A stretch of 64,000 nucleotides of DNA from Pseudomonadota bacterium (GTDB lineage Bacteria; Desulfobacterota; Anaeroferrophillalia; Anaeroferrophillales; Tharpellaceae). The position numbers and the translations under genes were made by a program. The stretch lies in contig JAYEGS010000244.1 in NCBI GenBank assembly GCA_034659215.1, forward strand, positions 12,659 to 76,658, read 5' to 3'. This document shows, one piece after another, positions 1 through 64,000 of this stretch (position 1 is its first letter; each line of letters starts with the position of its first letter). Under the pieces are notes generated by a model. It was not told the DNA's origin. It searched no databases and saw only the letters and a list, made by a program, of their open reading frames with translations.

Positions 1-92
1 GGAAAAGCACCTCTTCAACCAGCCTGCCGCTTTCACGATCGATGTAGTGGTGTCCCGGCCGCCCAGATGATGGGTTGCGTTTCTGCATCACT

Positions 93-2465
93 TCAGATGA
101 GGGTTGACAATTGTAACAGGGTTGCGAGTTTTTCGGTGGTAATCGTGTCATTTACGAGCTCCGGCTGATGACGGGCAAAGTAGTCTTGAGGGGTTGTGTT
201 TTCCGGGAGAATTTCTTTAAAAGCCTGATCACTCTCCGACGACTCAGATGATTTGTGCGAATATTCGGTAAATTTTTTCTCAATTTCATAAAGTGCTTCC
301 TGATAATGTTTTGCTTTCAGATCTTTGCGATAGTAACTCTCCGCCAGACGATTAAACTCTTCAGCTCTCAGGCTCATCGGGGTTGACCCTGGAAGATCAT
401 GCATTATTGCCCGGCTCAATCGGGCACTGGTTCCGGCTTCCGGGTTACTGACTCTCTCTTTGAGATCGGCAATGGTCTCTTCCAGGTTCATAATCTCTAT
501 CAGATCACCGCCATCATCCTCTAAAACCCTGATAAGAGCCTTACGAAATTCGCTTTGCTGAAGACGCATATATCCGTGATAGCGGCCACTGGATCGAATT
601 TTGTCGGTTTTTTTTAAAATTTTTTGCATAAAGAGATTCGGACTCCCCTTGCGCACAAAGAAGGTCGGAAGACCTATTGCCGCACCAAAAAAGATCTGCC
701 GTCTCTCGCTTTCGATAGAGGGAGTATCCGGAATGTCATGATGGCGGATTTCCCCTTTTATTATATATCTATACGCCAGAGCCGTAATCAGAAGCTGGAG
801 GTCGGCAGCGTTGGCGAAATCGTTTTTAAAATCATAAAAAAGGCTGTAGTAACGCCCTTCAAAGCCCGAAAAACCGATATCTTCAAAACGCCGCATTTTA
901 TAGAGCAGGTAAAGAGACATCGAAGAGTCAAAAACCCCCTGGCTGGCGAGATCCTTTAAAGTACGCCGGTCATTACCAGGTATACCGTCCAACGCCGGAT
1001 TACTATCAGTGCTCATCAACGCCACCAGATAATCGAGTAGACGCTGGTCCGGAACAAAGTCACCTTTTAATCTGAAAATATGACTCAAAACCCGATCCAG
1101 CTGCTCCGGACCGAATGGCGTAAGCGGCTGCCCCAAGATACTGATGTTAGCCTTCTTTTTCCAACGCCGCCAGATCATTCGCAGATGAGTGTAATCGAGT
1201 TCGTGAGGAAGAAAACCCAAGACTTTTTCGGGATGAAAATCGGCAAAAGCCAGACGCCAGGGTGCGGCGCTGTAGGTACCGACAAAGAGAGAGAGGAAGT
1301 GTTCGCTGATTTTTATCACCAGATCTCCCGCCCATTTTTCATGCCGCTGCGTAAAACAAGGATGTTTCTCCGCCAGAAGCCGGGTCAATTTTTGGCTGCC
1401 CAGACTTAAATGAGTTCCATTATTGGCAAGGCTTATATTTGATGTATTAGGCATTATAACCAGATTGCTGGTTATAATGCCGGCATCCTTTAACTTCTTC
1501 ATCGCGTTAAGCCGGCTCCGCGACAGAACCTGGTGACATAAGATCATATATTTATGCTTTGCTTCTCCCTGATCCCAACCGGAAAGGCAGGGATTCATAA
1601 AGAGCTCACGATAAAAACTGTCCGGAACAAGATCGTTGAGCTGGTTCTGACGCCGGGGAGAGGTCGGCGCAAAATAGACCTCAGCTTTCTGACCATGCCG
1701 GTCGAGCTTGAAAACCCGGTTGGCATACTGGATCAGCATCTGAGTGAAAGCATAACGGCGTGCCATCTCGGCTGCCGTATTCTGCCCGAGACTTAAATCA
1801 CTGTCGGCTCGGCTCAATTCGAATGAAAAGGTTTCAGGGGAGGTGTTGTCACTCAAATAGTGCGCCATGAGCCGCTGCGCATTTTTTTTAACCACTTCCG
1901 GCGTATCCGAAGAGCTGACAGACTGAGCCAGAGCCAATTTGAAAAGATAGCTGATCGGTACCCTGAGCCAGGTTTCACCATCCTGAGTGAAGGTAAATTT
2001 ATCGGAATCAGAGCGCTGCAAACTCCCGATCAAGTGTTTATTGTCCTTAAGATCACCTGTAAAAATCTTTAAAGCATAAGAACTTAGGTAGGCAACCGGA
2101 AAGCGGACCCAACTGTTCTCCCAGGCTTGCATCTGATCATCATCGTCAAGGTAGCTGTTCAGATCAGCAAGTCGGGACCTGGGCATATCACCGGAATTAA
2201 CCCGACGCATCAAGTTTGTGTAAAAATCAGAATTCCTGATGCTTAAGGGGAGGTCTACGTTTAAAGCGGTGCCGGAGACTGCCGTCTGGAGTTCATTTTC
2301 AGTACCGGCAGTGGCATCACCGGCAATAAAGGGGAGTTTTTCCGGGTCGGGTTTGCGACGATCATTTATTTGAAGAGCGCGACACAGATCTAAGCCACAA
2401 GCTTCTTCTGCGACCTGATCAAGGGATTCGTTCAATTTAATAATTGTGGGCGGTTTTGACATCAA
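93..2465 (-). CDS. large conserved hypothetical protein (790 aa)
   Basis: Long uninterrupted ORF, tail-to-head with the GT4 and PHP genes on the same strand. I cannot assign a catalytic motif. Confidence 0.5.
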   Translation of the reverse strand: MMSKPPTIIKLNESLDQVAEEACGLDLCRALQINDRRKPDPEKLPFIAGDATAGTENELQTAVSGTALNVDLPLSIRNSDFYTNLMRRVNSGDMPRSRLADLNSYLDDDDQMQAWENSWVRFPVAYLSSYALKIFTGDLKDNKHLIGSLQRSDSDKFTFTQDGETWLRVPISYLFKLALAQSVSSSDTPEVVKKNAQRLMAHYLSDNTSPETFSFELSRADSDLSLGQNTAAEMARRYAFTQMLIQYANRVFKLDRHGQKAEVYFAPTSPRRQNQLNDLVPDSFYRELFMNPCLSGWDQGEAKHKYMILCHQVLSRSRLNAMKKLKDAGIITSNLVIMPNTSNISLANNGTHLSLGSQKLTRLLAEKHPCFTQRHEKWAGDLVIKISEHFLSLFVGTYSAAPWRLAFADFHPEKVLGFLPHELDYTHLRMIWRRWKKKANISILGQPLTPFGPEQLDRVLSHIFRLKGDFVPDQRLLDYLVALMSTDSNPALDGIPGNDRRTLKDLASQGVFDSSMSLYLLYKMRRFEDIGFSGFEGRYYSLFYDFKNDFANAADLQLLITALAYRYIIKGEIRHHDIPDTPSIESERRQIFFGAAIGLPTFFVRKGSPNLFMQKILKKTDKIRSSGRYHGYMRLQQSEFRKALIRVLEDDGGDLIEIMNLEETIADLKERVSNPEAGTSARLSRAIMHDLPGSTPMSLRAEEFNRLAESYYRKDLKAKHYQEALYEIEKKFTEYSHKSSESSESDQAFKEILPENTTPQDYFARHQPELVNDTITTEKLATLLQLSTLI

Positions 2466-2482
2466 TTAGAGCTAACCCATAC

Positions 2483-3562
2483 CTATAAAGACTGAGGAAG
2501 GGGCAGGAATGAATCCGCCCTGGGATTACACTTGACCGCTGAAGCCGATTTTAAATCATTCTGCAAAGCCAGGTTTGCAAGAAAAATCTCTGCTGTCTTC
2601 TGCCAGGTAAACTCTTCTGCATACCTGCGGCAAACTGCGGGGTCGAGATCCAACGCGGCCAGAGCCGCCTTGCGCAGGTCCCTGTCAACATAGCCGGTCT
2701 TTCCGGGTTTGATTACATCGATGGGACCGGTCTCAGGAAAGGCTGCAACCGGTAGACCACAGGCCATCGCCTCGAGCATAACCACGCCAAATGTGTCACT
2801 TTTCGAAGGAAAAACAAAGACATCACCACTGGCAACATGTTGCGCCAGCTCTTCTTCCTGTTTAAAACCACACCAGAAAACCTTATCGTAAAGCCGGCTA
2901 AGGCGTTTGCGATCGGGACCATCGCCTACGACCACCTTGCTGCCGGGGAGATCGAGTTTGAGAAAAGCATCGAGATTTTTTTCCCGGGCAACCCGGCCAC
3001 AATAGAGGAAAACCGGTCGGGGCAAAGCGGAAAATTTTCTATCTCCTTTTTTTAGCGGCTTGAACTTTTCCGTATCTACCCCCCTGGTCCAGGTTACAAG
3101 ATTTCTAAATCCCCGGCCGACCAAAGTCTGCTTCAGAGATTCTGTCGGGACCAGAGTAGTTTTTGCGGCCCCATGAAAGTGCCGCAAAAAAGAGTAGGTC
3201 AAAGCTTCAGGAACCGCGGCGTACTCTTTGAGATAGATCGGAAACTGAGTATGATAAGAGGAGCTGAACGGAAAGCTGTTTTTTAAGCACCAGCGCCTTG
3301 CGGCTCTGCCGACAGGGCCTTCAGTGGCAATATGGACAGCGTCAGGTTCAATTTTTTCGAGGAGTTTCGCAACCCTTTTGTAAGGGCGAAAAGCGAGTCT
3401 TATCTGAGGGTATCGGGGGCAGGCAAAGGTCGGCCCGATACCGGGATGTATAACCTCCAGTTGATGCCCCTCTATTTGCAGTATTTGACCAGTTCTGGTC
3501 CAGGTGGTAACAACACCGTTAATCTGCGGAAGCCAGGCATCACTGCAGAGAGCTATCTTCAT
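2483..3562 (-). CDS. glycosyltransferase family 4 (GT-B, group 1)
   Basis: Typical GT4 layout, with an N-terminal ...DAWLPQINGVVTT... domain and a C-terminal GDGPDRKRL / E-x7-E-like region. 21 nt separate it from the upstream PHP gene. Confidence 0.75.
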   Translation of the reverse strand: MKIALCSDAWLPQINGVVTTWTRTGQILQIEGHQLEVIHPGIGPTFACPRYPQIRLAFRPYKRVAKLLEKIEPDAVHIATEGPVGRAARRWCLKNSFPFSSSYHTQFPIYLKEYAAVPEALTYSFLRHFHGAAKTTLVPTESLKQTLVGRGFRNLVTWTRGVDTEKFKPLKKGDRKFSALPRPVFLYCGRVAREKNLDAFLKLDLPGSKVVVGDGPDRKRLSRLYDKVFWCGFKQEEELAQHVASGDVFVFPSKSDTFGVVMLEAMACGLPVAAFPETGPIDVIKPGKTGYVDRDLRKAALAALDLDPAVCRRYAEEFTWQKTAEIFLANLALQNDLKSASAVKCNPRADSFLPLPQSL

Positions 3563-3585
3563 TCTATTTTTTCCTTATAAATTTA

Positions 3586-5466
3586 TCAGGCAGCCGCTGC
3601 ACTTTTCTGCAAGCGACAGGAGTTGCGGTTAAAAACTATTTTCTCAGGCGCAATCCCCTTACTGACCAGATGTTGTTTGTCATGCTTATTGTCAACAATA
3701 ATAAGATCGGCCAGAGAAGCACTCCAGTCAATAAAGCGCTCCAGAAGCCGCCCCAGATCACTCTCATGCCAGAGCCTTTGTGAAGTTTTAATAAAACTTC
3801 GTTGATAGAGAAATGTGGATTTGATATTGAGAAGATGGGCCCCCGCCAGAACTGCTATTCCCATGGAGTTGGGAATTGATACGATGACCCTTTCCGCCTG
3901 AAGCTCTTCCAGACTGCGAAAAACTTCCAGAAAAGGGGGCAGCGGCAGCTCAAAAGCTGCTCCCTTGCCAAGCTTGACATAAGAAACCGGTTTAAAGTTG
4001 ACAATATCTGGGTCATTTTCAGCCTGATTCGGGTCACAGGTCATAGTTACAACCGAATAAAATTCACCAGCAGCAGCAATGGAATCACAAGAGGTATTTA
4101 TAATCCCGTTTAGCTGAGGCCTGAGTTTGCGGCCCGCAACAACAACACTCCGGGGAGATGTCTGAGGGAGGTCAAGTTCAGTTGCCAACTCTTTTAGAAA
4201 TAGATCGTCCTTGTGCTGGGTCGAGAAAGCGGCAAGATAGGGCGCTATCGCCAAAGCCACCGGCCCCAGAGCGGTGATTGTCTGCAAGGCATCAAACAGG
4301 TTTCCATGACGAAGGTGCCTAAGAAACTGCTCGACAAAACGCCAACTCAAGTGGTGGCAGATTTTACAGGAAGCCGCAAAAGATCTCTCCTGCGCCAGCT
4401 GATCGTCGAGGGCACTATTAAGCGACCTCGTAAAGAGCTGACCAATCTCATCAACAATCACTCTTTCGATCGGGGAAAACTGACGCTTTTTTCCGGCCCA
4501 GCATATTTTATCGACAAACAGTTTGTAACGACTCGGCCAGCTTTTCGGTTTATCGTCGTTCGGTGAAAGCAGATTCTGTAAAAAAGCTCCCAGCAGATCA
4601 TTGCTGATTTTTTTGTCAACCCCGAAACGGTCTTTATAATAACTGTAGGCAATTTTATAGAAGCTATGCGCAAGTTTCAGTGAATTGCCGGAACTGCCGC
4701 CCGGAAAACAGCGACCATTCGCAATATTTATAAGGTACTCAGACAAGTTTTCACCGGCAGAAGTTTCTGTCCAAGCCGTAGCTATAAAACTTCCGCTATG
4801 GTCATCACTGCCGCCGGTAAATGTTTTCAGCCAGGGCTTATAACCAATCGGCAAAAGATCATGTTTTGCCGACAGATCGTCAATCAGTTGCGGGGTCAGA
4901 GAACTGCAGATCAGCTTAAAGAGATCAGCTGCCCGAGGATCACGACTACCGTTGATAGCTTCAAAATGGGTAAACAGGAGGAGAAGTTTTTCGAGATGTT
5001 CCCGGTCAAGCCGGTCATCAACCCGAAAAAGAGGATGGGCTACCGAGTGAATGATTCTCTCCCTATCGATGTACCCCTTAAGATCGTAAACATTTTTTCG
5101 CAGATAGCTCAACTCAGCAAACTGTTTTTCTGAAATATCATACACCAGAATATGCAGTTTAGCCGGCACTTCGGGAAAATAGGTGGTAAGTTCGCAACTT
5201 AAAAAAGTATCGGCAAGATGCGAGATTTCCAGCGCACCTTCAATTTTATTATGGTCGGTTATCGTAACATAGTCCATACCTGAAGACTTTGCCTTGCGAT
5301 ATATCTCAAGCGGCTCAACATAACTTTCCGGTGCTCCAATCCGTCTGAGAAACCATTCACTGGGGCGATTTGAATATTTGCTGTGAACGTGTAAATCGAC
5401 TCTGGTGGTCATATCTTTCTCAAAAAATTGTTTTTTCCAGGTTGGCCTGACTTCATCAACGCCCAT
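3586..5466 (-). CDS. PHP (polymerase/histidinol-phosphatase) domain-containing protein
   Basis: N-terminal DLHVHSKYS...ITDHN metal-binding histidine motifs typical of the PHP fold. The long C-terminal region is unassigned. Confidence 0.6.
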   Translation of the reverse strand: MGVDEVRPTWKKQFFEKDMTTRVDLHVHSKYSNRPSEWFLRRIGAPESYVEPLEIYRKAKSSGMDYVTITDHNKIEGALEISHLADTFLSCELTTYFPEVPAKLHILVYDISEKQFAELSYLRKNVYDLKGYIDRERIIHSVAHPLFRVDDRLDREHLEKLLLLFTHFEAINGSRDPRAADLFKLICSSLTPQLIDDLSAKHDLLPIGYKPWLKTFTGGSDDHSGSFIATAWTETSAGENLSEYLINIANGRCFPGGSSGNSLKLAHSFYKIAYSYYKDRFGVDKKISNDLLGAFLQNLLSPNDDKPKSWPSRYKLFVDKICWAGKKRQFSPIERVIVDEIGQLFTRSLNSALDDQLAQERSFAASCKICHHLSWRFVEQFLRHLRHGNLFDALQTITALGPVALAIAPYLAAFSTQHKDDLFLKELATELDLPQTSPRSVVVAGRKLRPQLNGIINTSCDSIAAAGEFYSVVTMTCDPNQAENDPDIVNFKPVSYVKLGKGAAFELPLPPFLEVFRSLEELQAERVIVSIPNSMGIAVLAGAHLLNIKSTFLYQRSFIKTSQRLWHESDLGRLLERFIDWSASLADLIIVDNKHDKQHLVSKGIAPEKIVFNRNSCRLQKSAAAA

Positions 5467-5626
5467 AATTTATCTGTCCAAAGTTAAATTAAGTTAAAGA
5501 AAATATTAATTATTTTTAAAGAAAAAATATTTAGCAAGACAAAAAATTTATCTTATCTTAACGATTTCAAGTTATGAACTAGCCTTGATGCAATCCAATC
5601 AGGCCTAAAAAAGGAGGAAAACAATA

Positions 5627-6169
5627 ATGGCTTTTGTTAACAAGCAGGAGTTTGGTCTGACTTTCGGGGAAACCGATAGCCTGGTCAGCGAAATTGTTGA
5701 GCTCCTCAAAAAACATCATGTTTTCGACGAGGGCTATCCTGGTCGAGATCTGGTCGAGGCGGAGAAGGTAAAACTCTCTTTTCGCAAGAAGGAAGATGTT
5801 TCCAAAGTAAAACTCCAACTTCAATTCCCGGAAAAGTTCGAGTATAATCCGAAAAGTGAAAGGGAATTACTTGAAAATCCCAAACTTAAATACAGTAAGT
5901 TAAAAAAAATGATGAAAAAATCCTATGCCGAACTCTGCCGGGCAGTTCAGGATGATATTTTGCCGCCGGCAGATCTGGTTGGAAACTTCATTAATCAATC
6001 GGCAAAAATGGTGACCTACGGCGGCCGTGGTGATGAGCACTACGACCGATATTCCGACGCCTGTTTCAATTTCAAGCAGGCCTATGATGATGGCGACCAG
6101 GAAAAAATGAAGGCAGCTCTGGCACGGGTGCAGAAGATAAAAAAAGAGTGCCATGAGCACTACAAATAG
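5627..6169 (+). CDS. GAK-cluster small protein, possible XXXCH-domain protein
   Basis: RBS AAGGAGG 7 nt upstream. The C-terminus ends ...KKECHEHYK. It is the first gene of a co-directional cluster with ATP-grasp, HprK-like kinase, amphi-Trp and CofD-like genes. The domain assignment comes from memory of the TIGRFAM description. Confidence 0.4.
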   Translation: MAFVNKQEFGLTFGETDSLVSEIVELLKKHHVFDEGYPGRDLVEAEKVKLSFRKKEDVSKVKLQLQFPEKFEYNPKSERELLENPKLKYSKLKKMMKKSYAELCRAVQDDILPPADLVGNFINQSAKMVTYGGRGDEHYDRYSDACFNFKQAYDDGDQEKMKAALARVQKIKKECHEHYK

Positions 6170-6184
6170 AGAAACGGAGTCAAT

Positions 6185-7345
6185 ATGGGCATAGCCGACA
6201 GCCTGAAAATCGTACCGGTTTCAGGCAACCTTCCGGAAGTAGATCAAGATATCTGCGAAGCGGACGAAAAAAGATTTTTCAAAGTTGTATCTACTAAATT
6301 GAATGATCTCGAAACTCAACGAATAACTACGCCCGAAGAGGTGTACAAAAGAGAGGAGGAGGTGCTGGCAGTTCATTGGCACCCTGAGTTTATTCCTCTT
6401 GATCTGATTACCGAAAGAATCGAAAAACTCTACCCCAATCGCCGCCGTGAGCTGATCATCCCCACCCAGCACAACGTCATGCTGGATTACAACGGCTACT
6501 CCGGGGTGGAGGTTGATTGTTATTCAAGCGGATTTAATCGCAAGGTCCAGCTGTTAATTCACTTCAACTCCAGCTTAGTGCGCGACAAGGAGTGCGGGGT
6601 TTTCGAAAACATTCTCGAGCATACTTTCAAGTACCGCTCATCCCAGCTCTTCAGCTTCATGGGAGCCCTGACCAAGCCCAAGCAAGAATGGCTGGAAAAA
6701 GCGGCCCGCGAAACCGGCGCCCGACCGGAGCTGATCGATTTCATCGCCTCTCATGTTAAAAAAATAGAGTCTTTAATTGAACTTCACTACGATCACATAC
6801 CCAGAGCCAGCATCAAAAACAAACTTTTACGAAACTATTTTTATGAGCTTGCCGACACTCTTGATGAAGCTGTAATCATACGGATTCAGGCTTTTCTAAA
6901 GAGCCTCAAAGAGATTGTTAAGAAAAATTTTTCCCTGAAATTCTTCTATCGAACTTCAGAAATAATCGAGGAAGCCCGATCTCTGGGGGCAGGTATTGTA
7001 ATTCCTCACCCGGAACAGTTCTGGCCCATTCTGATGGCTGATTATGATGTCGATGGCTACGAAATCTGGAACCCTCAATCCCGTGAATACACAGAGTTCC
7101 TAATTTCGGTCTTAAATCGACGCAACTCCAACCATAAGGGTCGCAGACTCCTGGCATTCATGGGTGACGACACTCATTTTGGTGAAAAAATCAAACACCC
7201 TGATGAAAGAAAAAAAGAGAAAGGCGACCGGGAGATCGGACTGCAACCGGCTTGGAATGATCTTGCTATCAGTAAAGAGTTGATTAAAGCCGGTCTCAGC
7301 AAAACTCAGGTCATGGCCGAATACAGAGCTCGCCTGGACGGCTGA
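6185..7345 (+). CDS. hypothetical protein (GAK cluster member)
   Basis: ORF 16 nt after the previous gene, on the same strand. No recognisable motif. Confidence 0.5.
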   Translation: MGIADSLKIVPVSGNLPEVDQDICEADEKRFFKVVSTKLNDLETQRITTPEEVYKREEEVLAVHWHPEFIPLDLITERIEKLYPNRRRELIIPTQHNVMLDYNGYSGVEVDCYSSGFNRKVQLLIHFNSSLVRDKECGVFENILEHTFKYRSSQLFSFMGALTKPKQEWLEKAARETGARPELIDFIASHVKKIESLIELHYDHIPRASIKNKLLRNYFYELADTLDEAVIIRIQAFLKSLKEIVKKNFSLKFFYRTSEIIEEARSLGAGIVIPHPEQFWPILMADYDVDGYEIWNPQSREYTEFLISVLNRRNSNHKGRRLLAFMGDDTHFGEKIKHPDERKKEKGDREIGLQPAWNDLAISKELIKAGLSKTQVMAEYRARLDG

Positions 7346-7361
7346 AACTGGAGAAAAATTT

Positions 7362-7628
7362 ATGGATTCCAAAAAGTTCTCGCACATCTCAATTCAGGAT
7401 ACTGAAGCTGTTAAACTTTATCTTAAATCTCTAATTGAGGCCCTTGAAAAGAAACAGATCACTTTATCCTCCGGTAAAGAAAAAATGGAGATGACTGTAG
7501 GGGATTTATGCCGTGTCTCAATCCAGGCAAAGAAAAAAGGGCCTGAAAACAAACTCTCGATCAAGCTTAACTGGAAGGAAAACGGCAAACTGATGGAACT
7601 TTCGGAAGATGATGTCGAAATACTCTGA
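7362..7628 (+). CDS. amphi-Trp-like small protein, paralog 1
   Basis: 88 aa. It parallels the 85-aa ORF at 12653: acidic N-terminus, then K-rich, then a conserved Trp in KLNWKEN versus KLSWKQE. Confidence 0.5.
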   Translation: MDSKKFSHISIQDTEAVKLYLKSLIEALEKKQITLSSGKEKMEMTVGDLCRVSIQAKKKGPENKLSIKLNWKENGKLMELSEDDVEIL

Positions 7629-7646
7629 ACATCAAGGTATCGATAA

Positions 7647-9317
7647 TTGAGTAACGAATTTTACGAGATCCAGAATCTCGAAGATAATTTCAGCCTGCTC
7701 CTAACCGAAACTTCCAGTCAGGTGGAGCGCTCGTTCACGTTCATAGAGACTTTTTCGCAAGATCTTTACGAAAAGGTCGTCCAACGCGACGACTACATCG
7801 ACAACCTCAAGCTGACCATTGAAAATCAATGTTTTGACTCACTGCGTAAACTTACCAGTAAAAACAAAGAAGAGATGTCTCAGATTCGGGCGCGTCAGAT
7901 TATCTGCGTTAACCTGGAAAAGATCGCCGATTTCTGCGTCAATATCTGCAAGCAGGTTGAGTTTATCCACGATAAGGATTTCTGGCTACAATTCAGTTTT
8001 CAACCAATGTGCCGAATGATAGAGGAGAACCTCAAGCAAATCGAAGCTACCCTTAGCGAGAAAAGTGTGGCCAAAGCCATGATCATCTGCCGGTCGGAGT
8101 GTGAACTTGACGATCTCTTCAAGGAAAATTTTGACCAGATAATGCTTTTTCTCCGGACCGGAGAGCAGGTCGATACCTGCGTGACCACCCTCTTCATCTT
8201 CCGCTATCTCGAACGTATGGGGGACTCTCTGCTTAATATCGGAGAAGCAATACTGCTGGCAATACTGGGTGATAAAATAAAGATCCGTCAGTTTGAAGCG
8301 ATGCAGCAGAGCCTTGATCAATCAGGCATGGAGATTCCACCGGAAAAACTTGAAGTAAACTCATTTCTGGGAACCCGTTCCGGCTGCAATATAAGCCGAC
8401 TGGCAAACGAAGTTAACCAGGGTTTAAGCGATGAACGTCGGGAGGGTCTGTTTAAATCGGGAAACCCCGAGAAAATCGAGCGGGAAAAGGATAATATTGA
8501 AGAGTGGTCAAGGATAAAACCGGGCCTTGTGCCAAAGATATTCTCCTTCCAGAAAGAGCCGGACCGCAGTTCAATGCTGGTGGAATTTCTATCTGGCCAG
8601 ACACTTGAAGCTACGATAGTCTCCTGCAGCTGGCTGGAAATTGACCAGATTATGAATGAACTCAAGGCAAACATTGTTGAGATCTGGAAAAAAACCGCGA
8701 TCAGGAAACCGACTCCCACTAACTACATGGACCAGCTTTTAAAAAGAACTGAGGCGATCAGGACAATCCACCCTGATATCATGTCGGATGGTCAGATTAT
8801 TGGCGGAGTTGAAATCCCCTCGGCAGAAACTCTGGTAAAAAATTGCCGCCACTGGGAGAGCCGGACACCAGCCCCCTTTTCAGTCTTTGGTCACGGCGAT
8901 TTCAATGTTAACAATGTTCTCTATGATTTTGAGAAACAGGCCCTTCACTACATCGACCTCTACCGCTCACATCGGGCTGACTACCTGGAAGATGTTGCGG
9001 TTTTTCTGGTTTCCAACTTTCGCCTGCCGATTTTTGACCGGGAGACCCGTAAAAAAATCAACAAAACGATTATCAGCTTTTACGATTTTGCCCACGATTT
9101 TGCTCAAAAGAACAAGGATCAGACCTTTGCCCTGCGCCTGGCTCTGGCACTGGCAAGATCCTTCATGACTTCAACCAGATTTGAACAAAAACGAAAATTC
9201 TCCCGGGAGATGGGATTGCGCTCAACCTATCTTTTAGAAAGAATTGATCGACATTTGAGCAGCAATGGTTCACCGGTTGATTTTTCTTTCCCCAGGAGTA
9301 TACTTATCTTGCCCTAA
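7647..9317 (+). CDS. PhoU-like domain fused to a protein-kinase-like/APH-fold phosphotransferase
   Basis: N-terminus has PhoU signatures: DDYIDNLKLTIENQ and RYLERMGDSLLNIGE (compare ERIGDHATNIAE). C-terminus has HGDFNVNNVLYD, a kinase-like HGDxxxxN catalytic loop, and DLYRS (DxD-like). Confidence 0.55.
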   Translation: MSNEFYEIQNLEDNFSLLLTETSSQVERSFTFIETFSQDLYEKVVQRDDYIDNLKLTIENQCFDSLRKLTSKNKEEMSQIRARQIICVNLEKIADFCVNICKQVEFIHDKDFWLQFSFQPMCRMIEENLKQIEATLSEKSVAKAMIICRSECELDDLFKENFDQIMLFLRTGEQVDTCVTTLFIFRYLERMGDSLLNIGEAILLAILGDKIKIRQFEAMQQSLDQSGMEIPPEKLEVNSFLGTRSGCNISRLANEVNQGLSDERREGLFKSGNPEKIEREKDNIEEWSRIKPGLVPKIFSFQKEPDRSSMLVEFLSGQTLEATIVSCSWLEIDQIMNELKANIVEIWKKTAIRKPTPTNYMDQLLKRTEAIRTIHPDIMSDGQIIGGVEIPSAETLVKNCRHWESRTPAPFSVFGHGDFNVNNVLYDFEKQALHYIDLYRSHRADYLEDVAVFLVSNFRLPIFDRETRKKINKTIISFYDFAHDFAQKNKDQTFALRLALALARSFMTSTRFEQKRKFSREMGLRSTYLLERIDRHLSSNGSPVDFSFPRSILILP

Positions 9318-9320
9318 ACT

Positions 9321-9329
9321 AAATAACCT
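9321..9329. repeat. 9-bp target-site duplication AAATAACCT (left copy)
   Basis: Identical 9-mer at 10646..10654, immediately outside the IS inverted repeats. Confidence 0.7.
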
Positions 9330-10645
9330 CAGTGTTGTCCGGTTAGGAATTTGCATGTAAAAAATATAGAAGAAAATTGAAAATAATGTCATTTTTTACT
9401 TGACATTCGAGCAATAGTGCGCGCGCGATTTTACCTGTAATATCAACTACTTACAGGGGGAATTGTAAATGCCGCGCACTTTGTCACCAAAAAAATTTGG
9501 TCGATTACCATCGTTTAAATCAGTCCTCTTTCCGCTTACTGGAGCATCTTGTGGCGTTCCAGAATTAATATCTGGAAGTAATAGAGATTTGAAAATGACA
9601 TTTGAAGATCAACTTAAAGTTATGGTCTACTTCCATTTGAAAGATTTTAAGTCTGGTTGCCACCTGCTACAAGATCTACAGGAAGATGACTTTGCAAAAG
9701 AGTTTATAGCCCCCAATGGTGGAATCGGTAAAAGTACATTTTTTGATTCGCTAAACGAACGTGGCCTCGAACAATTCTTACACGTTTTTCAAAATCTGTT
9801 TAAACAAGCGAGTAATCAGATACCTAAAGAATTTTCTGAACTGGGAGATCTGGTTGCCATTGATGGTTCCCTGATCGATTCGGTTCTCTCCATGGTCTGG
9901 GCCGACTATCGCAAAGGGTCAAAAAAAGCAAAAGTCCATTTTGGGTTTAACGTTAATTGCTCTATTCCACAAAAGGTTTTTTTAACCGATGGCAATGGAG
10001 CCGAACGGCCTTTCGTTCAAAAAATTGTGGAACCAGGTCAAACAGGCATAATGGATAGGGGTTATCAAAGTCACGACCTGTTTGATCAATGGCAAGAAAA
10101 TGACGTCCATTTTGTCTGCAGAATCAAAGGCAATACTCAAAAAACTTGTATTAAAGAGCTTCCTTTTGAAACCGGGGGCGACATCTTCTATGATGCAGTG
10201 GTTCGCCTGGGTCAACCTGGCGTAAATGAGACTAAAAAGGATCTACGCCTGGTTGGTTATAAAATTGGCGACAAAAAATATTGGGTTGCGACCGACAGGT
10301 TTGATCTAACGGCTGAGCAGGTCGCCTTAATCTACAAACTGCGTTGGAACGTGGAATCTTTTTTTGCCTGGTGGAAACGCCATATGCGAGTATATCATTT
10401 AATTTCAAGAAGTAAGCATGGGTTAATGGTTCAAATATTATCAGGTCTTATCACATACCTGTTGCTCGCCATTTATTGTAACAATGAATTTGGCGAAAAA
10501 GTTAACATTAAGAGAGTGCGTGAATTACAAATAAAAATAGCCAATGAGATTCGCCAGCTGGATCAGGAACCTCCAGATTTTGATCCGGTGGAAGAAAACT
10601 GGACAGAACCATTATTGCAAGCAAATCTCTAACCGGACACCACTG
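9330..10645 (+). mobile_element. IS4-family insertion sequence (1316 bp), intact
   Basis: Left inverted repeat CAGTGTTGTCCGGTTA at 9330..9345. The right one at 10630..10645 reads CAGTGGTGTCCGGTTA as reverse complement, a 15/16 match. It is flanked by the 9-bp direct repeat and holds a single DDE transposase ORF. Confidence 0.8.
9469..10632 (+). CDS. IS4-family DDE transposase
   Basis: DDE residues lie in VAIDGSLID, IMDRGYQS and YKLRWNVESFFAWWKRH (the Y-x2-R-x3-E-x6-K IS4 signature). The stop codon overlaps the right inverted repeat. Confidence 0.85.
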   Translation: MPRTLSPKKFGRLPSFKSVLFPLTGASCGVPELISGSNRDLKMTFEDQLKVMVYFHLKDFKSGCHLLQDLQEDDFAKEFIAPNGGIGKSTFFDSLNERGLEQFLHVFQNLFKQASNQIPKEFSELGDLVAIDGSLIDSVLSMVWADYRKGSKKAKVHFGFNVNCSIPQKVFLTDGNGAERPFVQKIVEPGQTGIMDRGYQSHDLFDQWQENDVHFVCRIKGNTQKTCIKELPFETGGDIFYDAVVRLGQPGVNETKKDLRLVGYKIGDKKYWVATDRFDLTAEQVALIYKLRWNVESFFAWWKRHMRVYHLISRSKHGLMVQILSGLITYLLLAIYCNNEFGEKVNIKRVRELQIKIANEIRQLDQEPPDFDPVEENWTEPLLQANL

Positions 10646-10654
10646 AAATAACCT
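10646..10654. repeat. 9-bp target-site duplication AAATAACCT (right copy)
   Basis: Matches 9321..9329. Confidence 0.7.
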
Positions 10655-10682
10655 CTTACTCAACCTATTGAGGAATCAATAT

Positions 10683-11576
10683 ATGAAAATTGGAGTAGTA
10701 GGAACTGCCGGCGGCTGGTCATCTGAACTTCTCGCCGATAGAGTCGCTGAAAAGACCGGCTCCCGTCTCCTGATCGAGATGGACAGAACCCGGCTCGATC
10801 TGCCGGCCGGAAAACTCTGGTTCAACGATGTTGACCTGACAACTCTCGATGCCCTGCTGATAAAAAAAATCGGGCAGCGTTACTCGCCTGATCTCCTGGA
10901 TCGCCTCGAAATGCTGCGGATCTTGTCTAAAAAAGATGTTTTAATCTGTTCCGACCCGCTTAAAATCCTGCGCGTTCTGGATCGTTTAAGCTGCACTGTA
11001 ACCCTGCAGGAGAACGAAATACCGATGCCGGAAACTTCGATCACGGAAAATGTTGAACTTGCCGCCGCCATAATCCGGGATTATGGCGAAGCCGTACTGA
11101 AACCCCTCTACTCAACCAAGGCAAGAGGCATGACGATAGTAAGCGACGGCCCAGACCTTATTAAAGTGCTGGAAAATTACAAAAAAGAGAATACGATTAT
11201 CTATATTCAGAAAAAGATCGACCTGGGCGAGTTTGACCTGGGGCTGGTTTTTCTGGGCGGCAAATATCTGACCACCTATGCCCGCTGCCGCCAGGATAAA
11301 ACGGCATGGAACACAACCACAGCGGCCGGCGGTAAATACGCCGCCATTGATCCCGAACCGGAAGTTATTGAGCTTGCCCGCCAGGCTCAGGCACCCTTCG
11401 GACTCGATTTCACCTGTGTCGATGTTGCTCTGACAGATGCGGGGCCGGTAGTTTTTGAAGTTTCTGCTTTTGGTGGTTTTCGCGGCATCCTTGAAGCTCG
11501 AGGTCTGGATGCTGCTGCTCTTTTAACTGACTATGTAATTGAAAAAGTGGACAACCATAATGACACAAACAGCTAA
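10683..11576 (+). CDS. ATP-grasp enzyme (RimK/GshB-like), GAK-system type
   Basis: ATP-grasp fold motifs (LKPLYSTKARGM, IYIQKKIDLGEFDLGLVFLGGKY, ...FEVSAFGGF). Preferred start is the ATG at 10683 with GAGGA 8 nt upstream. The ORF-track TTG is at 10668. Confidence 0.7.
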   Translation: MKIGVVGTAGGWSSELLADRVAEKTGSRLLIEMDRTRLDLPAGKLWFNDVDLTTLDALLIKKIGQRYSPDLLDRLEMLRILSKKDVLICSDPLKILRVLDRLSCTVTLQENEIPMPETSITENVELAAAIIRDYGEAVLKPLYSTKARGMTIVSDGPDLIKVLENYKKENTIIYIQKKIDLGEFDLGLVFLGGKYLTTYARCRQDKTAWNTTTAAGGKYAAIDPEPEVIELARQAQAPFGLDFTCVDVALTDAGPVVFEVSAFGGFRGILEARGLDAAALLTDYVIEKVDNHNDTNS

Positions 11577-12651
11577 AAGTCTGAATCAACTGGCAGAAGA
11601 GTTTTTAAGTGGCGTTAGTCTTACGCAAACGCTATCTTTAAAATTTGAAGATTATCTCATCGGCATCCAGAGCAACTCTCACTCTTTGATTGAAAATTTG
11701 CGGCACTATTTCGCAGACTTTGTGGTTGAGGGTAGTGCGCCTGCACTTCTGGTGACAGCTATCGAGATGGAGCAACCTAAGTTTGACCTCCACTTTGAGA
11801 TCAAGGTTCCGGACCCCGGAAAAACTAAAATCAAGGAAGAATTTGTTAATATCGAAGGCGGCAGGATAGTCAGGAAACGCTTGACCGGCATGAGCTTTCT
11901 CTTCGGTGGCTCTATAAACCTGGCGCTTGGTCCATGCCGGGCAAACTCAAACCAGGTAATAAACTTTATCAACAACCGGTTTATCTCCTACAAACTTAAT
12001 CAGGGCTGCCTCCTCGGTCATGCTGCCGCTGTAACTGCAAACGGCAGAGGTCTGGCGCTGGCAGGATTTTCCGGGATGGGAAAATCAACCCTGGCCCTGC
12101 ACCTGATGAGTCGCGGCGTGAAATTTGTCAGTAACGACCGGCTCCTGGTTGACGCTGAGAGAAAAGATGAATTGAAAATGTACGGGGTTGCCAAGCTGCC
12201 GCGGATTAATCCGGGAACCGCTCTCAACAACCCCGACCTCGTCAAAGTTCTACCGGTCGATGACTACAAACGTTTCTCTCTGATTGAACAGGATGAGCTC
12301 TGGCAGGTCGAGCATAAATACGATGTTTTCATCGACGACTGCTTCGGCCCCGATCGTTTTCAGATTAAAGCTCAAATGAGCGCTCTGGTAATCCTTAACT
12401 GGCAACATAACGCTCCTGAAACCTTAATCAAACAAGCTGATCTCTCCCGACGACTGCAGATCCTGCCGGCTTTCATGAAGACCGCCGGCCTCTTTTATCT
12501 CGATGAGAGCAACCGAAACGAAGAGATGGAGAGGGTTGATTTTTACCAGGAACAACTCTCCTTATGCCCGATATATGAATTGAGTGGTAAAATTGATTTC
12601 AGCAAGGCGGCTGATTTGTGCATCTCATTATTAGAAGAGACGGAGCTATAG
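11539..12651 (+). CDS. HprK-related P-loop kinase
   Basis: LAGFSGMGKSTLALHLMSRGVKFVSNDRLLVD matches the HPr kinase/phosphorylase C-terminal P-loop pattern G-x-SG-x-GKS...DD. It overlaps the ATP-grasp gene end, consistent with translational coupling. Confidence 0.65.
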   Translation: MKKWTTIMTQTAKSLNQLAEEFLSGVSLTQTLSLKFEDYLIGIQSNSHSLIENLRHYFADFVVEGSAPALLVTAIEMEQPKFDLHFEIKVPDPGKTKIKEEFVNIEGGRIVRKRLTGMSFLFGGSINLALGPCRANSNQVINFINNRFISYKLNQGCLLGHAAAVTANGRGLALAGFSGMGKSTLALHLMSRGVKFVSNDRLLVDAERKDELKMYGVAKLPRINPGTALNNPDLVKVLPVDDYKRFSLIEQDELWQVEHKYDVFIDDCFGPDRFQIKAQMSALVILNWQHNAPETLIKQADLSRRLQILPAFMKTAGLFYLDESNRNEEMERVDFYQEQLSLCPIYELSGKIDFSKAADLCISLLEETEL

Positions 12652-12652
12652 T

Positions 12653-12910
12653 ATGTCTGAAAAAAAAGTGGACTTTACAACAAAGGGTGAAAACCAGGAG
12701 GTGGTTAACTATCTCTCCTCTCTGATTCAGGGTTTTGAAAAAAAGCGTCTTATCCTGACTCATGCCGATGATGAAGTTGTCCTCTACCCCGATGACGAAA
12801 TCACTTTCAAAGTCAAAGCCCGTCTCAAAAAAGGTGAAGCCCGGGTGGAACTGAAACTCTCCTGGAAACAGGAGGCAGAATCTGGTAAAGAGATCTTAAT
12901 CAGCAATTGA
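12653..12910 (+). CDS. amphi-Trp-like small protein, paralog 2
   Basis: 85 aa, paralogous to 7362..7628. Starts 2 nt after the kinase stop. Confidence 0.5.
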   Translation: MSEKKVDFTTKGENQEVVNYLSSLIQGFEKKRLILTHADDEVVLYPDDEITFKVKARLKKGEARVELKLSWKQEAESGKEILISN

Positions 12911-12981
12911 GATCACAGTTATTAACTGGATGGATATTCTCCGACGCAACTACTACTGTCTGAAAGCTTAAAAATGTTCAA

Positions 12982-14208
12982 TTGAGAATGAAACACAAAC
13001 AGTCCGAACCTAACACAAAGATTCTTATCAACCGGGAATTTTCGATTCCCGACCCGGAAAAACTGGAACTCTACCGCTCCAACCCTTCTCTTGGCCCGCG
13101 AATTCTTTTTTTCAGCGGGGGCTCGGCAATCCGCCAGCTCAGCACCAGGCTTATCAACTACACCTGGAACTCAATCCATTTAATAACCCCTTTTGACTCA
13201 GGAGGCAGTTCTGCCGTTTTAAGAGAGGCTTTTCGCATGCCGGCAATCGGCGACATTCGCAATCGTCTTATGGCCCTGGCGGACCAGTCAGTACTCGGCA
13301 ACCCTGAAATTTTCCGGCTCTTTGCCTACCGTTTACCAACTGCCGCTTTAGAAGATGATCTTCTAAATGAGTTTACCAGCATTCTCGAAGGCCGGCATGA
13401 GTTGGTTGCTGCCGTCTCATCACCGATGCGTAAGATCATCAGGCATCATCTTAAACTTTTCTCTGAACTAAAGCCGGAAAAGTTCAATCTCGCCGGTGCC
13501 AACATCGGCAACCTGGTCCTGACAGCCGGCTACCTTGAGAACCGCCGTCATCTTGACCCAACCATTTATATTTATTCGAAATTAGCCGAAGTGCGGGGAG
13601 TTGTCAGACCGGTTGTCAGCGTAGACTGTCACCTCGGCGCTGAACTTAACAATGGAGCAAGGATTATCGGTCAGCACCTTATCACCCGACAGAACAGAGC
13701 TAAAGCAAAGCAGCGAATAGAGAAAATATTTTTACTTGAGGCTGGAAATCCGGTTTCAGACATCAGTGATGAAATCTCTATACGTCCCAAAGTTGCTGAA
13801 CTGATCAATAAAGCGTCCATTATCTGCTACCCGATGGGAAGCTTTTTCACCAGTCTGATTGCCAGCCTGCTGCCTTCGGGGATTGGTTCGGCGCTAGCGC
13901 GAAGCCGAGCGCCGAAAATATACATTCCCAATACGGGAGATGATCCGGAAAGCTTTGGTTTAGACTTGATGGATCAGATCGATACCCTTTTAAACTATCT
14001 GAAGAGAAACAATTCCACCCTAGATGATAAACAACTGCTTAATTTCGTTTTACTTGACAGCAACGAAAAAAATTATACCGGCAAGCTCAATCCGGCAGAT
14101 CTTGAAGAGCGCGGCATCAGAATCATCCGCCGCAATTTAATCTCTGCCGCAAGCAAGCCATTGATCGATGCCGACCTTCTAACTGAAACCCTCCTCTCCC
14201 TCAACTGA
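12982..14208 (+). CDS. CofD-like / UPF0052 (YvcK-like) family protein
   Basis: ILFFSGGSAIRQL...ITPFDSGGSSAVLRE...IGDIRNRL matches the CofD/YvcK N-terminal signature. Confidence 0.7.
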   Translation: MRMKHKQSEPNTKILINREFSIPDPEKLELYRSNPSLGPRILFFSGGSAIRQLSTRLINYTWNSIHLITPFDSGGSSAVLREAFRMPAIGDIRNRLMALADQSVLGNPEIFRLFAYRLPTAALEDDLLNEFTSILEGRHELVAAVSSPMRKIIRHHLKLFSELKPEKFNLAGANIGNLVLTAGYLENRRHLDPTIYIYSKLAEVRGVVRPVVSVDCHLGAELNNGARIIGQHLITRQNRAKAKQRIEKIFLLEAGNPVSDISDEISIRPKVAELINKASIICYPMGSFFTSLIASLLPSGIGSALARSRAPKIYIPNTGDDPESFGLDLMDQIDTLLNYLKRNNSTLDDKQLLNFVLLDSNEKNYTGKLNPADLEERGIRIIRRNLISAASKPLIDADLLTETLLSLN

Positions 14209-14372
14209 CAATGGCCGGACAAAAGTTAACTAAATTCTTCTGCTACCATCTTGAAGATAATTTGATCGGCATTTTTCATCAAGCTCTCCCTCTCACCGAA
14301 TCAACCGAATCCGCTTTTTCTAAAGCAAACAGAGCCTGTTTGGGGCCAGCAACCCCTTTCTGTGCAGCCTCA

Positions 14373-14750
14373 TTAACGCTCTTGGTCCGTATGGTGCGCT
14401 GCATAACTGATTGCGCAATTTCCCCCGCACCACAGAACGTGCCATCTCCAGGGTAAAGAGCTCATCTTTAACCGATTTGAACTGTTTTTGCCGTAAAAAA
14501 CATTTTTCCCGGAGGCAAAGGCAAATTTACCGTTAAACTTTCCGTTTCGATGGAGAAAAACCGTATCGATCTGGTGCCGCATCAAAAGGTTAATCGCGGC
14601 ACTGGTAATCTCGATACGACCGACAATCACCAACTGCTCGGTCTTAAAGGGAAAGATCGACTTTAAAAGATCATCCCCTTTGCGCAGTTGCAGAACATCG
14701 CCCCTTTTTACCAGGCGCCCGTAATCAGAAACCACATAAATGATCGACAC
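14373..14750 (-). pseudogene. cas1: cas1 N-terminal remnant (truncated, ~90 aa Cas1-like then out of frame)
   Basis: MSIIYVVSDYGRLVKRGDVLQL...TEQLVIVGRIEITSAAINLLMRHQIDTVFLHRNGKFNGKFAF matches the Cas1 N-terminal beta-sandwich pattern (v-x-i-x-G-x-v-x-iT-x2-A-x2-L-x4-IP-v-x-Fl-x3-G-x-y-x-G). The ORF stops after 125 aa, whereas Cas1 is about 300 aa. No CRISPR array nearby. Confidence 0.5.
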
Positions 14751-15083
14751 ATTTTCACCTCAGCCAAAAAGGACAATACCAATACCTGCAAAAAAGTTAT
14801 CATGTCCAACCGATAGTGAAGCTTCATCATCAAGCAACAAGAGAATAGAGACTATCAGTTCATCCCGACTTTGGTCATCAACAATGAAAACCCCAAGAAC
14901 ACTGCATAGCTCTCTGAGTTCACCGTTTGACATCACTTCAAGCTGCTGCCGCCAATTCATGATTTCCATCTCCTCCTTCGCATCTACAACCAACCATTTT
15001 CTTCAGAAGGCTTTTTCCATCACAAGGGGAAAGAAGCAACGATTATTGAAGCCAGAAGGTCTCAATCCTTTTTTTCAGGTAAC

Positions 15084-15653
15084 TTGCTTGAACTCAAGGC
15101 ACAAATAGAAGCTGGGAGGAGCGAACTCACAAAATCGGCGCAAAGAAAAATTGAGAAGTACTTGGTTTGCTCGAAAAAAGGACGGGGCGGGCAGTTGAAA
15201 ATAGGCTTTGATGACAAGGCTATAGCCAAAGCAAAGAAGTACTTCGGCTATTTTGTGCTCGTCAGTAACCAGACCATGGACACGTTTGTCGCGCTAGAAA
15301 ACTATCGATTGCGAGAAAAAATAGAAGAACTGTTTGCTGTACAAAAGGGAGGGCTTGACGGTGCACGGCCACGCACATGGTATCCCGACAACCTGCGAGG
15401 AAGACAATTTGTGCAGTTTGTATCACTGGGCTACCATTGTTTCCTGACGAAGAAAATAAAAGAAGTACGGGCTAGACTTGGAAGGAATGAAAACGGAAAG
15501 ACTAAGGCTCTCATCAAACTCGAAAAGAAACTGGATCAATGGATTGAGCAACGCTCTCTTGCCCAAATTCTAGACTGGTTCGACTGTATTGAAACAACCA
15601 CCGTGCAGACTGCTATGGGCAACTATCGAATCGATGGTCTACCGAATCAGTAG
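15084..15653 (+). pseudogene. IS4/IS1634-superfamily transposase C-terminal fragment
   Basis: KKYFGYFVLVSNQTMD...YRLREKIEELFAVQK....ARPRTWY is the C-terminal E-containing block (Y-x2-R-x2-IE-x2-F) of IS1634-like transposases. The N-terminal DD region is absent. Confidence 0.5.
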
Positions 15654-15719
15654 CCAGAGATCGGTTGTTTTTAGAATATTTGGGGATGACAAATAAATAG
15701 TGTACGCTTTATCCGACTT

Positions 15720-16322
15720 TCAGGGGAGTCTCGACTTAAAAAGCTTTTCGGCCTTGTCACGGTCCTGAAAGAGGGGCCGTTTTTTGATCTTTTTCTTGGC
15801 TCGTGGAGAGCCCATTATTTTTTCGGAAATTGTATTAAAGTCGGATTGCAGATAGATGACGCGTCCGATGTCGTTTAAATTATCTACTCCAATAAAACCA
15901 CCACCCGTGGAAATGACTGTATTTTTTACGGAATGTGCCAGCCAGTCAGCAACTTTTTGTTCAAGGTTGCGGAAATAAGCTTCCCCTTTCTCTTTGAATA
16001 TATTTCTAATTGTTCTGTTTTCCAAGCTTTCAATCAGATCATCTGTGTCAATGGCAAAGTAATCTGTTTGTCTAGCCAATTCTCTGGCCAATTTGCCCTT
16101 GCCGACACCCATAAAGCCGATTAGGAGAATATTGTTCGATTTAATCTGGACAGAATCTTTTTTTCGGTCTATGCTGGTGGTACCGGGAACAATCTTTTGG
16201 GTTTGATCCCGGCTGGCTGCTACCGGGCATTTGCGACAAAATTTTCCCTTTTTTTTAAATTTACGGCAACATTTTTTCTTTATTTTTTTCTTTTCCATGC
16301 GACGATTTCCTTTGGGAAGCAA
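15720..16322 (-). CDS. aroK: shikimate kinase with Lys/Cys-rich N-terminal extension
   Basis: ILLIGFMGVGKGKLARELA...FAIDTD...ISTGGG are shikimate kinase Walker A and LID motifs. The N-terminal 40 aa (KKKIKKKCCRKFKKKGKFCRKCP) are unusual. Confidence 0.7.
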   Translation of the reverse strand: MLPKGNRRMEKKKIKKKCCRKFKKKGKFCRKCPVAASRDQTQKIVPGTTSIDRKKDSVQIKSNNILLIGFMGVGKGKLARELARQTDYFAIDTDDLIESLENRTIRNIFKEKGEAYFRNLEQKVADWLAHSVKNTVISTGGGFIGVDNLNDIGRVIYLQSDFNTISEKIMGSPRAKKKIKKRPLFQDRDKAEKLFKSRLP

Positions 16323-16459
16323 TCGTTTTTTAGTCTATTGGCTGAAAGTGGGTGTGCTGGATGGAGCATGGTAGTTTATGAGATTACCTATACGAATAAT
16401 GGACACTTTTCTAAAAGTCAACGACAATACCTTGTAATTAGGTGCTTACTTTCTAATTT

Positions 16460-17266
16460 ATGCAGATATTCGTCAATGAACATAGTTGTCAAGTTGAGGC
16501 GGAAACCCGGCTGTATGAGCTCCGAGATCGTCAGAAGCCGAATGCTGACCTGTTGATTGTCAACGGTTATCCGGTTAGTGAGGATCAACAACTTAAAGGT
16601 GGCGACCGGGTGGTGCTGATTCGGCGTGGTAAACAGCCGACGAGCGCTGATCTTGAAGCCCTGATGAGGGCTCGTCATACACCGGGCGTGCATGAGAAAA
16701 TTAAAAATAGTTGCGTCGGGATCGCCGGCGTTGGTGGGTTAGGTTCCAGTATCGCAATAGCCTTGGTTCGGGTCGGGGTCGGCAAGCTGGTGGTTGCTGA
16801 TTTCGACCTGGTCGAGCCTTCCAACCTGAATCGGCAGCACTATTTTATCGATCAGATTGGGTTGCCGAAAGTGCTGGCCTTGCAGGAAAGTTTACAGCGG
16901 ATCAATCCCGGCGTGCAAGTTGAAACAATTCAAGAGAGAATTACTCCGAAAAATCTGCTCATCCATTTTTCCACAGTTGATGTGATGGTTGAAGCCTTTG
17001 ATGCAGCCGATCAAAAAACGATGCTGATCAGCCACTTTTTGCGTGATTGTCCGCAAATACCGTTAGTCGCAGCCTCGGGGATGGCCGGCTATGCTCCCTC
17101 TAACAGTATCACAACGCGCAAGGCGGCTAACAATCTCTACCTTTGTGGTGATGGTATCACCGCAGTACTGCCGGGGCAAGGTTTGATGGCACCCCGGGTC
17201 GGAATTGCGGCGCACCATCAGGCCAATGCGGTCTTAAGGTTACTGCTTGGCGAAGAGCCGGAATAA
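16460..17266 (+). CDS. thiF: ThiS-like ubiquitin-fold domain fused to ThiF/MoeB-type E1-like adenylyltransferase
   Basis: N-terminus MQIFVNEHSCQVE...GGDRVVLIRRG is a ThiS/MoaD-like beta-grasp. After it comes the ThiF nucleotide-binding motif GIAGVGGLGS...DFDLVEPSNLNRQ. Confidence 0.7.
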   Translation: MQIFVNEHSCQVEAETRLYELRDRQKPNADLLIVNGYPVSEDQQLKGGDRVVLIRRGKQPTSADLEALMRARHTPGVHEKIKNSCVGIAGVGGLGSSIAIALVRVGVGKLVVADFDLVEPSNLNRQHYFIDQIGLPKVLALQESLQRINPGVQVETIQERITPKNLLIHFSTVDVMVEAFDAADQKTMLISHFLRDCPQIPLVAASGMAGYAPSNSITTRKAANNLYLCGDGITAVLPGQGLMAPRVGIAAHHQANAVLRLLLGEEPE

Positions 17267-17280
17267 GGAATTAAAAATTT

Positions 17281-17481
17281 ATGGATTTATGTGTCAACGG
17301 TCAGAATAGAGAATTTCCCCAACCGCTCAATGTCGAGCAGTTGCTTGAACATCTGGAGCTGAAGCCGGAGCGGATTGTGGTTGAACTGAACCGGGAGATC
17401 TTGACTATCGACAGACATGCCGACATTCAGCTCCAGGATGGCGACACGCTGGAGCTGATCCAGTTTGTTGGCGGTGGTTAG
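17281..17481 (+). CDS. thiS: sulfur carrier protein ThiS
   Basis: 66 aa ending in GG, with a MoaD/ThiS-like sequence. Sits just upstream of thiG. Confidence 0.7.
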   Translation: MDLCVNGQNREFPQPLNVEQLLEHLELKPERIVVELNREILTIDRHADIQLQDGDTLELIQFVGGG

Positions 17482-17559
17482 CAACTTATTCTTGAACTTC
17501 TGCCAAAAAAACCGCAAAGTACACACTAACTTTAGTTTCTTAAATGGGATATTATTATC

Positions 17560-18333
17560 ATGGATAAATTAATAATCGCAGGACGTTCCTTCAACTCACG
17601 GTTGCTGGTCGGTACGGGCAAATTTGCCTCGAACCAGGCGATGGTCGCGGCCATGGAGAACTCCGGTTCTGAAATCGTTACGGTGGCTCTACGCCGGGTT
17701 GATATTGACAATCCTGCGGATTCGCTGCTCTCCCATATCGACCGAAACCGTTATCTGTTATTGCCGAATACCAGTGGGGCCCGCGATGCTGAAGAGGCGG
17801 TACGCTTGGCCCGGCTGGCTCGGGCGGCGGGCTGTGAACCCTGGATCAAGTTGGAAGTTACACCCGATCCTTACTACCTGCTCCCGGATCCGATTGAAAC
17901 CCTGAAAGCGGCGGAAATCATGGTTAAAGACGGTTTTATCGTGCTTCCCTACATGCCGGCGGATCCGGTTTTGGCCAAACATCTGGAAGAGGCTGGAGTC
18001 GCAACTTTGATGCCGCTTGGAGCGCCGATCGGCACCAATCGGGGGGTTCGCACTCGCGATCTCATTGCGATTATTATTGAGCAGGCGACGGTGCCGGTGG
18101 TTGTTGATGCCGGTCTCGGGGCACCCTCCCACGCAGCCGAAGCGATGGAGATGGGGGCGGATGCGGTTTTAGTAAATACCGCACTTGCTGATACTCCCGA
18201 TCCTGCGGCTATGGCCCGGGCTTTTTGCAAAGGGGTTGAAGCCGGACGTGAAGCCTATCTTGCCGGGCTCGGGCCGCAGCGCCAAAAAGCGGAAGCCTCC
18301 AGCCCTTTGACCGGTTTTTTAAGGAATAACTGA
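17560..18333 (+). CDS. thiG: thiazole synthase
   Basis: [22 protein letters not shown]...[13 protein letters not shown]... is a typical ThiG TIM-barrel sequence. Confidence 0.85.
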
Positions 18334-19457
18334 TGAATTTTTTGTCACAATTGCAACAATATCCACAAAGCCAATTGCGCGAGCAAATTCTCTCCACAAC
18401 CGCATCGCAAATTGACCAGGCCTTGCGGCGGCAACGTTTAAGTCTGGAGGATTTTGCCTGTCTGCTTTCACCGCAGGTCAACGATGATCAGCTTGAGCAG
18501 ATGGCAAATCTGGCGCATCGGATTACGAGCCAACGTTTTGGCCGGATTATCCAACTTTATGCACCACTTTATCTCTCTAACGAATGTTGCAACGGCTGTA
18601 AGTATTGCGGTTTTAACGCCGACAATGATCTACCCCGCAAAACCTTATCGCTAGATGAGATTGAAAAAGATGCGAAAGTCCTACGCAAACAGGGCTTTCG
18701 TCACCTTCTGCTCTTGACCGGAGAGGCGCCGAAAGTGGCCGGAGTTGACTTTCTGGAAGCAGCCGTTAAGCGGATTAAACCGCTTTGCGGATCAATTTCG
18801 ATCGAAGTTTTTCCCATGGATAGGGACGGCTACACGCGGATGGTGGCGGCCGGGGTCGATGGTTTGACCGTCTATCAGGAAACCTACGATGCCGAGCTTT
18901 ATCGTGAACTGCATCCCTATGGGCCGAAAAGCAATTACAACTTTCGTCTTCAGGCACCGGAAGCGGCAGGAGAAGCCGGATTGCGGCGGATTGGTGTCGG
19001 TGCGCTGCTCGGGTTGGGAGATTGTCTGGCCGATGTGTTTTACACTGGTTTGCATGCTCTCTATCTGGCCCGACGTTTCTGGCGCACCCAAGTTACGATC
19101 TCTTTTCCCCGGTTGCGTCCGGCGGAAGGAGGTTTTCAGCCGCGCAGTCTGGTTTCCGACCGGCAACTGACCCAATTTATTTGTGCTCTGCGGCTCCTGA
19201 TTCATGATGCCGGGCTGATTCTTTCAACCCGCGAAAGTGCTGCGTTACGTGATAACCTGCTGCCGCTGGGAATCACTCAGATGAGCGCCGGTTCCTGCAC
19301 CGCCCCCGGCGGTTATAGTGACGATAGTAATGAAGGCGAACAATTTTCGATCAGCGATCACCGAAGCCCGGCCGAGCTGGCCGAACTTCTCGCGGCTCGC
19401 GGCTATGAAGCGGTCTGGAAGGATTGGGATAACGCCTTCCTCGAACAAGCTTCTTAA
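18333..19457 (+). CDS. thiH: 2-iminoacetate synthase (radical SAM)
   Basis: CNGCKYCGF radical-SAM cysteine motif and ThiH-like length. Overlaps the thiG stop. Confidence 0.8.
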   Translation: MNFLSQLQQYPQSQLREQILSTTASQIDQALRRQRLSLEDFACLLSPQVNDDQLEQMANLAHRITSQRFGRIIQLYAPLYLSNECCNGCKYCGFNADNDLPRKTLSLDEIEKDAKVLRKQGFRHLLLLTGEAPKVAGVDFLEAAVKRIKPLCGSISIEVFPMDRDGYTRMVAAGVDGLTVYQETYDAELYRELHPYGPKSNYNFRLQAPEAAGEAGLRRIGVGALLGLGDCLADVFYTGLHALYLARRFWRTQVTISFPRLRPAEGGFQPRSLVSDRQLTQFICALRLLIHDAGLILSTRESAALRDNLLPLGITQMSAGSCTAPGGYSDDSNEGEQFSISDHRSPAELAELLAARGYEAVWKDWDNAFLEQAS

Positions 19458-19496
19458 AAGTCTTATTTACACGAAAAGTAAAAAGGAGATAACATC

Positions 19497-21422
19497 ATGG
19501 CCGTTGACCCGGGAATAAAAATTTTGCTGGTCGAAGATGCCGGTACGATGCGGAAGATGGAAGTTCGCATTTTGAATCAGTTGGGTTTTATTAATGTTGT
19601 CGAGGCTGTAGATGGAAAAAATGCGGTTGAAAAACTGGAGCAGGAGGCGGGGATTCAACTGGTTATCAGCGATTGGGCGATGCCCGAGATGGACGGTCAT
19701 GAACTGTTGTGTTGGATGCGGCAGCAGACGTCATTCAAAGATATTCCTTTTCTTATGGCCACCGGACACGGTGATAAGGCATACACTGCCCAGGCGCTGG
19801 AAAGCGGGGCTAACGGGGTAGTGCCCAAGCCTTTTAGTCCTGACGAATTGCGTACCCATATTGACAAGACGTTCGGTATCGAGGAAGAACCAGCCCCTAC
19901 GCTTGAAACTCGTCCGAAAATCAGTGCTGCCGGTAAAGTGCATCTGAAGATGGCCCATATTCAAATTACCGACCACCTTACACTCGGGGTTGCGCAACAC
20001 CTGATCAAAACGGGAAAGAGTTCGCCTGAGCATTTCGATCTTGAGACTTTGTGTATGCCGAGTTGGAATCCGGTTCAGGCCGCTCTCGAAAATGGCGAGG
20101 TTGACGGTGCCTTTATTCTGGCCCCTATGGCGATGGATCTTTTCAGCTATGGGGTGCCGATTCGCATGGTTTTACTGGCCCACCGCAACGGCAGTATTAT
20201 GGTGCGCAATAAAGCGATTAAATACAATAAACCCTACCAGCAGTTTTTCAAGCACAAAGCCTTTTTTATTCCCCATAAAATGTCGATTCACAATATGCTC
20301 AGCCATATGTATTTTACCCAAATGGGGTTGCGGCCCGGCGTCGCCGGGAATGAAGCGGTTAATGTGCTGTTTGATGTGGTGCCGCCGGTTCAGATGCCGA
20401 ATTTTCTGTCCGAGAGTCTGGATGCCAGCGGTTTTATGGTGGCTGAGCCGATCGGCTCTCGGGCCATTGCCGCAGGTATTGCCGAACGCCAGCTCCTTTC
20501 GAGCGAACTTTGGGACAACCATCCTTGCTGTGTGGCGGTTTTTCGCCAAGAGTTCATTGATGAGTATGGGCACGCGGTGCAGGAATGTGTCAACCTGCTG
20601 GTCGAGTCCGGTAAATTTATCCGGGACAACGTGGATACAGCGGCGCAGATTGCGGTCGGTTTTCTCGATCCCAAGAAAGAGCTTGGGCTTAAAGAGGCGG
20701 TTCTTAAAAACGTACTTTCCGATCCCAAAGGGATCAAGACCGACAATCTCTATCCCGTCATCGAGGAACTTAATACTATTCAGGAGTACATGACCTCTAA
20801 AATGGGGGTCGGACGAATTATTGATCTGCATAAATTTGTCGACATGAGATTTGCCGATATTGCTTGCAAAGATGATCTTAAGGGCCGGGCTGCGGGGGAA
20901 GGCGCGAGTGTCGGGGCTCAGCGTTTGCCTGCATTTGAGTCCGGTGGCGCCAAAAAAGTTCGCGAAGGGAAATATCTGACTTTCGATCTCGGGGATGAGT
21001 GTTACGGCATTAATATTATGGATATTCGGGAGATTGTCGGGTTGCTGCCGATTACGCAACTGCCGCAAATGCCTGCCGCCTTTATGGGGGTGGTTAAACT
21101 TCGAGATAAAGTTATTCCGGTGATGGACATGCGGAAAAAGTTCGGTTTGGAAGAGACGGACTACCACGCCCGTACCTGCATCGTCATCATTGAGGTGTCC
21201 GGTCTTTCCGGTTCAACCCTTATGGGCGGCATCGTTGATTCCGTCTCTGAAGTGCGTCAGATTATGGATAAGGATATTGAAGATCCTCCCAAAATTGGCA
21301 CTAGTCGTGAAGGCGGGTTTATTCTCGGTATAGCTAAAACGGGAAAAAAAGTGACTATTCTCTTAGAGATCGACCGGATTCTACACGCCCAGGAGGTTGT
21401 CCAACTCGCCCAGGCGGGGTGA
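19497..21422 (+). CDS. response-regulator receiver - NMT1/ThiY/SsuA-like binding-protein-fold domain - CheW domain fusion
   Basis: REC domain: ILLVEDAGTMR...VISDWAMPEMDG...KPF. The middle ~330 aa resemble NitT/TauT-THI5 periplasmic-binding-like proteins. C-terminal CheW: KYLTFDLGDECYGINIMDIREIV...VIPVMDMRKKFG. Confidence 0.65.
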   Translation: MAVDPGIKILLVEDAGTMRKMEVRILNQLGFINVVEAVDGKNAVEKLEQEAGIQLVISDWAMPEMDGHELLCWMRQQTSFKDIPFLMATGHGDKAYTAQALESGANGVVPKPFSPDELRTHIDKTFGIEEEPAPTLETRPKISAAGKVHLKMAHIQITDHLTLGVAQHLIKTGKSSPEHFDLETLCMPSWNPVQAALENGEVDGAFILAPMAMDLFSYGVPIRMVLLAHRNGSIMVRNKAIKYNKPYQQFFKHKAFFIPHKMSIHNMLSHMYFTQMGLRPGVAGNEAVNVLFDVVPPVQMPNFLSESLDASGFMVAEPIGSRAIAAGIAERQLLSSELWDNHPCCVAVFRQEFIDEYGHAVQECVNLLVESGKFIRDNVDTAAQIAVGFLDPKKELGLKEAVLKNVLSDPKGIKTDNLYPVIEELNTIQEYMTSKMGVGRIIDLHKFVDMRFADIACKDDLKGRAAGEGASVGAQRLPAFESGGAKKVREGKYLTFDLGDECYGINIMDIREIVGLLPITQLPQMPAAFMGVVKLRDKVIPVMDMRKKFGLEETDYHARTCIVIIEVSGLSGSTLMGGIVDSVSEVRQIMDKDIEDPPKIGTSREGGFILGIAKTGKKVTILLEIDRILHAQEVVQLAQAG

Positions 21423-21486
21423 TGCCTGAGGTGAAAGTGGCCCTGTTTACTGTTTTCTTAGTTGGCTCAGGGAGGCCACAAGCCTT

Positions 21487-23247
21487 CTAGTCTATCTCCA
21501 ATGGCACCAGTGAGCGTTTACGGACATCAAAAAGCCCTTTGTCGGTTAGGCGCAGGAAGGGGAGGCCGGTAAAGGCTAAAGTCTGGTAGTGGAAGAAGGG
21601 GTTGTCAAGTTTTGAGCCGAGAGTGGTTAAAGCCTCGACAATCTGTTCTTCACGGGTTAGAATTTCGCGCAAACCCAGATCTGCCATGATTCCGCCAATC
21701 GGTAGCGGGAGTTCGGCCAGGATCCGGCTTTTCTCAACCACAACAATTCCACCCTTTATTTCAAGCAGGCGATTAAAGGCGCATGCCATCTCCTCCTCGT
21801 TACAGCCGATGACGGTTGGCTGATAACATTCCCAGTTTAATGTCGAAGCCCAGGCCCCACGTTGGATTCCGGTACCGGCGAGAAAACCGCGAGCGATGCG
21901 CTTGCTGCCGTAACGGTCAAACACGACATATTTAATTATGTCTTGAAGCGGGTCGGCGAGAATATTGCCCTGTTCGATTTTCAGGGTTGGGGTTACTTCG
22001 TGGGTCACCATACTGCCGATTTCCGGTTTGATCGCCCGCACCTTGACCTGGTTACTTTTGGCTGTCGGATAGAGAAAGGTTGCCGCCGTAACCGGTTTTA
22101 AGGGGAGCGAGTTGTACGCCGCCGGCGGGTAACTGTAAGGCGTGTAACTTGCGGTATTTTTTAATTCGCCCTGGTCGGCGCGAACCTCTCCTCGGCAGAG
22201 AACCACCCGTGGCGTAAATTTTTCCAGTTGCGGGACAATCAGAATGTCGGCCCGCCGCCCCGGTGCCAGAGCCCCAATATCCTGGCGCTGAAAGGCTTCG
22301 GCGGCATTTAAGGTCAGCATCTGAACCACCGTAAGTGGATCGAAACCTAAACTTACCGCCTTTTGTCCCAAGCTGTCGAGATGGCCTTCGTTAAGCAACC
22401 ATGAAGGGGTGACGCCGTCGGTTGAGATGCTCATCCGGCGGCTTTCCCGGGTCAGCTCTTTTACCGGGGCAACCCCGGCGAGATCACGGCGGATGCTGCC
22501 TTCTCGGATCATCAGATGGAGGCCGAGACGCAGGCGGTCAAGGGCTTGTTCGGGATTGATCGGTTCATGGCAGGAGCTGATACCGGCGGCGACAAAGGCG
22601 TTGAGTTGCGCTTCTTTGGCTCCGGCCGAATGGCCTTGAACCGGTTTATTGTAGTGGTGGGCCAGAGCGAGAAGTTCTAAAGTGCGCTCATCGGCCGCTA
22701 AAATATCGGGCCAGTAGGCTTCGCCGATTCCGGCAATTTTTTTATTTTGAAAAAGTTCTTCGTACTCGGTCAAAGATATCGCGTAAGTGCTCTCAAAATC
22801 GGGATAGGTGGGAGAGAAGCAGGGGGCCGTGAAATTGAGATCTAAGGGCAGGCCGGCCGCCTCTTCCAGGAGCCAGCTTAAACCACGGCGTCCGAGACTA
22901 TTGCCGAGTTCGGTCGCTTCACTGAAAACCGTGGTCGTCCCATGCGGCAGAACTGCGGCGCAGAAATCGTGCAGACGAAAAACGTTGGCGATGTGGGTGT
23001 GGGTCTCGATGTAGCCGGGTAGGACAAAATCTCCTCTGGCATCAATGATTATGGTCTCCGGCCCGAGAGCCCCTGGGGGCAGTGTGCCGATACTGGCGAT
23101 TTTTCCATTACTGACCGTAATCGTGCTTTGCGGTTGAATCTCGGTGGTAAAAACATTTACCAGATTGGCATTGACAACGGCCAAGTCAGCCGCCTGTCGG
23201 CCCAGAGCCGTAGCGATCAGTTTTTTGGTTGTTTCGGTATCTTGCAT
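21487..23247 (-). CDS. ade: adenine deaminase (amidohydrolase superfamily)
   Basis: GYIETHTHI, HGTTTVFSEA and the ~586 aa length match the adenine deaminase family layout. Confidence 0.7.
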   Translation of the reverse strand: MQDTETTKKLIATALGRQAADLAVVNANLVNVFTTEIQPQSTITVSNGKIASIGTLPPGALGPETIIIDARGDFVLPGYIETHTHIANVFRLHDFCAAVLPHGTTTVFSEATELGNSLGRRGLSWLLEEAAGLPLDLNFTAPCFSPTYPDFESTYAISLTEYEELFQNKKIAGIGEAYWPDILAADERTLELLALAHHYNKPVQGHSAGAKEAQLNAFVAAGISSCHEPINPEQALDRLRLGLHLMIREGSIRRDLAGVAPVKELTRESRRMSISTDGVTPSWLLNEGHLDSLGQKAVSLGFDPLTVVQMLTLNAAEAFQRQDIGALAPGRRADILIVPQLEKFTPRVVLCRGEVRADQGELKNTASYTPYSYPPAAYNSLPLKPVTAATFLYPTAKSNQVKVRAIKPEIGSMVTHEVTPTLKIEQGNILADPLQDIIKYVVFDRYGSKRIARGFLAGTGIQRGAWASTLNWECYQPTVIGCNEEEMACAFNRLLEIKGGIVVVEKSRILAELPLPIGGIMADLGLREILTREEQIVEALTTLGSKLDNPFFHYQTLAFTGLPFLRLTDKGLFDVRKRSLVPLEID

Positions 23248-23331
23248 ATTTGTTCTCTTTTATCTTTGTGTTAGCACTAAATGAGAAATAACACAGAAAA
23301 ACCCCGCTGGCAACCATCTATCATTTTTATG

Positions 23332-23360
23332 TTGACAAAGATAATCTTGTTTAGTATGAA
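23332..23360 (+). promoter_or_regulatory. candidate sigma70 promoter for rubrerythrin (TTGACA-17-TATGAA)
   Basis: TTGACA at 23332..23337, a 17-nt spacer, then TATGAA. An imperfect palindrome TTAATGATCAAATTAA follows at 23388..23405 and may be an operator. Confidence 0.35.
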
Positions 23361-23423
23361 TTTGGCATGATTTACAGACGATACTATTTTTAATGATCAA
23401 ATTAATTTGTAAAGGAGATGATA

Positions 23424-23927
23424 ATGGGAAAGACACTGGAAAATTTACAGGCGGCATTTGCCGGAGAGAGTCAGGCCAATCGTAAATATCTTGCTTATGC
23501 GACCAAGGCTGATGCCGATGGTTTTTCACAGATTGCCAAGCTCTTTCGGGCTGCGGCCGCCGCTGAGACGGTGCATGCTCTTGGTCATTTCAAAGCGATG
23601 GACGGGGTTAGTGATACGGGTGCCAATTTGCGTGATGCGGTGGCTGGTGAAAGCCATGAGTTTAAGAATATGTATCCCGAATTTATCGCGACCGCCAAAG
23701 AAGAGGGTAACAAAAAAGCTTTGCGGATGTTTGAGTGGGCCAATACGGTTGAAGAGATTCACTTTGGTCTCTACGAGGAAGCATTGGCTACCTACGAGAA
23801 GGGTGGTGATTTGCCGGCAGATGATATTTGGGTTTGCAGCGTCTGCGGTAATACTGAGAGTGGTGATTGTCCGGACAAATGTAGCGTCTGCGGCGTTCCG
23901 GGGAGCAAGTTTAACAAAATTGACTGA
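23424..23927 (+). CDS. rbr: rubrerythrin
   Basis: N-terminal ferritin-like diiron motifs (E..ANRKYL, ...E..H). C-terminal rubredoxin-like CSVCGN...CSVCG. The ATG at 23424 sits 6 nt after AAAGGAG. Confidence 0.85.
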   Translation: MGKTLENLQAAFAGESQANRKYLAYATKADADGFSQIAKLFRAAAAAETVHALGHFKAMDGVSDTGANLRDAVAGESHEFKNMYPEFIATAKEEGNKKALRMFEWANTVEEIHFGLYEEALATYEKGGDLPADDIWVCSVCGNTESGDCPDKCSVCGVPGSKFNKID

Positions 23928-23957
23928 TTGGTTATAGGTCTATGAAAGTTATTTTTT

Positions 23958-23996
23958 AAAAAAGAGGGGGTGCTTACTGGCCCCCTCTTTTTTGTG
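23958..23996 (+). terminator. rho-independent terminator after rubrerythrin
   Basis: AAAAAAGAGGGGGTGCTTACTGGCCCCCTCTTTTTTG: a GC stem of 8-9 bp followed by a T-run. Confidence 0.7.
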
Positions 23997-24048
23997 CGAG
24001 ACATATGGGGGGGAAGTCATGAATGGTGAGCTGAAAAAAACTGGAAAT

Positions 24049-24807
24049 ATGCGGCTACGTTTGTTGGTGGCCCTTGGGGTTTTGGCACTCTCTTTTATCT
24101 TAAGCGGCAACCTCTTTGCCGGTAACAGTTTAATGGAGAGTGGCAAAAGTCTGCTTAACCAATTTGGTAAGTCGTCGGTTTCCGGGAAGACATTTGGTGG
24201 GCTCTCCGAGACAGAAATCGGGGCGGGATTGAAAGACGCTTTACGGGTGGGGAGTGAGACGGTGGTCGCACAACTCGGAAAAACGGATGGTTTTAATGCC
24301 GATTCGTTGATTCATATTCCGCTCCCGGAAAAACTTCAAACAGTGAAAAACGCGTTGGCGAAAGTCGGTTTATCGGATATGCTCGACGATCTTGAGTTGA
24401 AACTCAACCGGGCCGCCGAAGCGGCCACCCCGAAGGCCAAGGAACTGTTCGGCAATGCAATTGCCGAGATGTCTATAGATGATGTCCAGGCTATCTATTC
24501 CGGGCCGGAAGATGCCGCAACCCAATATTTTCGCAGCAAAATGACTCCGGAGTTGACCCGGGAGATGGTACCGGTGGTCGAAGAGAGTTTGTCTCAAGTG
24601 GGTGCGATTAAAGCCTATGATGAGGTGATGGGTCAGTATAAAAATATTCCCTTCATGCCCGACATTAAAGAGGATTTGAACGGCTATGTTGTTGAGAAAG
24701 GGATGGATGGAATTTTTTATTACCTGGCCCGCGAAGAGGCGGCGATTCGCTCTGACCCATTAAAACAGTCGACTGCGCTTCTTAAACGTCTCTTCGGGAG
24801 CCGGTAA
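24049..24807 (+). CDS. secreted DUF4197-like protein
   Basis: Signal peptide MRLRLLVALGVLALSFILSGNLFAG. The start is moved to 24049 because the ORF-track start overlaps the terminator hairpin. Confidence 0.5.
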   Translation: MRLRLLVALGVLALSFILSGNLFAGNSLMESGKSLLNQFGKSSVSGKTFGGLSETEIGAGLKDALRVGSETVVAQLGKTDGFNADSLIHIPLPEKLQTVKNALAKVGLSDMLDDLELKLNRAAEAATPKAKELFGNAIAEMSIDDVQAIYSGPEDAATQYFRSKMTPELTREMVPVVEESLSQVGAIKAYDEVMGQYKNIPFMPDIKEDLNGYVVEKGMDGIFYYLAREEAAIRSDPLKQSTALLKRLFGSR

Positions 24808-24861
24808 TATTTTCAGTAACTTTCAGCGTAATTAGAGAAGCTCTATGTATTGATAAAATTG

Positions 24862-24962
24862 ACTGATTTTCATATATCTCAGTTTCCTCATATCTTGCCC
24901 GGCGTATAGAGATAATTCTGGTGTTTTCACTGTGATACGTGATGACGGCTCGACAGCCTGTT
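24862..24962 (-). pseudogene. remnant of a brnT-brnA junction (BrnT C-terminal ~30 codons plus brnA start)
   Basis: About 100 bp are ~85% identical to 57440..57560. The encoded ...ITYHSENTRIISIRRARYEETEIYEN parallels ...ITYRGENTRIISVRRARYEEIKIYES. Confidence 0.6.
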
Positions 24963-25248
24963 GGCTCTGCCCTGACATAGTTACATAATAGAAGACCGGG
25001 AAGAGATTTTTCCCCGGTCTTCTCCATCCTTGATTACCATTTCCCCCTCCCCTGTTTTCATCTCAGTTTTTCTGATACCATCAAATTTGTTTTAATGCTG
25101 TAGGTTATTTCGGGCTCACTATTGACATACTGAAATAATCAAGTATAATAGTTCACATACAGTAATGAATGTCATTCATTTTTAGAAATACAAAAATAAT
25201 CGTCGATCATTGTCTTTCCACCTGTTCATTAGTCGAGGAGGTATTTTG

Positions 25249-26565
25249 ATGAAGACTGCAATAAAAGATCGCGCAATAACTGTAGTGCTGGCCGGCATAG
25301 GAATTAATTTGGCCTTGGGTATTCTTTATACCTGGAGTATCTTTAAAGGGGCAATTAAAGATTCAATAGTTAAAGGAGGGTCAACGGCTTTTGATTGGGA
25401 CATTGCTTCTCTCAACGATCCCTATGCCGTTTGTTGTTTGGTTTTTGCTTTTGTCATGATTCTGGCCGGTAAAATTCAGGATAGATTTGGACCACGGTTT
25501 ACGGCAACCATTGGTGGTCTATTGGTCGGCATAGGCTTTATCTGGGTGTCTCAGACAACGCAGTATGTTAGTTGGATTCTCGGGTTTGGTATCCTTGTTG
25601 GTGCGGGGATAGCTTTTGGTTACTCTTCAACTACTCCGGCGGCCATGAAATGGTATCCCCCAGATAAAATCGGCAAGGTAGCCGGAGTCGTAGTTGCAGG
25701 ATTTGGTTTAGCCTCAGTTTATATTGCACCCTTGGCTGACTACCTTCTCAATCACTGGGGATTACAGAAGGCCATGCTATTTTTTGGTATTGCTTTCATT
25801 TTAGTTGTGACTCTTCTGGCCACGTTTTTAGTGAATCCCCCTAAAGGTTTTAGTTGCCGCCGGGAAAGCGCCAATAAATATTACCGGACAAAAGTTGTTG
25901 GCAAAGAAGTGCCGCCACTGGAGATGATCAAAACCCCGGTTTTTTGGATGCTTTGGTTGCTGTATTTTGTCGGGGCTGGGGCCGGGCTGATGGTTATCGG
26001 TAGTGTGGCTGGTATGGCTAAGAATAGTTTGGGAACTAATGCTTTTCTGGCGGTGGCGATGCTGGCTGTCGGCAACGCGGCAGGAAGGGTAGTCGCGGGC
26101 ATTCTTTCCGATAAAATTGGTCGCAGAAAAACCCTCGGCCTTATGTTGTCTTTTCAGGCGGTGCTCATGTTTCTGGCCATTCCGGTTATTGGAAACAGTG
26201 ATTCAAATCCCTTCCTACTCGTGCTGCTGACCACCTTTATCGGATTTAATTATGGGTCAAATCTGGCTATTTTCCCCTCTTTCACCAAGAATCTTTGGGG
26301 GCTGAAAAATTTTGGTGTGAACTATGGTATTCTCTTTACCTCTTGGGGCGTTGGTGGCTTTGTGATGAGTCGGGTTTCTCAGGTTCTGATGAGTAAAACC
26401 GGCAGTTATGAGTCGTCATTTATTGCTGCCGGGCTGCTGCTGATAGCTGGTATAATCATGACGATATTGATAAAAAATAAGAAAGGTGAGGCTCGAAAAA
26501 AAGTACAGAGACCGGACAAGGCTACGGCAACTGGAGTTGTTCCCGTTTTGCGCTACAATAAATAG
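25249..26565 (+). CDS. MFS transporter (oxalate/formate antiporter-like)
   Basis: 12 predicted TM segments with the MFS loop motif GKIQDRFGPR. GGAGG lies 9 nt before the ATG at 25249. Confidence 0.7.
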   Translation: MKTAIKDRAITVVLAGIGINLALGILYTWSIFKGAIKDSIVKGGSTAFDWDIASLNDPYAVCCLVFAFVMILAGKIQDRFGPRFTATIGGLLVGIGFIWVSQTTQYVSWILGFGILVGAGIAFGYSSTTPAAMKWYPPDKIGKVAGVVVAGFGLASVYIAPLADYLLNHWGLQKAMLFFGIAFILVVTLLATFLVNPPKGFSCRRESANKYYRTKVVGKEVPPLEMIKTPVFWMLWLLYFVGAGAGLMVIGSVAGMAKNSLGTNAFLAVAMLAVGNAAGRVVAGILSDKIGRRKTLGLMLSFQAVLMFLAIPVIGNSDSNPFLLVLLTTFIGFNYGSNLAIFPSFTKNLWGLKNFGVNYGILFTSWGVGGFVMSRVSQVLMSKTGSYESSFIAAGLLLIAGIIMTILIKNKKGEARKKVQRPDKATATGVVPVLRYNK

Positions 26566-26655
26566 TGCGCGGCCGAAAACCGCCAATTTCCTCGATTGCG
26601 GCGACCATCGGGAGTGCCGGCAGTGCGTTAGGCTCAAATTTTAATCCTCAAAATA

Positions 26656-26691
26656 CTTAATCACAGGGTCAGTTCTGACCCTGTGATTAAG
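26656..26691. repeat. perfect 17-bp palindrome CTTAATCACAGGGTCAG-TT-CTGACCCTGTGATTAAG
   Basis: Read directly from the sequence. No T-tract follows on either strand. Confidence 0.8.
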
Positions 26692-26699
26692 TTTCTCGC

Positions 26700-26770
26700 T
26701 ATCCTTGCATGCCCGACGTTAAAGAGGATTTGAACGGCTATGTTGTTGAGAAGGGAATGGATGGAATTTT
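26700..26770 (+). repeat. ~70-bp duplicate of the 3' part of the DUF4197 gene (copy of 24655..24727)
   Basis: CCCGACGTTAAAGAGGATTTGAACGGCTATGTTGTTGAGAAGGGAATGGATGGAATTTTTAT matches 24658..24722, then diverges. Confidence 0.75.
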
Positions 26771-26779
26771 TATTGACTG

Positions 26780-27427
26780 CTATCTGGAACTGGGGAAGGC
26801 GGGCATATTTCCGCCTTCCGACATCCCCTGCATATTGCCCATTCCCTCCATGCCGGGAATTTGGGGCATAGCAAATTTCCGGTAGCCGGATGGGATTTGA
26901 AAGAGATGATCCGGCTGTTTACCGGTGTTGATGTTGCGGTAGTTGACTTCGGTTTCAGGGGTAAGGATACGAATGGCCATTCCCTCTTTTACCGCAATCC
27001 AGTAGGTTATTGTTTCACCTTCATCAGTGATCTCATATTTATCACATTTAATCCCGTTTACGGTTTCACGGCCCAGCTTTTTCCCCTCTTTTTCCAGTAG
27101 CGGTTTCCAGTTGTCGGGCATGATTTCATCATCATCATCATCCAAATCAATAGCCATCTCAAGATAACTTTTCCCTTGCGGCATCAAAGTCCAGACGACG
27201 CCTTTGTCGGGGCGGCTGATCAAAATTATCTCGCGGCCCCCTTGATTCATCTCATTGCGGCTCTGATTACCCTTTATAAAAAACTTGCCTTTGGCAACGA
27301 CATGTCCTTGTGAACGGGTCTCCATCTCCGCACTGTACTCCGCCGCCTGCAGAGAGGACAGAAAGCCGAGGCTGATAATGAAAACGATGGTTAGCGCAAT
27401 GCTTAAGCCTGTTTTTTTCAAGTTCAT
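26780..27427 (-). CDS. periplasmic/secreted hypothetical protein
   Basis: Signal peptide MNLKKTGLSIALTIVFIISLGFLSSLQAAEY. There is an acidic DDDDDE stretch and a Met/Gly-rich C-terminus. Confidence 0.45.
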   Translation of the reverse strand: MNLKKTGLSIALTIVFIISLGFLSSLQAAEYSAEMETRSQGHVVAKGKFFIKGNQSRNEMNQGGREIILISRPDKGVVWTLMPQGKSYLEMAIDLDDDDDEIMPDNWKPLLEKEGKKLGRETVNGIKCDKYEITDEGETITYWIAVKEGMAIRILTPETEVNYRNINTGKQPDHLFQIPSGYRKFAMPQIPGMEGMGNMQGMSEGGNMPAFPSSR

Positions 27428-27454
27428 GATAGTTCCTCCATTTGATGTTGAATA

Positions 27455-27730
27455 ATTATAATGTCACTTTGTAACTATTCTGCTAACCCGAAAATTCAGG
27501 GGACATATATCAATATATGTTACATCGTAACTATTCAGCGTAATGTACTCTTCAAACTATCTCGATACGGGGACATTGCTCCAGGCGGCGGCTGCTAAGC
27601 CTTTATGCCGGTCTGAGCTGCGCTGTGAGCGAAGCGAGGAAGTACTCTTGGGGTGTGTCCCCCTCGAAGCCGGGCGAAGCCAATGTTCGCACCATTTGCA
27701 GTGGCTTTAAGGTAATCACGCTGAATAGTT
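27455..27730. repeat. MITE-like element, family A core flanked by 15-nt TIRs GTAACTATTCAGCGT / ACGCTGAATAGTTAC
   Basis: Left TIR at 27527..27541 and right TIR, its exact reverse complement, at 27711..27725. An extra partial left end is at 27463..27480. The core is shared with 41021.., 46036.. and 57985... Confidence 0.65.
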
Positions 27731-28766
27731 ACGTCACTTTTTCTAGCAACTTTTCCAATTCCTTTACCCGTTTTTCGAGATTTGCCAGACGTCCGCGATC
27801 TTTGGGCAGGTGGGTGGCGGCCATCATCTGGCGCAGGGCTTGTTTGACCGGAATTGCCGGAATGCCGCCGTAATCTTGATCTCCGGGAAGAGATTTGGCC
27901 GCTGAGGTGCCGCCCATCAGGCGGGCCCGGTCGCCGATTGTTATATGGTCGACCATGCCGACCCTGGGGCCCAGCATCACCTGATTGCCGATCCGGACAC
28001 TGCCGGAGATGCCGACCTGGGCGCACATGATTCCTTCATGACCAACTTTAACCCCGTGGCCTAAGTGGACGTGGTCGTCGATTTTGGTGCCGCGGCCGAC
28101 GACGGTTTCATCCATCGCTGCCCGATTGACGGTCGAGAGAGCGCCAATTTCGACATCATCTTCAATAATGACCCGGCCGATCTGGGGGATTTTAACATTG
28201 CAGCCGCCAACCTGAAAAAAACCGAAACCATCCGAGCCGATGACCGAATTTGGATGAATCATGACCCGGTCGCCAAGACAACAATTTTCGCGAATCACGA
28301 CTCCGGGATAGAGGTGGCAATCGGAACCGATTTTTACCCTTCTGCCGATGTAGGTGTTGGCATAGATACGACAGTTATCACCGATAACCGCATCATCGCA
28401 GATAACCGCTCCGGGTCCGATATGCAGGTTATCACCCAAGGAGACATTCTCACCGATAGCTGCCGTTTGATCAATTCGGTAATCGACCATCTGGGCGGCT
28501 TTGTCGATCTCCATCATTATAAGACCCGCGGCCCGGAAGGGCTGGTCACAGATAATCAGGGCTTGTGGTAGATTCTCTACTTTTCTGGGAACGAGCAAAG
28601 CTCCGGCTTTTGAGGCGGCAGCTTTTTCGAGAAATTTCTCTTCGGCAAAGGAGAGTTCATCAACTGAAGCCGCCTCCAGACTGTTGATACCGGTCACCAC
28701 CAGATTTTCATCCCCGACAACCTCACCACCAACCTTGTCGGCAATTTGAGCAAGAGTGTAACGCAT
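27729..28766 (-). CDS. lpxD: UDP-3-O-acylglucosamine N-acyltransferase
   Basis: Typical LpxD N-terminus (MRYTLAQIADKVGGEVVGDENLVVTGI), hexapeptide repeats throughout, and a coiled-coil C-terminus. Confidence 0.8.
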   Translation of the reverse strand: MRYTLAQIADKVGGEVVGDENLVVTGINSLEAASVDELSFAEEKFLEKAAASKAGALLVPRKVENLPQALIICDQPFRAAGLIMMEIDKAAQMVDYRIDQTAAIGENVSLGDNLHIGPGAVICDDAVIGDNCRIYANTYIGRRVKIGSDCHLYPGVVIRENCCLGDRVMIHPNSVIGSDGFGFFQVGGCNVKIPQIGRVIIEDDVEIGALSTVNRAAMDETVVGRGTKIDDHVHLGHGVKVGHEGIMCAQVGISGSVRIGNQVMLGPRVGMVDHITIGDRARLMGGTSAAKSLPGDQDYGGIPAIPVKQALRQMMAATHLPKDRGRLANLEKRVKELEKLLEKVT

Positions 28767-28890
28767 TCATGAGTCCTTTATTTTTGTTTTTGCAGGGAAA
28801 TTAAGCCTTCCCGGTTGACTTTAAACAAGTTAACACATATAGAATAAATCTTCTAGAATAAAGATTGTTAGTTTTTTATCAGGAGAGAAG

Positions 28891-29670
28891 ATGGAGCGGA
28901 AATCGGTTTTTTTACTGGCGGGATTTTTGTTGGTTTTCTGTTTGGGATCGGTGCCGGTTGCGTTTTCGGCATCCCCTTATTCGCGGCAGAAAATTGATGA
29001 GACCGTGAAAGAGACGGTGGTGGTGCAAAAAGAGACCACAACTCTGCAGCAGGCGTGGGAGCAGGAGCGCCGGGAGCTGGATGATTCAACCCACGCCCTG
29101 GAACTTGAGTTCAAACTGCTTGAAGCTCGCCACCTGAAATTGAAAGGTTATTGTCAACAGCGTCGGCAAGAGATTTTAAGACTTGAAACCGGGCTTAATG
29201 ATATGGCTGAAATCGGTATCCGACTGGAGCCCTTTCTCGATGAAATGGTAGGCCGGATTGGAGAATTTACGGCGGCGGATCTGCCCTTTTCTGCGGTCGA
29301 AAGAGAGCGCCGTCTGGCCGATCTGGGTGATGCTTTAAAGAGTTACGATGCCGATCTGGCCGAGAAATTGCGCCGGGTTATGGAGGTGCTTAAAATCGAA
29401 GCCGGTTTTGGCCGGGGTTTTGAGGTCAGTGAGGAGTTTTTGACTCTTGACGGGGCCGAAACCACAGTTAGGATGCTGCGTCTGGGCCGGGTCGGACTCT
29501 ACTATCTCTCACTTGATGGTGATCGGGGGGGCTGGTTTAATCGTGTAAGCAAGAGTTGGGAACCCTTGTCTGGAGCCTCGCACGATGCGGTTAAAGATGC
29601 TTTGCGCATGACCCTTAAACAGCGAGCTTTCGATCTTGTCTGTTTGCCGGTGGTCGGGGGGCAGCCATGA
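28891..29670 (+). CDS. DUF3450-like periplasmic coiled-coil protein (TonB2-system associated, TtpB-like)
   Basis: Signal peptide then coiled-coil. It sits immediately upstream of a TtpC-like/ExbB/ExbD/TonB set, as in TonB2 systems. Confidence 0.5.
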   Translation: MERKSVFLLAGFLLVFCLGSVPVAFSASPYSRQKIDETVKETVVVQKETTTLQQAWEQERRELDDSTHALELEFKLLEARHLKLKGYCQQRRQEILRLETGLNDMAEIGIRLEPFLDEMVGRIGEFTAADLPFSAVERERRLADLGDALKSYDADLAEKLRRVMEVLKIEAGFGRGFEVSEEFLTLDGAETTVRMLRLGRVGLYYLSLDGDRGGWFNRVSKSWEPLSGASHDAVKDALRMTLKQRAFDLVCLPVVGGQP

Positions 29671-31112
29671 GAAGCCGCACTTTTTTTGTTATAATATTGA
29701 GTCTGTTTTTAGCTCTTTTCTTATCTCTGTCGGGTTTTGCCTCGGAGTCGCCGGCGGCGGCCGCTGAGCAAGATGGTTCCGGCTTATTAAAACGGGCTGT
29801 AGTTCAGGTTGAGCAAGAGCAGCAAGCGGCGGAGACTGAAAATCGTCTCAATAAAGCCGAAATTGCCGCCTTGCGCAAATCGGCCAAGGCCGCCAAAGCT
29901 GATGCCGCCCGGCGGGTGAGCAAGATCAATGCGGCGATTGCGGCCCAGGAAAAAGAGCTTGATAAACTTGTCCTGGAGCAGCAAATTGTTGAGAAAAAAA
30001 GTCGTCGGGCGCTGCTTAAACTCAATGAATTGGCGGGTGTGGTGCGTACCAGTGCGCGTGATTTGTCCACATTGCTGGAGAATTCTCCGGTCTCCGGGGA
30101 TCAGCCCGGCCGGCTTGAACCATTACGTAAGATTCTTAAAGAGACGGCGTATCCGGGGATGGCTGAAATTGCCACAATTGCCGATCTCTATTTCGCTGAG
30201 ATGCGGGCCAGTGCTGAAATTAAACGTTCGCAGGCCTCTTTTATCGGGCTTGACGGTCGCCGGGCGGCGGGACAGGTTGTGCGTTTAGGGGCTTTATCGA
30301 CCATCTATCAAGATGATGCCGACAAAAGTTGCGGTTATGCCGTTTACGGGCCCGAAAATGACGCCTTGCTGGCGGTCTCGCAACCGGGCTGGCGGGTGAG
30401 CAAAAATTTGCAGAAATTTATCGCGCAAAAGAGTCAGGCGGTCTATCTCGATTTCTCCGGCGGCGACGCGGTTCGGCGTCTCGCCTTAACCCCGTCAACC
30501 TGGGAACGCTTGCGCTCGGGCGGGATTCTGGTCTGGCCTATCCTGCTGGTTGGTTTTATCGCCCTGATTTTCAGTCTTGAACGCTTTCTCTTTTTAAGTC
30601 GGGTTAAAAGTAATACCGACAAGGTGATGAGCAAAATTATTCAACTTGTGGCGGCCGGTGATTTTCAGAGCAGTCTGGAACTGCTGGAGAATAAAAAAGG
30701 CCCGGTTTTTCGGGTTTTGGCGGCGGGTCTAGGGGCGCGCCGGGCGGCCCGTGATATTTTAGAGAATGTTCTCGAAGAGGCGATTCTCAAAGAGTTGCCC
30801 CGCCTCGAAAAGTTTCTGCCGACGCTCCAGGTTTTAGCGGCCATCGCCCCGTTATTGGGCTTGCTCGGAACCGTAACCGGTATGATTAACACTTTTCAAG
30901 TGATTACGGTTTATGGTGCCGGTGACCCCCGGATGATGTCGGGCGGTATCTCCGAGGCGCTGATTACAACCAAACTCGGGCTGACCGTAGCGATTCCGAT
31001 TATCTTGCTCCATACCTGGTTTGCCCGTCGGGTTGACGTTATAATCGGCGATATGGAAGAGAAATCGATAAGTTTGAGTATCGCACTGCAAAGGGTTAAG
31101 GGTGAAGGGTGA
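29667..31112 (+). CDS. MotA/TolQ/ExbB-family proton channel with long N-terminal periplasmic coiled-coil domain (TtpC-like)
   Basis: The C-terminal ~180 aa are ExbB-like (ISEALITTKLGLTVAIP). The N-terminal ~300 aa are a signal peptide plus a Q/A/E/K-rich coiled coil. Confidence 0.6.
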   Translation: MRSRTFFVIILSLFLALFLSLSGFASESPAAAAEQDGSGLLKRAVVQVEQEQQAAETENRLNKAEIAALRKSAKAAKADAARRVSKINAAIAAQEKELDKLVLEQQIVEKKSRRALLKLNELAGVVRTSARDLSTLLENSPVSGDQPGRLEPLRKILKETAYPGMAEIATIADLYFAEMRASAEIKRSQASFIGLDGRRAAGQVVRLGALSTIYQDDADKSCGYAVYGPENDALLAVSQPGWRVSKNLQKFIAQKSQAVYLDFSGGDAVRRLALTPSTWERLRSGGILVWPILLVGFIALIFSLERFLFLSRVKSNTDKVMSKIIQLVAAGDFQSSLELLENKKGPVFRVLAAGLGARRAARDILENVLEEAILKELPRLEKFLPTLQVLAAIAPLLGLLGTVTGMINTFQVITVYGAGDPRMMSGGISEALITTKLGLTVAIPIILLHTWFARRVDVIIGDMEEKSISLSIALQRVKGEG

Positions 31113-31123
31113 GTATCTGACCC

Positions 31124-31720
31124 ATGCAGATTTTTTTCGATATTCTTGATTACTTTTACCGGGGCGGTGTCTTGATGGTGCCGATTATGCTGGTCTCAGT
31201 CGTCATGTGGGTTCTGATTTTGCTTAAATTGCAGTCGGTCTGGGCTGTAAATCAGCGTGATATGGGGTTGGTCGAGGCTCTGGAAGTGGTGCGGGAGCGC
31301 CGTCTGGTAAATGATTTCTTCGGTACGCCGCTCTGCCATGTTGTCGGCCATTTTATTGAATCAATGAGTTCGGTGCGCCGTGACAACCTGGCCCTCTTGA
31401 ACTCCTTGATCGCTCAGGAGACCGAGCGTCTCGGCAGCAATATTAACTATATCTACGCGCTTGCTTCAATTGCGCCGTTGCTTGGCCTGTTGGGCACCGT
31501 GCAGGGGATGATTTCTACTTTTGATGCGATCTCGATTTATGGTACCGGTAATCCCCGGGCGCTGGCCAACGGAATTGCCGAAGCCTTGATTACGACCCAG
31601 AGCGGTCTTTTTGTTTCGATTCCCGGTCTTTTTATGGCCGGTTTTTTGCGCCGTCGCATCTTTCGCATTTCGCAGAGATTAGAAGAATTTCGCGCCGGAG
31701 TTATGAAGGAGCTTATATGA
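31124..31720 (+). CDS. exbB: ExbB/TolQ proton channel
   Basis: GIAEALITTQSGLFVSIP is the ExbB/TolQ signature. It has three TM segments. Confidence 0.7.
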   Translation: MQIFFDILDYFYRGGVLMVPIMLVSVVMWVLILLKLQSVWAVNQRDMGLVEALEVVRERRLVNDFFGTPLCHVVGHFIESMSSVRRDNLALLNSLIAQETERLGSNINYIYALASIAPLLGLLGTVQGMISTFDAISIYGTGNPRALANGIAEALITTQSGLFVSIPGLFMAGFLRRRIFRISQRLEEFRAGVMKELI

Positions 31721-32136
31721 TTAATGTGCGGGCCCGTTTGCGGCGTGAGCGCAAAGCGGCTCAGATCGATATGGCGCCGATGCTTGACATGGTCTTTATC
31801 CTGCTGATCTTTTTTCTTGTGACCACAACGTTCGTGCGCGAATCCGGGGTCGAGGTCAATCGCCCGGCGGCCCTGACTGCCGAAGAGACCCGGCAGAGCG
31901 GTTTGCGCTTAGGAATCAGTGCCGAGGGCCAGATCTATGTTGATGGTCAGCAGATCGATCTGCGCAGTATCCGGGCCGTAACCGAGCGTTTTCTGGCTCA
32001 GAACCCGGATGGCAGTATCGTGATTGTAGCCGATAAAACTGTGACGACCGGTTTGACCGTAAAAGTTCTCGACCAATGTCGTCTGGCCGGAGCCCAGCGC
32101 ATCGCGGTTGCCGCCGAAGCTCCATCGAGTCGGTAA
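31717..32136 (+). CDS. exbD: ExbD/TolR
   Basis: IDMAPMLDMVFILLIFFLVTTTF is the typical ExbD N-terminal TM segment. The start overlaps the exbB stop. Confidence 0.7.
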   Translation: MINVRARLRRERKAAQIDMAPMLDMVFILLIFFLVTTTFVRESGVEVNRPAALTAEETRQSGLRLGISAEGQIYVDGQQIDLRSIRAVTERFLAQNPDGSIVIVADKTVTTGLTVKVLDQCRLAGAQRIAVAAEAPSSR

Positions 32137-32141
32137 ATTTT

Positions 32142-32831
32142 ATGTCATGTGATCATCATCGGAGGCGGGATGTGCCCCTGGCGCTGGCCGGGGCGCTGCT
32201 CATTAATCTGCTAATTATGGCCTTGATTCCCTGGCTTTTTCGCGGCGACGGGGAGCAACGGCAATTGCCCCGCTTAATCAAAGAACCGATTTTTTTAGAG
32301 CAGACCGAACCCGATCAGGAGCAATCGCAAGCCACTCGTGAACTTGAACCCCGGCCCGAACTTGAGCTTCCCAAACCTCCGCCCGAGGTTATCAAACCTC
32401 TTTCGCCGATACCGGAAATAAATCCCGAAATTGAGCTCTCTAAGGTGATGCTTGAGGCTCGAATTGAAACTGATTTTAAACTCCAACCCTTGCCGGAAAC
32501 TCCGATAACCCCGGTTCCGACCCTTTCCCGACCCGATTTTTATCGAATCGGCGAAGTTGACCGCGAACCCTTGAGTGCGACTCGAATGGAGCCGGTCTAC
32601 CCCTTTCTCGCCCGCCGTCGCGGGATTGAGGGGTCGGTTAATATCCGCTTTTTCGTTACCCGTCAGGGACGGGTCGAAGGGGTTAAAATTATCAAGGCTG
32701 AGCCCCCCGGTTACTTTGAAAAAGCGGTACATGAAACGGTCGCAAACTGGCGTTTTCAACCCGGTATGGTCGATGGCGCCCAAGTCAAAACCCTGGTTGA
32801 GACTACTATCGTTTTTAAACTCGGTCGTTAA
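32142..32831 (+). CDS. tonB: TonB energy transducer
   Basis: N-terminal TM segment, a Pro-rich spacer (PELELPKPPPEVIKPLSPIPEINPEIE) and a C-terminal TonB domain (YPFLARRRGIEGSVNIRFFV). The start is trimmed to the ATG at 32142. Confidence 0.65.
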   Translation: MSCDHHRRRDVPLALAGALLINLLIMALIPWLFRGDGEQRQLPRLIKEPIFLEQTEPDQEQSQATRELEPRPELELPKPPPEVIKPLSPIPEINPEIELSKVMLEARIETDFKLQPLPETPITPVPTLSRPDFYRIGEVDREPLSATRMEPVYPFLARRRGIEGSVNIRFFVTRQGRVEGVKIIKAEPPGYFEKAVHETVANWRFQPGMVDGAQVKTLVETTIVFKLGR

Positions 32832-32844
32832 CCCAGACTTACTG

Positions 32845-34065
32845 ATGCCAAAAAGTAATCCCTACCTATCTATCCCGGCGTTTTTTTTGCTGGTTTTATC
32901 TCTTCTCCTGATCTCTCCGGCGACCGTGTCGGCTCGGGAGGCTTCATTTTATCAAAAAGAGCTCTCTCCGGCATCGGTTCGTCTTCTTTTTGAAATGCAG
33001 GAGTTCAATCGCAGTGGGGATTATCAGAAAGGTTTAGAGCGTTTTGCGGCGTTTTCCGCCAGTCGCAAAAAAGAGCCTCCAGCCCTTTTAAATTTTATTG
33101 CGGCGAACCTCAATTTTCAGTTGGCCCGCTACCCGGAATCGGTGCAACTCTATCGCTTAGTGCTTAAGCAGGCGTCGGAGTTTTATACTGTCTATGAAAA
33201 TCTCGGCATGGCCCTGATGATGACGGAAAACTACCGGCAGGCGGCGGAAATTTTGCTTAAAGCTGCGGTCGTACTACCCGAAAAACGTCAGAAACTTAAA
33301 TATCAGGCCGCTATCGCTTATCTCTATGGTGAAGATTTCAAAAAATCCCGCTCGCTTTTGCACGAGTTGTTGGCCGCTAATCCAGAGCCGCCGGCCGATT
33401 GGCTTAAAGCTTTGATTCAGGCGCATTGGCGGCTCGATGAAAGCAAGGCCGCATTAGAGGTTGGCGGTCGGCTGGTTGACAGCTATCCTGAGACTATCGA
33501 GCACTGGCGTCTGTATGGTCAACTGGCACTTTCGACCGGAGAGTACCAAACCGCTTTGAGTGCTTATAAAGTTTTGCAATCAAGCGGCCGGATTACAGTT
33601 AAAGAGCAAAAACTGATGGCTCGCATCTATCAGCAGCTTCAGTTACCGAAAGCCGCGGCGGCGGCTTGGGAGAATGTTTTCACGAAAGATGCGCCTTCCC
33701 GGCAGGAACTTGAGACGCTGGTAGTTCTTTATCGGCAGAGTGGGCAGGTGGAGAGAGCTCTGGAAACTCTGGATCGTTTACAAAAACTTGCTCCGGAATC
33801 CGCTACCGCTTTTGATGTCGATTTCAGACGAGGTAAAATTCTTTACTATGCCGGTCGCTATCAGGAAGCTTATGACATTTTTACAAAACTTGAAACTATT
33901 ACCGAAGAGGATGGTTATCAGCATCTTTTGGCCGGTTACTGCGCCTGGAATGAGAACAATTTTCCCGCTGCCGCCGCATCCTGGCAAAAAGCGGCCAACT
34001 ATCCCGTCTGGCGCGAACGTTCCCTCAATCTGCTGCGTACCCTGGAACCTTTTAATTCTGATTAA
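32845..34065 (+). CDS. secreted TPR-repeat protein (TtpD-like)
   Basis: Signal peptide MPKSNPYLSIPAFFLLVLSLLLISPATVSA. The start is trimmed from the ORF-track 32575, which overlaps tonB out of frame. TPR-like helical repeats. Confidence 0.55.
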   Translation: MPKSNPYLSIPAFFLLVLSLLLISPATVSAREASFYQKELSPASVRLLFEMQEFNRSGDYQKGLERFAAFSASRKKEPPALLNFIAANLNFQLARYPESVQLYRLVLKQASEFYTVYENLGMALMMTENYRQAAEILLKAAVVLPEKRQKLKYQAAIAYLYGEDFKKSRSLLHELLAANPEPPADWLKALIQAHWRLDESKAALEVGGRLVDSYPETIEHWRLYGQLALSTGEYQTALSAYKVLQSSGRITVKEQKLMARIYQQLQLPKAAAAAWENVFTKDAPSRQELETLVVLYRQSGQVERALETLDRLQKLAPESATAFDVDFRRGKILYYAGRYQEAYDIFTKLETITEEDGYQHLLAGYCAWNENNFPAAAASWQKAANYPVWRERSLNLLRTLEPFNSD

Positions 34066-34104
34066 CTTATTAATTTCTTTGCTTTCTTTAAGGAGGAGAT
34101 CAAC

Positions 34105-34551
34105 ATGAATGAAAAAGTAAAAATTGGTATAATTATCTGCGACCGCTATCGTCGCTGTGCCGGTGGAAAATGTTTCAGGTCATTGCGCAATCGAGAAGGT
34201 GCGTTTAGTCGATACAAGGATATGGAGGTTGAAGCTGTTGGCTATACCTCATGTGACGGGTGTCCCGGCGGCAATGTTGAATATGCGGTGGAGGAGATGA
34301 AGGCCAATGGTGCCACGGTGATACATCTTGCGACCGGATTAGTGGTCGGCTATCCCCCATGTCCTCATATCACCTATTTTAGTGATTTTATCAAAACAAG
34401 ATATGGCCTTGAAGTTGTTTATGGCACTCATCCGATACCGCAAAAGTATCTCAATATGCACGATCAGTTGGGAACTTGGGAAACTCCTGAGTGGCAAAAG
34501 ATTATTCAACCGACTTTAGTGAACCGGGAAACTCGTTTGTCTTATGACTGA
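34105..34551 (+). CDS. CGGC-domain protein
   Basis: RRCAGGKCF...CDGCPGG cysteine motifs. Confidence 0.5.
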   Translation: MNEKVKIGIIICDRYRRCAGGKCFRSLRNREGAFSRYKDMEVEAVGYTSCDGCPGGNVEYAVEEMKANGATVIHLATGLVVGYPPCPHITYFSDFIKTRYGLEVVYGTHPIPQKYLNMHDQLGTWETPEWQKIIQPTLVNRETRLSYD

Positions 34552-34554
34552 CCT

Positions 34555-35169
34555 ATGTTCAAACTGACCGTAACCGGCCTCATTTATCATCATCTCGGCC
34601 CTTTTGATCTGACTATTGGAGCCGGTGAAACAGTCTCTCTTTCGGGGCCTTCGGGTGCCGGGAAGAGTTTGCTTTTACGAGCTCTGGCTGATCTTGATCC
34701 CCATGAAGGTGAGGTTCTTCTGGATGGTCAACCATCGCAAATCTGGCCCGCTCCCCAATGGCGGCGACGGGTGGCCTTGCTTCCGGCCGAAAGCCAGTGG
34801 TGGCATGATACGGTAGGCGAACATCTGCAAAAACCGGTGGCCCCGGAAATGTTAGCCGCCTTAGGTTTTGAGAACCAGGTTATGAGCTGGTCTATTACCC
34901 GGCTTTCGTCGGGTGAAAAACAACGGCTGGCGATTTTACGTCTGTTGCAGAACCAGCCTGAGGTTTTGTTGCTTGATGAACCGACAGCTAACCTTGATCC
35001 GGAGAATGCAAAACGGGTTGAGAACCTTTTCCTCAATTACCAGCGTGAGCAGGGTGCCGCGATTCTCTGGATTACCCATGATCTTGATCAAGGCCGCCGC
35101 CTCGGCGGGCGCCACTACCGGATCGAAGATGGTCGACTCGATCTGATTGCCGCAGGAGAGAAACCATGA
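34555..35169 (+). CDS. ABC transporter ATP-binding protein (YbbL/FetA-like)
   Basis: Walker A GPSGAGKS, ABC signature LSSGEKQR and Walker B LLLDEP. Confidence 0.65.
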   Translation: MFKLTVTGLIYHHLGPFDLTIGAGETVSLSGPSGAGKSLLLRALADLDPHEGEVLLDGQPSQIWPAPQWRRRVALLPAESQWWHDTVGEHLQKPVAPEMLAALGFENQVMSWSITRLSSGEKQRLAILRLLQNQPEVLLLDEPTANLDPENAKRVENLFLNYQREQGAAILWITHDLDQGRRLGGRHYRIEDGRLDLIAAGEKP

Positions 35170-35957
35170 ACGTTATCCCGCTGACTCCATTCGATCTTCT
35201 TCTGACCTCTCTGCTGGTTATAGCCCTGGCCCTTTTATCCCTGCCTCTGCGTCTTGAAGTTGCCGGGCAGATTATGGTCGCAGCTTTTCGCACGACGATT
35301 CAACTTCTGCTTATCGGCTTTATTCTCAAGTGGCTTTTTACAACGGCTGGGCCGATTTGGATCGCCATCTTAAGTTTTTTCATGCTCCTCAACGCCGGTT
35401 GGGAGGTTTCACGCCGTCAGAAGCGTCATTTTAAAGGTCTATGGGGTTTTGGCATCGGTACCCTGTCGATGTTTCTGACCTCTTTCCCGATGCTCATTTT
35501 TACGCTGACCGTGGTCATCAACAACCAGCCCTGGTATGAGCCTCGCTACGCCATTCCTCTGCTCGGGATGTTACTGGGTAATACCATGAATGGCGTCTCC
35601 TTAGGCTTTGACCGGCTTCTGCATAATGTCTGGCAACAGCGCCAAATCATAGAAAATCGCCTGATGCTGGGAGAGACCTGGTTTGAGGCTTTGACTGAAA
35701 TTCGCCGCGAAAGTATTCGCTCCGGCCTGATGCCGACGATCAACGCCATGATGGCGGCCGGTATCGTTAGCCTGCCGGGCATGATGACCGGCCAGATTCT
35801 GGCCGGTAGTCCGCCTCTGGAAGCGGTCAAATATCAGATCATGATCATGTTTCTGATCGGCGCCGGCAGTGGTTTTGGAACTATTGCCGCAGTTTCACTG
35901 GGCGCCCGCCGCCTCTTCGATAGCCGCCAGCGTCTGCGACTCGAAAGGTTAAATTGA
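35166..35957 (+). CDS. ABC transporter permease, UPF0014 (YbbM/FetB-like)
   Basis: Multi-TM protein whose start overlaps the ATPase stop. Confidence 0.55.
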   Translation: MNVIPLTPFDLLLTSLLVIALALLSLPLRLEVAGQIMVAAFRTTIQLLLIGFILKWLFTTAGPIWIAILSFFMLLNAGWEVSRRQKRHFKGLWGFGIGTLSMFLTSFPMLIFTLTVVINNQPWYEPRYAIPLLGMLLGNTMNGVSLGFDRLLHNVWQQRQIIENRLMLGETWFEALTEIRRESIRSGLMPTINAMMAAGIVSLPGMMTGQILAGSPPLEAVKYQIMIMFLIGAGSGFGTIAAVSLGARRLFDSRQRLRLERLN

Positions 35958-35975
35958 GCTTAACAGGAGGTTTTC

Positions 35976-37067
35976 ATGATCATCGGCATCCCACGAGAAA
36001 TCAAAAAGGACGAATATAGAGTAGCGCTGCTCCCGGTAGGGGCTCAATTGTTGGTTGAAGATGGCCATACGGTTTTGGTCGAAAAAGGGGCCGGGCGCGG
36101 TTGTGGCTACGATGATGCTGACTATGTCGGAGTCGGAGCCGAGCTCGTCGACACGGCAAGCGAAATTTATCGTCAAGCCGAAATGGTTGTTAAAGTCAAA
36201 GAGCCGCAACCTATAGAGATTGCCGAACTGAAAGAGAACCAGATTGTCTTCTGTTATTTCCATTTTGCCGGCTCCCGTGAACTTACCGAGGGCTGTTTGA
36301 GAAAAGGTATTGCCGCGGTTGCCTATGAAACCCTGACCGACGAAAAGGGTCGTCTTCCTCTGCTCACGCCGATGAGTGAAGTGGCCGGCAAAATGTCAAT
36401 CCAGGAGGGTGCCAAATGTTTGGAAAAACCGATGATGGGTCGCGGCATTCTGCTGGGCGGCGTGCCCGGGGTCGAACCCGCCAATGTCCTGATCATCGGG
36501 GCCGGGGTTGTCGGCAGCAATGCGGCTCAGGTTGCGGCCGGTCTCGGGGCCAACGTCATTATCATGGATATCAATCTGGATCGGCTCCGCCATCTTGATG
36601 AGATCATGCCCGCCAATGTTACTACTATCTATTGTGATCCCCAGGCGATAGCAGATTATGTCATCAAAGCCGATCTTGTTATCGGTGCGGTTCTGATCCC
36701 CGGAGCCAAGGCTCCGGTCTTAATTGACCTGCCGCTTTTACGGAAAATGAAAAAAGGGGCGGTCATCGTTGACGTTTCAATTGACCAGGGAGGTTGTTGT
36801 GTCGCCAGCCGACCAACTACCCACAGCGACCCGGTTTTTGTCGTCGAAGAGATCGTCCACTACTGCGTCGCCAATATGCCGGGCGCGGTCGGCCGAACCA
36901 GTAGTCAGGCGCTTTGCAATGCCACGCTGCCCTATTGTCGTAAACTGGCAAACCTGGGACTTGATGGATTTATCAAAGAAAACCAGGGTCAGGCCGCAGC
37001 TCTTAATTTGAGAGCCGGAAAAATTATCTGCCCGGCCGTGGCCGCAACTTTTCCCGATCTGGTTTGA
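35976..37067 (+). CDS. ald: alanine dehydrogenase
   Basis: MIIGIPREIKKDEYRVALLP and the Rossmann motif IIGAGVVGSNAA match the Ald family. Confidence 0.8.
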   Translation: MIIGIPREIKKDEYRVALLPVGAQLLVEDGHTVLVEKGAGRGCGYDDADYVGVGAELVDTASEIYRQAEMVVKVKEPQPIEIAELKENQIVFCYFHFAGSRELTEGCLRKGIAAVAYETLTDEKGRLPLLTPMSEVAGKMSIQEGAKCLEKPMMGRGILLGGVPGVEPANVLIIGAGVVGSNAAQVAAGLGANVIIMDINLDRLRHLDEIMPANVTTIYCDPQAIADYVIKADLVIGAVLIPGAKAPVLIDLPLLRKMKKGAVIVDVSIDQGGCCVASRPTTHSDPVFVVEEIVHYCVANMPGAVGRTSSQALCNATLPYCRKLANLGLDGFIKENQGQAAALNLRAGKIICPAVAATFPDLV

Positions 37068-37254
37068 GAGATTTTCACAATCGAAAAACTTTTCACTGAA
37101 ATTACTCGCTGTTTAACGGCGTTTAAAATATATTCTTAAATGTTGGTACCCCCCCCATTTAATTCGAGAACTAACAACGAGTTTGTATCAAACTAATTTC
37201 TTTGCTCAGTCGAAAAGATTTTCTGTCCGACTGTAAGGGTTGTTTATTTTAAAA

Positions 37255-37400
37255 CGTTTTAAATGCGTATTCGGGCGTATTCCGCGTGGTATTCGAGGTA
37301 TTCCGGGGACACCATACTTAACTATTATTAAATATGGAACAATTATTGTAACTTTTTATCTAACCCGCAAACTCAGGCTACACAATCTCGATTTTCTTCG
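37255..37400. repeat. intergenic repeat modules (D: GTATTC tandem + ATTCCGGGGACACC; B-like TTGTAACT..TAACCCG..TCAGG)
   Basis: D matches 55040..55095 and the reverse complement of 57925..57975. The B-like part matches 27463..27495. Confidence 0.6.
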
Positions 37401-37429
37401 GAGAATCTGTCATAGTGTTGAGTTTTGCT

Positions 37430-37798
37430 TCACCCTCCGGCACGTTTGACATTGTAACCCTGCTTGCCCAGCTCATTTTCGAGCATATCTCGGTGGTCGC
37501 CCTGTATTTCGATGACTCCATCTTTCAGGGTGCCGCCACTGCCGCACTTTTGTTTAAGGGATTTTGCTAGCTTTTTCAGTTCATCCTTATTTAAGGGGAT
37601 GCCGGTTATCAAGGTTACGCCTTTTCCTTTTCTTCCTTTTGTTTCCCGCATTAATCTGACAATGCCATCATTTTTAGGGGGCGATTGGTTTTTGCGGCAA
37701 CTACATTTCGTTGTTGGTTTATTGCAGCCAGGACACATTTTGCCAAACTCGGTCGAGTAAACCATGCCGGAATTTTTATTTTGAGTTTTTATGGTCAT
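37430..37798 (-). CDS. yciH: translation initiation factor SUI1/YciH homolog
   Basis: A CPGC...C zinc-ribbon-like N-terminus and a SUI1-fold C-terminus. Confidence 0.6.
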   Translation of the reverse strand: MTIKTQNKNSGMVYSTEFGKMCPGCNKPTTKCSCRKNQSPPKNDGIVRLMRETKGRKGKGVTLITGIPLNKDELKKLAKSLKQKCGSGGTLKDGVIEIQGDHRDMLENELGKQGYNVKRAGG

Positions 37799-37804
37799 AT
37801 TGTT

Positions 37805-37935
37805 TACCTGTCTCGGCTGGGGTCATTTCTTGACACTTGGCGGCCGTAAGGTTCGCGTTAAACCAAAATTTTAATCCGCCATTTGTCAAGATGTGACCCC
37901 GTTAATGGGGGCGAAGCAAATTTCACTCTAACTTC
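37805..37935. repeat. intergenic repeat module E (hairpin-forming)
   Basis: ~75% identical to 57782..57905 (GGCGG.TGTAAGGTTCGCGT...CCGCCATTTGTCAAGATGTGACC). Confidence 0.6.
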
Positions 37936-37972
37936 AGCCACTTAATTGGGTCGTGCGCAAAGCCCGTACTAT

Positions 37973-39076
37973 CTACTTTTTCTGCATGCACTTGATGCCT
38001 TTGCCTTTGAAAGCTGGAATGAAGCAGCGGTTGCAGGAGGTGCAGGTGGCCGGTTCCTCGCGGCCGTTTTGCCATTGATTGATAAGATCCGGTTCTTTGA
38101 TCAGGGGGCGGCTGAGGGAGATCAGAGAGACGCCTTTGTTGAGTAACTCTTCCACTGTTTCTCGTGAACGGATGCCGCCGACGGCGATCACCGGGATGGG
38201 TAAAGCCTCGGCAAAGGCGTAGATCTCATCGGCAAAAGGGAGTTCGTTTTCTCCAGCCTTAATCGCTTTCGGTATCGGTGTCAGAGGGTCGGATATCTGG
38301 TTGCCGCCGCTGACTTCGATAGCATTGATGCCGAGTTCGGCCAACTCCTGGGCTATAATCAGGCTGTCATTACATTCCAGGCCGTTTTCAAAATAGTCGG
38401 AGCCGTTGATTTTGGCGGTAATCATGAAATCGTGGCCGACATATTCCCTGATTTTTTTATAGCAGTCGATCAGTATTCGAGCCCGGTTTTCGCGGTTGCC
38501 GCCATAGTCATCGTTGCGTTGATTGGAGAAGGGTGAAAGAAATTGGCTGATCAGATAGCCATGGGCGGCATGAATCTGGACGCCATCGCAGCCCGCCTCC
38601 CGGGCTCGGGCGGCGCTTTCGCCAAAATCGGTGATGATGGTCTCGATCTCATTTTTAGTTAATGCTTGCGGGATCTGTTCGAAAAGCGGGTGTTCAACCG
38701 CACTCGGGGCGGCTACTGGTAGGAGGCTGACACTAGAATCAGCCAGACCGCCGCAATGGACGAGTTGAGCCTGGATGCAGGTGTCATGGTTTTTTGCAAC
38801 CTCGATGACTTTAGAGAAGGATTGCTGCTGTTTGCGGTTGCCGAGCATGTTTTGTTCCCGGTTACGGCGTCCCTGCTGGTTTATGCCAATATAACCGGTA
38901 GTTAAAAGAGCCGCGCCGCCGGCACTTAATCGTTGGTAAAGTTCAACTTGGGCCGGGCTGAAGAGACCGTCACTAAAACTCATTCCGTCCCAGGTCGCGG
39001 AGCGAACAAAACGGTTTTTAAGAGTAAGTGGGCCTAATGTGATGGGGGAGAAAGGGTCATTGCTATTATTATTCAT
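37973..39076 (-). CDS. NADH:flavin oxidoreductase, Old Yellow Enzyme family
   Basis: OYE TIM-barrel motifs (HAAHGYL..QF, GGNRENR). Cys-rich C-terminal tail. Confidence 0.65.
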   Translation of the reverse strand: MNNNSNDPFSPITLGPLTLKNRFVRSATWDGMSFSDGLFSPAQVELYQRLSAGGAALLTTGYIGINQQGRRNREQNMLGNRKQQQSFSKVIEVAKNHDTCIQAQLVHCGGLADSSVSLLPVAAPSAVEHPLFEQIPQALTKNEIETIITDFGESAARAREAGCDGVQIHAAHGYLISQFLSPFSNQRNDDYGGNRENRARILIDCYKKIREYVGHDFMITAKINGSDYFENGLECNDSLIIAQELAELGINAIEVSGGNQISDPLTPIPKAIKAGENELPFADEIYAFAEALPIPVIAVGGIRSRETVEELLNKGVSLISLSRPLIKEPDLINQWQNGREEPATCTSCNRCFIPAFKGKGIKCMQKK

Positions 39077-39087
39077 GTTAAAATTCC

Positions 39088-40632
39088 TTAGAACGTTATG
39101 CGGCGATCGAGTGAGCGAAACTGGATCGCTTCGGCGATGTCGGCGCTGTTGATTTCGGGTCTTGTTTGCAGATCTGCGATAGTGCGGGCCACCTTTAAGA
39201 TCCGGCTGTAGGCTCGCGCACTTAAACCGAGTCGATCCATAGCCGTTTGCAAGAGGTTACGGCACTCTTGATCAAGATGGCAGAATTTTTTTAGATCACG
39301 GTCACTTAAGGCGGCGTTATTGCGGCGTGAGTGGTTTTTCAGGCGTTGCCGTTGGATTTTTTGCGCTTTTATAACCCGATTACGGATCTTTTTTGAACTG
39401 TCTCCGGTTTGGGCTTGGTTCGGGTTGATAAGTTCGGTGGTCGGCACTGCCGGAACTTCGATATGGAGGTCGATGCGGTCGAGCAATGGGCCTGAGATTT
39501 TATGGCGATAGCGTTGGATTTGCGAGGCGCTGCAAGTACATTCATGAAAAGGGTCGCCATAGTGGCCGCAAGGGCAGGGGTTCATGGCGGTGATGAGAAT
39601 GAAATCGGCCGGGAAAACGGCCTGAGCCTGAGCCCGGGCGATGGTGATTTGGCGGCTTTCTAAGGGTTGGCGCAAAACTTCGAGAGCGGAACGGCGAAAC
39701 TCGGGGAATTCATCGAGAAACAGGACGCCGTTATGGGCCATCGTGACTTCGCCGGGTCGGGGCTGGGAGCCGCCGCCGATCAGGGCAACATCGGAGATCG
39801 TGTGGTGGGGTTGGCGAAAGGGACGATTTTTGATCAGGCCTTGACCTGAGCCAATGAGACCGGCGACGCTGTGAATGATCGTGGTTTCCAACGCCTCTTC
39901 AAATGTCAGCGTCGGCAAGATTGAGGGCAGACGCCGGGCGAGCATGGTTTTCCCGCTGCCGGGCGGGCCGACAAAAAGGAGGTTATGGTTTCCGGCCGCG
40001 GCGATCTCTAAGGCTCTTTTGGCTTGGCTTTGCCCTCGGACATCGGCAAAATCAAGTTGATCATCGGTCTTTTTTTTACTTTGTGAAAAAGTTTCGGGAC
40101 GGCTTGGCCGGGGACATTTTTCAAGGATGATATCCAGGGTTTCGAGCAGGTTCTCGACCGCTATAATCTCGATTTCAGTAATTGCTGCGGCTTCGGCGGC
40201 ATTGGCGCGGGGTAAGAAAATGCCTTTACAGCCGCTTTCACGGGCGGCCAGAGCGATCGGTAAGGCGCCGCGAATCTCTTTGACCCGGCCATTCAATGAA
40301 AGCTCACCGCAGAAAAGATAGTCATTAAAAATTGAAGTTTTTTGCAGCTCTTTATGGTCGCCAGTGATAATACCTAAGGCGGCCGGCAGATCGAGGGCGG
40401 TGCCCTCTTTGCGGAGGTCGGCCGGAGCCAGGTTAACGGTGATCCGGCGGGCGGGAAATTTGAAACCGCAATTTTTAATCGCCGAGCGGATCCGTTCCTT
40501 GCTCTCCTTAATGGCGTTGTCAGCCAGGCCGACGACGACAAAGTTGGGCAGGCCGCGCGAAACATCGACCTCAACCTCAACCGGAAGGGCTTTAATGCCT
40601 GCCAGAGAAGCACTTTTAATGGTTGTAAACAT
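39088..40632 (-). CDS. comM: Mg-chelatase-like AAA ATPase YifB/ComM
   Basis: MFTTIKSASLAGIKALPVEVEVDVSRGLPNFVVVGLADNAIKESKERIRSAIKN plus Walker A GPPGSGKT. Confidence 0.8.
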   Translation of the reverse strand: MFTTIKSASLAGIKALPVEVEVDVSRGLPNFVVVGLADNAIKESKERIRSAIKNCGFKFPARRITVNLAPADLRKEGTALDLPAALGIITGDHKELQKTSIFNDYLFCGELSLNGRVKEIRGALPIALAARESGCKGIFLPRANAAEAAAITEIEIIAVENLLETLDIILEKCPRPSRPETFSQSKKKTDDQLDFADVRGQSQAKRALEIAAAGNHNLLFVGPPGSGKTMLARRLPSILPTLTFEEALETTIIHSVAGLIGSGQGLIKNRPFRQPHHTISDVALIGGGSQPRPGEVTMAHNGVLFLDEFPEFRRSALEVLRQPLESRQITIARAQAQAVFPADFILITAMNPCPCGHYGDPFHECTCSASQIQRYRHKISGPLLDRIDLHIEVPAVPTTELINPNQAQTGDSSKKIRNRVIKAQKIQRQRLKNHSRRNNAALSDRDLKKFCHLDQECRNLLQTAMDRLGLSARAYSRILKVARTIADLQTRPEINSADIAEAIQFRSLDRRITF

Positions 40633-40744
40633 TAGATATTATGGTTCATTTGTTAAAGGGTTTGAGACTGGCTGAATTTGCGTTACTTTATCTCTTGACT
40701 GTGCAATAATGTCAAGGCTAAAAAAGGTTTAAACCACTACCGGG

Positions 40745-40935
40745 CGTTCAGGCGCTTGTCTCTCCACTTCTTACGTAAAATTTCTGTTTTTCCAGCGCTC
40801 ATTACGCTGAAATTGAAGAACTCGCTCGTGCCTCGCTCAAACAGCTTCAATTTCAGGCGCGTAATTTATGCCCTTTGGGTATTCGCTGGGAAAAACGACG
40901 AAATTTTTCGAGACGTTCCGAGAAACCGCCTGACC
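40745..40935. repeat. repeat family C copy 1: ~190-nt imperfect long hairpin
   Basis: TTTTTCCAGCG pairs with CGCTGGGAAAAA, and CTGAAATTGAAG with CTTCAATTTCAG. A second copy lies at 54855..55025. Confidence 0.65.
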
Positions 40936-41020
40936 GCCCTCTGGGCTGAGTAGTTACAAAAAAAGTTTGTTGACTTGTTACTGGAAACTTATTAAGGCTG
41001 ACGGCTTCGTGAAAACTCCA

Positions 41021-41235
41021 CACTATCTCGGTGTGGGGTCAGACCTCCAGGCGCCGGCTGTAAGCCGGTTGCCGATCTGAGTTTGCGCCCTGAGCGATAG
41101 CGAGGAAGTGCCCTTGGGGTAACCGTCCTCGAAGCCGGGCGAAGCCAAAATAACAACTTTGCCGCTTTTAACTTAATGCGGTTGGCGCGAACATCACTTT
41201 GCCCTCTTCTAAGGGGTCTGACCTCCAGGCCGAAG
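41021..41235. repeat. repeat family A copy 2 (with internal duplication of the GGGGTCxGACCTCCAGGC head)
   Basis: It shares CTATCTCGGTG.GGGG.CA.ACCTCCAGGC...CTGAGC...TCCTCGAAGCCGGGCGAAGCC with the other A copies. Confidence 0.65.
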
Positions 41236-41266
41236 TTACAATTGAATTTTACAGGCTTATAAAAAA

Positions 41267-41692
41267 ATGGAAGTGCTGGGTCGACATCTGTTGGTGGAAC
41301 TTTTCTCCTGCGACGAAGAGGTTCTTGATAATCTTGAGAAGATTGAGGCGTTAATGATGGTGGCGGCTCGGGCTTCCGGGGCGACTATTGTTCAGTCGGT
41401 CTTTCATCGTTTTCAGCCGCATGGGATTAGTGGGGTGGTTGTGATTGCCGAGTCGCACCTGGCGATTCACACTTGGCCCGAACATGGTTATGCCGCAGTC
41501 GACTTTTTTACCTGTGGAGCGGATATCGACTATTGGCAGGCTCACGATCTTCTCAAAGAGGCTTTCGCGGCGGGCGATTCTGAAGTTCGGGAGCTTTTTC
41601 GTGGTGGTGAGCGTGATGCTGCGGGTAAATTGGGTCGGAAAAATAGTGATTTGGTAAATAGTGAGTCGAAAAAAATGAGTCGGGAAAAATAG
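41267..41692 (+). CDS. speH: S-adenosylmethionine decarboxylase proenzyme (SpeH type)
   Basis: VIAESHLAIHTWPE is the processing-site region of the SpeH type. Confidence 0.7.
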   Translation: MEVLGRHLLVELFSCDEEVLDNLEKIEALMMVAARASGATIVQSVFHRFQPHGISGVVVIAESHLAIHTWPEHGYAAVDFFTCGADIDYWQAHDLLKEAFAAGDSEVRELFRGGERDAAGKLGRKNSDLVNSESKKMSREK

Positions 41693-41694
41693 TT

Positions 41695-42981
41695 ATGCAT
41701 GTTGACCGTCATTATAACGATCTGATTAACCGGGATGCCGAAGTTCTCTGGCACCCCTATTCGGCCGCTCCGGCGCCGATTCCTCCTTATGCCGTAAAGT
41801 CGGCTTCCGGAACCCGGCTGACTCTGCATGACGGTCGCCAACTGATTGACGGAATGTCTTCATGGTGGGCCGTGATTCACGGCTATAATCATCCTGTTCT
41901 TAATGCCGCGATGACCAGCCAACTTGATGACATGGCGCATGTTATGTTTGGCGGTTTGACGCATGAACCGGCGGTTCTTTTGGCCGAAAAACTGCTGGCC
42001 ATGGCGCCGCCGGGGCTGGCCCGAGTATTTTTTAGTGATTCCGGGTCGGTGGCCGTCGAAGTCGCCATCAAGATGGCGCTTCAGTACTGGTTCTCGTTGG
42101 GGCGGCCCGCTAAAAAGCGCCTCTTGACGATTCGCCAGGGTTATCACGGCGATACCTTTGCGACCATGTCGGTTTGTGACCCGGTTAACGGGATGCACCA
42201 TCTCTTTAGTGATCTGTTGATGCCGCAGCTTTTTGTTAAGGCTCCGCAAATTCCTTTTGCCGGGATTTGGAACGAGTCTGAAATGGATGAAATTACAGAA
42301 CTTATTAAAACCCGGCATGAGGAGTTGGCGGCGATTATTTTAGAGCCGATTGTCCAGGGGGCCGGGGGGATGCGTTTTTATCATCCTCAATATTTAAGGC
42401 GAGTCAGGGCGTTGTGCGATGAGTACGACCTGCTTCTGATTGCCGATGAGATTGCGACCGGTTTTGGTCGTACCGGGGAACTTTTTGCCTGTAATCATGC
42501 CGGCATTACGCCGGATATTCTCTGTCTTGGTAAAGCTTTGACCGGTGGTTATATGAGTTTTGCTGCGACTCTGACTAAAGCTTTTGTCAGTGAGGTGATT
42601 TCGCAAAAAGGGCCGGGTATGTTGATGCATGGGCCGACCTTTATGGCCAACCCGTTGGCCTGCGCCGTGGCTCTGGCCAGTATCGACCTGCTTGAAAACT
42701 CTCCTTGGCGGGAACGGGTTGCTGAAATAGAGGGCCTTTTGCAAGAAGGTCTTGAACCTTGTCGAGAGCTGCCGGGGGTCAAAGATGTTCGGGTTTTGGG
42801 GGCTATCGGAGTGGTTGAGACCAAAGCCCCGGTAGATGTTAAAAAGATTCAGGAGAGGGTCGTGGAGCGCGGTGTCTGGTTGCGGCCTTTTGCTAATCTT
42901 TGTTATACTATGCCCCCTTTTATTGCCGGGGCCGACGAAGTTAAACAGATAACATCAGCTATTTATGAAGCCTTATCATGA
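41695..42981 (+). CDS. bioA: class-III aminotransferase, BioA-like (adenosylmethionine-8-amino-7-oxononanoate aminotransferase)
   Basis: WHPYS near the N-terminus. The PLP-lysine region is ...DEIATGFGRTG. Confidence 0.55.
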   Translation: MHVDRHYNDLINRDAEVLWHPYSAAPAPIPPYAVKSASGTRLTLHDGRQLIDGMSSWWAVIHGYNHPVLNAAMTSQLDDMAHVMFGGLTHEPAVLLAEKLLAMAPPGLARVFFSDSGSVAVEVAIKMALQYWFSLGRPAKKRLLTIRQGYHGDTFATMSVCDPVNGMHHLFSDLLMPQLFVKAPQIPFAGIWNESEMDEITELIKTRHEELAAIILEPIVQGAGGMRFYHPQYLRRVRALCDEYDLLLIADEIATGFGRTGELFACNHAGITPDILCLGKALTGGYMSFAATLTKAFVSEVISQKGPGMLMHGPTFMANPLACAVALASIDLLENSPWRERVAEIEGLLQEGLEPCRELPGVKDVRVLGAIGVVETKAPVDVKKIQERVVERGVWLRPFANLCYTMPPFIAGADEVKQITSAIYEALS

Positions 42982-43178
42982 TTGTTTTACAAGAATTTAA
43001 CTCGATTACGGTTTTAGTTGCTTTGCCCGGCACCTTTATAGTATAAACTGCGCCGATTAATATTCTGAGGCTTTTTTCAAGGGCGGATCTTTTTGCAATA
43101 CGGGTAGTGGTCTGCCCCAAGTAAAGTAAGTGGTCTTGTGTAGATACAGGACGATCTAAAGAATAATGGAGACCTGAA

Positions 43179-43544
43179 ATGGATGCTGAACAACTTGAAT
43201 ATTTTCGCCAAATTCTGCTGGAAAAAAAGAAAGATGTTGAAGTGCGGGTAGAACAGCTTAAAAATGGAGATATCCATACCAATAAGGACGATCTCTATGA
43301 TGATGTTGATGCCGCTACCGTTGATGCTGATCATAGTCTGCTTTTCAGGATTCGTGGTCGTGAAGCGCATTTGATCAAAAAAATCAATGAAGCTTTGGAT
43401 CAGATTGATGCTGGTACTTACGGTATCTGTGCCGAGTGTGGTGAGAATATTAATATCGAACGGCTCAAAGCCCGGCCGGTAGCACCCTTGTGTATTGCCT
43501 GTAAAGAAGAGCAGGAAAAGATGGAAAAACGTAAAGGTCGATAA
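43179..43544 (+). CDS. DksA/TraR-family C4 zinc-finger protein
   Basis: CAECGENI...CIAC four-Cys finger and a coiled-coil N-terminus. Confidence 0.6.
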
Positions 43545-43548
43545 AAAG

Positions 43549-46038
43549 ATGAACCCTGAATATAATCCCCATGCGCTGGAAAAAAAATGGCAGGCCCGCT
43601 GGCTTGCAGAGAAGACTTTTGCCACCGGAAAAGGCGGCGAGAAGTATTATCTGCTTGAGATGTTCCCATATCCCTCGGGAAAGATTCATATGGGTCATGT
43701 CCGCAACTACTCGATTGGTGATGTTGTGGCTCGCTATAAGCGGATGCAGGGGCGTGATGTACTTCACCCGATGGGCTGGGATGCCTTTGGTATGCCGGCG
43801 GAAAATGCGGCGATTGCGCACGATGTTCATCCGGCGGCCTGGACGAGCCGCAATATTGATGAAATGCGTACCCAATTACAGCGTATGGGTTTCAGTTATG
43901 ACTGGGATCGCGAGTTAGCGACCTGTGACCCCTCCTACTATCGTTGGGAACAGCTCTTTTTTACCCAGATGTTGGAAAAAGGGCTGGTTTACAAGAAAAA
44001 ATCCAAAGTCAACTGGTGTGAAGCGTGTCAGACGGTGCTCGCCAATGAACAGGTTGAAGACGGCTGTTGCTGGCGTTGCGGCCAGGAGACCGAAGACAAA
44101 GATCTCAGCCAGTGGTTTTTCAAAATAACCGCTTATGCCGAAGAGTTGCTTGCCGGTTGCGATGATTTGCAGGGCGGCTGGCCCGAGCGTGTCATTACCA
44201 TGCAGAAAAACTGGATTGGTAAGAGCGTCGGGGCCGAGATCGATTTTGCCGTAGCTGATCGGGATTGTAAAATTTCTGTTTTTACGACCCGCCAGGATAC
44301 CCTTTTTGGTGCCACTTTCATGAGTCTGGCACCCGATCACCCCCTGGCCGCAGAACTTGCTCAAGGAACCGGTCAGGAAGCCGCAGTTGCCGCTTTTATC
44401 GAGAAGATGCGCCTCCAGGAGGCGCCCAGTGACCGTGATGCGGCCAAGTTGGAGAAAGAGGGCGTCTTTACCGGGAGCTACAGTATTAATCCGTTGACCG
44501 GTCGCAAAATGCCGATCTATCTCGCCAATTTTGTCCTTTCCGGTTACGGAACCGGGGCGGTGATGGCGGTTCCGGCTCATGACCAGCGCGATTTCGAATT
44601 TGCCAAAATGTATGATCTGCCGATTGTGGTTGTCATTCAGCCCGAAGGTGAACTGTTTGATCCGGCCCTGATGAGTGAAGCATACACGGGTGAGGGGCGG
44701 CTGATTAACTCGGCTGAATTTGATGGTTGTGAAAACCGCAAAGCGCTGGATCTGATTGCAGCTCATTTGAGCGAAAAAGGGCTGGGCAACAAAGCGGTAA
44801 CCTACCGTCTGCGGGATTGGGGCGTATCGCGACAGCGCTATTGGGGGACGCCGATTCCGGTGATCTATTGTGACGTTTGTGGAATTGTTCCGGTTCCAGA
44901 AAAAGATCTGCCGGTACGCCTGCCCGAGGATGTTGAACTCGGCGGTAGCGGCGGTTCACCGCTTGAGAAAGTAGAGAGTTTTGTCAATGTTGCTTGTCCG
45001 CGTTGCGGAGCCCCGGCTCGACGCGAGACCGATACCATGGATACGTTTGTCGAATCCTCCTGGTATTATATGCGTTATGCCTGCGCTGATTATGAAGATG
45101 GCCCTCTGGAAAAAGCCGCAGTTGATCGCTGGCTGCCGGTTGATCATTATATCGGCGGGATTGAGCATGCTATTTTGCATCTCCTTTATTCACGTTTTTT
45201 TACCAGGGTCTTACGGGATCTTGGTTATATCGATTTTTCCGAGCCCTTTACCAGGCTTCTGACCCAGGGGATGGTCATTAAAGACGGGGCCAAGATGTCA
45301 AAATCAAAGGGTAACGTTGTCGATCCCAATGCCCTGATTAAGCGCTATGGGGCCGATACAGCTCGTATATTCAGCCTCTTTGCTTCGCCGCCGGAACTTG
45401 ATCTGGAGTGGAATGACCAGGGGGTTGAAGGGGGCTATCGTTTTCTCAATCGTCTCTGGCGTATCGTTCATGCCCTGTTGCCGGCCTTAAACGAGGTTGA
45501 GGCTTTTGCCGGAACTATGGCCGAGGTACCGTCGGCCTATAGCGCTTTGCGGCGTAAAACCCACCAGACGATTGACCGCGTACGAACCGATATTGAGAAA
45601 CGTATGCATTTTAATACGGCGATCAGTGCGGTTATGGAACTGGTCAATGAACTGAAAAATTATGACCTTGAAGCGGCTCAGGCGGATAAGATCTTGGCGG
45701 CTCTACTTCGGGAAGCGGTTGAAACCGTGGTTCTGTTGCTGGCTCCGATTGTGCCCCATATCTGTGAAGAACTTTGGCAGGAACTCGGCCATGAGCAGGG
45801 CGTAAGCTACGTTCCGGTGCCGGTTGTCGATGCCGCCTCACTGATTGAAGATACGGTCTTGGTAGTTGTCCAGATTAACGGCAAAGTCAGGGAACGTTTG
45901 ACCGTAGCTCGTGATATAGCCCAGGATGAGATCAAAAAACTTGCCCTTGCCAGTGAAAAAGTGCAAAAGCATATCAGTGGTAAAGAGCTGCGTAAAGTCA
46001 TTGTCGTGCCCAATAAGTTAGTCAACATTGTTGTTTAA
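43549..46038 (+). CDS. leuS: leucyl-tRNA synthetase
   Basis: HMGHVRNY (HIGH motif) and KMSKSKGN (KMSKS motif). The start is trimmed to [15 protein letters not shown]. Confidence 0.9.
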
Positions 46039-46175
46039 AAATTCGTAACTATTCAGCGTAGTATCGTCTTCAAGCTATCTCGGTGCGGGGACATACCTCC
46101 AGGCCGGGCTTTAGCCCGTGACGAGCTGAGCTGTGTCCCCCTCGAAGTGGGCGAAGCGATGTTCGCATCATTTGT
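46036..46175. repeat. repeat family A copy 3 with left TIR only
   Basis: CGTAACTATTCAGCGTAGTATCGTCTTCAAGCTATCTCGGTGCGGGGACATACCTCCAGGCC... Confidence 0.6.
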
Positions 46176-46217
46176 TGCTTCTTGATGGTGGTGGGTGCGC
46201 TAGCAGGAGAAAAATTG

Positions 46218-46751
46218 ATGCCCACAAGGCAGAAAAAATATTTTACCTTTTTGATCTTGATTCTGTTGTTCTCGGTTTTTTTTGTCTCCGGTTGTGGTTA
46301 CCGTTTGCGCGGCCATCAGGAGCTGCGAGAAGATCTGCAAAAAGTGGCGATTCTCTCCTTTGCCAATAAGACCTTTGAAAGTCGGATTGAAGATGATCTT
46401 TTTAATGCTCTGGTTGAAGAATTTGCCCGGAGTAAAAACTTGAAAGTGGTTGCGGCAAAAGATGCCGATCTTCTGGTTAACGGAACCATCAGAACTGTTG
46501 AGAGCTATTCAATCTCCTATTCACCAGACGATAAAACCTATGAATATCGAGTTGTTATGACTCTTGATGTCGAGGTTACCGAAGCTCGCACCAAACAGGT
46601 TTTCTGGCGGCGCTCGGCGATGCAGGAGGTTGAAGAGTATAAGGCAAGTCTTGAGCCGCTCACCATTGACCGGCGTAAACAAGCGGCCCTAAAGCGTCTT
46701 TGTCGGGTGTTGGCCGAGAATATACATGATGGCCTATTTACCGATTTTTAA
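46218..46751 (+). CDS. lptE: LPS-assembly lipoprotein LptE
   Basis: Lipobox then GCGYRLRG, in the conserved leuS-lptE-holA synteny. Confidence 0.6.
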   Translation: MPTRQKKYFTFLILILLFSVFFVSGCGYRLRGHQELREDLQKVAILSFANKTFESRIEDDLFNALVEEFARSKNLKVVAAKDADLLVNGTIRTVESYSISYSPDDKTYEYRVVMTLDVEVTEARTKQVFWRRSAMQEVEEYKASLEPLTIDRRKQAALKRLCRVLAENIHDGLFTDF

Positions 46752-46760
46752 TTTGAGCTC

Positions 46761-47765
46761 ATGTTAAAATCTCTGGAAAAGGCTTTAACACAGGCCGTTG
46801 ACAGTAGCGCTCCCTTTGGATGCTGTCTGCTCTATGGCGAAGAACGTTATCCCCATGAATTCTTAAATCGGGGTTTGGCCCGTCTGGTTGAACTCGGACA
46901 TACGCTTGAAGTCTACGATTGTGCCCAAATTTCGTTTCAGGATTTTCTGGTTACCGCTGTCGCTCCCTCCCTCTTTGCTCAACGTAAAATAGTCCATCTC
47001 CACAATCTTAACAGCTATCAGAAAGCGGATTACGAAAAACTTCTGGCTTTGGTTGAGAGCTTAACTCAATCCGGGGTCATAACCTACCTTTTTTTGAGCA
47101 CGTTCAAACTGGACGGGCGCTCTATTTTGGTCTCCAGACTCAAAAAAAAATTTGTTGTTGTAAAAAGTGATAAATTACGACCTGCTGAAGTGAGCCAACG
47201 CTTGTATAAACGGGCTCAGGCGGCAAAGATTGCTCTTGACTCAAGAGTGGTCGACTCTTTGGTTCATCTGCATGAAGCCAACCTGCCTCTGTTAGAGCAG
47301 GAGTTTGAGAAGATGATACTCTATGTCGGCCCCGGCGGCCGCATCGATCAGGCCGTGGTTGATCTTCTCGGGGTTGATGGCGGGGGCGGCAATATTTTTG
47401 CTTTTAGTGATGCGGTTTGCGAAGGTCGCGGAGTGAGGGCGCTTACCATCTTGGATGGCTTATTGAGGGCGAGGACGGAAGCCCTGCTTATCGTGGCGAT
47501 GGTGGCTCGGCAATATCGCCTTTTGAGTCGCGCCGCCTCGTCGGAGTATCGCGGAGCCGCCTCTTCCACGTTGGCAAAAGCCTTGAAGGTGCCACCCTTT
47601 GTCGCCAAAAAACTGGTCAATCAAGCCAAAAGATTGAACCCGCCGAGCTATGCCACAGCCTTTGCCATTTTGCGAGATAGCGACCTCGCTATAAAAACTT
47701 CACGTTTACCCAAAACGATAATTCTCGAACGTATGGTTCTTAAATTGGCCGGGTTACGACCGTAA
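46761..47765 (+). CDS. holA: DNA polymerase III delta subunit
   Basis: Position after lptE and a ~330-aa length. Sequence match alone is weak. Confidence 0.55.
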   Translation: MLKSLEKALTQAVDSSAPFGCCLLYGEERYPHEFLNRGLARLVELGHTLEVYDCAQISFQDFLVTAVAPSLFAQRKIVHLHNLNSYQKADYEKLLALVESLTQSGVITYLFLSTFKLDGRSILVSRLKKKFVVVKSDKLRPAEVSQRLYKRAQAAKIALDSRVVDSLVHLHEANLPLLEQEFEKMILYVGPGGRIDQAVVDLLGVDGGGGNIFAFSDAVCEGRGVRALTILDGLLRARTEALLIVAMVARQYRLLSRAASSEYRGAASSTLAKALKVPPFVAKKLVNQAKRLNPPSYATAFAILRDSDLAIKTSRLPKTIILERMVLKLAGLRP

Positions 47766-47769
47766 ATTT

Positions 47770-48327
47770 ATGAATATTCCTGATTATAATACTTGTTGTG
47801 AATTGCTTGAGCGTTACGAGGTACCTGAACACATTATTGATCACAGTCGTCAGGTGGCACTTATCAGCCTCTGCTTGCGAGAAGGCTTGATTGTTCAAGG
47901 GTTAGAGCTTGATCGGGGGCTCCTCTTAAGCGCTGGTCTGTTGCATGATATTGCCAAAATGGCCTCGATTGAGAACGGTCATGATCATGCCGAGCTTGGG
48001 GGTGAGTGGCTTGATAATGAAGGTTACCCGGAGATTGCCGAAATTGTTCGTAATCATGTTCGGCTCAATACCGATCTTGCCGGAGCCATAGTTGCCAAGG
48101 AGATTATCTATTATGCTGATAAACGGGTACGCCATGTCGAGATTGTTTCGGTTGTGGAGAGATTAGCTGATTTGCGGCAACGCTATGGGCTGAATTCTCC
48201 CTCTTTGACCCGGTTAGCAGATCTTGAAAAATTGACTCTGGCCGTGGAAAAAAAGATTTTTAGTTATCTTGATTTTCCACCCGAAGAGATTTTGCAACGT
48301 TGTCATGGTAAAAACTTATTGACATAA
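47770..48327 (+). CDS. HD-domain phosphohydrolase (YqeK-like)
   Basis: LLHDIAK and YYADK HD motifs. Confidence 0.55.
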   Translation: MNIPDYNTCCELLERYEVPEHIIDHSRQVALISLCLREGLIVQGLELDRGLLLSAGLLHDIAKMASIENGHDHAELGGEWLDNEGYPEIAEIVRNHVRLNTDLAGAIVAKEIIYYADKRVRHVEIVSVVERLADLRQRYGLNSPSLTRLADLEKLTLAVEKKIFSYLDFPPEEILQRCHGKNLLT

Positions 48328-48474
48328 ATGGCTTGAAGCAATATAAAGACCGTTCTGCCTCGCGACCCAGGCCTTTTGATGAGGCTAGGCTTGCGTCTAT
48401 TGTCTGACAGGTGTCTATAAAACCCCGCATACGGGATATAAATATTTAATATTACAGAGAAAGAAGGGAATTAG

Positions 48475-48666
48475 ATGGAAATCAAGGTAATCGACAATGA
48501 TGTCGAAAAGGCGATTAAGATTCTCAAGAACAAGCTCAACAAATCGGGTCTGTTCCGTGAACTGAAAAAAAGACGGCACTATGAGAAACCGAGTGTGCGT
48601 AAAAAAAAGAAACATGCTGAAGCATTGAAGCGGCAGGCCAAGAAGAGACGTTTTGGTATGCGCTAA
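48475..48666 (+). CDS. rpsU: 30S ribosomal protein S21
   Basis: MEIKVIDNDVEKAIKILKNKLNKSGLFRELKKRRHYEKPS is a typical S21 sequence. Confidence 0.85.
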   Translation: MEIKVIDNDVEKAIKILKNKLNKSGLFRELKKRRHYEKPSVRKKKKHAEALKRQAKKRRFGMR

Positions 48667-48689
48667 GTAAGATTGGTAAAAATAATTAA

Positions 48690-48733
48690 AAAAAGCCCCT
48701 TTACTGTTTGTGCAGTAAAGGGGCTTTTTTTGT
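48690..48733. terminator. bidirectional rho-independent terminator (rpsU / panD)
   Basis: AAAAAAAGCCCCTTTACTG-tttgtg-CAGTAAAGGGGCTTTTTTT: a 13-bp stem with an A-run on one side and a T-run on the other. Confidence 0.8.
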
Positions 48734-48751
48734 GTAAGCTACGGTCTTAAA

Positions 48752-49114
48752 TTATTTGACGGATTGGTTGACAATGCGGTTGTCGGCGTCAACCAGAATG
48801 GCTTTGGGGGTAAAGTTTTTTGCCTCATCTTCACTCATCGTGGCGTAGGCCGCAATAATTACCATATCACCTTTACGGGCCATCCTCGCCGCCGCCCCAT
48901 TGATACAAATTTCACCATTATTACTTTCGCCTTCAATAGTGTAGGTGGTGAAACGGGCACCGTTGGTCAGGTTGTAGACCTGAACCTGTTCGAAGGGCAG
49001 AATACCGGAGGCCTCAAGCAGGGTTTTGTCAATCGTGATACTGCCTTCGTAGGAGAGATTGGCGTCGGTAACCGTCGCCCGATGGAGTTTCCCTTTAAAC
49101 ATATTTAGTAGCAT
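48752..49114 (-). CDS. panD: aspartate 1-decarboxylase
   Basis: [29 protein letters not shown] includes the GS processing site. Confidence 0.85.
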
Positions 49115-49144
49115 AGTTGTAATCCTTTAATATTTATACCAATT

Positions 49145-49993
49145 TTAAAGTTGCAAGTTGTCAATTAAACGGGTTCCGCTCAGGTGAACTGCGATCAGCA
49201 TTACCGCCGGTGTCGTGATCGGCCCGTTGATTTCGGTCAGGTTGAAGGCGTCGTAGACTTTGATATATTCAACTTGATAGGGACTTTCAAATTTTTCTTC
49301 AAGTTGGTTGAGAACAGCCCGGCAGAGTTGATCGCTCTCCCTGTTGCCTTGTTCATACAAGGATTTGGCCTGAGAGAGAGCCTGATAGATGTTAGCTGCC
49401 TCTTTTCGTTCTCGGGTTGGCAGGTTGGTGTTTCGAGAGCTCATAGCCAAGCCATCACTCTCTCGAACAATCGGCACTCCGATAATTTCAATGGGGAAGT
49501 TTAAATCGATGACCATGCGACGAATAACGGCCAGTTGCTGAAAATCCTTTTCCCCGAAAAAGGCTACGTTCGGCAAGGTCAGGTTGAAAAGCTTACTGAC
49601 GACCGTGGTGACCCCCTGAAAGTGGCCCGGTCGGCCGGCCCCGCAAAGACCTTTGCTGATCTCTTTAACATCGACCGAGGTTTGAAAGAGGTCGGGATAG
49701 AGGTCTTCATTGGTCGGAGTGAAAACGACATCAACCCCGACTGCACGGCATTTGGCGAGATCCCCTTCAAGATCCTGCGGGTAACGATCAAGATCTTCGT
49801 TGGGGCCGAACTGAATTGGATTGACGAAGATTGAGACGATCACCAGGTCAGCTTTTTCCCGTGCCTTTTTCATCAGCATCAGGTGTCCGTCATGGAGGTA
49901 ACCCATGGTTGGAACCAGGGCTATAGTTTTGCCTGCACGACGACTCTCAAGGGCAAAATCCTGAATTTCTTTAATCTGTTTTATCTGTTGCAT
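49145..49993 (-). CDS. panC: pantoate--beta-alanine ligase
   Basis: VPTMGYLHDGH HIGH-like motif. The start is trimmed to MQQIKQIKEIQ. Confidence 0.85.
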   Translation of the reverse strand: MQQIKQIKEIQDFALESRRAGKTIALVPTMGYLHDGHLMLMKKAREKADLVIVSIFVNPIQFGPNEDLDRYPQDLEGDLAKCRAVGVDVVFTPTNEDLYPDLFQTSVDVKEISKGLCGAGRPGHFQGVTTVVSKLFNLTLPNVAFFGEKDFQQLAVIRRMVIDLNFPIEIIGVPIVRESDGLAMSSRNTNLPTRERKEAANIYQALSQAKSLYEQGNRESDQLCRAVLNQLEEKFESPYQVEYIKVYDAFNLTEINGPITTPAVMLIAVHLSGTRLIDNLQL

Positions 49994-50006
49994 AAAATTA
50001 TCCGAT

Positions 50007-50798
50007 TTAACTAAATGAGTGTTCCGCCCCCGGAAAGGTGCCCTCTTTGACTTCGCGGCTGTAGTTCTCAAGAGCTTTTCTGGTTTCCAGGCCTAAATCC
50101 GCATACTGTTTGACAAAAGATGGGCGGAAACGGTCAAAGAGGGTGAGCATATCGTGGAGCACCAGAACCTGGCCGTCGCAGCCGGGACCGGCACCGATAC
50201 CGATAGTTGGGATCTCAAGGGATTGACTGATTTCGGTGGCGATGTCGGTTGGGACGCACTCAATAACCACGGCAAAGGCTCCGGCTTCGGCGACTGCCTG
50301 GGCATCTTTAAGTAGACGTTCTTTTTCACGTTGGACTTTGAAGCCGCCGAGTTGGTTGACCGCCTGCGGGGTTAAGCCGATATGGCCGCAGACCGGAATG
50401 CCGATGTCGACCAACGCTTTGATCGTCGCTCGCATGCTGACCCCGCCTTCGAGCTTGACCGCTCCGGCGCCGGTCTCTTTCATGATCCGTCCAGCCTGGA
50501 GTTTGGCATCTTCGATGCTGATTTGGTAGCTCATAAAGGGGAGATCAATAATTACCAGGGCATGTTCGGTGCCGCGGACAACCGCCCGGCCGTGATAGAT
50601 CATCTCGTCAACGGTTACCGGCAGGGTATCCTTGTAGCCGGCCACCACGACCCCGACTGAATCTCCAACCAAAATAGTGTCGATTTGGCTTTGGTCAAGG
50701 AGGCGGGCGAAGGGATAGTCGTAGCCGGTGACCATGGTGATTTTTTCACCATTTTTTTTCATTTCGGTAAGGCTGGTTGTAGTTACTGTTTTAGCCAT
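50007..50798 (-). CDS. panB: 3-methyl-2-oxobutanoate hydroxymethyltransferase
   Basis: KITMVTGYDYPFARLLD...LVGDSVGVVV is the typical PanB N-terminal sequence. Confidence 0.85.
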   Translation of the reverse strand: MAKTVTTTSLTEMKKNGEKITMVTGYDYPFARLLDQSQIDTILVGDSVGVVVAGYKDTLPVTVDEMIYHGRAVVRGTEHALVIIDLPFMSYQISIEDAKLQAGRIMKETGAGAVKLEGGVSMRATIKALVDIGIPVCGHIGLTPQAVNQLGGFKVQREKERLLKDAQAVAEAGAFAVVIECVPTDIATEISQSLEIPTIGIGAGPGCDGQVLVLHDMLTLFDRFRPSFVKQYADLGLETRKALENYSREVKEGTFPGAEHSFS

Positions 50799-50807
50799 AA
50801 AATTATT

Positions 50808-50890
50808 CCTTTAAAAATAAAAAAAGCCCGCTTCGTCAAGAGAAGGCGGGCTTAACAGTACGGATCGCTAACACCGATCCGTACTGTAAT
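50808..50890 (-). terminator. tandem hairpins then a T-tract on the minus strand: terminator for 51006..51683
   Basis: CAGTACGGATCG-ctaacac-CGATCCGTACTG (12-bp stem) and AGCCCGCCTTC...GAAGCGGGCT. On the minus strand TTTTTTATTTTTAAA follows. Confidence 0.55.
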
Positions 50891-51005
50891 AATGGTTTAA
50901 GTCCGGCCGTCTCAGTCTTCAGATTTTAGAAGATCCAAGCGGGGTCGAGATTCAGTTGTCTGAAGCTCGACGGGATTATATGTCAATCTGTTGAAATTCT
51001 TTCAA

Positions 51006-51683
51006 TTACGAACAGAGAGCGGCAAGCCACTCTACAGCCTTATCGTCGCTGACCCGGCTGGTGTTGATCACGACATCGTAAAGGTTTTGGTCGCTCCAAT
51101 CCTGTTTGAAGTAGAACTTGATATATTCGCGGCTCTTTTTATCTTTTTCATCAATTAGTTTTTGCGCCTGAGCGTTATTTAAATCGGAATTTGCGATCTG
51201 AAGACGGGCGATGCGATCAGCCATGGAAGCGATAATTCTAACGTTGATAACCGCAGATTGATCGCGCAAAATACATTGGCCGCCACGACCGACAATCATG
51301 ACATTGGGGCGTTGCCCTAATTCTGAAATAACCTTGCAGATCATCTCCCGGTAGATATCGCTGTCGATCCATCCTTGTGTGTCAAGAGAGTAGGGGATCT
51401 TGTCGCGCTCATCATAGGTCGTTTCCGTTTCTTCAACTTCATCCTGTTTGTGAGACTTTTTGAAGATATCGAGATCAATGATGCGTGAGAGGTAAGCCTT
51501 GACATTGATATGGCCCTCTTCCTCAAATTCCATGACTTCCTGGTGCGATACCTTGGCCTGATCAGCTACCTGTTTGACGATATCTTTGTCAAGATAGTCA
51601 TAGTCAATTTTTTGGGCCAGGCGTTTGGCAATCTCCAGGCCTCCTGAAGCGAACTCTTTGGAAATCGTAATAACCGGCATCAT
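51006..51683 (-). CDS. cytidylate kinase-like family protein
   Basis: MMPVITISKEFASGGLEIAKRLAQKIDYDYLDKDIV matches the Cytidylate_kin2-type N-terminus. Confidence 0.5.
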   Translation of the reverse strand: MMPVITISKEFASGGLEIAKRLAQKIDYDYLDKDIVKQVADQAKVSHQEVMEFEEEGHINVKAYLSRIIDLDIFKKSHKQDEVEETETTYDERDKIPYSLDTQGWIDSDIYREMICKVISELGQRPNVMIVGRGGQCILRDQSAVINVRIIASMADRIARLQIANSDLNNAQAQKLIDEKDKKSREYIKFYFKQDWSDQNLYDVVINTSRVSDDKAVEWLAALCS

Positions 51684-51950
51684 CTACTCCTTAAAGTAAA
51701 GGGGACAAAGTATCCCCTTAATATGTTAAGGGGATGGGCTCTTTCGTCTTAAATATTGCAGGGCCTTCATAAACAATTTTTTCGGTCATGTCAAACGAAA
51801 ATCATTATTTTCACGAGGGAAATTAATTCTTCCTCGGTCGTCGCCATGCTTTTTGGTGGACATGATCGCGGTGAATTGTTATATCCGGCTGTCTGTTTTT
51901 CTCTGACATTTAACGCAAAATGGTCAATACTTTATCATTGGTCACAAAAT

Positions 51951-51999
51951 ACACGAAAGCACACAAAAAAAATCGTGCTTTTTTCGTGTGCTTTCGTGG
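51951..51999. promoter_or_regulatory. 13-bp inverted repeat ACACGAAAGCACAC ...GTGTGCTTTCGTG enclosing A8/T6 runs, upstream of the radical-SAM gene
   Basis: Read directly from the sequence. It lies 70 nt upstream of the 52073 start codon and is not a terminator of the neighbouring minus-strand gene. Confidence 0.4.
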
Positions 52000-52072
52000 C
52001 TAATGAGTGAGACCGAATTATTTGGATAACCTGTATGGTTCCGGTTGTGCCGGATTAGGGTAGGTATTTTTT

Positions 52073-53332
52073 ATGATTATTGAAACCTTTATGACAAAAT
52101 TTCTTCGTTATCAGAATCAACGTTATCTGACTTTTGATGACTTTACGGAGCAAAAATTGGCGCGCGGTAACCGGGATCGCGAATATCTTCTCTATGTTCA
52201 TATCCCTTTTTGTGAAGAGCTATGCCCTTATTGCTCTTTCAACCGCTACAAATTTCAAGAAGATCGGGCTCGGCGCTACTTTGCCGCCCTGCGCCGGGAG
52301 ATTAAACTTTATAGTGAGCGTGATTTCAAATGTTCCGGGGTCTATGTCGGGGGCGGCACTCCGACGGTTCTGCCCGAAGAGTTGGCTGAAACTTTGCACC
52401 TGATTCGTGAGAGTTTCCCGGTACGCGAGGTTTCGGTTGAAACCAACCCCAATCACTTGACCGATGAGATCGTCACGATTCTCAAACAGGCCGGTGTCAA
52501 TCGTCTATCGGTTGGGGTGCAGAGTTTTGATGACTCTCTCTTGAAATCCATGGAGCGTTACCATAAATATGGCAGCGGGGCTGAGATGGAGGCTAATATT
52601 AAGCGTTATACGGGGAGTTTTGATACGCTTAATATTGATATGATCTTTAACTTTCCGTTACAATCATTAGAATCTTTGCAACGTGATCTAGAGATTATCA
52701 AGGGTATTCCGGCCGACCAGGTGACTTTTTATCCCCTGATGGTCTCGACTGCAACTGAGAAGATTATTAAAAAGACCCTGGGTAAGGTCGATTATCGACG
52801 GGAAAAGCTCTACTATCAGGAGATCTTCAAACAGCTTGAAGGCGATTATCGGCCGGGTTCGGCTTGGTGTTTTTCCCGTCAGAAGGCGATGATCGATGAG
52901 TACATCGTCGATTTTGATGAGTATCTGGGGGTCGGCAGCGGCTCTTTCAGTTATCTGAATGGAAAAATTATGGCCAATACCTTCTCGATTGAAGACTACT
53001 GTGACAAACTTGAACATGACCAGCCGGCAGTTGCTTTTTGTAAAGATTTTTCTCTGATTGAGAGGATGCGTTACGATTTTATGATCAAACTTTTTGGTAC
53101 GAGTATCGACATGGCCGAGATTCGGAAGCGTTACGGAAATCTTTTTGCCGAGGGTCTCTGGAAAGAGTTGGCTCTTTTTAAAGGGCTTAAGGCGCTTAAA
53201 GAGGATGGTAACCAGCTCTCTCTGACTCCCAAAGGTTACTATTACTGGGTCATCATGATGCGCGAGTTTTTTATCGGGGTCAACAATTTTCGTGATATCT
53301 GTCGTGATCAGGTCAAAGGCAATAAGGAGTAG
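52073..53332 (+). CDS. HemN-like radical SAM oxidoreductase (oxygen-independent coproporphyrinogen III oxidase family)
   Basis: LLYVHIPFCEELCPYCSF is the CxxxCxxC radical-SAM motif, followed by YVGGGTP. Confidence 0.7.
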   Translation: MIIETFMTKFLRYQNQRYLTFDDFTEQKLARGNRDREYLLYVHIPFCEELCPYCSFNRYKFQEDRARRYFAALRREIKLYSERDFKCSGVYVGGGTPTVLPEELAETLHLIRESFPVREVSVETNPNHLTDEIVTILKQAGVNRLSVGVQSFDDSLLKSMERYHKYGSGAEMEANIKRYTGSFDTLNIDMIFNFPLQSLESLQRDLEIIKGIPADQVTFYPLMVSTATEKIIKKTLGKVDYRREKLYYQEIFKQLEGDYRPGSAWCFSRQKAMIDEYIVDFDEYLGVGSGSFSYLNGKIMANTFSIEDYCDKLEHDQPAVAFCKDFSLIERMRYDFMIKLFGTSIDMAEIRKRYGNLFAEGLWKELALFKGLKALKEDGNQLSLTPKGYYYWVIMMREFFIGVNNFRDICRDQVKGNKE

Positions 53333-53337
53333 AGAAA

Positions 53338-54810
53338 ATGCCAAAAAAACCTGAATCGCAAAAATCGGATCTGCGAGACCTGCGAAAACCGAAACATAAA
53401 TCTGATCTGCAACTCAGGCTGGCCGAAATGCCGGCGGTTGATGAACTCCTCCATGAAGCTTCCCGGCGGGGATTGTTGCCTCATTTTCCCCGCACTCTGG
53501 TCGGGGAGTTGCTTCGTTCACAGCTTAAAACTATTAAAGATCGGGTGGTCAGGGAAAATCTGCAGGTCAAAGAACTTTTTTCACCAGAGACTTTCTGGCC
53601 TGCAATCGAAAGTTCCCTGGAAGAGTTTTTAGCCCCTAGTCTCAAAGTGGTGATCAATGCGACGGGGGTGGTTATCCATACTAATTTGGGACGTTCACCG
53701 TTGTCGGCCGCAGCTGCCGACCAAATTGCGGCCGTTGCCGGGCGTTACTCTAATCTGGAGTATGATCTTGAAACCGGTTCCCGCAGTATTCGCTATGCCA
53801 ATGTTGAAGATCTGCTTTGTCGTCTGAGCGGGGCCGAGGCGGCGATGGTGGTCAATAATAATGCCGGAGCCGTATTGCTGGCGCTTTCGGCCTTGGCCGA
53901 CGGCCGTGAGGTGGTGGTTTCTCGAGGCGAGTTAGTTGAGATCGGCGGCGCATTCAGAATTCCGGAAATTGTCGTTCAGGGCGGGGCGATTTTGCGTGAA
54001 GTCGGGGCGACCAACCGGACTCACCTTAAAGACTATGAGGCGGCAATAAATGAAGAGACCGCACTCTTGTTGAAAGTTCATACCAGTAATTATCGTTTAC
54101 TCGGGTTTACCGGACAACCTGAAGTGCGGGAGTTGGTGGCGCTGGGGCGAAAACACGAAATCCCGGTGATTGAAGATCTGGGCAGTGGTAATTTACTTGA
54201 TCTTAAAGCCTATGGTCTGCCTGATGAGCCGACAGTGCGGGAAGTTATGGCGAGCGGGGTTGACTTGGCTACATTCAGCGGCGACAAACTCCTGGGCGGC
54301 CCCCAGGCGGGAATCGTGGTCGGGCGTAAAGATCTGATCGAGAAGTTAAAGAAGCATCCCCTTAACCGGGCTTTGCGCATCGACAAAATGACGCTGGCCG
54401 GGCTTGAGGCGGTGCTTAAATGTTTTCTCGACCCGCTGACCGTCGTCGATAAGATTCCGACGTTGAAGATGCTGACGTTGACCGAAGCCGAATTAAAGAA
54501 ACGGGCCCAAAACCTGCGTCGAACCATCATCCGCCATTGCGGAACCGATAGTGAATTACAACTTAAAATCGAGCCGAGCACCTCCCGGGCCGGAGGCGGC
54601 ACCATGCCCATGGTCGAACTCCCAACGTTTTGCCTATTCCTGCGAATCCCGGGAAAAAGCTCCGCCGCATTGGAGAAATACCTGCGTAGCCGCTCCCTCC
54701 CAATCGTCGCGCGGATTGTCGACGACTGGCTGGTTTTCGACCCCCGCACAATCTTTCCCGACGAATTTCCAGAGATAGCCCGGGCTTGTCAGGAGTTGGT
54801 GGACTTGTAA
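53338..54810 (+). CDS. selA: L-seryl-tRNA(Sec) selenium transferase
   Basis: VINATGVVIHTNLGRSPL plus the PLP-Lys region FSGDKLLGGPQAG match the SelA family. Confidence 0.8.
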   Translation: MPKKPESQKSDLRDLRKPKHKSDLQLRLAEMPAVDELLHEASRRGLLPHFPRTLVGELLRSQLKTIKDRVVRENLQVKELFSPETFWPAIESSLEEFLAPSLKVVINATGVVIHTNLGRSPLSAAAADQIAAVAGRYSNLEYDLETGSRSIRYANVEDLLCRLSGAEAAMVVNNNAGAVLLALSALADGREVVVSRGELVEIGGAFRIPEIVVQGGAILREVGATNRTHLKDYEAAINEETALLLKVHTSNYRLLGFTGQPEVRELVALGRKHEIPVIEDLGSGNLLDLKAYGLPDEPTVREVMASGVDLATFSGDKLLGGPQAGIVVGRKDLIEKLKKHPLNRALRIDKMTLAGLEAVLKCFLDPLTVVDKIPTLKMLTLTEAELKKRAQNLRRTIIRHCGTDSELQLKIEPSTSRAGGGTMPMVELPTFCLFLRIPGKSSAALEKYLRSRSLPIVARIVDDWLVFDPRTIFPDEFPEIARACQELVDL

Positions 54811-54854
54811 AAAAACAGTTGTATTCAGCTAGAAGAAAGTAACCCGGGATATCG

Positions 54855-55025
54855 GGTTACTTTCTTCCACTTCTTACGCAAAATTTTTGTTTTTCCAGCG
54901 CTCATTACGCCAAAATTGCGAAACTCACTCGTACCCCGTTCAGACAGTCGCAATTTTTTTGGCTTCTTTCGCTGGGAAAAACGACAAAATTTTGCGAGAC
55001 GTTACAGAAAACAACCCGATATCCC
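54855..55025. repeat. repeat family C copy 2 (long hairpin, covaries with copy 1)
   Basis: CCACTTCTTACGCAAAATTTTTGTTTTTCCAGCGCTCATTACGCCAAAATTGCGA...TCGCAATTTTTTTGGC...CGCTGGGAAAAACGACAAAATTTTGCGAGACGTT. Confidence 0.65.
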
Positions 55026-55039
55026 TAGAATTCATCTAA

Positions 55040-55100
55040 GCAAAGTTACCTCTAATTCCGGGGCTCGGAATTCCGGGGACACCTTACTTATCTTTCACAA
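55040..55100. repeat. repeat module D (tandem AATTCCGGGG(A/C)...) plus a solo TIR fragment at 55153..55170
   Basis: CTAATTCCGGGGCTCGGAATTCCGGGGACACCTTACTTA. GCTGAATAGTTGCG at 55156 resembles the family-B TIR. Confidence 0.55.
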
Positions 55101-55172
55101 TTGAAAACTGCCCCCCCCTCTCAAAAAAAAACGGCAAAAAGAAGGAATACAGGGGCAGCTGAATAGTTGCGT

Positions 55173-56282
55173 TTATTTAACCTGATTGTAGGCCCACTCA
55201 AGCCAAGGCATAAATGTTTCAAGATCGCTCTTTTCTACGGTTGCACCACACCAGATACGCAGACCTGAAGGCGCATCGCGGTACGCGCCGATATCCAGAG
55301 CTACATTCTCATCGGCAAGGAGTTTGATCAGCGCTTTTACCTTGTCGGCTTCCAGATCAAGAATCAGGCAGACACTGGTATTTGAACGCTCCTTCTCTTC
55401 TTTGGCGAGGAAGTTGATCCACTCGTTGGCAGCGACAAAATTACTGATTACAGCCAGATTGCTTTCACTTTTTTTGATCGAAGCTTCCAATCCGCCGATC
55501 TCTTCGATCCAGTTCAAGGCATCAAGATAGTCGGCTACGGCCAGCATGGAAGGGGTGTTAATGGTTGCACCGGTAAAAATGCCGTCAATCAGCTTGTTGC
55601 CTTTGGTCATCCGGAAAATTTTGGGCATCGGCCAGTTTGGGGTATAGGACTCAAGGCGGGCGACCGCACGTGGGCTTAAGATAAGCACCCCATGGCCGCC
55701 TTCACCGCCAAGGACTTTCTGCCAGCTGAATGTGGTGACGTCGAGTTTTTCCCAGGCCATCGGCATGGCGAAAACTGCTGAGGTGGCATCGCAGAAAGTC
55801 AAACCTTCACGAGAATCGCTGATCCAGTCAGCATCGGGAACCTTGACGCCGGAGGTGGTGCCGTTCCAGGTAAAGACGATGTCCTTTTTTTGATCGGCCC
55901 GGCTCAAATCCGGGAGTTGACCATAATCCGCAGTATGGGCGGTGACGTCAAGTTTCAGTTGATTTTTTATATCTGACAGCCAGCCGCTGCCGAATGATTC
56001 CCAAGCGAAAACATCAACCGCACGCTCACCCAGCATCGACCACATCGCCATCTCCATGGCTCCGGTATCGGAAGCCGGCACGATACCCACTTTGTAATCG
56101 GCGGGAATCTTAAGGATGGCTTTGGTTTGCTCGATGGCGTCACGCAAAGCCTTTTTGCCCACGGCGCTGCGATGGGAGCGGCTGAGAGTTTCAAGTTGAA
56201 GATTGCTGACATCGTAACCCGGACGTTTTGCGCATGGGCCGGAAGAAAAGTAGGGACGTAGAGGTTTTTTTTCTGGTTGCAT
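55173..56282 (-). CDS. serC: phosphoserine aminotransferase (short SerC subfamily, class V aminotransferase)
   Basis: [14 protein letters not shown]-terminal motif and a ~370-aa length match the short SerC type. Confidence 0.6.
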
Positions 56283-56557
56283 AACGGTTTCCTTATCTCT
56301 TAAGTTTGGGGGTTGTGCAGGAAAAATGTTCTGTAAAAATGATTAATTGTGACTAGGAGCCTGTCTGAGAATGTCTTTTTTTCCCATATCTGCGTTATGC
56401 TCAAAAAATTATCCTCGGAATACTTAATGTATGCCTGCGGTAATTTTCTTCGCATGCCTTGATCTGAGAAAAAAATCCTATTCTCGGACAACCTCCTATG
56501 TAGGGCTCTATATCAGAAAATGATGAAAAATGCATATAAAATCATTTTGGGTCTGGC

Positions 56558-56586
56558 TTGACTTTTATGGGTTGTCAGTATATACT
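56558..56586 (+). promoter_or_regulatory. sigma70-like promoter TTGACT-17-TATACT with direct repeats ATATACTAT x2 (likely antitoxin operator)
   Basis: Read directly from the sequence. It lies 45 nt upstream of the antitoxin ATG. Confidence 0.45.
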
Positions 56587-56628
56587 ATTTACATATACTA
56601 TAATGAACTATTATAAGGGGGTCTTTTA

Positions 56629-56859
56629 ATGAAAACTATCTCGTTGAAACTTGATGATTCTATCTTTGGTGAGACCGAAGATATTATTGGCCGGTTGAAA
56701 CAATCCCGCAACCGATATATCAATGAAGCGGTAGATTACTATAACAAAATTCAAAAACGCAAAAAACTGGAGCAGGCATTGCAAAAAGAGTCTTTGGTGG
56801 TTAAAGAAGATTCTATGTCAGTTCTAAAAGAGTTTGAGGTTTTTGAATATGAAAGTTAA
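56629..56859 (+). CDS. antitoxin (RHH/MazE-like) of the MazF-family toxin
   Basis: 76 aa, overlapping the downstream PemK/MazF gene by 26 nt. Confidence 0.5.
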   Translation: MKTISLKLDDSIFGETEDIIGRLKQSRNRYINEAVDYYNKIQKRKKLEQALQKESLVVKEDSMSVLKEFEVFEYES

Positions 56860-57196
56860 ACAATTTGAGATCTGGCTTGCCGATTTAAACCCGCAAACTG
56901 GAACTGAACCCGGTAAAACCAGACCCGTCCTGGTTGTTCAGACAAACTTGCTCAACCAGGTTTCACATCCATCATCCCTGGTTTGCCCCCTGACAACCAA
57001 CATCAAGTTGAAATCTGAAATTTTACGAGTTCATATCGGATCTGAAGGTTCCGGCCTGAAAGAGAAGAGTGACGTAATGATTGATCAGATTCGGGCGATT
57101 GATAATCAGAGGCTTACCCGGAAAATCGGCCATTTACCGGAAGGATTGATAGGTAAATTAAAAGAAAATCTGATGATTATTCTGGATTTGGATTAA
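56834..57196 (+). CDS. mazF: type II toxin, PemK/MazF family endoribonuclease
   Basis: FEIWLADLNPQTGTEPGKTRPVLVVQTN...CPLTT matches the MazF/PemK family pattern. Confidence 0.75.
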   Translation: MRFLNMKVKQFEIWLADLNPQTGTEPGKTRPVLVVQTNLLNQVSHPSSLVCPLTTNIKLKSEILRVHIGSEGSGLKEKSDVMIDQIRAIDNQRLTRKIGHLPEGLIGKLKENLMIILDLD

Positions 57197-57215
57197 AATG
57201 GCATTCAGGTTAACA

Positions 57216-57494
57216 TTACTTGCGGGCAGCGCTTGCGTTGGGTTGAGTCAATTGTGAGGTTTGCTGTAATCTATCTGCAAGCCAGAGCTTGATAATTGAT
57301 TGTCGGGGCACACCGAGTCGCCTGGCTTCTTTATCCAGAGACTGGATCATCCAGAGTGGGAAATCAACATTTACCCTTTTTTGTTCCTGTTTAGGTCTTC
57401 TGGATTTTGCGAGATCAAGTTGTTTGAGAACACTCTTTCCCTCATCAAATTTGTGGTCAAAATCTTCAGCTTTCATATATTTTAATCTCCTCAT
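57216..57494 (-). CDS. brnA: BrnA-type antitoxin
   Basis: NVDFPLWMIQSLDKEARRLGVPRQSIIKLWL resembles the BrnA C-terminus. Overlaps the brnT stop by 29 nt. Confidence 0.6.
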   Translation of the reverse strand: MRRLKYMKAEDFDHKFDEGKSVLKQLDLAKSRRPKQEQKRVNVDFPLWMIQSLDKEARRLGVPRQSIIKLWLADRLQQTSQLTQPNASAARK

Positions 57495-57840
57495 ATCTTG
57501 CCCGGCGTACAGAGATAATTCTGGTGTTTTCTCCGCGATACGTGATGATACCTGACCAGTGTTTTTCAGCTATCTTGCCAACAACTAAAAACCTCTCTTC
57601 GTCTGTTGTTCTGGCCGGGATCTCCAATAGGTAGGAATCTTCCCAGAGTGCCTGGGCCTCAATAAAATCAATTCCATGTTTCTTTTTGTTGATGTATGAT
57701 TTGGAGGGGTCGAATTCGAATTTCATAGTATAATTATTATACCTAATAGATGTATTATTGTCAATAGTTTGAAGTTGAAGAAGGGGCAGGTCTTGAAATA
57801 GTTGGCGGTTGTAAGGTTCGCGTAAAGCCAGAACTTTCAC
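57466..57840 (-). CDS. brnT: BrnT-type ribonuclease toxin (DUF497)
   Basis: FEFDPSKSYINKKKHGIDFIEAQALWED...RIISVRRA matches the BrnT family. Confidence 0.6.
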   Translation of the reverse strand: MKVLALREPYNRQLFQDLPLLQLQTIDNNTSIRYNNYTMKFEFDPSKSYINKKKHGIDFIEAQALWEDSYLLEIPARTTDEERFLVVGKIAEKHWSGIITYRGENTRIISVRRARYEEIKIYES

Positions 57841-58075
57841 CCGCCATTTGTCAAGATGTGACCTCGATAGTGGTCGCGAAGCAAAGTTCGCGGTTGCTCG
57901 CTTCTACCTTTCATGGCAGGTTTTTCTGAGTTAGGTAAGGTGTCCCCGGAATTCGGTGTCCCCGGAATTCGGAAAACTTCACTCTTGCTCGGTGTGGGGA
58001 CAGACCTCCAGGCGCCGGCTGCAAGCCGGTTGCCGCTCTGAGCTCTGTCCCCTTCGAAGCCGGGCGAAGCCCATA
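57782..58075. repeat. composite of repeat modules E (57782..57905), D inverted and tandem (57925..57975) and A copy 4 (57985..58075)
   Basis: Matches 37805.., 55056.. (reverse complement) and 27561.. / 41021.. respectively. Confidence 0.6.
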
Positions 58076-58244
58076 TCAAAACTAACCGGTTTTAACTTAA
58101 CAGTGAGACGTTAACCGGGAATTTTCGATTAATTGATGATCCCCATGAACCCCATTAATTTAAAAAATAAGTTGAAAAATGGTTGGATTATTCGATAAAG
58201 AGGATTATGGTGGAAGAAATGAAATTTCAGGGATTGGGGAAGTT

Positions 58245-59183
58245 ATGTGGAGAAGTAGAAAATTTTTAGTTGTTTGCTTGGTAATAGTTGCGGTTTTGAT
58301 GCCGTTATTGGGTTGGGCCTGGGTGATTGGCGGGTTTGAGGTGCCGGCGAAGCCGGTGAAGGTGAAGCCCAATCCGCAGGCAGTTGTTGGTTCAGGTTCG
58401 GGGCGTTCAGGCGGGGGCTCGGTTCCAGCTTCGCAAAATGGTGCAGGTGCAGGCTCAAATTTTACTGATCCGGTAACCGGGATGGAGTTTATCTGGGTGC
58501 CGCAGGGCTGTTTTCAGATGGGAAGTCCGTCGGGAGAAAAGGGTCGAGATAGTGATGAAGGTCCGGTACACCGGGTTTGTCTTGATGGTTTTTGGATGGG
58601 GAAATATGAGGTAACGCAAGGTCAGTGGCAGAAGATTACGGGTAATAATCCGTCGAGGTTCAAGAAGGGTAATAACTATCCGGTGGAAAAGGTTTCCTGG
58701 AATGATTGTCAGGAGTTTATCAAAAAGCTCAATCGCCGGAGCGGTAAAAATTTCCGTCTGCCGACCGAGGCTGAATGGGAGTACGCCTGCCGGGCGGGGA
58801 CGACGACACCGTTTAGTTTCGGTTCGACGATTTCAACTGATCAGGCTAATTATGATGGCAACTACACTTATGGCCGTGGCCGCAAAGGGGTTTATCGGAA
58901 GTCGACTGTTTCGGTTGGTAGTTTTCGCCCCAACGCTTTTGGCTTGTATGATATGCATGGTAATGTCTGGGAGTGGTGCTCAGATTGGTATGATAGTGGT
59001 TATTATAAAAACAGTCCTGAGCAAAATCCGCAGGGTGCCAGTTCTGGTTCGAGCCGCGTTTTTCGCGGCGGCTGCTGGAGCAGCAGCCCGTGGTGCGTGC
59101 GTTCGGCTAATCGCGGCTGGCTCAGGCCGGGCAGTTACTTCAACATCCTTGGGTTCCGGCTGGTCTCCCCAGGACGGCGGTAG
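58245..59183 (+). CDS. DGR target (variable) protein: membrane-anchored FGE-sulfatase/C-type-lectin-fold domain protein
   Basis: TM segment, Gly/Ser-rich linker, then FGE-domain motifs (RVCLDGFWMGKYEVTQGQW, RLPTEAEWEYACRAGT, GLYDMHGNVWEWCSDWY). The C-terminal 42 codons are the VR. Confidence 0.75.
   Translation: MWRSRKFLVVCLVIVAVLMPLLGWAWVIGGFEVPAKPVKVKPNPQAVVGSGSGRSGGGSVPASQNGAGAGSNFTDPVTGMEFIWVPQGCFQMGSPSGEKGRDSDEGPVHRVCLDGFWMGKYEVTQGQWQKITGNNPSRFKKGNNYPVEKVSWNDCQEFIKKLNRRSGKNFRLPTEAEWEYACRAGTTTPFSFGSTISTDQANYDGNYTYGRGRKGVYRKSTVSVGSFRPNAFGLYDMHGNVWEWCSDWYDSGYYKNSPEQNPQGASSGSSRVFRGGCWSSSPWCVRSANRGWLRPGSYFNILGFRLVSPGRR
59056..59180 (+). other. DGR variable repeat (VR)
   Basis: 125 nt that align with 60976..61100. 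All 22 mismatches but one fall where the template copy has A. Confidence 0.8.
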
Positions 59184-59418
59184 CCGGGTTAGTAAGAAAG
59201 AGAGAAAAAGCAAGCCAGATAATGGAACGAAGCTTACAGTCAGGGGCGTGGTGGTTGGCCGAGCCGGTAGGCGGGACAACCACAACGACCCGGACAGTAA
59301 GCGGAGTGGGCAAATCAGAAAGGAAATAGTTGTTGGAGAGGTTTTTGACGAGACCGCGAAAGCGGTCGAAAATTTTGAGTTTTTTATTTTTTTGTGATGT
59401 TGGATTTAGGTATATTGT

Positions 59419-59919
59419 ATGCAATATCGACTGTTTACAATCCCCTGTTATGATGGCGAAGCTGAACTTGAAGAGCTTAATCGGTTTTTACGTTCGGTCA
59501 AGGTTCTTCAAGTTGAGCGTCAATTTTTTTCCCAAGATCGGGTCTGGCAGATGATGGTTGAGTATCAGGAGGGCGCTGATGGCGGCTCATCAGCCGTTCG
59601 TGGGGGACAGAAAAAAGTGCGGATCGATTATCGTGAGGTTTTGGAGCCGGATCAGTTTGCGCTTTTTGATCGCTTGCGGAGTTGGCGTAAAGAGCAGGCG
59701 GAAGTTGAAAAAATTCCGGCTTACGTGATTTTTACTAATGAACAGCTTGCAGCAGTTACCCGCCTGGATAAGGTTGGTTATGCCGCTCTTGAATCAATAG
59801 ATGGGATTGGTAAGGCCCGGCTGGAGAAATATGGAGCTCAAATCCTGGAAATTTGGCAAAATCAGACAGAGGGCGCGTATAATGAGGCGGTTGTAGACAA
59901 TGGTGCGGCGAGCCGGTAA
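59419..59919 (+). CDS. DGR accessory protein with C-terminal HRDC domain
   Basis: FALFDRLRSWRKEQAEVEKIPAYVIFTNEQLAAVTRLDKVGYAALESIDGIGKARLEKYGAQILEI fits the HRDC fold pattern. It lies between the target gene and the RT. Confidence 0.65.
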   Translation: MQYRLFTIPCYDGEAELEELNRFLRSVKVLQVERQFFSQDRVWQMMVEYQEGADGGSSAVRGGQKKVRIDYREVLEPDQFALFDRLRSWRKEQAEVEKIPAYVIFTNEQLAAVTRLDKVGYAALESIDGIGKARLEKYGAQILEIWQNQTEGAYNEAVVDNGAASR

Positions 59920-60916
59920 TCTCTACGAAAAAATTGCCGACCCGGATAATCTGCGTTCAGCTTATCTTAAGTCCCGGCGCGGCAAAGCGGCGCGGCCGGC
60001 GGTGCTTGATTATGCTCTCGATCTTGATAATAGTTTAAATAATCTGCGCCGTGGTTTACTTTCTTCGGCACAGTTAGAGCTGGGCGATTACCGTTATTTT
60101 ATGGTTTATGATCCCAAACCACGAATGATTTGTGCGGCCTCCTTTAATGAACGGGTTCTGCATCACGCCGTGATGAATGTTTGTGAACCGGCCTTTGAAA
60201 GTTACGCAATTTTTGATTCTTATGCCTGTCGCAAAGGTAAGGGTGGTGAACGGGCCGTAAAACGGGCGCAATATTTTTGCGGGAAATATCCCTGGTATCT
60301 AAAACTCGATATTCGTAAATATTTTGACTCGATTTCACATCAGGTTTTGCAGAAAAACCTGAGCCGGCGGTTTCGTGAAAAGCGCTTGCTCGATCTCTTT
60401 GCGGAAATCCTGGCAACCTATGAAACTTTTCCCGGTAAGGGTTTGCCGATTGGTAATTTGATCTCACAGCATCTGGCAAATTTTTATCTTGGCCGTTTAG
60501 ATCATTGGCTGCAAGAGAAGGTCGGGGTTAAGGGGTATCTTCGTTATATGGACGATTTTCTCATCTTCTCTCAAGATAAACAGGTTTTAAAGGGGTGGTG
60601 GACGCTTATTGAAACTTTTCTGGCGGCGGAACTGGGTTTGCGGGTAAAGAGTAATGGTCAGCTTAACCGCACGTCGTGTGGGATTCCTTTTCTCGGCTAT
60701 CGCATATTTGCGCAGAAGTTACGCCTTGGCTCACTTTCACGGCGGCGTTTTCAGTATAAATTCAAACTTTATGAAAAGTTCTATGAGAAAGGTGTCTGGG
60801 ATGAAACTGCATTACAAAAGCATGTTGAACCTTTGCTGGCTTTTGTGAGAAAGGCCGAAACCACGGGATTGCGATGTCGGGTGCTTGAGAATTCCGGGTT
60901 ATGTGACAATTACTGA
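59900..60916 (+). CDS. DGR-type reverse transcriptase
   Basis: Motif 4 GLPIGNLISQ (DGR-specific IGxxxSQ), motif 5 YMDDFLIF, motif 2-like RKGKGGERA, and a ~340-aa length. Confidence 0.85.
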   Translation: MVRRAGNLYEKIADPDNLRSAYLKSRRGKAARPAVLDYALDLDNSLNNLRRGLLSSAQLELGDYRYFMVYDPKPRMICAASFNERVLHHAVMNVCEPAFESYAIFDSYACRKGKGGERAVKRAQYFCGKYPWYLKLDIRKYFDSISHQVLQKNLSRRFREKRLLDLFAEILATYETFPGKGLPIGNLISQHLANFYLGRLDHWLQEKVGVKGYLRYMDDFLIFSQDKQVLKGWWTLIETFLAAELGLRVKSNGQLNRTSCGIPFLGYRIFAQKLRLGSLSRRRFQYKFKLYEKFYEKGVWDETALQKHVEPLLAFVRKAETTGLRCRVLENSGLCDNY

Positions 60917-60975
60917 ATTTTTGAGTTGCAAAGTAAGAGCTCTAACGCTATAAAAGTTACGGTCACTATTCATAA

Positions 60976-61100
60976 GGTTCGAACCGCGTTAATCGCGGCG
61001 GCAGCTGGAACAACAACCCGAGGAACGTGCGATCGGCTAATCGCAACAGGAACAGGCCGGGCAATCACAACAACAACCTTGGGTTCCGGCTGGTATCCCC
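60976..61100 (+). repeat. DGR template repeat (TR)
   Basis: A non-coding, AAC-codon-rich copy of the VR. The overlapping ORF 60926..61132 is a frame artefact. Confidence 0.8.
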
Positions 61101-61343
61101 AGCCCGGCGCAAGCGGTGATGGATTTCACTAAAGCGTCGTCCCGAATAGTGTCCGGTTCCGGTAACAGGCTTACATGGTATCTTTTTTGCCGGACAAAAT
61201 TGCTTGACCCCGAAACGGGTTGGTAGCTGGAGCCGGAGCCGGAGAAGCGGTCGGCGAAGATTCGTTTCGGGGGTTTGTTGACGAAAAGAGAACTCGAGTC
61301 AGAATTCTTCCTTTGGGAAGAGAGTAAAGAGAGAGGATATAAA

Positions 61344-63236
61344 ATGCGGAGTTTACGATGGGTAGTTAGAGCCGGGGTGTTGGTTTTATTTATTCTGATT
61401 TTTGCCGGCGGTGGGGTTTTTGCCGCCGACTACTGCGATATGGCGCGGGATATTGCGGAGCGGGCGGCGAAGACCTTTAACCGGGATCAGGAAAAAGGGA
61501 TCAAGCTTTTTATCAAGGCGCATAATCTTTGCAAAAAACCGCTCTATGCCTATAATCTCGGGATCGCCTATTTTGAGTATGGGAACCCGGCTGAGGCGGA
61601 GAAGTTTCTCGCCGAGGCGGTTAAGGGTGACGGCAGTCGGGCCAAGTGGCTTAATGACTATGCCGGGGTGATTCTGTTGCGCTCCGGTGATGCGAAAAAG
61701 GCACTCCAGATGGCGGAGAAAGCCTGGCGGTTGGCAAGCGATAGCAGCGGGTTGAAACCGGCGATCGCCGAGACTCTGGCTGAGGCGCAGATGCGAACCG
61801 GTCAAGGGCTTGTCGCCTTGAAAGGGATTAGATCGGCGGCGCTGAGTGCACCTTCTGAAAAACGGCTGCAAACCGCGATGCAGAAGATTGAGAGCCGTTA
61901 TATCCAGGCGGCCCTGCAACTGGTGCGTGAGGGGAAAAAGCGTGAAGGTTTTTTAGTTTTGGAGAAAGGGGCTGATTTTAGTGCCTTAACCGCGAAAACC
62001 TACTGTCTTGCCCTGGCCCGCGATGGAGCGGGTGAGAAGGCTTTGGCGGCGGCGGCGAAATTTGCCAGGCGTTATCCGGCTGAGCTTGATCAGGTCTGGA
62101 GTGAGGTGGTCGCGGCTGAGTGCGATCGGCTTTATCGCCGTTTTCAGGCGGGCGAGCGGGCGCAGGCGATGCAGATGGCGAAAGCTTTGCACGAAAAATA
62201 TGATTTTGATAAAGATTTCAAGGTGGCCTACGACAAACTTTTTGAGGCTTATCTTGCCGATGATGTGACGATTGCGGTGGCGCGGCCGCAAACCGGCAAA
62301 GCTTATGGCCGGGCCGCGTCCGGCGAGGTTGATCTGGAGCTGGCCCTGGCCTCGGCCTTTGGTGAAAAGAGTGAGTCCGGCGGGGAAAATATCAACCTTG
62401 GGACGGCCCTGGATCAGGATAAAAATATTCGTCAGGGCAAGCTTAAACGTAAACACGGAATCGCTCTGGTGATCGGGAATCAACATTACAAAGAGCACGG
62501 TTACGGGGTTCCTGACGTTAAATATGCCGGGCGCGACGTTGCGGTTATGAAAAAATATCTGATTAAGACCATGGGCTTTAAGGAAGATAATATCATTACT
62601 GCCCACGATGCCAGTTTCAGTAAAATGCGGAGTCTTCTGGGCACGCCGGAAAATCCGAAAGGCAAACTTTACAACTATGTTAAAGCTGAAAAAGGCCGGG
62701 CCGAGGTTTTTGTATATTATGTTGGTCACGGCTCACCCTCGGCAAAAAGTGGTGAGGCCTATCTGGTGCCGGTTGAAGCCGAGGTCGATTATCTTGAGAG
62801 CAGTGCCTATCCTCTAAGTCTTTTTTACCGCAATCTTGAATTTTTAGAGGCAAAATCGGTGATGGTCGTGCTTGACGCCTGTTTCTCCGGTGATTCCGCC
62901 GGCGGCACACTTTTTAAGGGGATCAGCCCGACAGTCTTGAAAAATGTTGAGCCGGTACGTGAACTCAAGCGAAACTCTTTTGTTTTGTGCGGGGCCGGTA
63001 AAAATCAGGTTTGTGCTTGGTATAAAGAGAAAAACCACTCGCTGATGACTTACTATTTTCTTGAGGCGCTGCAAGGTCGGGCCGATAGTAACGGTGATGA
63101 CAGTCTGAGTGTTGGCGAGGTTTATGAATATGTTCAGGATAAGGTTAGCAGTAAGACTCTGCGGGACTCCACCTCCCGTGAGCAGAACCCCAAAATTTTG
63201 GGTAATCTTGACCTTGTTCTGGCAGAGTTAGAATAG
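61344..63236 (+). CDS. secreted TPR-like / caspase (peptidase C14)-domain protein
   Basis: Signal peptide MRSLRWVVRAGVLVLFILIFAGGGVFAA. The C-terminal caspase-like dyad is YYVGHGSP (His) and VLDACFSGDS (Cys). The start is moved from TTG 61275 to the ATG at 61344, which has a GAGAGAGGA RBS. Confidence 0.6.
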   Translation: MRSLRWVVRAGVLVLFILIFAGGGVFAADYCDMARDIAERAAKTFNRDQEKGIKLFIKAHNLCKKPLYAYNLGIAYFEYGNPAEAEKFLAEAVKGDGSRAKWLNDYAGVILLRSGDAKKALQMAEKAWRLASDSSGLKPAIAETLAEAQMRTGQGLVALKGIRSAALSAPSEKRLQTAMQKIESRYIQAALQLVREGKKREGFLVLEKGADFSALTAKTYCLALARDGAGEKALAAAAKFARRYPAELDQVWSEVVAAECDRLYRRFQAGERAQAMQMAKALHEKYDFDKDFKVAYDKLFEAYLADDVTIAVARPQTGKAYGRAASGEVDLELALASAFGEKSESGGENINLGTALDQDKNIRQGKLKRKHGIALVIGNQHYKEHGYGVPDVKYAGRDVAVMKKYLIKTMGFKEDNIITAHDASFSKMRSLLGTPENPKGKLYNYVKAEKGRAEVFVYYVGHGSPSAKSGEAYLVPVEAEVDYLESSAYPLSLFYRNLEFLEAKSVMVVLDACFSGDSAGGTLFKGISPTVLKNVEPVRELKRNSFVLCGAGKNQVCAWYKEKNHSLMTYYFLEALQGRADSNGDDSLSVGEVYEYVQDKVSSKTLRDSTSREQNPKILGNLDLVLAELE

Positions 63237-64000
63237 ATGGGGAATTGTTTGCAAAATCTTGTTGCAATCTTGTTTTTGGGGTGCTTGTTACTTCTTGTCG
63301 GTTGTCATCCGGCGGCGGTTGAGACGCGGAGTCTTGGTGGTTTTAGCGACAGTTATGCCGAGGTCGTGCTTAAGCTTTGTCAAAGTAGTGTGAAAAAAGG
63401 TGAGATGGTTGCGGTCAGTGCCTTTTATGATGGTGATAACGGCGATTTTACCGCTTTGGGCGATCAATGGCGCGACCGGGCCGAGGCGGCGTTGGCCGGA
63501 GGTGATATTAAAGTTCGGGCGGTACGCGATATGGGCTTGATTCTTGATAGCCTGGAGAGTGCCGATAGCGACAGAGATTTTAACGAAAGTCAAATCTGGC
63601 GTGCAAGCGGCAGTGACTATCTTTTGGTTGGGCGTTACTATCTCTATGAGGGCGGCGATGAAAAAGAGCCGGACTATCTTGAGCTCAAGATAAATCTCTT
63701 GAAAAATTGTGATCGAACCGTAGTCAAAGCGACGACCTGGCGCACTAAATTGACGCCGGGCTGGCAATCGCGGGCGGCAGTTATTCGGGGCAATATTTAC
63801 CATAAAGCGATTGAGGTGGTGGGGCCGGGGTCTGCGAGTGCGGGGCCTGAACTTAAAGTTGAGCTGGATCGCAATCCTCCTTGCTACCCCGCCGGTGCGA
63901 GAATTTCGTTAAAGATTAAAAGTGAGCCCGGCGTCTATCTCTATATTTTGAATATTGCGGCCGATAATTCAGTAACCATCAATTATCCCAATCGCTTTTT
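63237..64000 (+). CDS. lipoprotein, 5' portion (runs off window end)
   Basis: The ATG directly abuts the previous stop (TAGATGG). Lipobox LLLLVGC. An open frame of more than 760 nt continues to the window edge. Not in the ORF track because it is incomplete. Confidence 0.4.
   Translation, partial: MGNCLQNLVAILFLGCLLLLVGCHPAAVETRSLGGFSDSYAEVVLKLCQSSVKKGEMVAVSAFYDGDNGDFTALGDQWRDRAEAALAGGDIKVRAVRDMGLILDSLESADSDRDFNESQIWRASGSDYLLVGRYYLYEGGDEKEPDYLELKINLLKNCDRTVVKATTWRTKLTPGWQSRAAVIRGNIYHKAIEVVGPGSASAGPELKVELDRNPPCYPAGARISLKIKSEPGVYLYILNIAADNSVTINYPNRF

Follow-up and report, generated by a model that had tools for sequence, protein, structure and literature searches.

A chromosomal diversity-generating retroelement of the HRDC-accessory type with an FGE-fold lectin target

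What kind of element carries one copy of a sequence in the 3' end of a gene, a second copy with many more adenines, and a reverse transcriptase (RT) gene between them? We examined this locus within a 64-kb window (the whole stretch of DNA analysed), and we are very confident that 58245..61276 is a chromosomal diversity-generating retroelement (DGR) of the HRDC-accessory type, in which the gene copy (VR) has been diversified in the past from the downstream copy (TR). The initial annotation had called 58245-61102 a complete DGR; the DGR stands and its completeness does not, because the HRDC gene, an inverted repeat after the VR, and an RNA extending to ~61276 also belong to it (Table 1). The cassette is ordered target-HRDC-RT-TR, with a single target within the 64 kb. 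The ORF list holds no avd-like ORF in the cassette, and the sole other gap, 59184..59418, is non-coding. Direct support comes from adenine-specific divergence between TR and VR, an RT of DGR type, the HRDC gene, a lectin-fold target, a conserved RNA, a conserved architecture, and VR diversification in nature in a relative that shares this architecture. The element is a further case of a known kind—an HRDC-type DGR with an FGE target—and because this class is large, with members catalogued in the thousands, the find is solid but ordinary; by itself, one more chromosomal DGR changes little.

Table 1. Features of the retroelement, with positions in the window
Feature	Position	Strand	Basis and remarks
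Target (variable-protein) gene	58245..59183	+	ORF list; Pfam FGE-sulfatase; PDB PvdO, FGE, TvpA 2y3c
N-terminal hydrophobic segment FLVVCLVIVAVLMPLLGWAWVIGG, preceded by RSRK	58263..58334	+	Translation; predicted signal-anchor
VR, encoding GSSRVFRGGCWSSSPWCVRSANRGWLRPGSYFNILGFRLVSP	59046..59172	+	Alignment, mismatch table; aligns to TvpA C-terminal variable region
Post-VR segment, candidate IMH-type discriminator	59173..59184	+	8/12 identical to post-TR 61103..61114; first base G here, C after TR
Long imperfect inverted repeat with GGGAC-containing apex, candidate hairpin/cruciform for target recognition	59232..59302	.	~50 nt past target stop; DNA fold
GC hairpin GACCGC-GAAA-GCGGTC, then TCGAAAATTTTGAGTTTTTTATTTTTTT	59345..59393	+	Sequence, promoter scan; terminator-like for target gene
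HRDC accessory gene, 166 aa	59419..59919	+	HRDC domain; overlaps RT gene by 20 nt (59900..59919)
DGR reverse transcriptase, 338 aa	59900..60916	+	Pfam RVT_1; PDB 8ub7 match; motifs
TR, non-coding, 34 adenines	60976..61102	+	Alignment; intergenic, starts 60 nt past RT stop codon
Conserved structured RNA, ~170 nt	61103..61276	+	Covariation, covariance model; directly 3' of TR

Adenine-specific divergence and the 3' boundary of the repeats

How do the two copies differ? A repeat search gave 127 nt of clean TR/VR homology at a true offset of 1930, with 22 mismatches. Adenines of the TR are changed at 21 of 34 positions and all other bases at 1 of 93 (Fisher exact P = 3.5e-14), the sole exception being TR C61066 opposite VR T59136. 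The initial annotation had reported 22 mismatches, 21 of them with A in the downstream copy, and this proved exact on recount in the correct pairing, with a mismatch table by TR base that is adenine-specific. Its coordinates were right for the TR and 10 nt off for the gene copy (60976..61100 pairs with 59046..59170); in the earlier register of 59056..59180 against 60976..61100 (offset 1920), the two stretches show no relationship and differ at 96 of 125 nt. The gene copy had been described as the last 125 nt of the gene, which is approximate, since the VR falls 11 nt short of the stop codon (59181..59183). The quoted sequence strings were accurate, and read in the target frame the TR is AAC AAC AAC CCG AGG AAC ... 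AAT CAC AAC AAC AAC. In that frame, 31 of the 34 TR adenines fall at codon positions 1-2, giving 18 variable codons, no stop codon reachable by mutation, and ~8e17 possible protein variants.

Where does the homology end, and what might mark the direction of transfer? The GC-rich 3' ends of VR and TR are identical except at one TR adenine, and directly past CCAG the TR has C and the VR has G. This difference (TR C against VR G or T) recurs in at least 40 related loci. The C/A difference within GGGTTCCGGCTGGT(C/A)TCCCCAG, previously proposed as the IMH/IMH* marker, sits at a TR adenine and so reads as mutagenesis; the systematic TR/VR difference is instead the one just past CCAG, which is a candidate IMH-type direction signal. 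Because TR A61095 is C in the VR (59165), transfer reaches within 8 nt of the CCAG boundary. Weaker similarity continues past it for 12 nt, with four mismatches, three of them at TR cytosines.

Known requirements of DGRs include an inverted repeat after the VR (PMC3240598). The DNA fold of 59150..59420 has z = -5.9, with 0 of 200 shuffles equally stable, and long post-VR hairpins occur in relatives too (median z -2.4; 22 of 39 below -2). Farther downstream, the GC hairpin at 59345..59393 resembles a terminator of the target gene; it overlaps a promoter-like TTGACG-17-GAAAAT found by the promoter scan, and a "hairpin + TCGAAAATTTT" also lies ahead of the HRDC gene in many relatives.

Proteins of the cassette and a conserved RNA after the TR

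What type of enzyme is the RT? Its best match among solved structures is the Bordetella phage bRT (8ub7; E 7.6e-40 over 286 aligned residues); the best group II RT, at 5e-16, is weaker by 24 orders of magnitude. The two motifs noted at the outset are present in the ORF as LPIGNLISQ and RYMDDF (IGNLISQ at residues 184-190, YMDD at 216-219), and IGNLISQ aligns to IGSLTSQ of bRT and to QGGPLSP of group II enzymes. Residues of both motifs are invariant in 27 relatives, and all invariant RT residues, including the catalytic YMDD, are kept here. The best PDB match and the motifs thus identify the RT, at the level of sequence, as a DGR-type enzyme. HMM comparison agrees, with the group II, retron, and DRT models all below their curated cut-offs: group II intron RT/maturase (TIGR04416) scores 107 bits against 300, retron RT (NF038233) 52.5 against 235, and the DRT family 58 against 200. 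Nor does Rfam report a group II or retron RNA at the locus, at gathering score or E <= 1.

What does the VR diversify? The target ORF opens at ATG 58179, the NCBI start (334 aa); ATG 58245 is the likelier start, given GGGGAAG 6 nt upstream of it, and would begin the protein with MWRSRK and a ~24-residue hydrophobic segment. Oriented by the positive-inside rule, this sequence supports an N-terminal membrane anchor that would place the lectin domain outside the cytoplasm. Of the initial description, "membrane-anchored, probably surface-exposed," the anchor and an extracytoplasmic lectin domain are thereby supported; surface exposure itself goes further than the sequence does. Residues 103-329 match Pfam FGE-sulfatase (E 4.2e-55), and the C terminus aligns to the variable region of TvpA through the VR, consistent with the earlier placement of the variable residues on the C-terminal part of an FGE/C-type-lectin fold. 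The C-x4-C pair of catalytic FGEs is missing: FGEs read CHDSYC at a site that is SSSPWC in the target and NNNPRN as encoded by the TR. The cysteine in SSSPWC and a second one four residues upstream in the VR both derive from adenine mutagenesis. Judged by these residues, the target is an FGE-fold protein that we do not class as an FGE enzyme.

The accessory protein comprises an N-terminal beta-alpha-beta-beta domain (residues 1-50), a disordered linker, and the HRDC domain (~71-155). In Treponema denticola DGRs, too, the gene for the HRDC accessory protein overlaps that for the RT (PMC4891356). Our literature search found no biochemistry on an HRDC-type DGR.

What lies 3' of the TR? A conserved structured RNA begins directly at its end. 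Helix H1 pairs 61105-61110 with 61134-61139 and 61115-61119 with 61126-61130, enclosing the apical loop UGGAUU, and its base abuts the end of TR/VR homology. H2 joins 61156-61161 to 61191-61195, with CAAAA after it, while H3, formed by 61208-61220 and 61260-61271, encloses GGUUGGUAGC, the hairpin H4, and CGAAGAUU. In the family, a long-range stem is present and H1 and H4 are usually capped by YGGAUG loops. RNAalifold on a 36-locus alignment gave compensatory changes in 22 of 24 pairs; 89% of cells are paired in the named structure, compared with 34-46% when it is slid, and its covariation is 0.635 against at most 0.168, with 0 of 500 shuffles as good. A covariance model finds a single, full-length match in the window (61095..61276; 74.4 bits, E 3.6e-15) and one match apiece in 78 of 81 related loci, on the plus strand after the TR. 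The RNA here scores below most relatives (74 bits versus up to 133), and both it and its closest relative (L002) lack a U:A pair at the foot of H1 that is otherwise near-invariant. The RNA has no Rfam match, and the one published survey of DGR RNA elements that we consulted covered only DGRs with Avd. This RNA is a modest new detail that delimits these elements on their 3' side. As an Rfam-style model it could help to annotate HRDC-type DGRs, and it could guide the design of reconstitution experiments on an Avd-independent mechanism.

Activity in a relative and competing explanations

How widespread is this architecture, and is it active in nature? The RT family has >6900 matches, from which we sampled 80 species-level loci. 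An HRDC-RT arrangement occurs in 74 of them and an adenine-biased TR/VR pair in 58, while 54 have the TR a short way past the RT. The median distance from the RT gene to the start of the TR in relatives is 14 nt, and dozens of species repeat the order target-HRDC-RT-TR. One relative with the same architecture is represented by ten contigs that carry an identical RT (P0067) and show 0-1 differences over ~4 kb outside the VR. These contigs carry eight distinct VRs, and 32 of their 33 variable columns fall at TR adenines, which is natural evidence that the target-HRDC-RT-TR class is active. For the element itself, the only other assembly (L001) is 99.96% identical over 4975 nt and has the same VR, and a scan of JGI metagenomes with an adenine-masked TR pattern returned no match. 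With only two assemblies, identical VRs, and no metagenome match, present-day activity is something that we infer, and we regard it as probable.

Could the cassette be the fossil of a DGR that was active in the past, its VR scarred by earlier mutagenic homing and no longer diversifying? Two independent assemblies with the same VR are what a fossil would give, although minority variants are invisible in two consensus assemblies. The single non-adenine mismatch and an RNA among the lower-scoring members, without the U:A pair at the base of H1, point the same way; against them stand three intact ORFs, an RT that has kept every invariant residue, a TR whose 34 adenines remain in a stop-free AAY design, and an RNA that still fits its model over the full length. 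We consider a fossil unlikely. Somewhat less likely again is a DGR whose main substrates are elsewhere in the genome, the adjacent FGE gene being a minor target or one among several. Several relatives (L023, L027, L031, L044, L047, L048, and L066) do have two or three VRs for a single TR, and the T. denticola DGR has remote targets (PMC5758913). However, neither strand of the 64-kb window contains a second VR-like copy, and the adjacent VR has already accumulated 21 adenine-site changes.

We give almost no credence to the remaining explanation, in which the 3' end of the gene was partly duplicated in the ordinary way, the copies diverged through neutral point mutations, and an unrelated RT (group II, retron, or defence-associated) lies next to them by chance. 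The weak sub-threshold matches to group II, retron, and DRT models and the NCBI label of the RT, "reverse transcriptase/maturase family," could be taken in its favor, yet those scores are far below the cut-offs, Rfam finds no group II or retron RNA, and the same TR/VR/HRDC/RT layout is repeated in dozens of species. The mismatch table refutes neutral duplication: in a TR that is 27% adenine, adenines account for 21 of the 22 mismatched positions.

Proposed mechanism and relation to known systems

How would a diversifying cassette of this kind work? An RNA composed of the TR and the structured segment to ~61276 would be bound by the RT, probably together with the HRDC protein. The RT would make cDNA from the TR, with random nucleotides going in opposite template adenines, and this cDNA would replace the VR at the 3' end of the target gene. 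Up to 18 codons would thereby be re-randomised on the ligand-binding face of an extracytoplasmic FGE/C-type-lectin domain held by its N-terminal membrane anchor. The one-way course from TR to VR would be set by sequence at and past the 3' homology boundary (CCAG followed by C in the TR and by G in the VR), together with the long inverted repeat after the VR.

The nearest known systems are the T. denticola TvpA DGR and Architecture C of Wu et al. 2018 (HRDC DGRs; FGE-sulfatase target category b), which likewise have an FGE-fold lectin target with a C-terminal VR and an HRDC gene overlapping the RT gene, and which are also chromosomal rather than phage-borne. They differ from the order seen here, target-HRDC-RT with the TR after the RT. 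About half of the HRDC DGRs of Wu et al. 2018 carry avd, in contrast to none here, and HRDC DGRs made up 14 of their 372, compared with the 74 of 80 loci in our sample. The target here appears to carry a membrane anchor in place of a lipobox.

Phage BPP-1 (mtd-avd-TR-brt) shares a homologous RT, adenine-specific TR-to-VR transfer, a C-type-lectin-fold target, a post-VR inverted repeat, and a structured RNA 3' of the TR, which in BPP-1 is needed for the RNP. It has an Avd pentamer where this element has an HRDC protein, and its TR lies before the RT rather than after it. The helices of the RNA described here, without an Rfam match, are defined by covariation alone. The inverted repeat here is ~30 bp, imperfect, and ~50 nt from the VR, whereas that of BPP-1 is 8 bp with a GRNA loop and 4 nt away; the element here sits on a bacterial chromosome, and identity to phage RTs does not exceed 40%. 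By analogy with BPP-1, HRDC may act in place of Avd, H1 may be a cis-priming duplex like the TR:Sp duplex, and the inverted repeat may be a target-recognition element, possibilities to which we assign even chances at best. Group II and retron RTs have in common with this enzyme the RVT_1 palm/fingers fold and YxDD; they carry QGxxxSP in motif 4, as opposed to IGxxxSQ, and the 338-aa RT has no maturase or endonuclease extension and no accompanying intron or msr/msd RNA.

Does the target belong to a larger module? Its short, lectin-only form beside a Peptidase_C14 gene resembles the caspase-linked DGR FGS/C-type-lectin sensors of conflict systems (Kaur et al. 2020, PMC7159879; Dore et al. 2024, PMC10907252). 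Unlike those systems, the flanks examined contain no MoxR, vWA, or STAND NTPase genes. The target, caspase, and DUF4384 proteins all begin with export-type signals, a sign that the module may act outside the cytoplasm rather than inside the cell, and functional coupling of the target with these neighbors may exist. More broadly, and only tentatively, HRDC-type DGRs, this one included, might use an Avd-free RNP scaffolded by the ~150-170-nt post-TR RNA, with H1 (its base at the CCAG boundary) as the cis-priming duplex, and a Thermodesulfobacteriota subgroup might in addition couple to exported caspase and DUF4384 neighbors as a diversified sensor-effector module. The recurrent link to an exported caspase and DUF4384 offers a starting point on what the diversified lectin senses. 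The Peptidase_C14 neighbor itself scores 70.7 bits against the NCBIfam model "caspase, EACC1-associated type," below the curated cut-off of 140 bits, and linkage to a caspase gene recurs in relatives.

Repeat pair, enzyme and target of the window element

Is the element in the window a diversity-generating retroelement (DGR)? The initial annotation had read it as one, and our analysis supports this reading: it is a DGR of an already known type, with an HRDC accessory gene and a target of the formylglycine-generating enzyme (FGE) fold. Only the conserved RNA that follows the template repeat (TR) and the data on natural diversification go beyond routine annotation. A repeat finder placed the repeat pair at 59046-59184 and 60976-61114 (offset 1930), with clean homology between the variable repeat (VR) and TR over 127 nt. 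The count of 22 mismatches, 21 of them with A in the downstream copy, was reproduced for TR 60976..61100 against VR 59046..59170, the sole non-adenine mismatch being TR C61066 versus VR T59136, and the strings quoted in the initial annotation were exact. It had placed the gene copy at 59056..59180, a register (offset 1920) at which the two segments show no relation to each other, 96 of 125 nt being mismatched. Across the 127-nt homology, 21 of 34 TR adenines are changed versus 1 of 93 other bases (Fisher p = 3.5e-14). The VR coordinates had thus slipped by 10 nt, and the observation itself is real and far beyond chance. The TR codons in the target frame are AAC, AAT, AGG, and AGC, with 31 of the 34 adenines at codon positions 1-2; a stop codon can be reached from none of the 18 variable codons, and ~8e17 protein variants are possible. 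Searching with the non-adenine positions of the TR only, at full length and as three 45-nt pieces, revealed no second VR-like copy on either strand of the 64-kb window.

Features of the window element and its surroundings
Feature	Position	Strand	Remarks
16-mer GGTGTCCCCGGAATTC	37298-37313	-	intergenic
16-mer GGTGTCCCCGGAATTC	55068-55083	-	intergenic
16-mer GGTGTCCCCGGAATTC	57939-57954	+	intergenic
16-mer GGTGTCCCCGGAATTC	57955-57970	+	intergenic
51-nt inverted pair	55043-55093 / 57929-57979		
Toxin-antitoxin pair one	56629..57196		MazF/PemK-type toxin with small ORF upstream
Other toxin-antitoxin pair	57216..57840	-	BrnT toxin and CopG/BrnA-type antitoxin
Target ORF	58179..59183		
VR	59046..59172		clean homology
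Long inverted repeat	59232..59302		imperfect; ~50 nt past target stop codon
GC hairpin	59345..59393		GACCGC-GAAA-GCGGTC, then TCGAAAATTTT and T-run
HRDC gene	59419..59919		
RT gene	59900..60916		
TR	60976..61102		clean homology
Structured RNA	61095..61276		74.4 bits, E 3.6e-15
Caspase gene	61275..63236		TPR and Peptidase_C14; export-type N-terminus
DUF4384 gene	63237..64000		runs off window; lipoprotein-like LVGC signal, export-type N-terminus

Where does the homology end, and what marks its 3' boundary? A GC-rich 3' stretch with a C/A difference had been put forward as a candidate IMH/IMH* pair, the 3' sites that set direction; the difference (59165 / 61095) falls at a TR adenine and instead shows mutagenic transfer extending to within 8 nt of the boundary. 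The best candidate for an IMH/IMH*-type asymmetry lies in the sequence of the boundary itself, which reads AG-C-UCA in the TR versus AG-G/T-TCA in the VR at 40 or more loci of relatives, and likewise has TR C61103 versus VR G59173 in the window.

The top solved-structure match of the reverse transcriptase (RT) is bRT, the enzyme of the Bordetella phage DGR (8ub7, E 7.6e-40), and its best group II RT match reaches E 5e-16. The DGR-type motifs that had been pointed out hold up, as LPIGNLISQ aligns to IGSLTSQ of bRT and to QGGPLSP of group II enzymes, and YMDD is present. With the NCBIfam group II, retron, and DRT models, every score falls well short of the curated cut-off. Phage RTs reach no more than 40% identity to the window RT, and an exact look-up of the RT protein found no record. 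DGRs with an HRDC accessory gene are a known minority type ("Architecture C," 14 of 372 DGRs), which was grouped in one clade with the Treponema element (Wu et al. 2018, PMC5758913), and in T. denticola the HRDC gene likewise overlaps the RT gene (PMC4891356).

The target contains a Pfam FGE-sulfatase domain (E 4.2e-55), and its C-terminal end can be aligned to the TvpA variable region (2y3c; TvpA is a Treponema denticola DGR protein). Judged by sequence, it is a protein of the FGE fold and not an FGE enzyme, because the CHDSYC site of catalytic FGEs is replaced by SSSPWC in the VR and by NNNPRN as encoded in the TR. Translation more likely starts at ATG 58245, from which MWRSRK is followed by ~24 hydrophobic residues, a segment that reads as a signal-anchor and would put the lectin domain outside the cytoplasm.

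Shared architecture and natural diversification

How widely is this layout shared among bacteria? The RT family has more than 6900 matches at E <= 1e-20, from which we collected 80 species-level genome loci, mostly from Thermodesulfobacteriota, Verrucomicrobiota, Bacteroidota, Planctomycetota, and Hydrogenedentota. An HRDC homologue sits just upstream of the RT gene in 74 of the 80, an FGE-type target upstream in 56, a TR/VR pair with adenine bias is present in 58, and the TR lies directly downstream of the RT gene (median gap 14 nt) in 54; many of the loci without a given feature are on truncated contigs. The architecture target(VR)-HRDC-RT-TR is thus both conserved and widespread.

Direct natural evidence of activity for the class comes from a Syntrophales relative with the same architecture, whose RT (P0067) is 54% identical to that of the window. 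The identical P0067 protein is encoded on ten contigs from different samples, with 0-1 differences over ~4 kb outside the VR; these contigs carry 8 distinct VRs, and 32 of their 33 variable columns are at TR adenines. The window element itself was found in one other assembly, locus L001 (Logan SRR26901930, reached via the HRDC protein), which matches it at 99.96% identity over 4975 nt, with no difference in the VR, and a scan of JGI metagenomes with a 69-nt adenine-masked TR pattern returned no matches. We therefore infer its present activity from its intact parts. The two assemblies differ only within a single RT codon, at two of its bases (AAG to GAT, K207D; window 60518..60520, L001 1574..1576), an odd double change on an otherwise identical background.

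A structured RNA 3' of the template repeat

Directly 3' of the TR, relatives have in common a structured RNA of ~150-170 nt. The RNAalifold consensus from a 36-locus alignment showed compensatory changes in 22 of 24 pairs. When the structure (34 pairs in five helices) was tested on the 36-locus alignment, 89% of cells were in a standard pair versus 34-46% when partners were slid by 1-3 columns, and the covariation score was 0.635 versus at most 0.168 for the slid controls; none of 500 shuffles reached the observed score. A covariance model (150 positions, 31 pairs) found the RNA in 78 of 81 related loci, ~45 of which lay outside the seed alignment; each gave one match, always on the plus strand and immediately behind the TR. 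In the 64-kb window the model had a sole match. The initial annotation had described a complete DGR at 58245-61102; the DGR stands, with an HRDC accessory gene that was missed and a 3' end that reaches ~61276 rather than 61102.

Helix H1 starts exactly at the end of TR/VR homology and usually has the apical loop YGGAUG, which in the window reads UGGAUU; neither the window nor L002, its closest relative, has the U:A pair at the base of H1 that is near-invariant elsewhere. Next come a single-stranded UGACCCGGAC..AUCC segment, then H2, of variable length, and CAAA. The long-range stem H3 encloses GCUGGUAGC, the H4 hairpin with its GGAUG cap, and CGAAGG. By analogy with the TR:Sp duplex of BPP-1, which sets the priming adenosine beside the first template base, H1 may be a cis-priming duplex. 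RNA motifs near RT genes, including one in the BPP-1 DGR, have been reported (Weinberg et al. 2017), and the RNA-element survey in the BPP-1 RNP cryo-EM study covered Avd-containing DGRs only. Rfam gave no match for the whole window at the gathering score or for 58900..61400 at E <= 1, and thus none of the Rfam-curated RT-associated motifs fits; a tRNA scan found none. In a Desulfobacteraceae locus (L005), another full-length copy of the RNA (4269..4413, 89.5 bits) sits ~1.5 kb further downstream, which points to either an additional TR or a duplication of the cassette end.

Intergenic DNA and genomic neighborhood

The long inverted repeat after the target has a fold z of -5.9, and 0 of 200 shuffles were as stable; long hairpins after the VR of relatives have a median z of -2.4 (22 of 39 below -2), with GAGGGACGAG or GGCGGAGCC found repeatedly at their apices. 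An inverted repeat after the VR is a known need for DGR target recognition (PMC3240598); those found here are much longer than in BPP-1 and further from the VR. In many loci the apex GGGACG is complementary to a conserved single-stranded CCGUCCC of the post-TR RNA; a pairing between the two is no more than a tentative idea, as loci with GGCGGAGCC apices do not fit and there was no clean covariation by eye. A Candidatus Anammoxibacter locus (L023, ~4150..4260) has an extended array of GGTAATTGGTTATTGG-type tandem repeats in the spacer after the VR hairpin. The GC hairpin and TCGAAAATTTT precede the HRDC gene in many relatives too, and in the window a promoter-like TTGACG-17-GAAAAT overlaps the hairpin and T-run (59352..59393). 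Any promoter or terminator label for this segment is tentative, because counts in a promoter/terminator scan were not above shuffled expectation.

What surrounds the cassette? The window represents part of the chromosome in a metagenome-assembled genome (MAG) and contains housekeeping genes (LeuRS, holA, panBC, and SelA). NCBI labels the MAG "Pseudomonadota bacterium," and the RT, HRDC, and caspase genes have their nearest relatives in Thermodesulfobacteriota (Desulfuromonadales, Syntrophales, and Desulfobacterales); the label may be outdated. NCBI records MEA1923166-8 annotate the three genes separately, with no DGR flag. Two toxin-antitoxin pairs lie directly upstream of the DGR, and the caspase and DUF4384 genes lie directly downstream. 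Genes of both kinds border the cassette, in varying order, at several relatives' loci too: L002, L008, L011, L020, L081, and L082-L091. Earlier work linked DGR-diversified lectin domains to caspase-type peptidases (PMC7159879, PMC10907252). The four copies of GGTGTCCCCGGAATTC compare with 0.03 expected by chance, and two of them stand in tandem just upstream of the target. The repeat looks like a REP/MITE-type element, and the 51-nt inverted pair encloses an aminotransferase gene and both toxin-antitoxin pairs.

Follow-up and report, generated by a model that had tools for sequence, protein, structure and literature searches.

An exported TPR-caspase and a DUF4384 lipoprotein as possible partners of a DGR-diversified lectin-fold protein

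The DNA analysed here, a 64,000-nt stretch of contig JAYEGS010000244.1 (the window), carries on its plus strand a DGR followed by genes for an exported TPR-caspase and a DUF4384 lipoprotein. We propose that the caspase and the lipoprotein could be dedicated partners of the lectin-fold protein diversified by the DGR, the three forming an exported (periplasmic or envelope) sensor-protease module; we place this proposal midway between doubt and acceptance. The same trio recurs in more than a hundred unrelated bacterial genomes and hence probably forms a working unit rather than a set of chance neighbours. The features concerned are the following.

58179..59183, plus strand: DGR target, a predicted exported FGE-sulfatase/C-type-lectin-fold (CLec) protein of 334 aa (Pfam FGE-sulfatase, 187.6 bits)
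59046..59184, plus strand: variable repeat (VR), a 139-nt direct repeat at the 3' end of the target gene
59419..59919, plus strand: DGR accessory protein with an HRDC domain (Pfam HRDC, 60.2 bits)
59900..60916, plus strand: DGR reverse transcriptase (RT; Pfam RVT_1, 72.9 bits; PADLOC RT, 136.6 bits)
60976..61114, plus strand: template repeat (TR)
61344..63236, plus strand: exported TPR-caspase, 630 aa (Pfam, homologue alignment, AlphaFold model, Foldseek)
61344..61424, plus strand: predicted signal peptide of the TPR-caspase, residues 1-27
61431..62258, plus strand: TPR superhelix of the TPR-caspase, residues ~30-305 (family profile, AlphaFold)
Residues ~312-355, plus strand: disordered linker of the TPR-caspase
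62457..63230, plus strand: Peptidase_C14 domain of the TPR-caspase, residues 372-629
Residues 580-592: EF-hand-like loop ADSNGDDSLSVGE in the C14 domain
63237..64000, truncated by the window end, plus strand: DUF4384 lipoprotein (lipobox, Pfam DUF4384)
63288..63803, minus strand: shadow ORF antisense to the lipoprotein gene, not a gene (codon usage, conservation)

The upstream element is a genuine DGR, with an RT, an adenine-specific TR/VR pair, a VR at the 3' end of the target gene and an accessory gene. VR and TR are 81% identical, 85% of their 26 mismatches fall at TR adenines, and the TR has a single VR partner within the window. In about 20 homologous loci, too, the HRDC gene separates the target from the RT. 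The target is laid out as an N-terminal signal sequence, a Gly/Ser/Lys-rich linker and the CLec domain; the signal peptide is of type I, with no lipobox or other anchor, and the motif WVIGGFEVPAK stands at the predicted mature N-terminus. The window genes upstream comprise toxin-antitoxin pairs and housekeeping genes. A phage-borne DGR was ruled out by a tblastn search of 50,697 phage records, which returned no homologue of the caspase, and a plasmid module was rejected after three weak matches to the caspase domain only, the best of which has no FGE or DUF4384 neighbour.

The caspase ORF has identical calls in an independent Logan contig and an NCBI MAG, and an AGGA-type ribosome-binding site lies 7-8 nt 5' of its ATG. 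An alternative start, TTG 61275 (653 aa), would put an acidic extension before the signal peptide and was chosen by neither gene caller. The N-terminus, MRSLRWVVRAGVLVLFILIFAGGGVFA followed beyond the predicted cleavage site by ADY, combines a basic n-region, a hydrophobic core and a V-F-A cleavage motif, a layout kept in 13/13 full-length homologues and in keeping with the signal peptide that an earlier note on this DNA had assigned to the 630-aa ORF.

Peptidase_C14 (PF00656) matches residues 372-618 with 60.4 bits (cut-off 21.4, E=2.7e-16). The catalytic residues, His462 (codon CAC, 62727..62729) and Cys513 (codon TGT, 62880..62882), are invariant in alignments of 13 and of 19 homologues and align with GHG/DSC (DSCHSG) of Arabidopsis metacaspase-4 (AtMC4) and GHG/DMC of MALT1, so that the caspase-type dyad read from the letters in the earlier note falls at the catalytic positions of known enzymes. 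Designed TPR proteins dominated a sequence-only PDB search with the full-length profile, and a second search therefore used just the caspase domain. In Foldseek, this domain of the AF2 model (pLDDT 81.7) matches MALT1, AtMC9 and AtMC4 (E 1e-7 to 1e-6), and the C-terminal domain is accordingly modelled as a caspase-haemoglobinase alpha/beta fold of peptidase family C14. Asp511, at position -2 of the cysteine in Asp511-Ala-Cys513, aligns with the S1 aspartate of AtMC4 and MALT1, which by single-motif analogy with Arg/Lys-specific metacaspases and paracaspases points to a basic P1 preference (Arg/Lys, as in metacaspase-like enzymes, and not Asp as in caspases). The EF-hand-like loop, a single-motif analogy, suggests that the caspase is probably Ca2+-dependent. 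In the N-terminal region, single Pfam TPR models score under their cut-offs; the family profile matches consensus-TPR structures (E=1e-32), and AlphaFold models residues 30-305 as a helical-hairpin superhelix of 16 helices resembling CTPR, OGT, SPY and PilF. Profile and model agree on the TPR-like helical region described earlier. Cys31 and Cys63 in this domain are invariant. Between the two families for which the earlier note had proposed a domain search, Peptidase_C14 is matched and CHAT is absent from the Pfam matches at E<=0.01, which rules out CHAT/Csx29 membership. An EACC1-type defence caspase (NCBIfam NF047832) was also rejected, at 70.8 bits against a cut-off of 140 and with no EACC1 partner gene; PADLOC gives a weak generic caspase match only.

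The caspase stop codon TAG (63234..63236) directly abuts the lipoprotein ATG at 63237. The full lipoprotein has 349 aa (contig L001, 4293..5342) and scores 31.6 bits against Pfam DUF4384 (PF14326; cut-off 27), whereas the part inside the window stays under the cut-off with 23.7 bits; a precomputed PF14326 match exists for 21 of the 23 homologues found. The DUF4384 protein is a predicted lipoprotein by the lipobox pattern [LVI][ASTVI][GAS]C: the lipobox LLLLVGC (L-V-G-C) places Cys23 at 63303..63305, and an equivalent L-x-[AG]-C lipobox is kept in most homologues with an intact N-terminus. The abutting plus-strand frame thus stands as first proposed, and the minus-strand ORF within it was rightly doubted: its codon log-odds per codon are 0.04 versus 0.35 for the lipoprotein frame, and a comparable antisense ORF is present in just 11/50 homologous genes. 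The protein has an alpha/beta N-domain resembling LpoB/PelC/CsgG, then the DUF4384 beta-sandwich. Two cysteines are invariant in the family, residues 212 and 344 of the homologue P0024 (345 aa, with an N-terminus 4 residues shorter), equivalent to 216 and 348 of the 349-aa protein. It has no NCBIfam or PADLOC match, and BLAST finds no direct homology to the neighbour proteins D353 (without Pfam match) and D364 (an LPP20 lipoprotein). Protease domains are frequent fusion partners of DUF4384.

For the association, 133 non-redundant loci with a caspase of this subfamily were examined; since two caspase motifs served to collect them, the statistics cover one caspase subfamily. A further, third homologue search with the family profile yielded nothing beyond the first. 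FGE-sulfatase genes occur at 2.09 per 10 kb within 1 kb of the caspase gene versus 0.09 at 6-10 kb (~23-fold), while DUF4384 and RT genes reach 0.94 and 0.64 per 10 kb within 1 kb, respectively, versus 0 for both at 6-10 kb. These genes are tightly packed and lie almost always on the caspase strand (FGE 98/101, DUF4384 38/38, RT 27/27), either upstream or downstream of it (FGE 64 and 37, DUF4384 17 and 21). Thirteen window-type caspases are flanked by 4 kb or more in each direction; an FGE gene lies no further than 5 kb from all 13, and a DUF4384 homologue accompanies 7. The caspase-FGE-DUF4384 association spans Desulfobacterota, Nitrospirota, Gammaproteobacteria, Gemmatimonadota and Elusimicrobiota. 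Adenine-biased TR->VR pairs target the caspase-adjacent FGE gene in more than 25 distinct loci; in one (L002), three VRs share a single TR, and one of the three belongs to the FGE gene immediately upstream of a TPR-caspase, itself 6 kb from the RT. Neighbours are thus shared at related DGR loci, as the earlier note had proposed to check. Its suggestion that the pair may partner the diversified FGE-fold protein gains support, since the caspases adjoin FGE genes (often DGR-targeted) and DUF4384 genes in many phyla, and its other option, an unrelated envelope module, finds no support. Both points on which that proposal hung, the alignment of the dyad and the conservation of neighbours around homologous DGRs, came out in its favour.

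N-terminal hydrophobic segments are found in 93% of the FGE proteins, 91% of the TPR-caspases, 86% of the other caspases, 94% of the DUF4384-type proteins and 100% of D353, and in 0 of the RT and HRDC proteins. The FGE protein, the caspase and the lipoprotein hence all carry predicted Sec-type export signals, and the RT and the accessory protein do not. DUF4384 is missing in about half of the well-flanked loci and is occasionally replaced by other exported proteins (D353, LPP20 lipoproteins, MBL-fold proteins), so that it may be an exchangeable accessory and not belong to the core. In one locus (L168), an ECF sigma/anti-sigma pair is inserted between the TPR-caspase and DUF4384 genes. The module ends after the lipoprotein in an 86% ortholog contig, from which, and not from the window's own contig, the genes past the lipoprotein were deduced. 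MoxR AAA+, vWA, STAND NTPase and EAD/Trypco genes occur neither in the annotated neighbourhoods nor in the recurrent neighbour clusters of the 133 loci, and the absence of NTPase genes rules out an NTPase-regulated ternary (VMAP/MoxR-vWA) or STAND-FGS system.

Moreover, the type of N-domain in the caspase matches the type of N-terminal module in its FGE partner. Short-motif N-termini were found in 16 FGE proteins beside TPR-caspases and in 0 beside CARDB-caspases, and the beta-domain type in 0 and 41, respectively; the motif classes were set post hoc, after the sequences were inspected, and the loci are phylogenetically related, so that this split and the Fisher p-value overstate independence. 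The short motif, with the consensus Phi-V/I-P-x-F-E (WVIGGFEVPAK in the window), coincides with the predicted signal-peptidase site in 24/28 FGE proteins.

Based on these data, a mechanism can be sketched. Removal of the signal peptide would expose the conserved N-terminal peptide on the variable protein, and the TPR superhelix of the caspase might bind it, tethering the binder to the protease via flexible linkers. The hypervariable C-terminal lectin face would then capture a ligand in the envelope, upon which the Arg/Lys-specific, probably Ca2+-dependent caspase would cleave a substrate. Candidates are the captured ligand, the DUF4384 outer-membrane lipoprotein, which might act as latent effector or signal relay, and the Lys-rich linker of the variable protein; the direction of proteolysis within the trio is a guess. 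The module might do outside the cytoplasm, and with no NTPase, what the FGS/CLec-caspase conflict systems do within it. A bolder version, which we consider tentative and rather improbable, is extracytoplasmic, NTPase-independent surveillance, in which periplasmic lectin-fold receptors, rewritten by a retroelement and held on a TPR-caspase through a docking peptide, would capture a foreign molecule that penetrates the envelope and steer cleavage of this intruder or of a DUF4384 effector or relay. Intruders could be a phage tail or needle protein, a bacteriocin or a predator enzyme, and DUF4384, D353, LPP20, MBL-fold proteins and ECF sigma/anti-sigma pairs could serve as interchangeable effectors.

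The earlier note called the caspase and the DGR cassette 'not a described pairing', which is overstated because caspase-FGE/DGR links have been published for systems that are cytoplasmic, fused or under NTPase regulation. A 2012 paper described fusions of metacaspase and FGE-sulfatase (PMC3501461), and later ones described caspase effectors joined, by linkage or fusion, to FGS/CLec domains that DGRs diversify (PMC7159879; PMC8195603; PMC7517822; PMC10907252; PMC12642450). The note's label 'surface protein' for the DGR target goes further than a type-I signal peptide with no lipobox or other anchor warrants. An exported, NTPase-free trio with a DUF4384 lipoprotein was not found described in the searchable literature. 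Bacterial metacaspase-like or orthocaspase C14 proteins share with the window caspase the fold, the His/Cys dyad and the Asp at -2 (Asplund-Samuelsson 2012, PMC3501461; for cyanobacteria, PMC7475262). Among the accessory domains of these proteins, TPR is one of the most frequent and DUF4384 has also been recorded; FGE-sulfatase ranks fifth among the fused domains, and N-terminal TM/signal segments have been noted (PMC3501461; PMC7475262). In contrast, FGE-sulfatase and DUF4384 are here separate, co-encoded proteins with predicted export signals, and the FGE partner is a verified DGR target, whereas the 2012 survey took FGE for a sulfatase-modifying enzyme and not for a diversified binding domain (PMC3501461).

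The FGS/CLec-caspase conflict systems with DGRs (Kaur 2020, PMC7159879; Kaur 2021, PMC8195603; Vallota-Eastman 2020, PMC7517822; Dore 2024, PMC10907252; EACC1-caspase modules, PMC12642450) likewise pair a diversified lectin-fold domain, the proposed sensor, with a caspase effector; adaptor modules join the two, and a neighbour protein is protease substrate or effector. Cleavage of a neighbouring effector by a caspase thus has precedents (PMC12642450). They are described as intracellular, with STAND, MoxR-vWA or GTPase components fused or regulating and with EAD/Trypco/EACC1 adaptors, and are enriched in multicellular cyanobacteria and actinobacteria. The window-type module is instead predicted to be Sec-exported, lacks NTPase and EAD, combines a TPR (or CARDB) N-domain with a DUF4384 lipoprotein, and occurs mainly in anaerobic Desulfobacterota-type MAGs. 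The Type III-E CRISPR Craspase (Csx29, its substrate Csx30, and RpoE; bioRxiv 10.1101/2022.08.17.504292) resembles it in that its protease, of caspase fold and joined to a TPR array, is switched on by a recognition module that can be programmed. In one group of Csx30 proteins, the C-terminal domain is a DUF4384 member (same source), and the ECF sigma/anti-sigma insertion in L168 parallels the RpoE sigma component. Craspase differs in being CHAT rather than C14, cytoplasmic, and directed by RNA-guided Cas7-11 recognition rather than by a retroelement-diversified protein. Legionella LdtA and Treponema TvpA (cited in PMC10907252) are cellular DGR targets with an exported CLec fold and a VR at the extreme C-terminus, as here. 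Both are themselves lipoproteins, with no dedicated protease known; in the window, the target carries a signal peptide of type I, and a separate DUF4384 protein is the lipoprotein.

The same conserved neighbourhood and matched N-terminal modules would also arise if the exported caspase recognised the N-terminal motif and cut the Lys-rich linker of the variable protein itself, either releasing the lectin domain or transferring it in a sortase-like manner to an acceptor in the envelope, for example the DUF4384 lipoprotein. This mode of action is known from other enzymes of clan CD, namely PorU of type IX secretion, GPI8 and legumain. Most short-motif FGE proteins have a Lys/Arg 8-14 residues past the motif start, which fits a basic P1; a single caspase gene is often accompanied by several FGE paralogues sharing one motif (L028, L090, L002); and the lipoprotein N-domain has the fold of the outer-membrane-associated LpoB, PelC and CsgG. 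However, targets of the YVPDDLDF class have no basic residue nearby, sortase-like clan-CD enzymes use C-terminal sorting signals while the C-terminus here is variable region up to the stop codon, and the acceptor chemistry is not evident. Moreover, the characterised envelope targets LdtA and TvpA (PMC10907252) are ordinary lipoproteins that require no such enzyme. Maturation or anchoring is a possible but doubtful explanation.

It is unlikely that the caspase instead clears misfolded or self-reactive variants produced by adenine mutagenesis, its TPR domain gripping the constant N-terminal peptide. Such quality control would explain why a hypervariable protein keeps its docking motif constant and why the caspase strictly accompanies the DGR target and not the RT, but many FGE-caspase pairs have no RT within 10 kb, general periplasmic proteases already serve this purpose, a site-specific Arg/Lys caspase fold would be a poor general degrader, and the DUF4384, D353 and MBL partners would be left without a role. 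That chance or joint mobility placed an independent caspase-lipoprotein pair next to the DGR is very improbable. The 230-nt gap between TR and caspase gene, with a weak promoter-like site at 61278..61305 (from a promoter/terminator scan that was otherwise uninformative), the transposase genes (RAYT, IS21, Tn3) in several loci, and a more distant caspase (40% identity, Chondrinema plasmid) with no FGE neighbour would fit such a coincidence. Against it stand the ~23-fold local enrichment, near-total co-directionality, adjacency kept while gene order is shuffled, the spread over several phyla and the matched N-terminal modules; chance adjacency has already failed the neighbourhood test.

Function is known for almost no cellular DGR target. 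As dedicated partners of the diversified protein, a conserved exported protease and a lipoprotein would provide a testable biochemical hypothesis for the most frequent type of cellular target, the short protein made up of a signal peptide and a CLec domain. Cultured carriers exist in Desulfobotulus alkaliphilus ASO4-4, whose orthologues lie at 6626-7477, 9878-11770 and 11911-13113 of L023, and in delta proteobacterium NaphS2. The sensor-protease module would carry the logic of lectin sensor and caspase effector from cytoplasmic NTPase-gated immunity to the cell envelope, and it indicates a role for DUF4384 as a protease partner. If the tentative surveillance version were true, the module would offer a bacterial parallel, outside the cytoplasm, to a protease cascade directed by antibodies.

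Downstream of a diversity-generating retroelement (DGR), the window encodes a caspase, and its stop codon abuts a lipoprotein gene. In the DGR, an HRDC accessory gene sits between the FGE-sulfatase (FGE) target, a C-type-lectin-fold protein, and the reverse transcriptase (RT) gene. Template repeat (TR) and variable repeat (VR) show 26 mismatches, 85% of them at TR adenines. The window contains no further VR, FGE, caspase or DUF4384 copy beyond the first, and no tRNA lies near the DGR/caspase locus.

Features of the DGR and caspase genes in the window
58179..59183, FGE-sulfatase target gene with the VR at its 3' end
59046..59184, VR, 3' end of the FGE-sulfatase gene
59900..60916, RT gene
60976..61114, TR, downstream of the RT gene
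61344..63236, plus strand, caspase gene (ORF, 630 aa)
63081..63119, EF-hand/dockerin-like loop ADSNGDDSLSVGE, caspase residues 580-592, in the C-terminal part of the caspase domain

Two toxin-antitoxin-like pairs, named from reading their translations, lie between serC and the DGR target (56629..57840): a putative antitoxin-like small ORF with a MazF/PemK-like ORF (56629..57196, plus strand) and a putative BrnA/BrnT-like pair (57216..57840, minus strand). Judged from sequence, their arrangement suggests an accessory-gene islet.

Gene calls on two other contigs give an identical caspase product: the independent Logan contig L001 and a 78-kb NCBI MAG contig, whose annotation reads 'caspase family protein [Pseudomonadota bacterium]'. 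The signal peptide, TPR-like region and caspase-type His/Cys dyad described in the earlier note are all borne out. At the N-terminus (MRSLRWVVRAGVLVLFILIFAGGGVFA, followed by ADY), the three segments of a Sec signal peptide (n-, h- and c-regions) can be recognised, a layout kept in 13 full-length homologues of 37-86% identity, in all of which Cys31 is invariant and paired in the alignment with invariant Cys63. Pfam TPR matches (residues 67-182) are all sub-threshold, and the family profile finds consensus-TPR structures at E=1e-32. In the AlphaFold2 model (mean pLDDT 81.7), residues 30-305 form sixteen helices arranged as hairpins, residues 312-355 are disordered and residues 372-629 form an alpha/beta domain. 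In Foldseek searches the N-terminal part matches CTPR, OGT, SPINDLY and PilF; for the C-terminal domain, the matches are MALT1 paracaspase and Arabidopsis metacaspases 9 and 4 (E 1e-7 to 1e-6). Peptidase_C14 covers residues 372-618 (60.4 bits, cut-off 21.4). In a profile built from 19 caspase domains, YYVGHG aligns with VHYSGHG of metacaspase-4 and YYAGHG of MALT1, and VLDACFSG with ISDSCHSG and LLDMC, respectively, thus placing His462 and Cys513 at the catalytic positions. The acidic S1 residue of the Arg/Lys-specific metacaspase-4 and MALT1 has its positional counterpart in Asp511, from which we infer a probable Arg/Lys specificity. The EF-hand/dockerin-like loop has the family consensus ADxNxDKxITxGE, and in a homologue it weakly matches both EF-hand and dockerin; by analogy with Ca2+-dependent metacaspases, it may be a Ca2+ site.

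The caspase stop TAG (63234..63236) directly abuts an ATG at 63237, which opens a frame with the lipobox LLLLVGC that is cut by the window end. The complete lipoprotein on L001 has 349 aa and matches DUF4384 (31.6 bits, cut-off 27); among 23 homologues the lipobox is conserved and two cysteines are invariant. Start candidates are the ATG at 63237 (Logan call, 349 aa; abutting the caspase stop) and a TTG at 63249 (NCBI call, 345 aa), with an identical lipobox from either. The minus-strand ORF at 63288..63803 was rejected as a gene and is a shadow ORF, as the earlier note preferred: its codon log-odds are 0.04 versus 0.35 in the plus frame, and only 11 of 50 homologous genes carry a comparable antisense ORF.

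The neighbours that the earlier note placed beside the DGR recur in other genomes. A locus of 45% identity (L002/L003) reads FGE, TPR-caspase, HipA pair, FGE, HRDC, RT, FGE, transposase, TPR-caspase and a secreted 353-aa protein, and one of 40% identity (L005) reads DUF4384, FGE, TPR-caspase. Scanning two caspase motifs over one genome per species and JGI metagenomes yielded 157 further loci. The proteins of the window served as phmmer queries for annotating all loci; removal of duplicates left 144 caspase ORFs in 133 loci. An FGE gene lies within 5 kb of all 13 caspases that share the window's TPR N-domain and have at least 4 kb of flank on both sides, and a DUF4384 homologue accompanies seven of these 13. 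Per 10 kb, FGE density falls from 2.09 within 1 kb of the caspase to 0.09 at 6-10 kb, DUF4384 density from 0.94 to 0 and RT density from 0.64 to 0. Nearly all share the caspase strand (FGE 98/101, DUF4384 38/38, RT 27/27). Position varies: FGE precedes the caspase 64 times and follows it 37 times, while DUF4384 precedes it 17 times and follows it 21 times; the DUF4384-caspase gap is at most 150 nt in 18 of 38. Carriers belong to Desulfobacterota/Thermodesulfobacteriota (including the cultured Desulfobotulus alkaliphilus ASO4-4 and delta proteobacterium NaphS2), Ca. Tharpella, Nitrospirota, Methylococcales, Sedimenticolaceae, Gemmatimonadota and Elusimicrobiota. Few proteins have the window-type TPR N-domain: at E<=1e-10, a set of 1.84 billion representatives yields about 45 clusters (50% identity), and most members are about 610 aa long and share the layout of the window protein; the caspase-FGE-DUF4384 trio in the wider sense is much commoner.

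An adenine-bias scan found, in over 25 distinct loci, TR-to-VR pairs whose target is the FGE gene beside the caspase. In L002, one TR serves three VRs, and a TPR-caspase immediately follows the FGE gene that contains one of them. Since 6 kb separate this caspase from the RT, the caspase travels with the DGR target rather than with the retroelement machinery. Single-linkage clustering placed caspase and FGE proteins in one cluster, linked via unlabelled proteins; no ORF matched both queries.

Several loci vary the cassette. Desulfobotulus alkaliphilus ASO4-4, a cultured isolate (L023 6626-13113, NZ_VLLC01000010.1), has a full one: FGE target, HRDC protein, Avd-like 111-aa protein, RT, TR, TPR-caspase and an LPP20-type lipoprotein in place of DUF4384, so that HRDC- and Avd-type accessory genes occur together. 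L168 (1-6474, Logan SRR32452089_582541) encodes a partial FGE, a TPR-caspase (469 aa), an ECF-type sigma factor, a 204-aa protein with an HxxxCxxC anti-sigma-like motif, a 383-aa TM protein and a DUF4384 protein; by analogy, the locus would tie the trio to control by sigma and anti-sigma factors, an arrangement reminiscent of Csx29-Csx30-RpoE. In L017 (608-2935), an exported 776-aa caspase with AMIN, secretin-N0/STN-like and CARDB domains directly precedes the TPR-caspase, and tandem caspases with differing N-domains also occur in L002, L031, L036 and L096. Some TPR-caspases are shorter (420-500 aa), and the gene after them encodes a secreted MBL-fold (Lactamase_B_2) protein; caspase-MBL protease-effector modules of cytoplasmic defence show the same pairing, whereas both partners here carry export signals. 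D353, a recurrent secreted protein of about 350 aa (N-terminus VRIVVLPFYAEEGVDA...) with no Pfam hit, is always downstream of window-type TPR-caspases, and in L002 a gene for about 640 aa comes next. A RAYT/IS200-like Y1 transposase gene lies within the FGE-caspase cassette of ten loci, between DGR components or between DUF4384 and FGE genes.

Recurrent neighbours by locus
Shorter TPR-caspase with MBL-fold protein: L009 1570-2778; L032 12168-13271; L034 11411-12514 (delta proteobacterium NaphS2); L035 11394-12347; L104 2732-3865
D353: L002 15673-16731; L005 10634-11725; L014 3578-4720; L017 6360-7409; L031 14386-15483; L090 10285-11343
RAYT/IS200-like transposase: L002 12872-13561; L016 3094-3672; L034 8268-8798; L042 7502-8035; L047, L057, L079, L084, L092, L131

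Export signals were scored as N-terminal hydrophobic segments. Together with the invariant Cys pairs, these put the FGE, caspase and DUF4384 partners outside the cytoplasm.

Unique proteins with an N-terminal hydrophobic segment
FGE, 93%
TPR-caspase, 91%
Other caspases, 86%
DUF4384-type, 94%
D353, 100%
RT and HRDC, 0%

In FGE proteins beside TPR-caspases, a short conserved motif opens the predicted mature chain right after an A-x-[AGS] site (WVIGGFEVPAK in the window; WLIGDFQIPAK, GFVPGFELxGK, YVPDDLDF and FVEKFEPVW elsewhere). Of 28 such proteins, 24 carry it, ahead of a low-complexity linker. In the variable proteins, the position of the motif (Phi-V/I-P-x-F-E or YVPDDLDF) coincides exactly with the predicted signal-peptidase site.

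Where the motif occurs
Window, 58179..58330
FGE genes of L002, L010, L011, L014, L016, L019, L028, L090 and others

FGE proteins beside other caspases have a folded N-terminal beta-domain instead (AAEVKNxxxxQxGNRxxFxYDL), and these caspases have CARDB domains where the TPR would be. Between TPR- and CARDB-caspase neighbours, the short motif splits 16/0 and the beta-domain 0/41, in related loci and with classes drawn post hoc; this co-variation is suggestive and not statistical proof. TPR domains bind short linear peptides, and docking of the motif by the TPR domain is therefore the simplest reading.

Functional coupling of the caspase, FGE and DUF4384 genes is well supported, and we give very little credence to caspase and DGR being unrelated neighbours. 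For the trio we favour a tethered sensor-protease, in which the variable lectin face of the FGE protein would capture a ligand in the envelope and the docked caspase, Arg/Lys-specific and possibly Ca2+-dependent, would then cleave the captured ligand, the DUF4384 lipoprotein or a Lys-rich linker. Caspase-like proteases are known to switch on adjacent latent effectors through site-specific cleavage (PMC12642450), and L168 provides a precedent locus with its ECF sigma/anti-sigma pair between TPR-caspase and DUF4384 gene. The motif may serve as a TPR docking peptide, a protease site or a sorting signal. A caspase acting in maturation or anchoring is conceivable but unlikely, and one acting in quality control of mutated variants is decidedly improbable.

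The observations of the earlier note are confirmed, and its interpretation, that caspase and lipoprotein could process or partner the FGE protein or belong to an unrelated envelope module, is partly supported. Its statement that the pairing is not a described one is too strong because caspase-FGE fusions and DGR-caspase links are already published. A 2012 survey (PMC3501461) lists metacaspase-FGE-sulfatase fusions as well as TPR-metacaspases, DGR variable proteins containing orthocaspase are described from cyanobacteria (PMC7517822) and caspase-like genes are reported beside clade-5A DGRs (PMC10907252). Conflict systems in which a DGR-diversified FGS/CLec domain is fused or linked to a caspase effector are described as intracellular and NTPase-regulated (PMC7159879, PMC8195603). 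Unlike these, the window module is exported, consists of separate polypeptides, has no NTPase or EAD/Trypco/EACC1 element and includes a DUF4384 lipoprotein; DUF4384 together with DGRs was not found in the searched literature. The trio offers a testable role for an abundant, uncharacterised class of cellular DGR targets.
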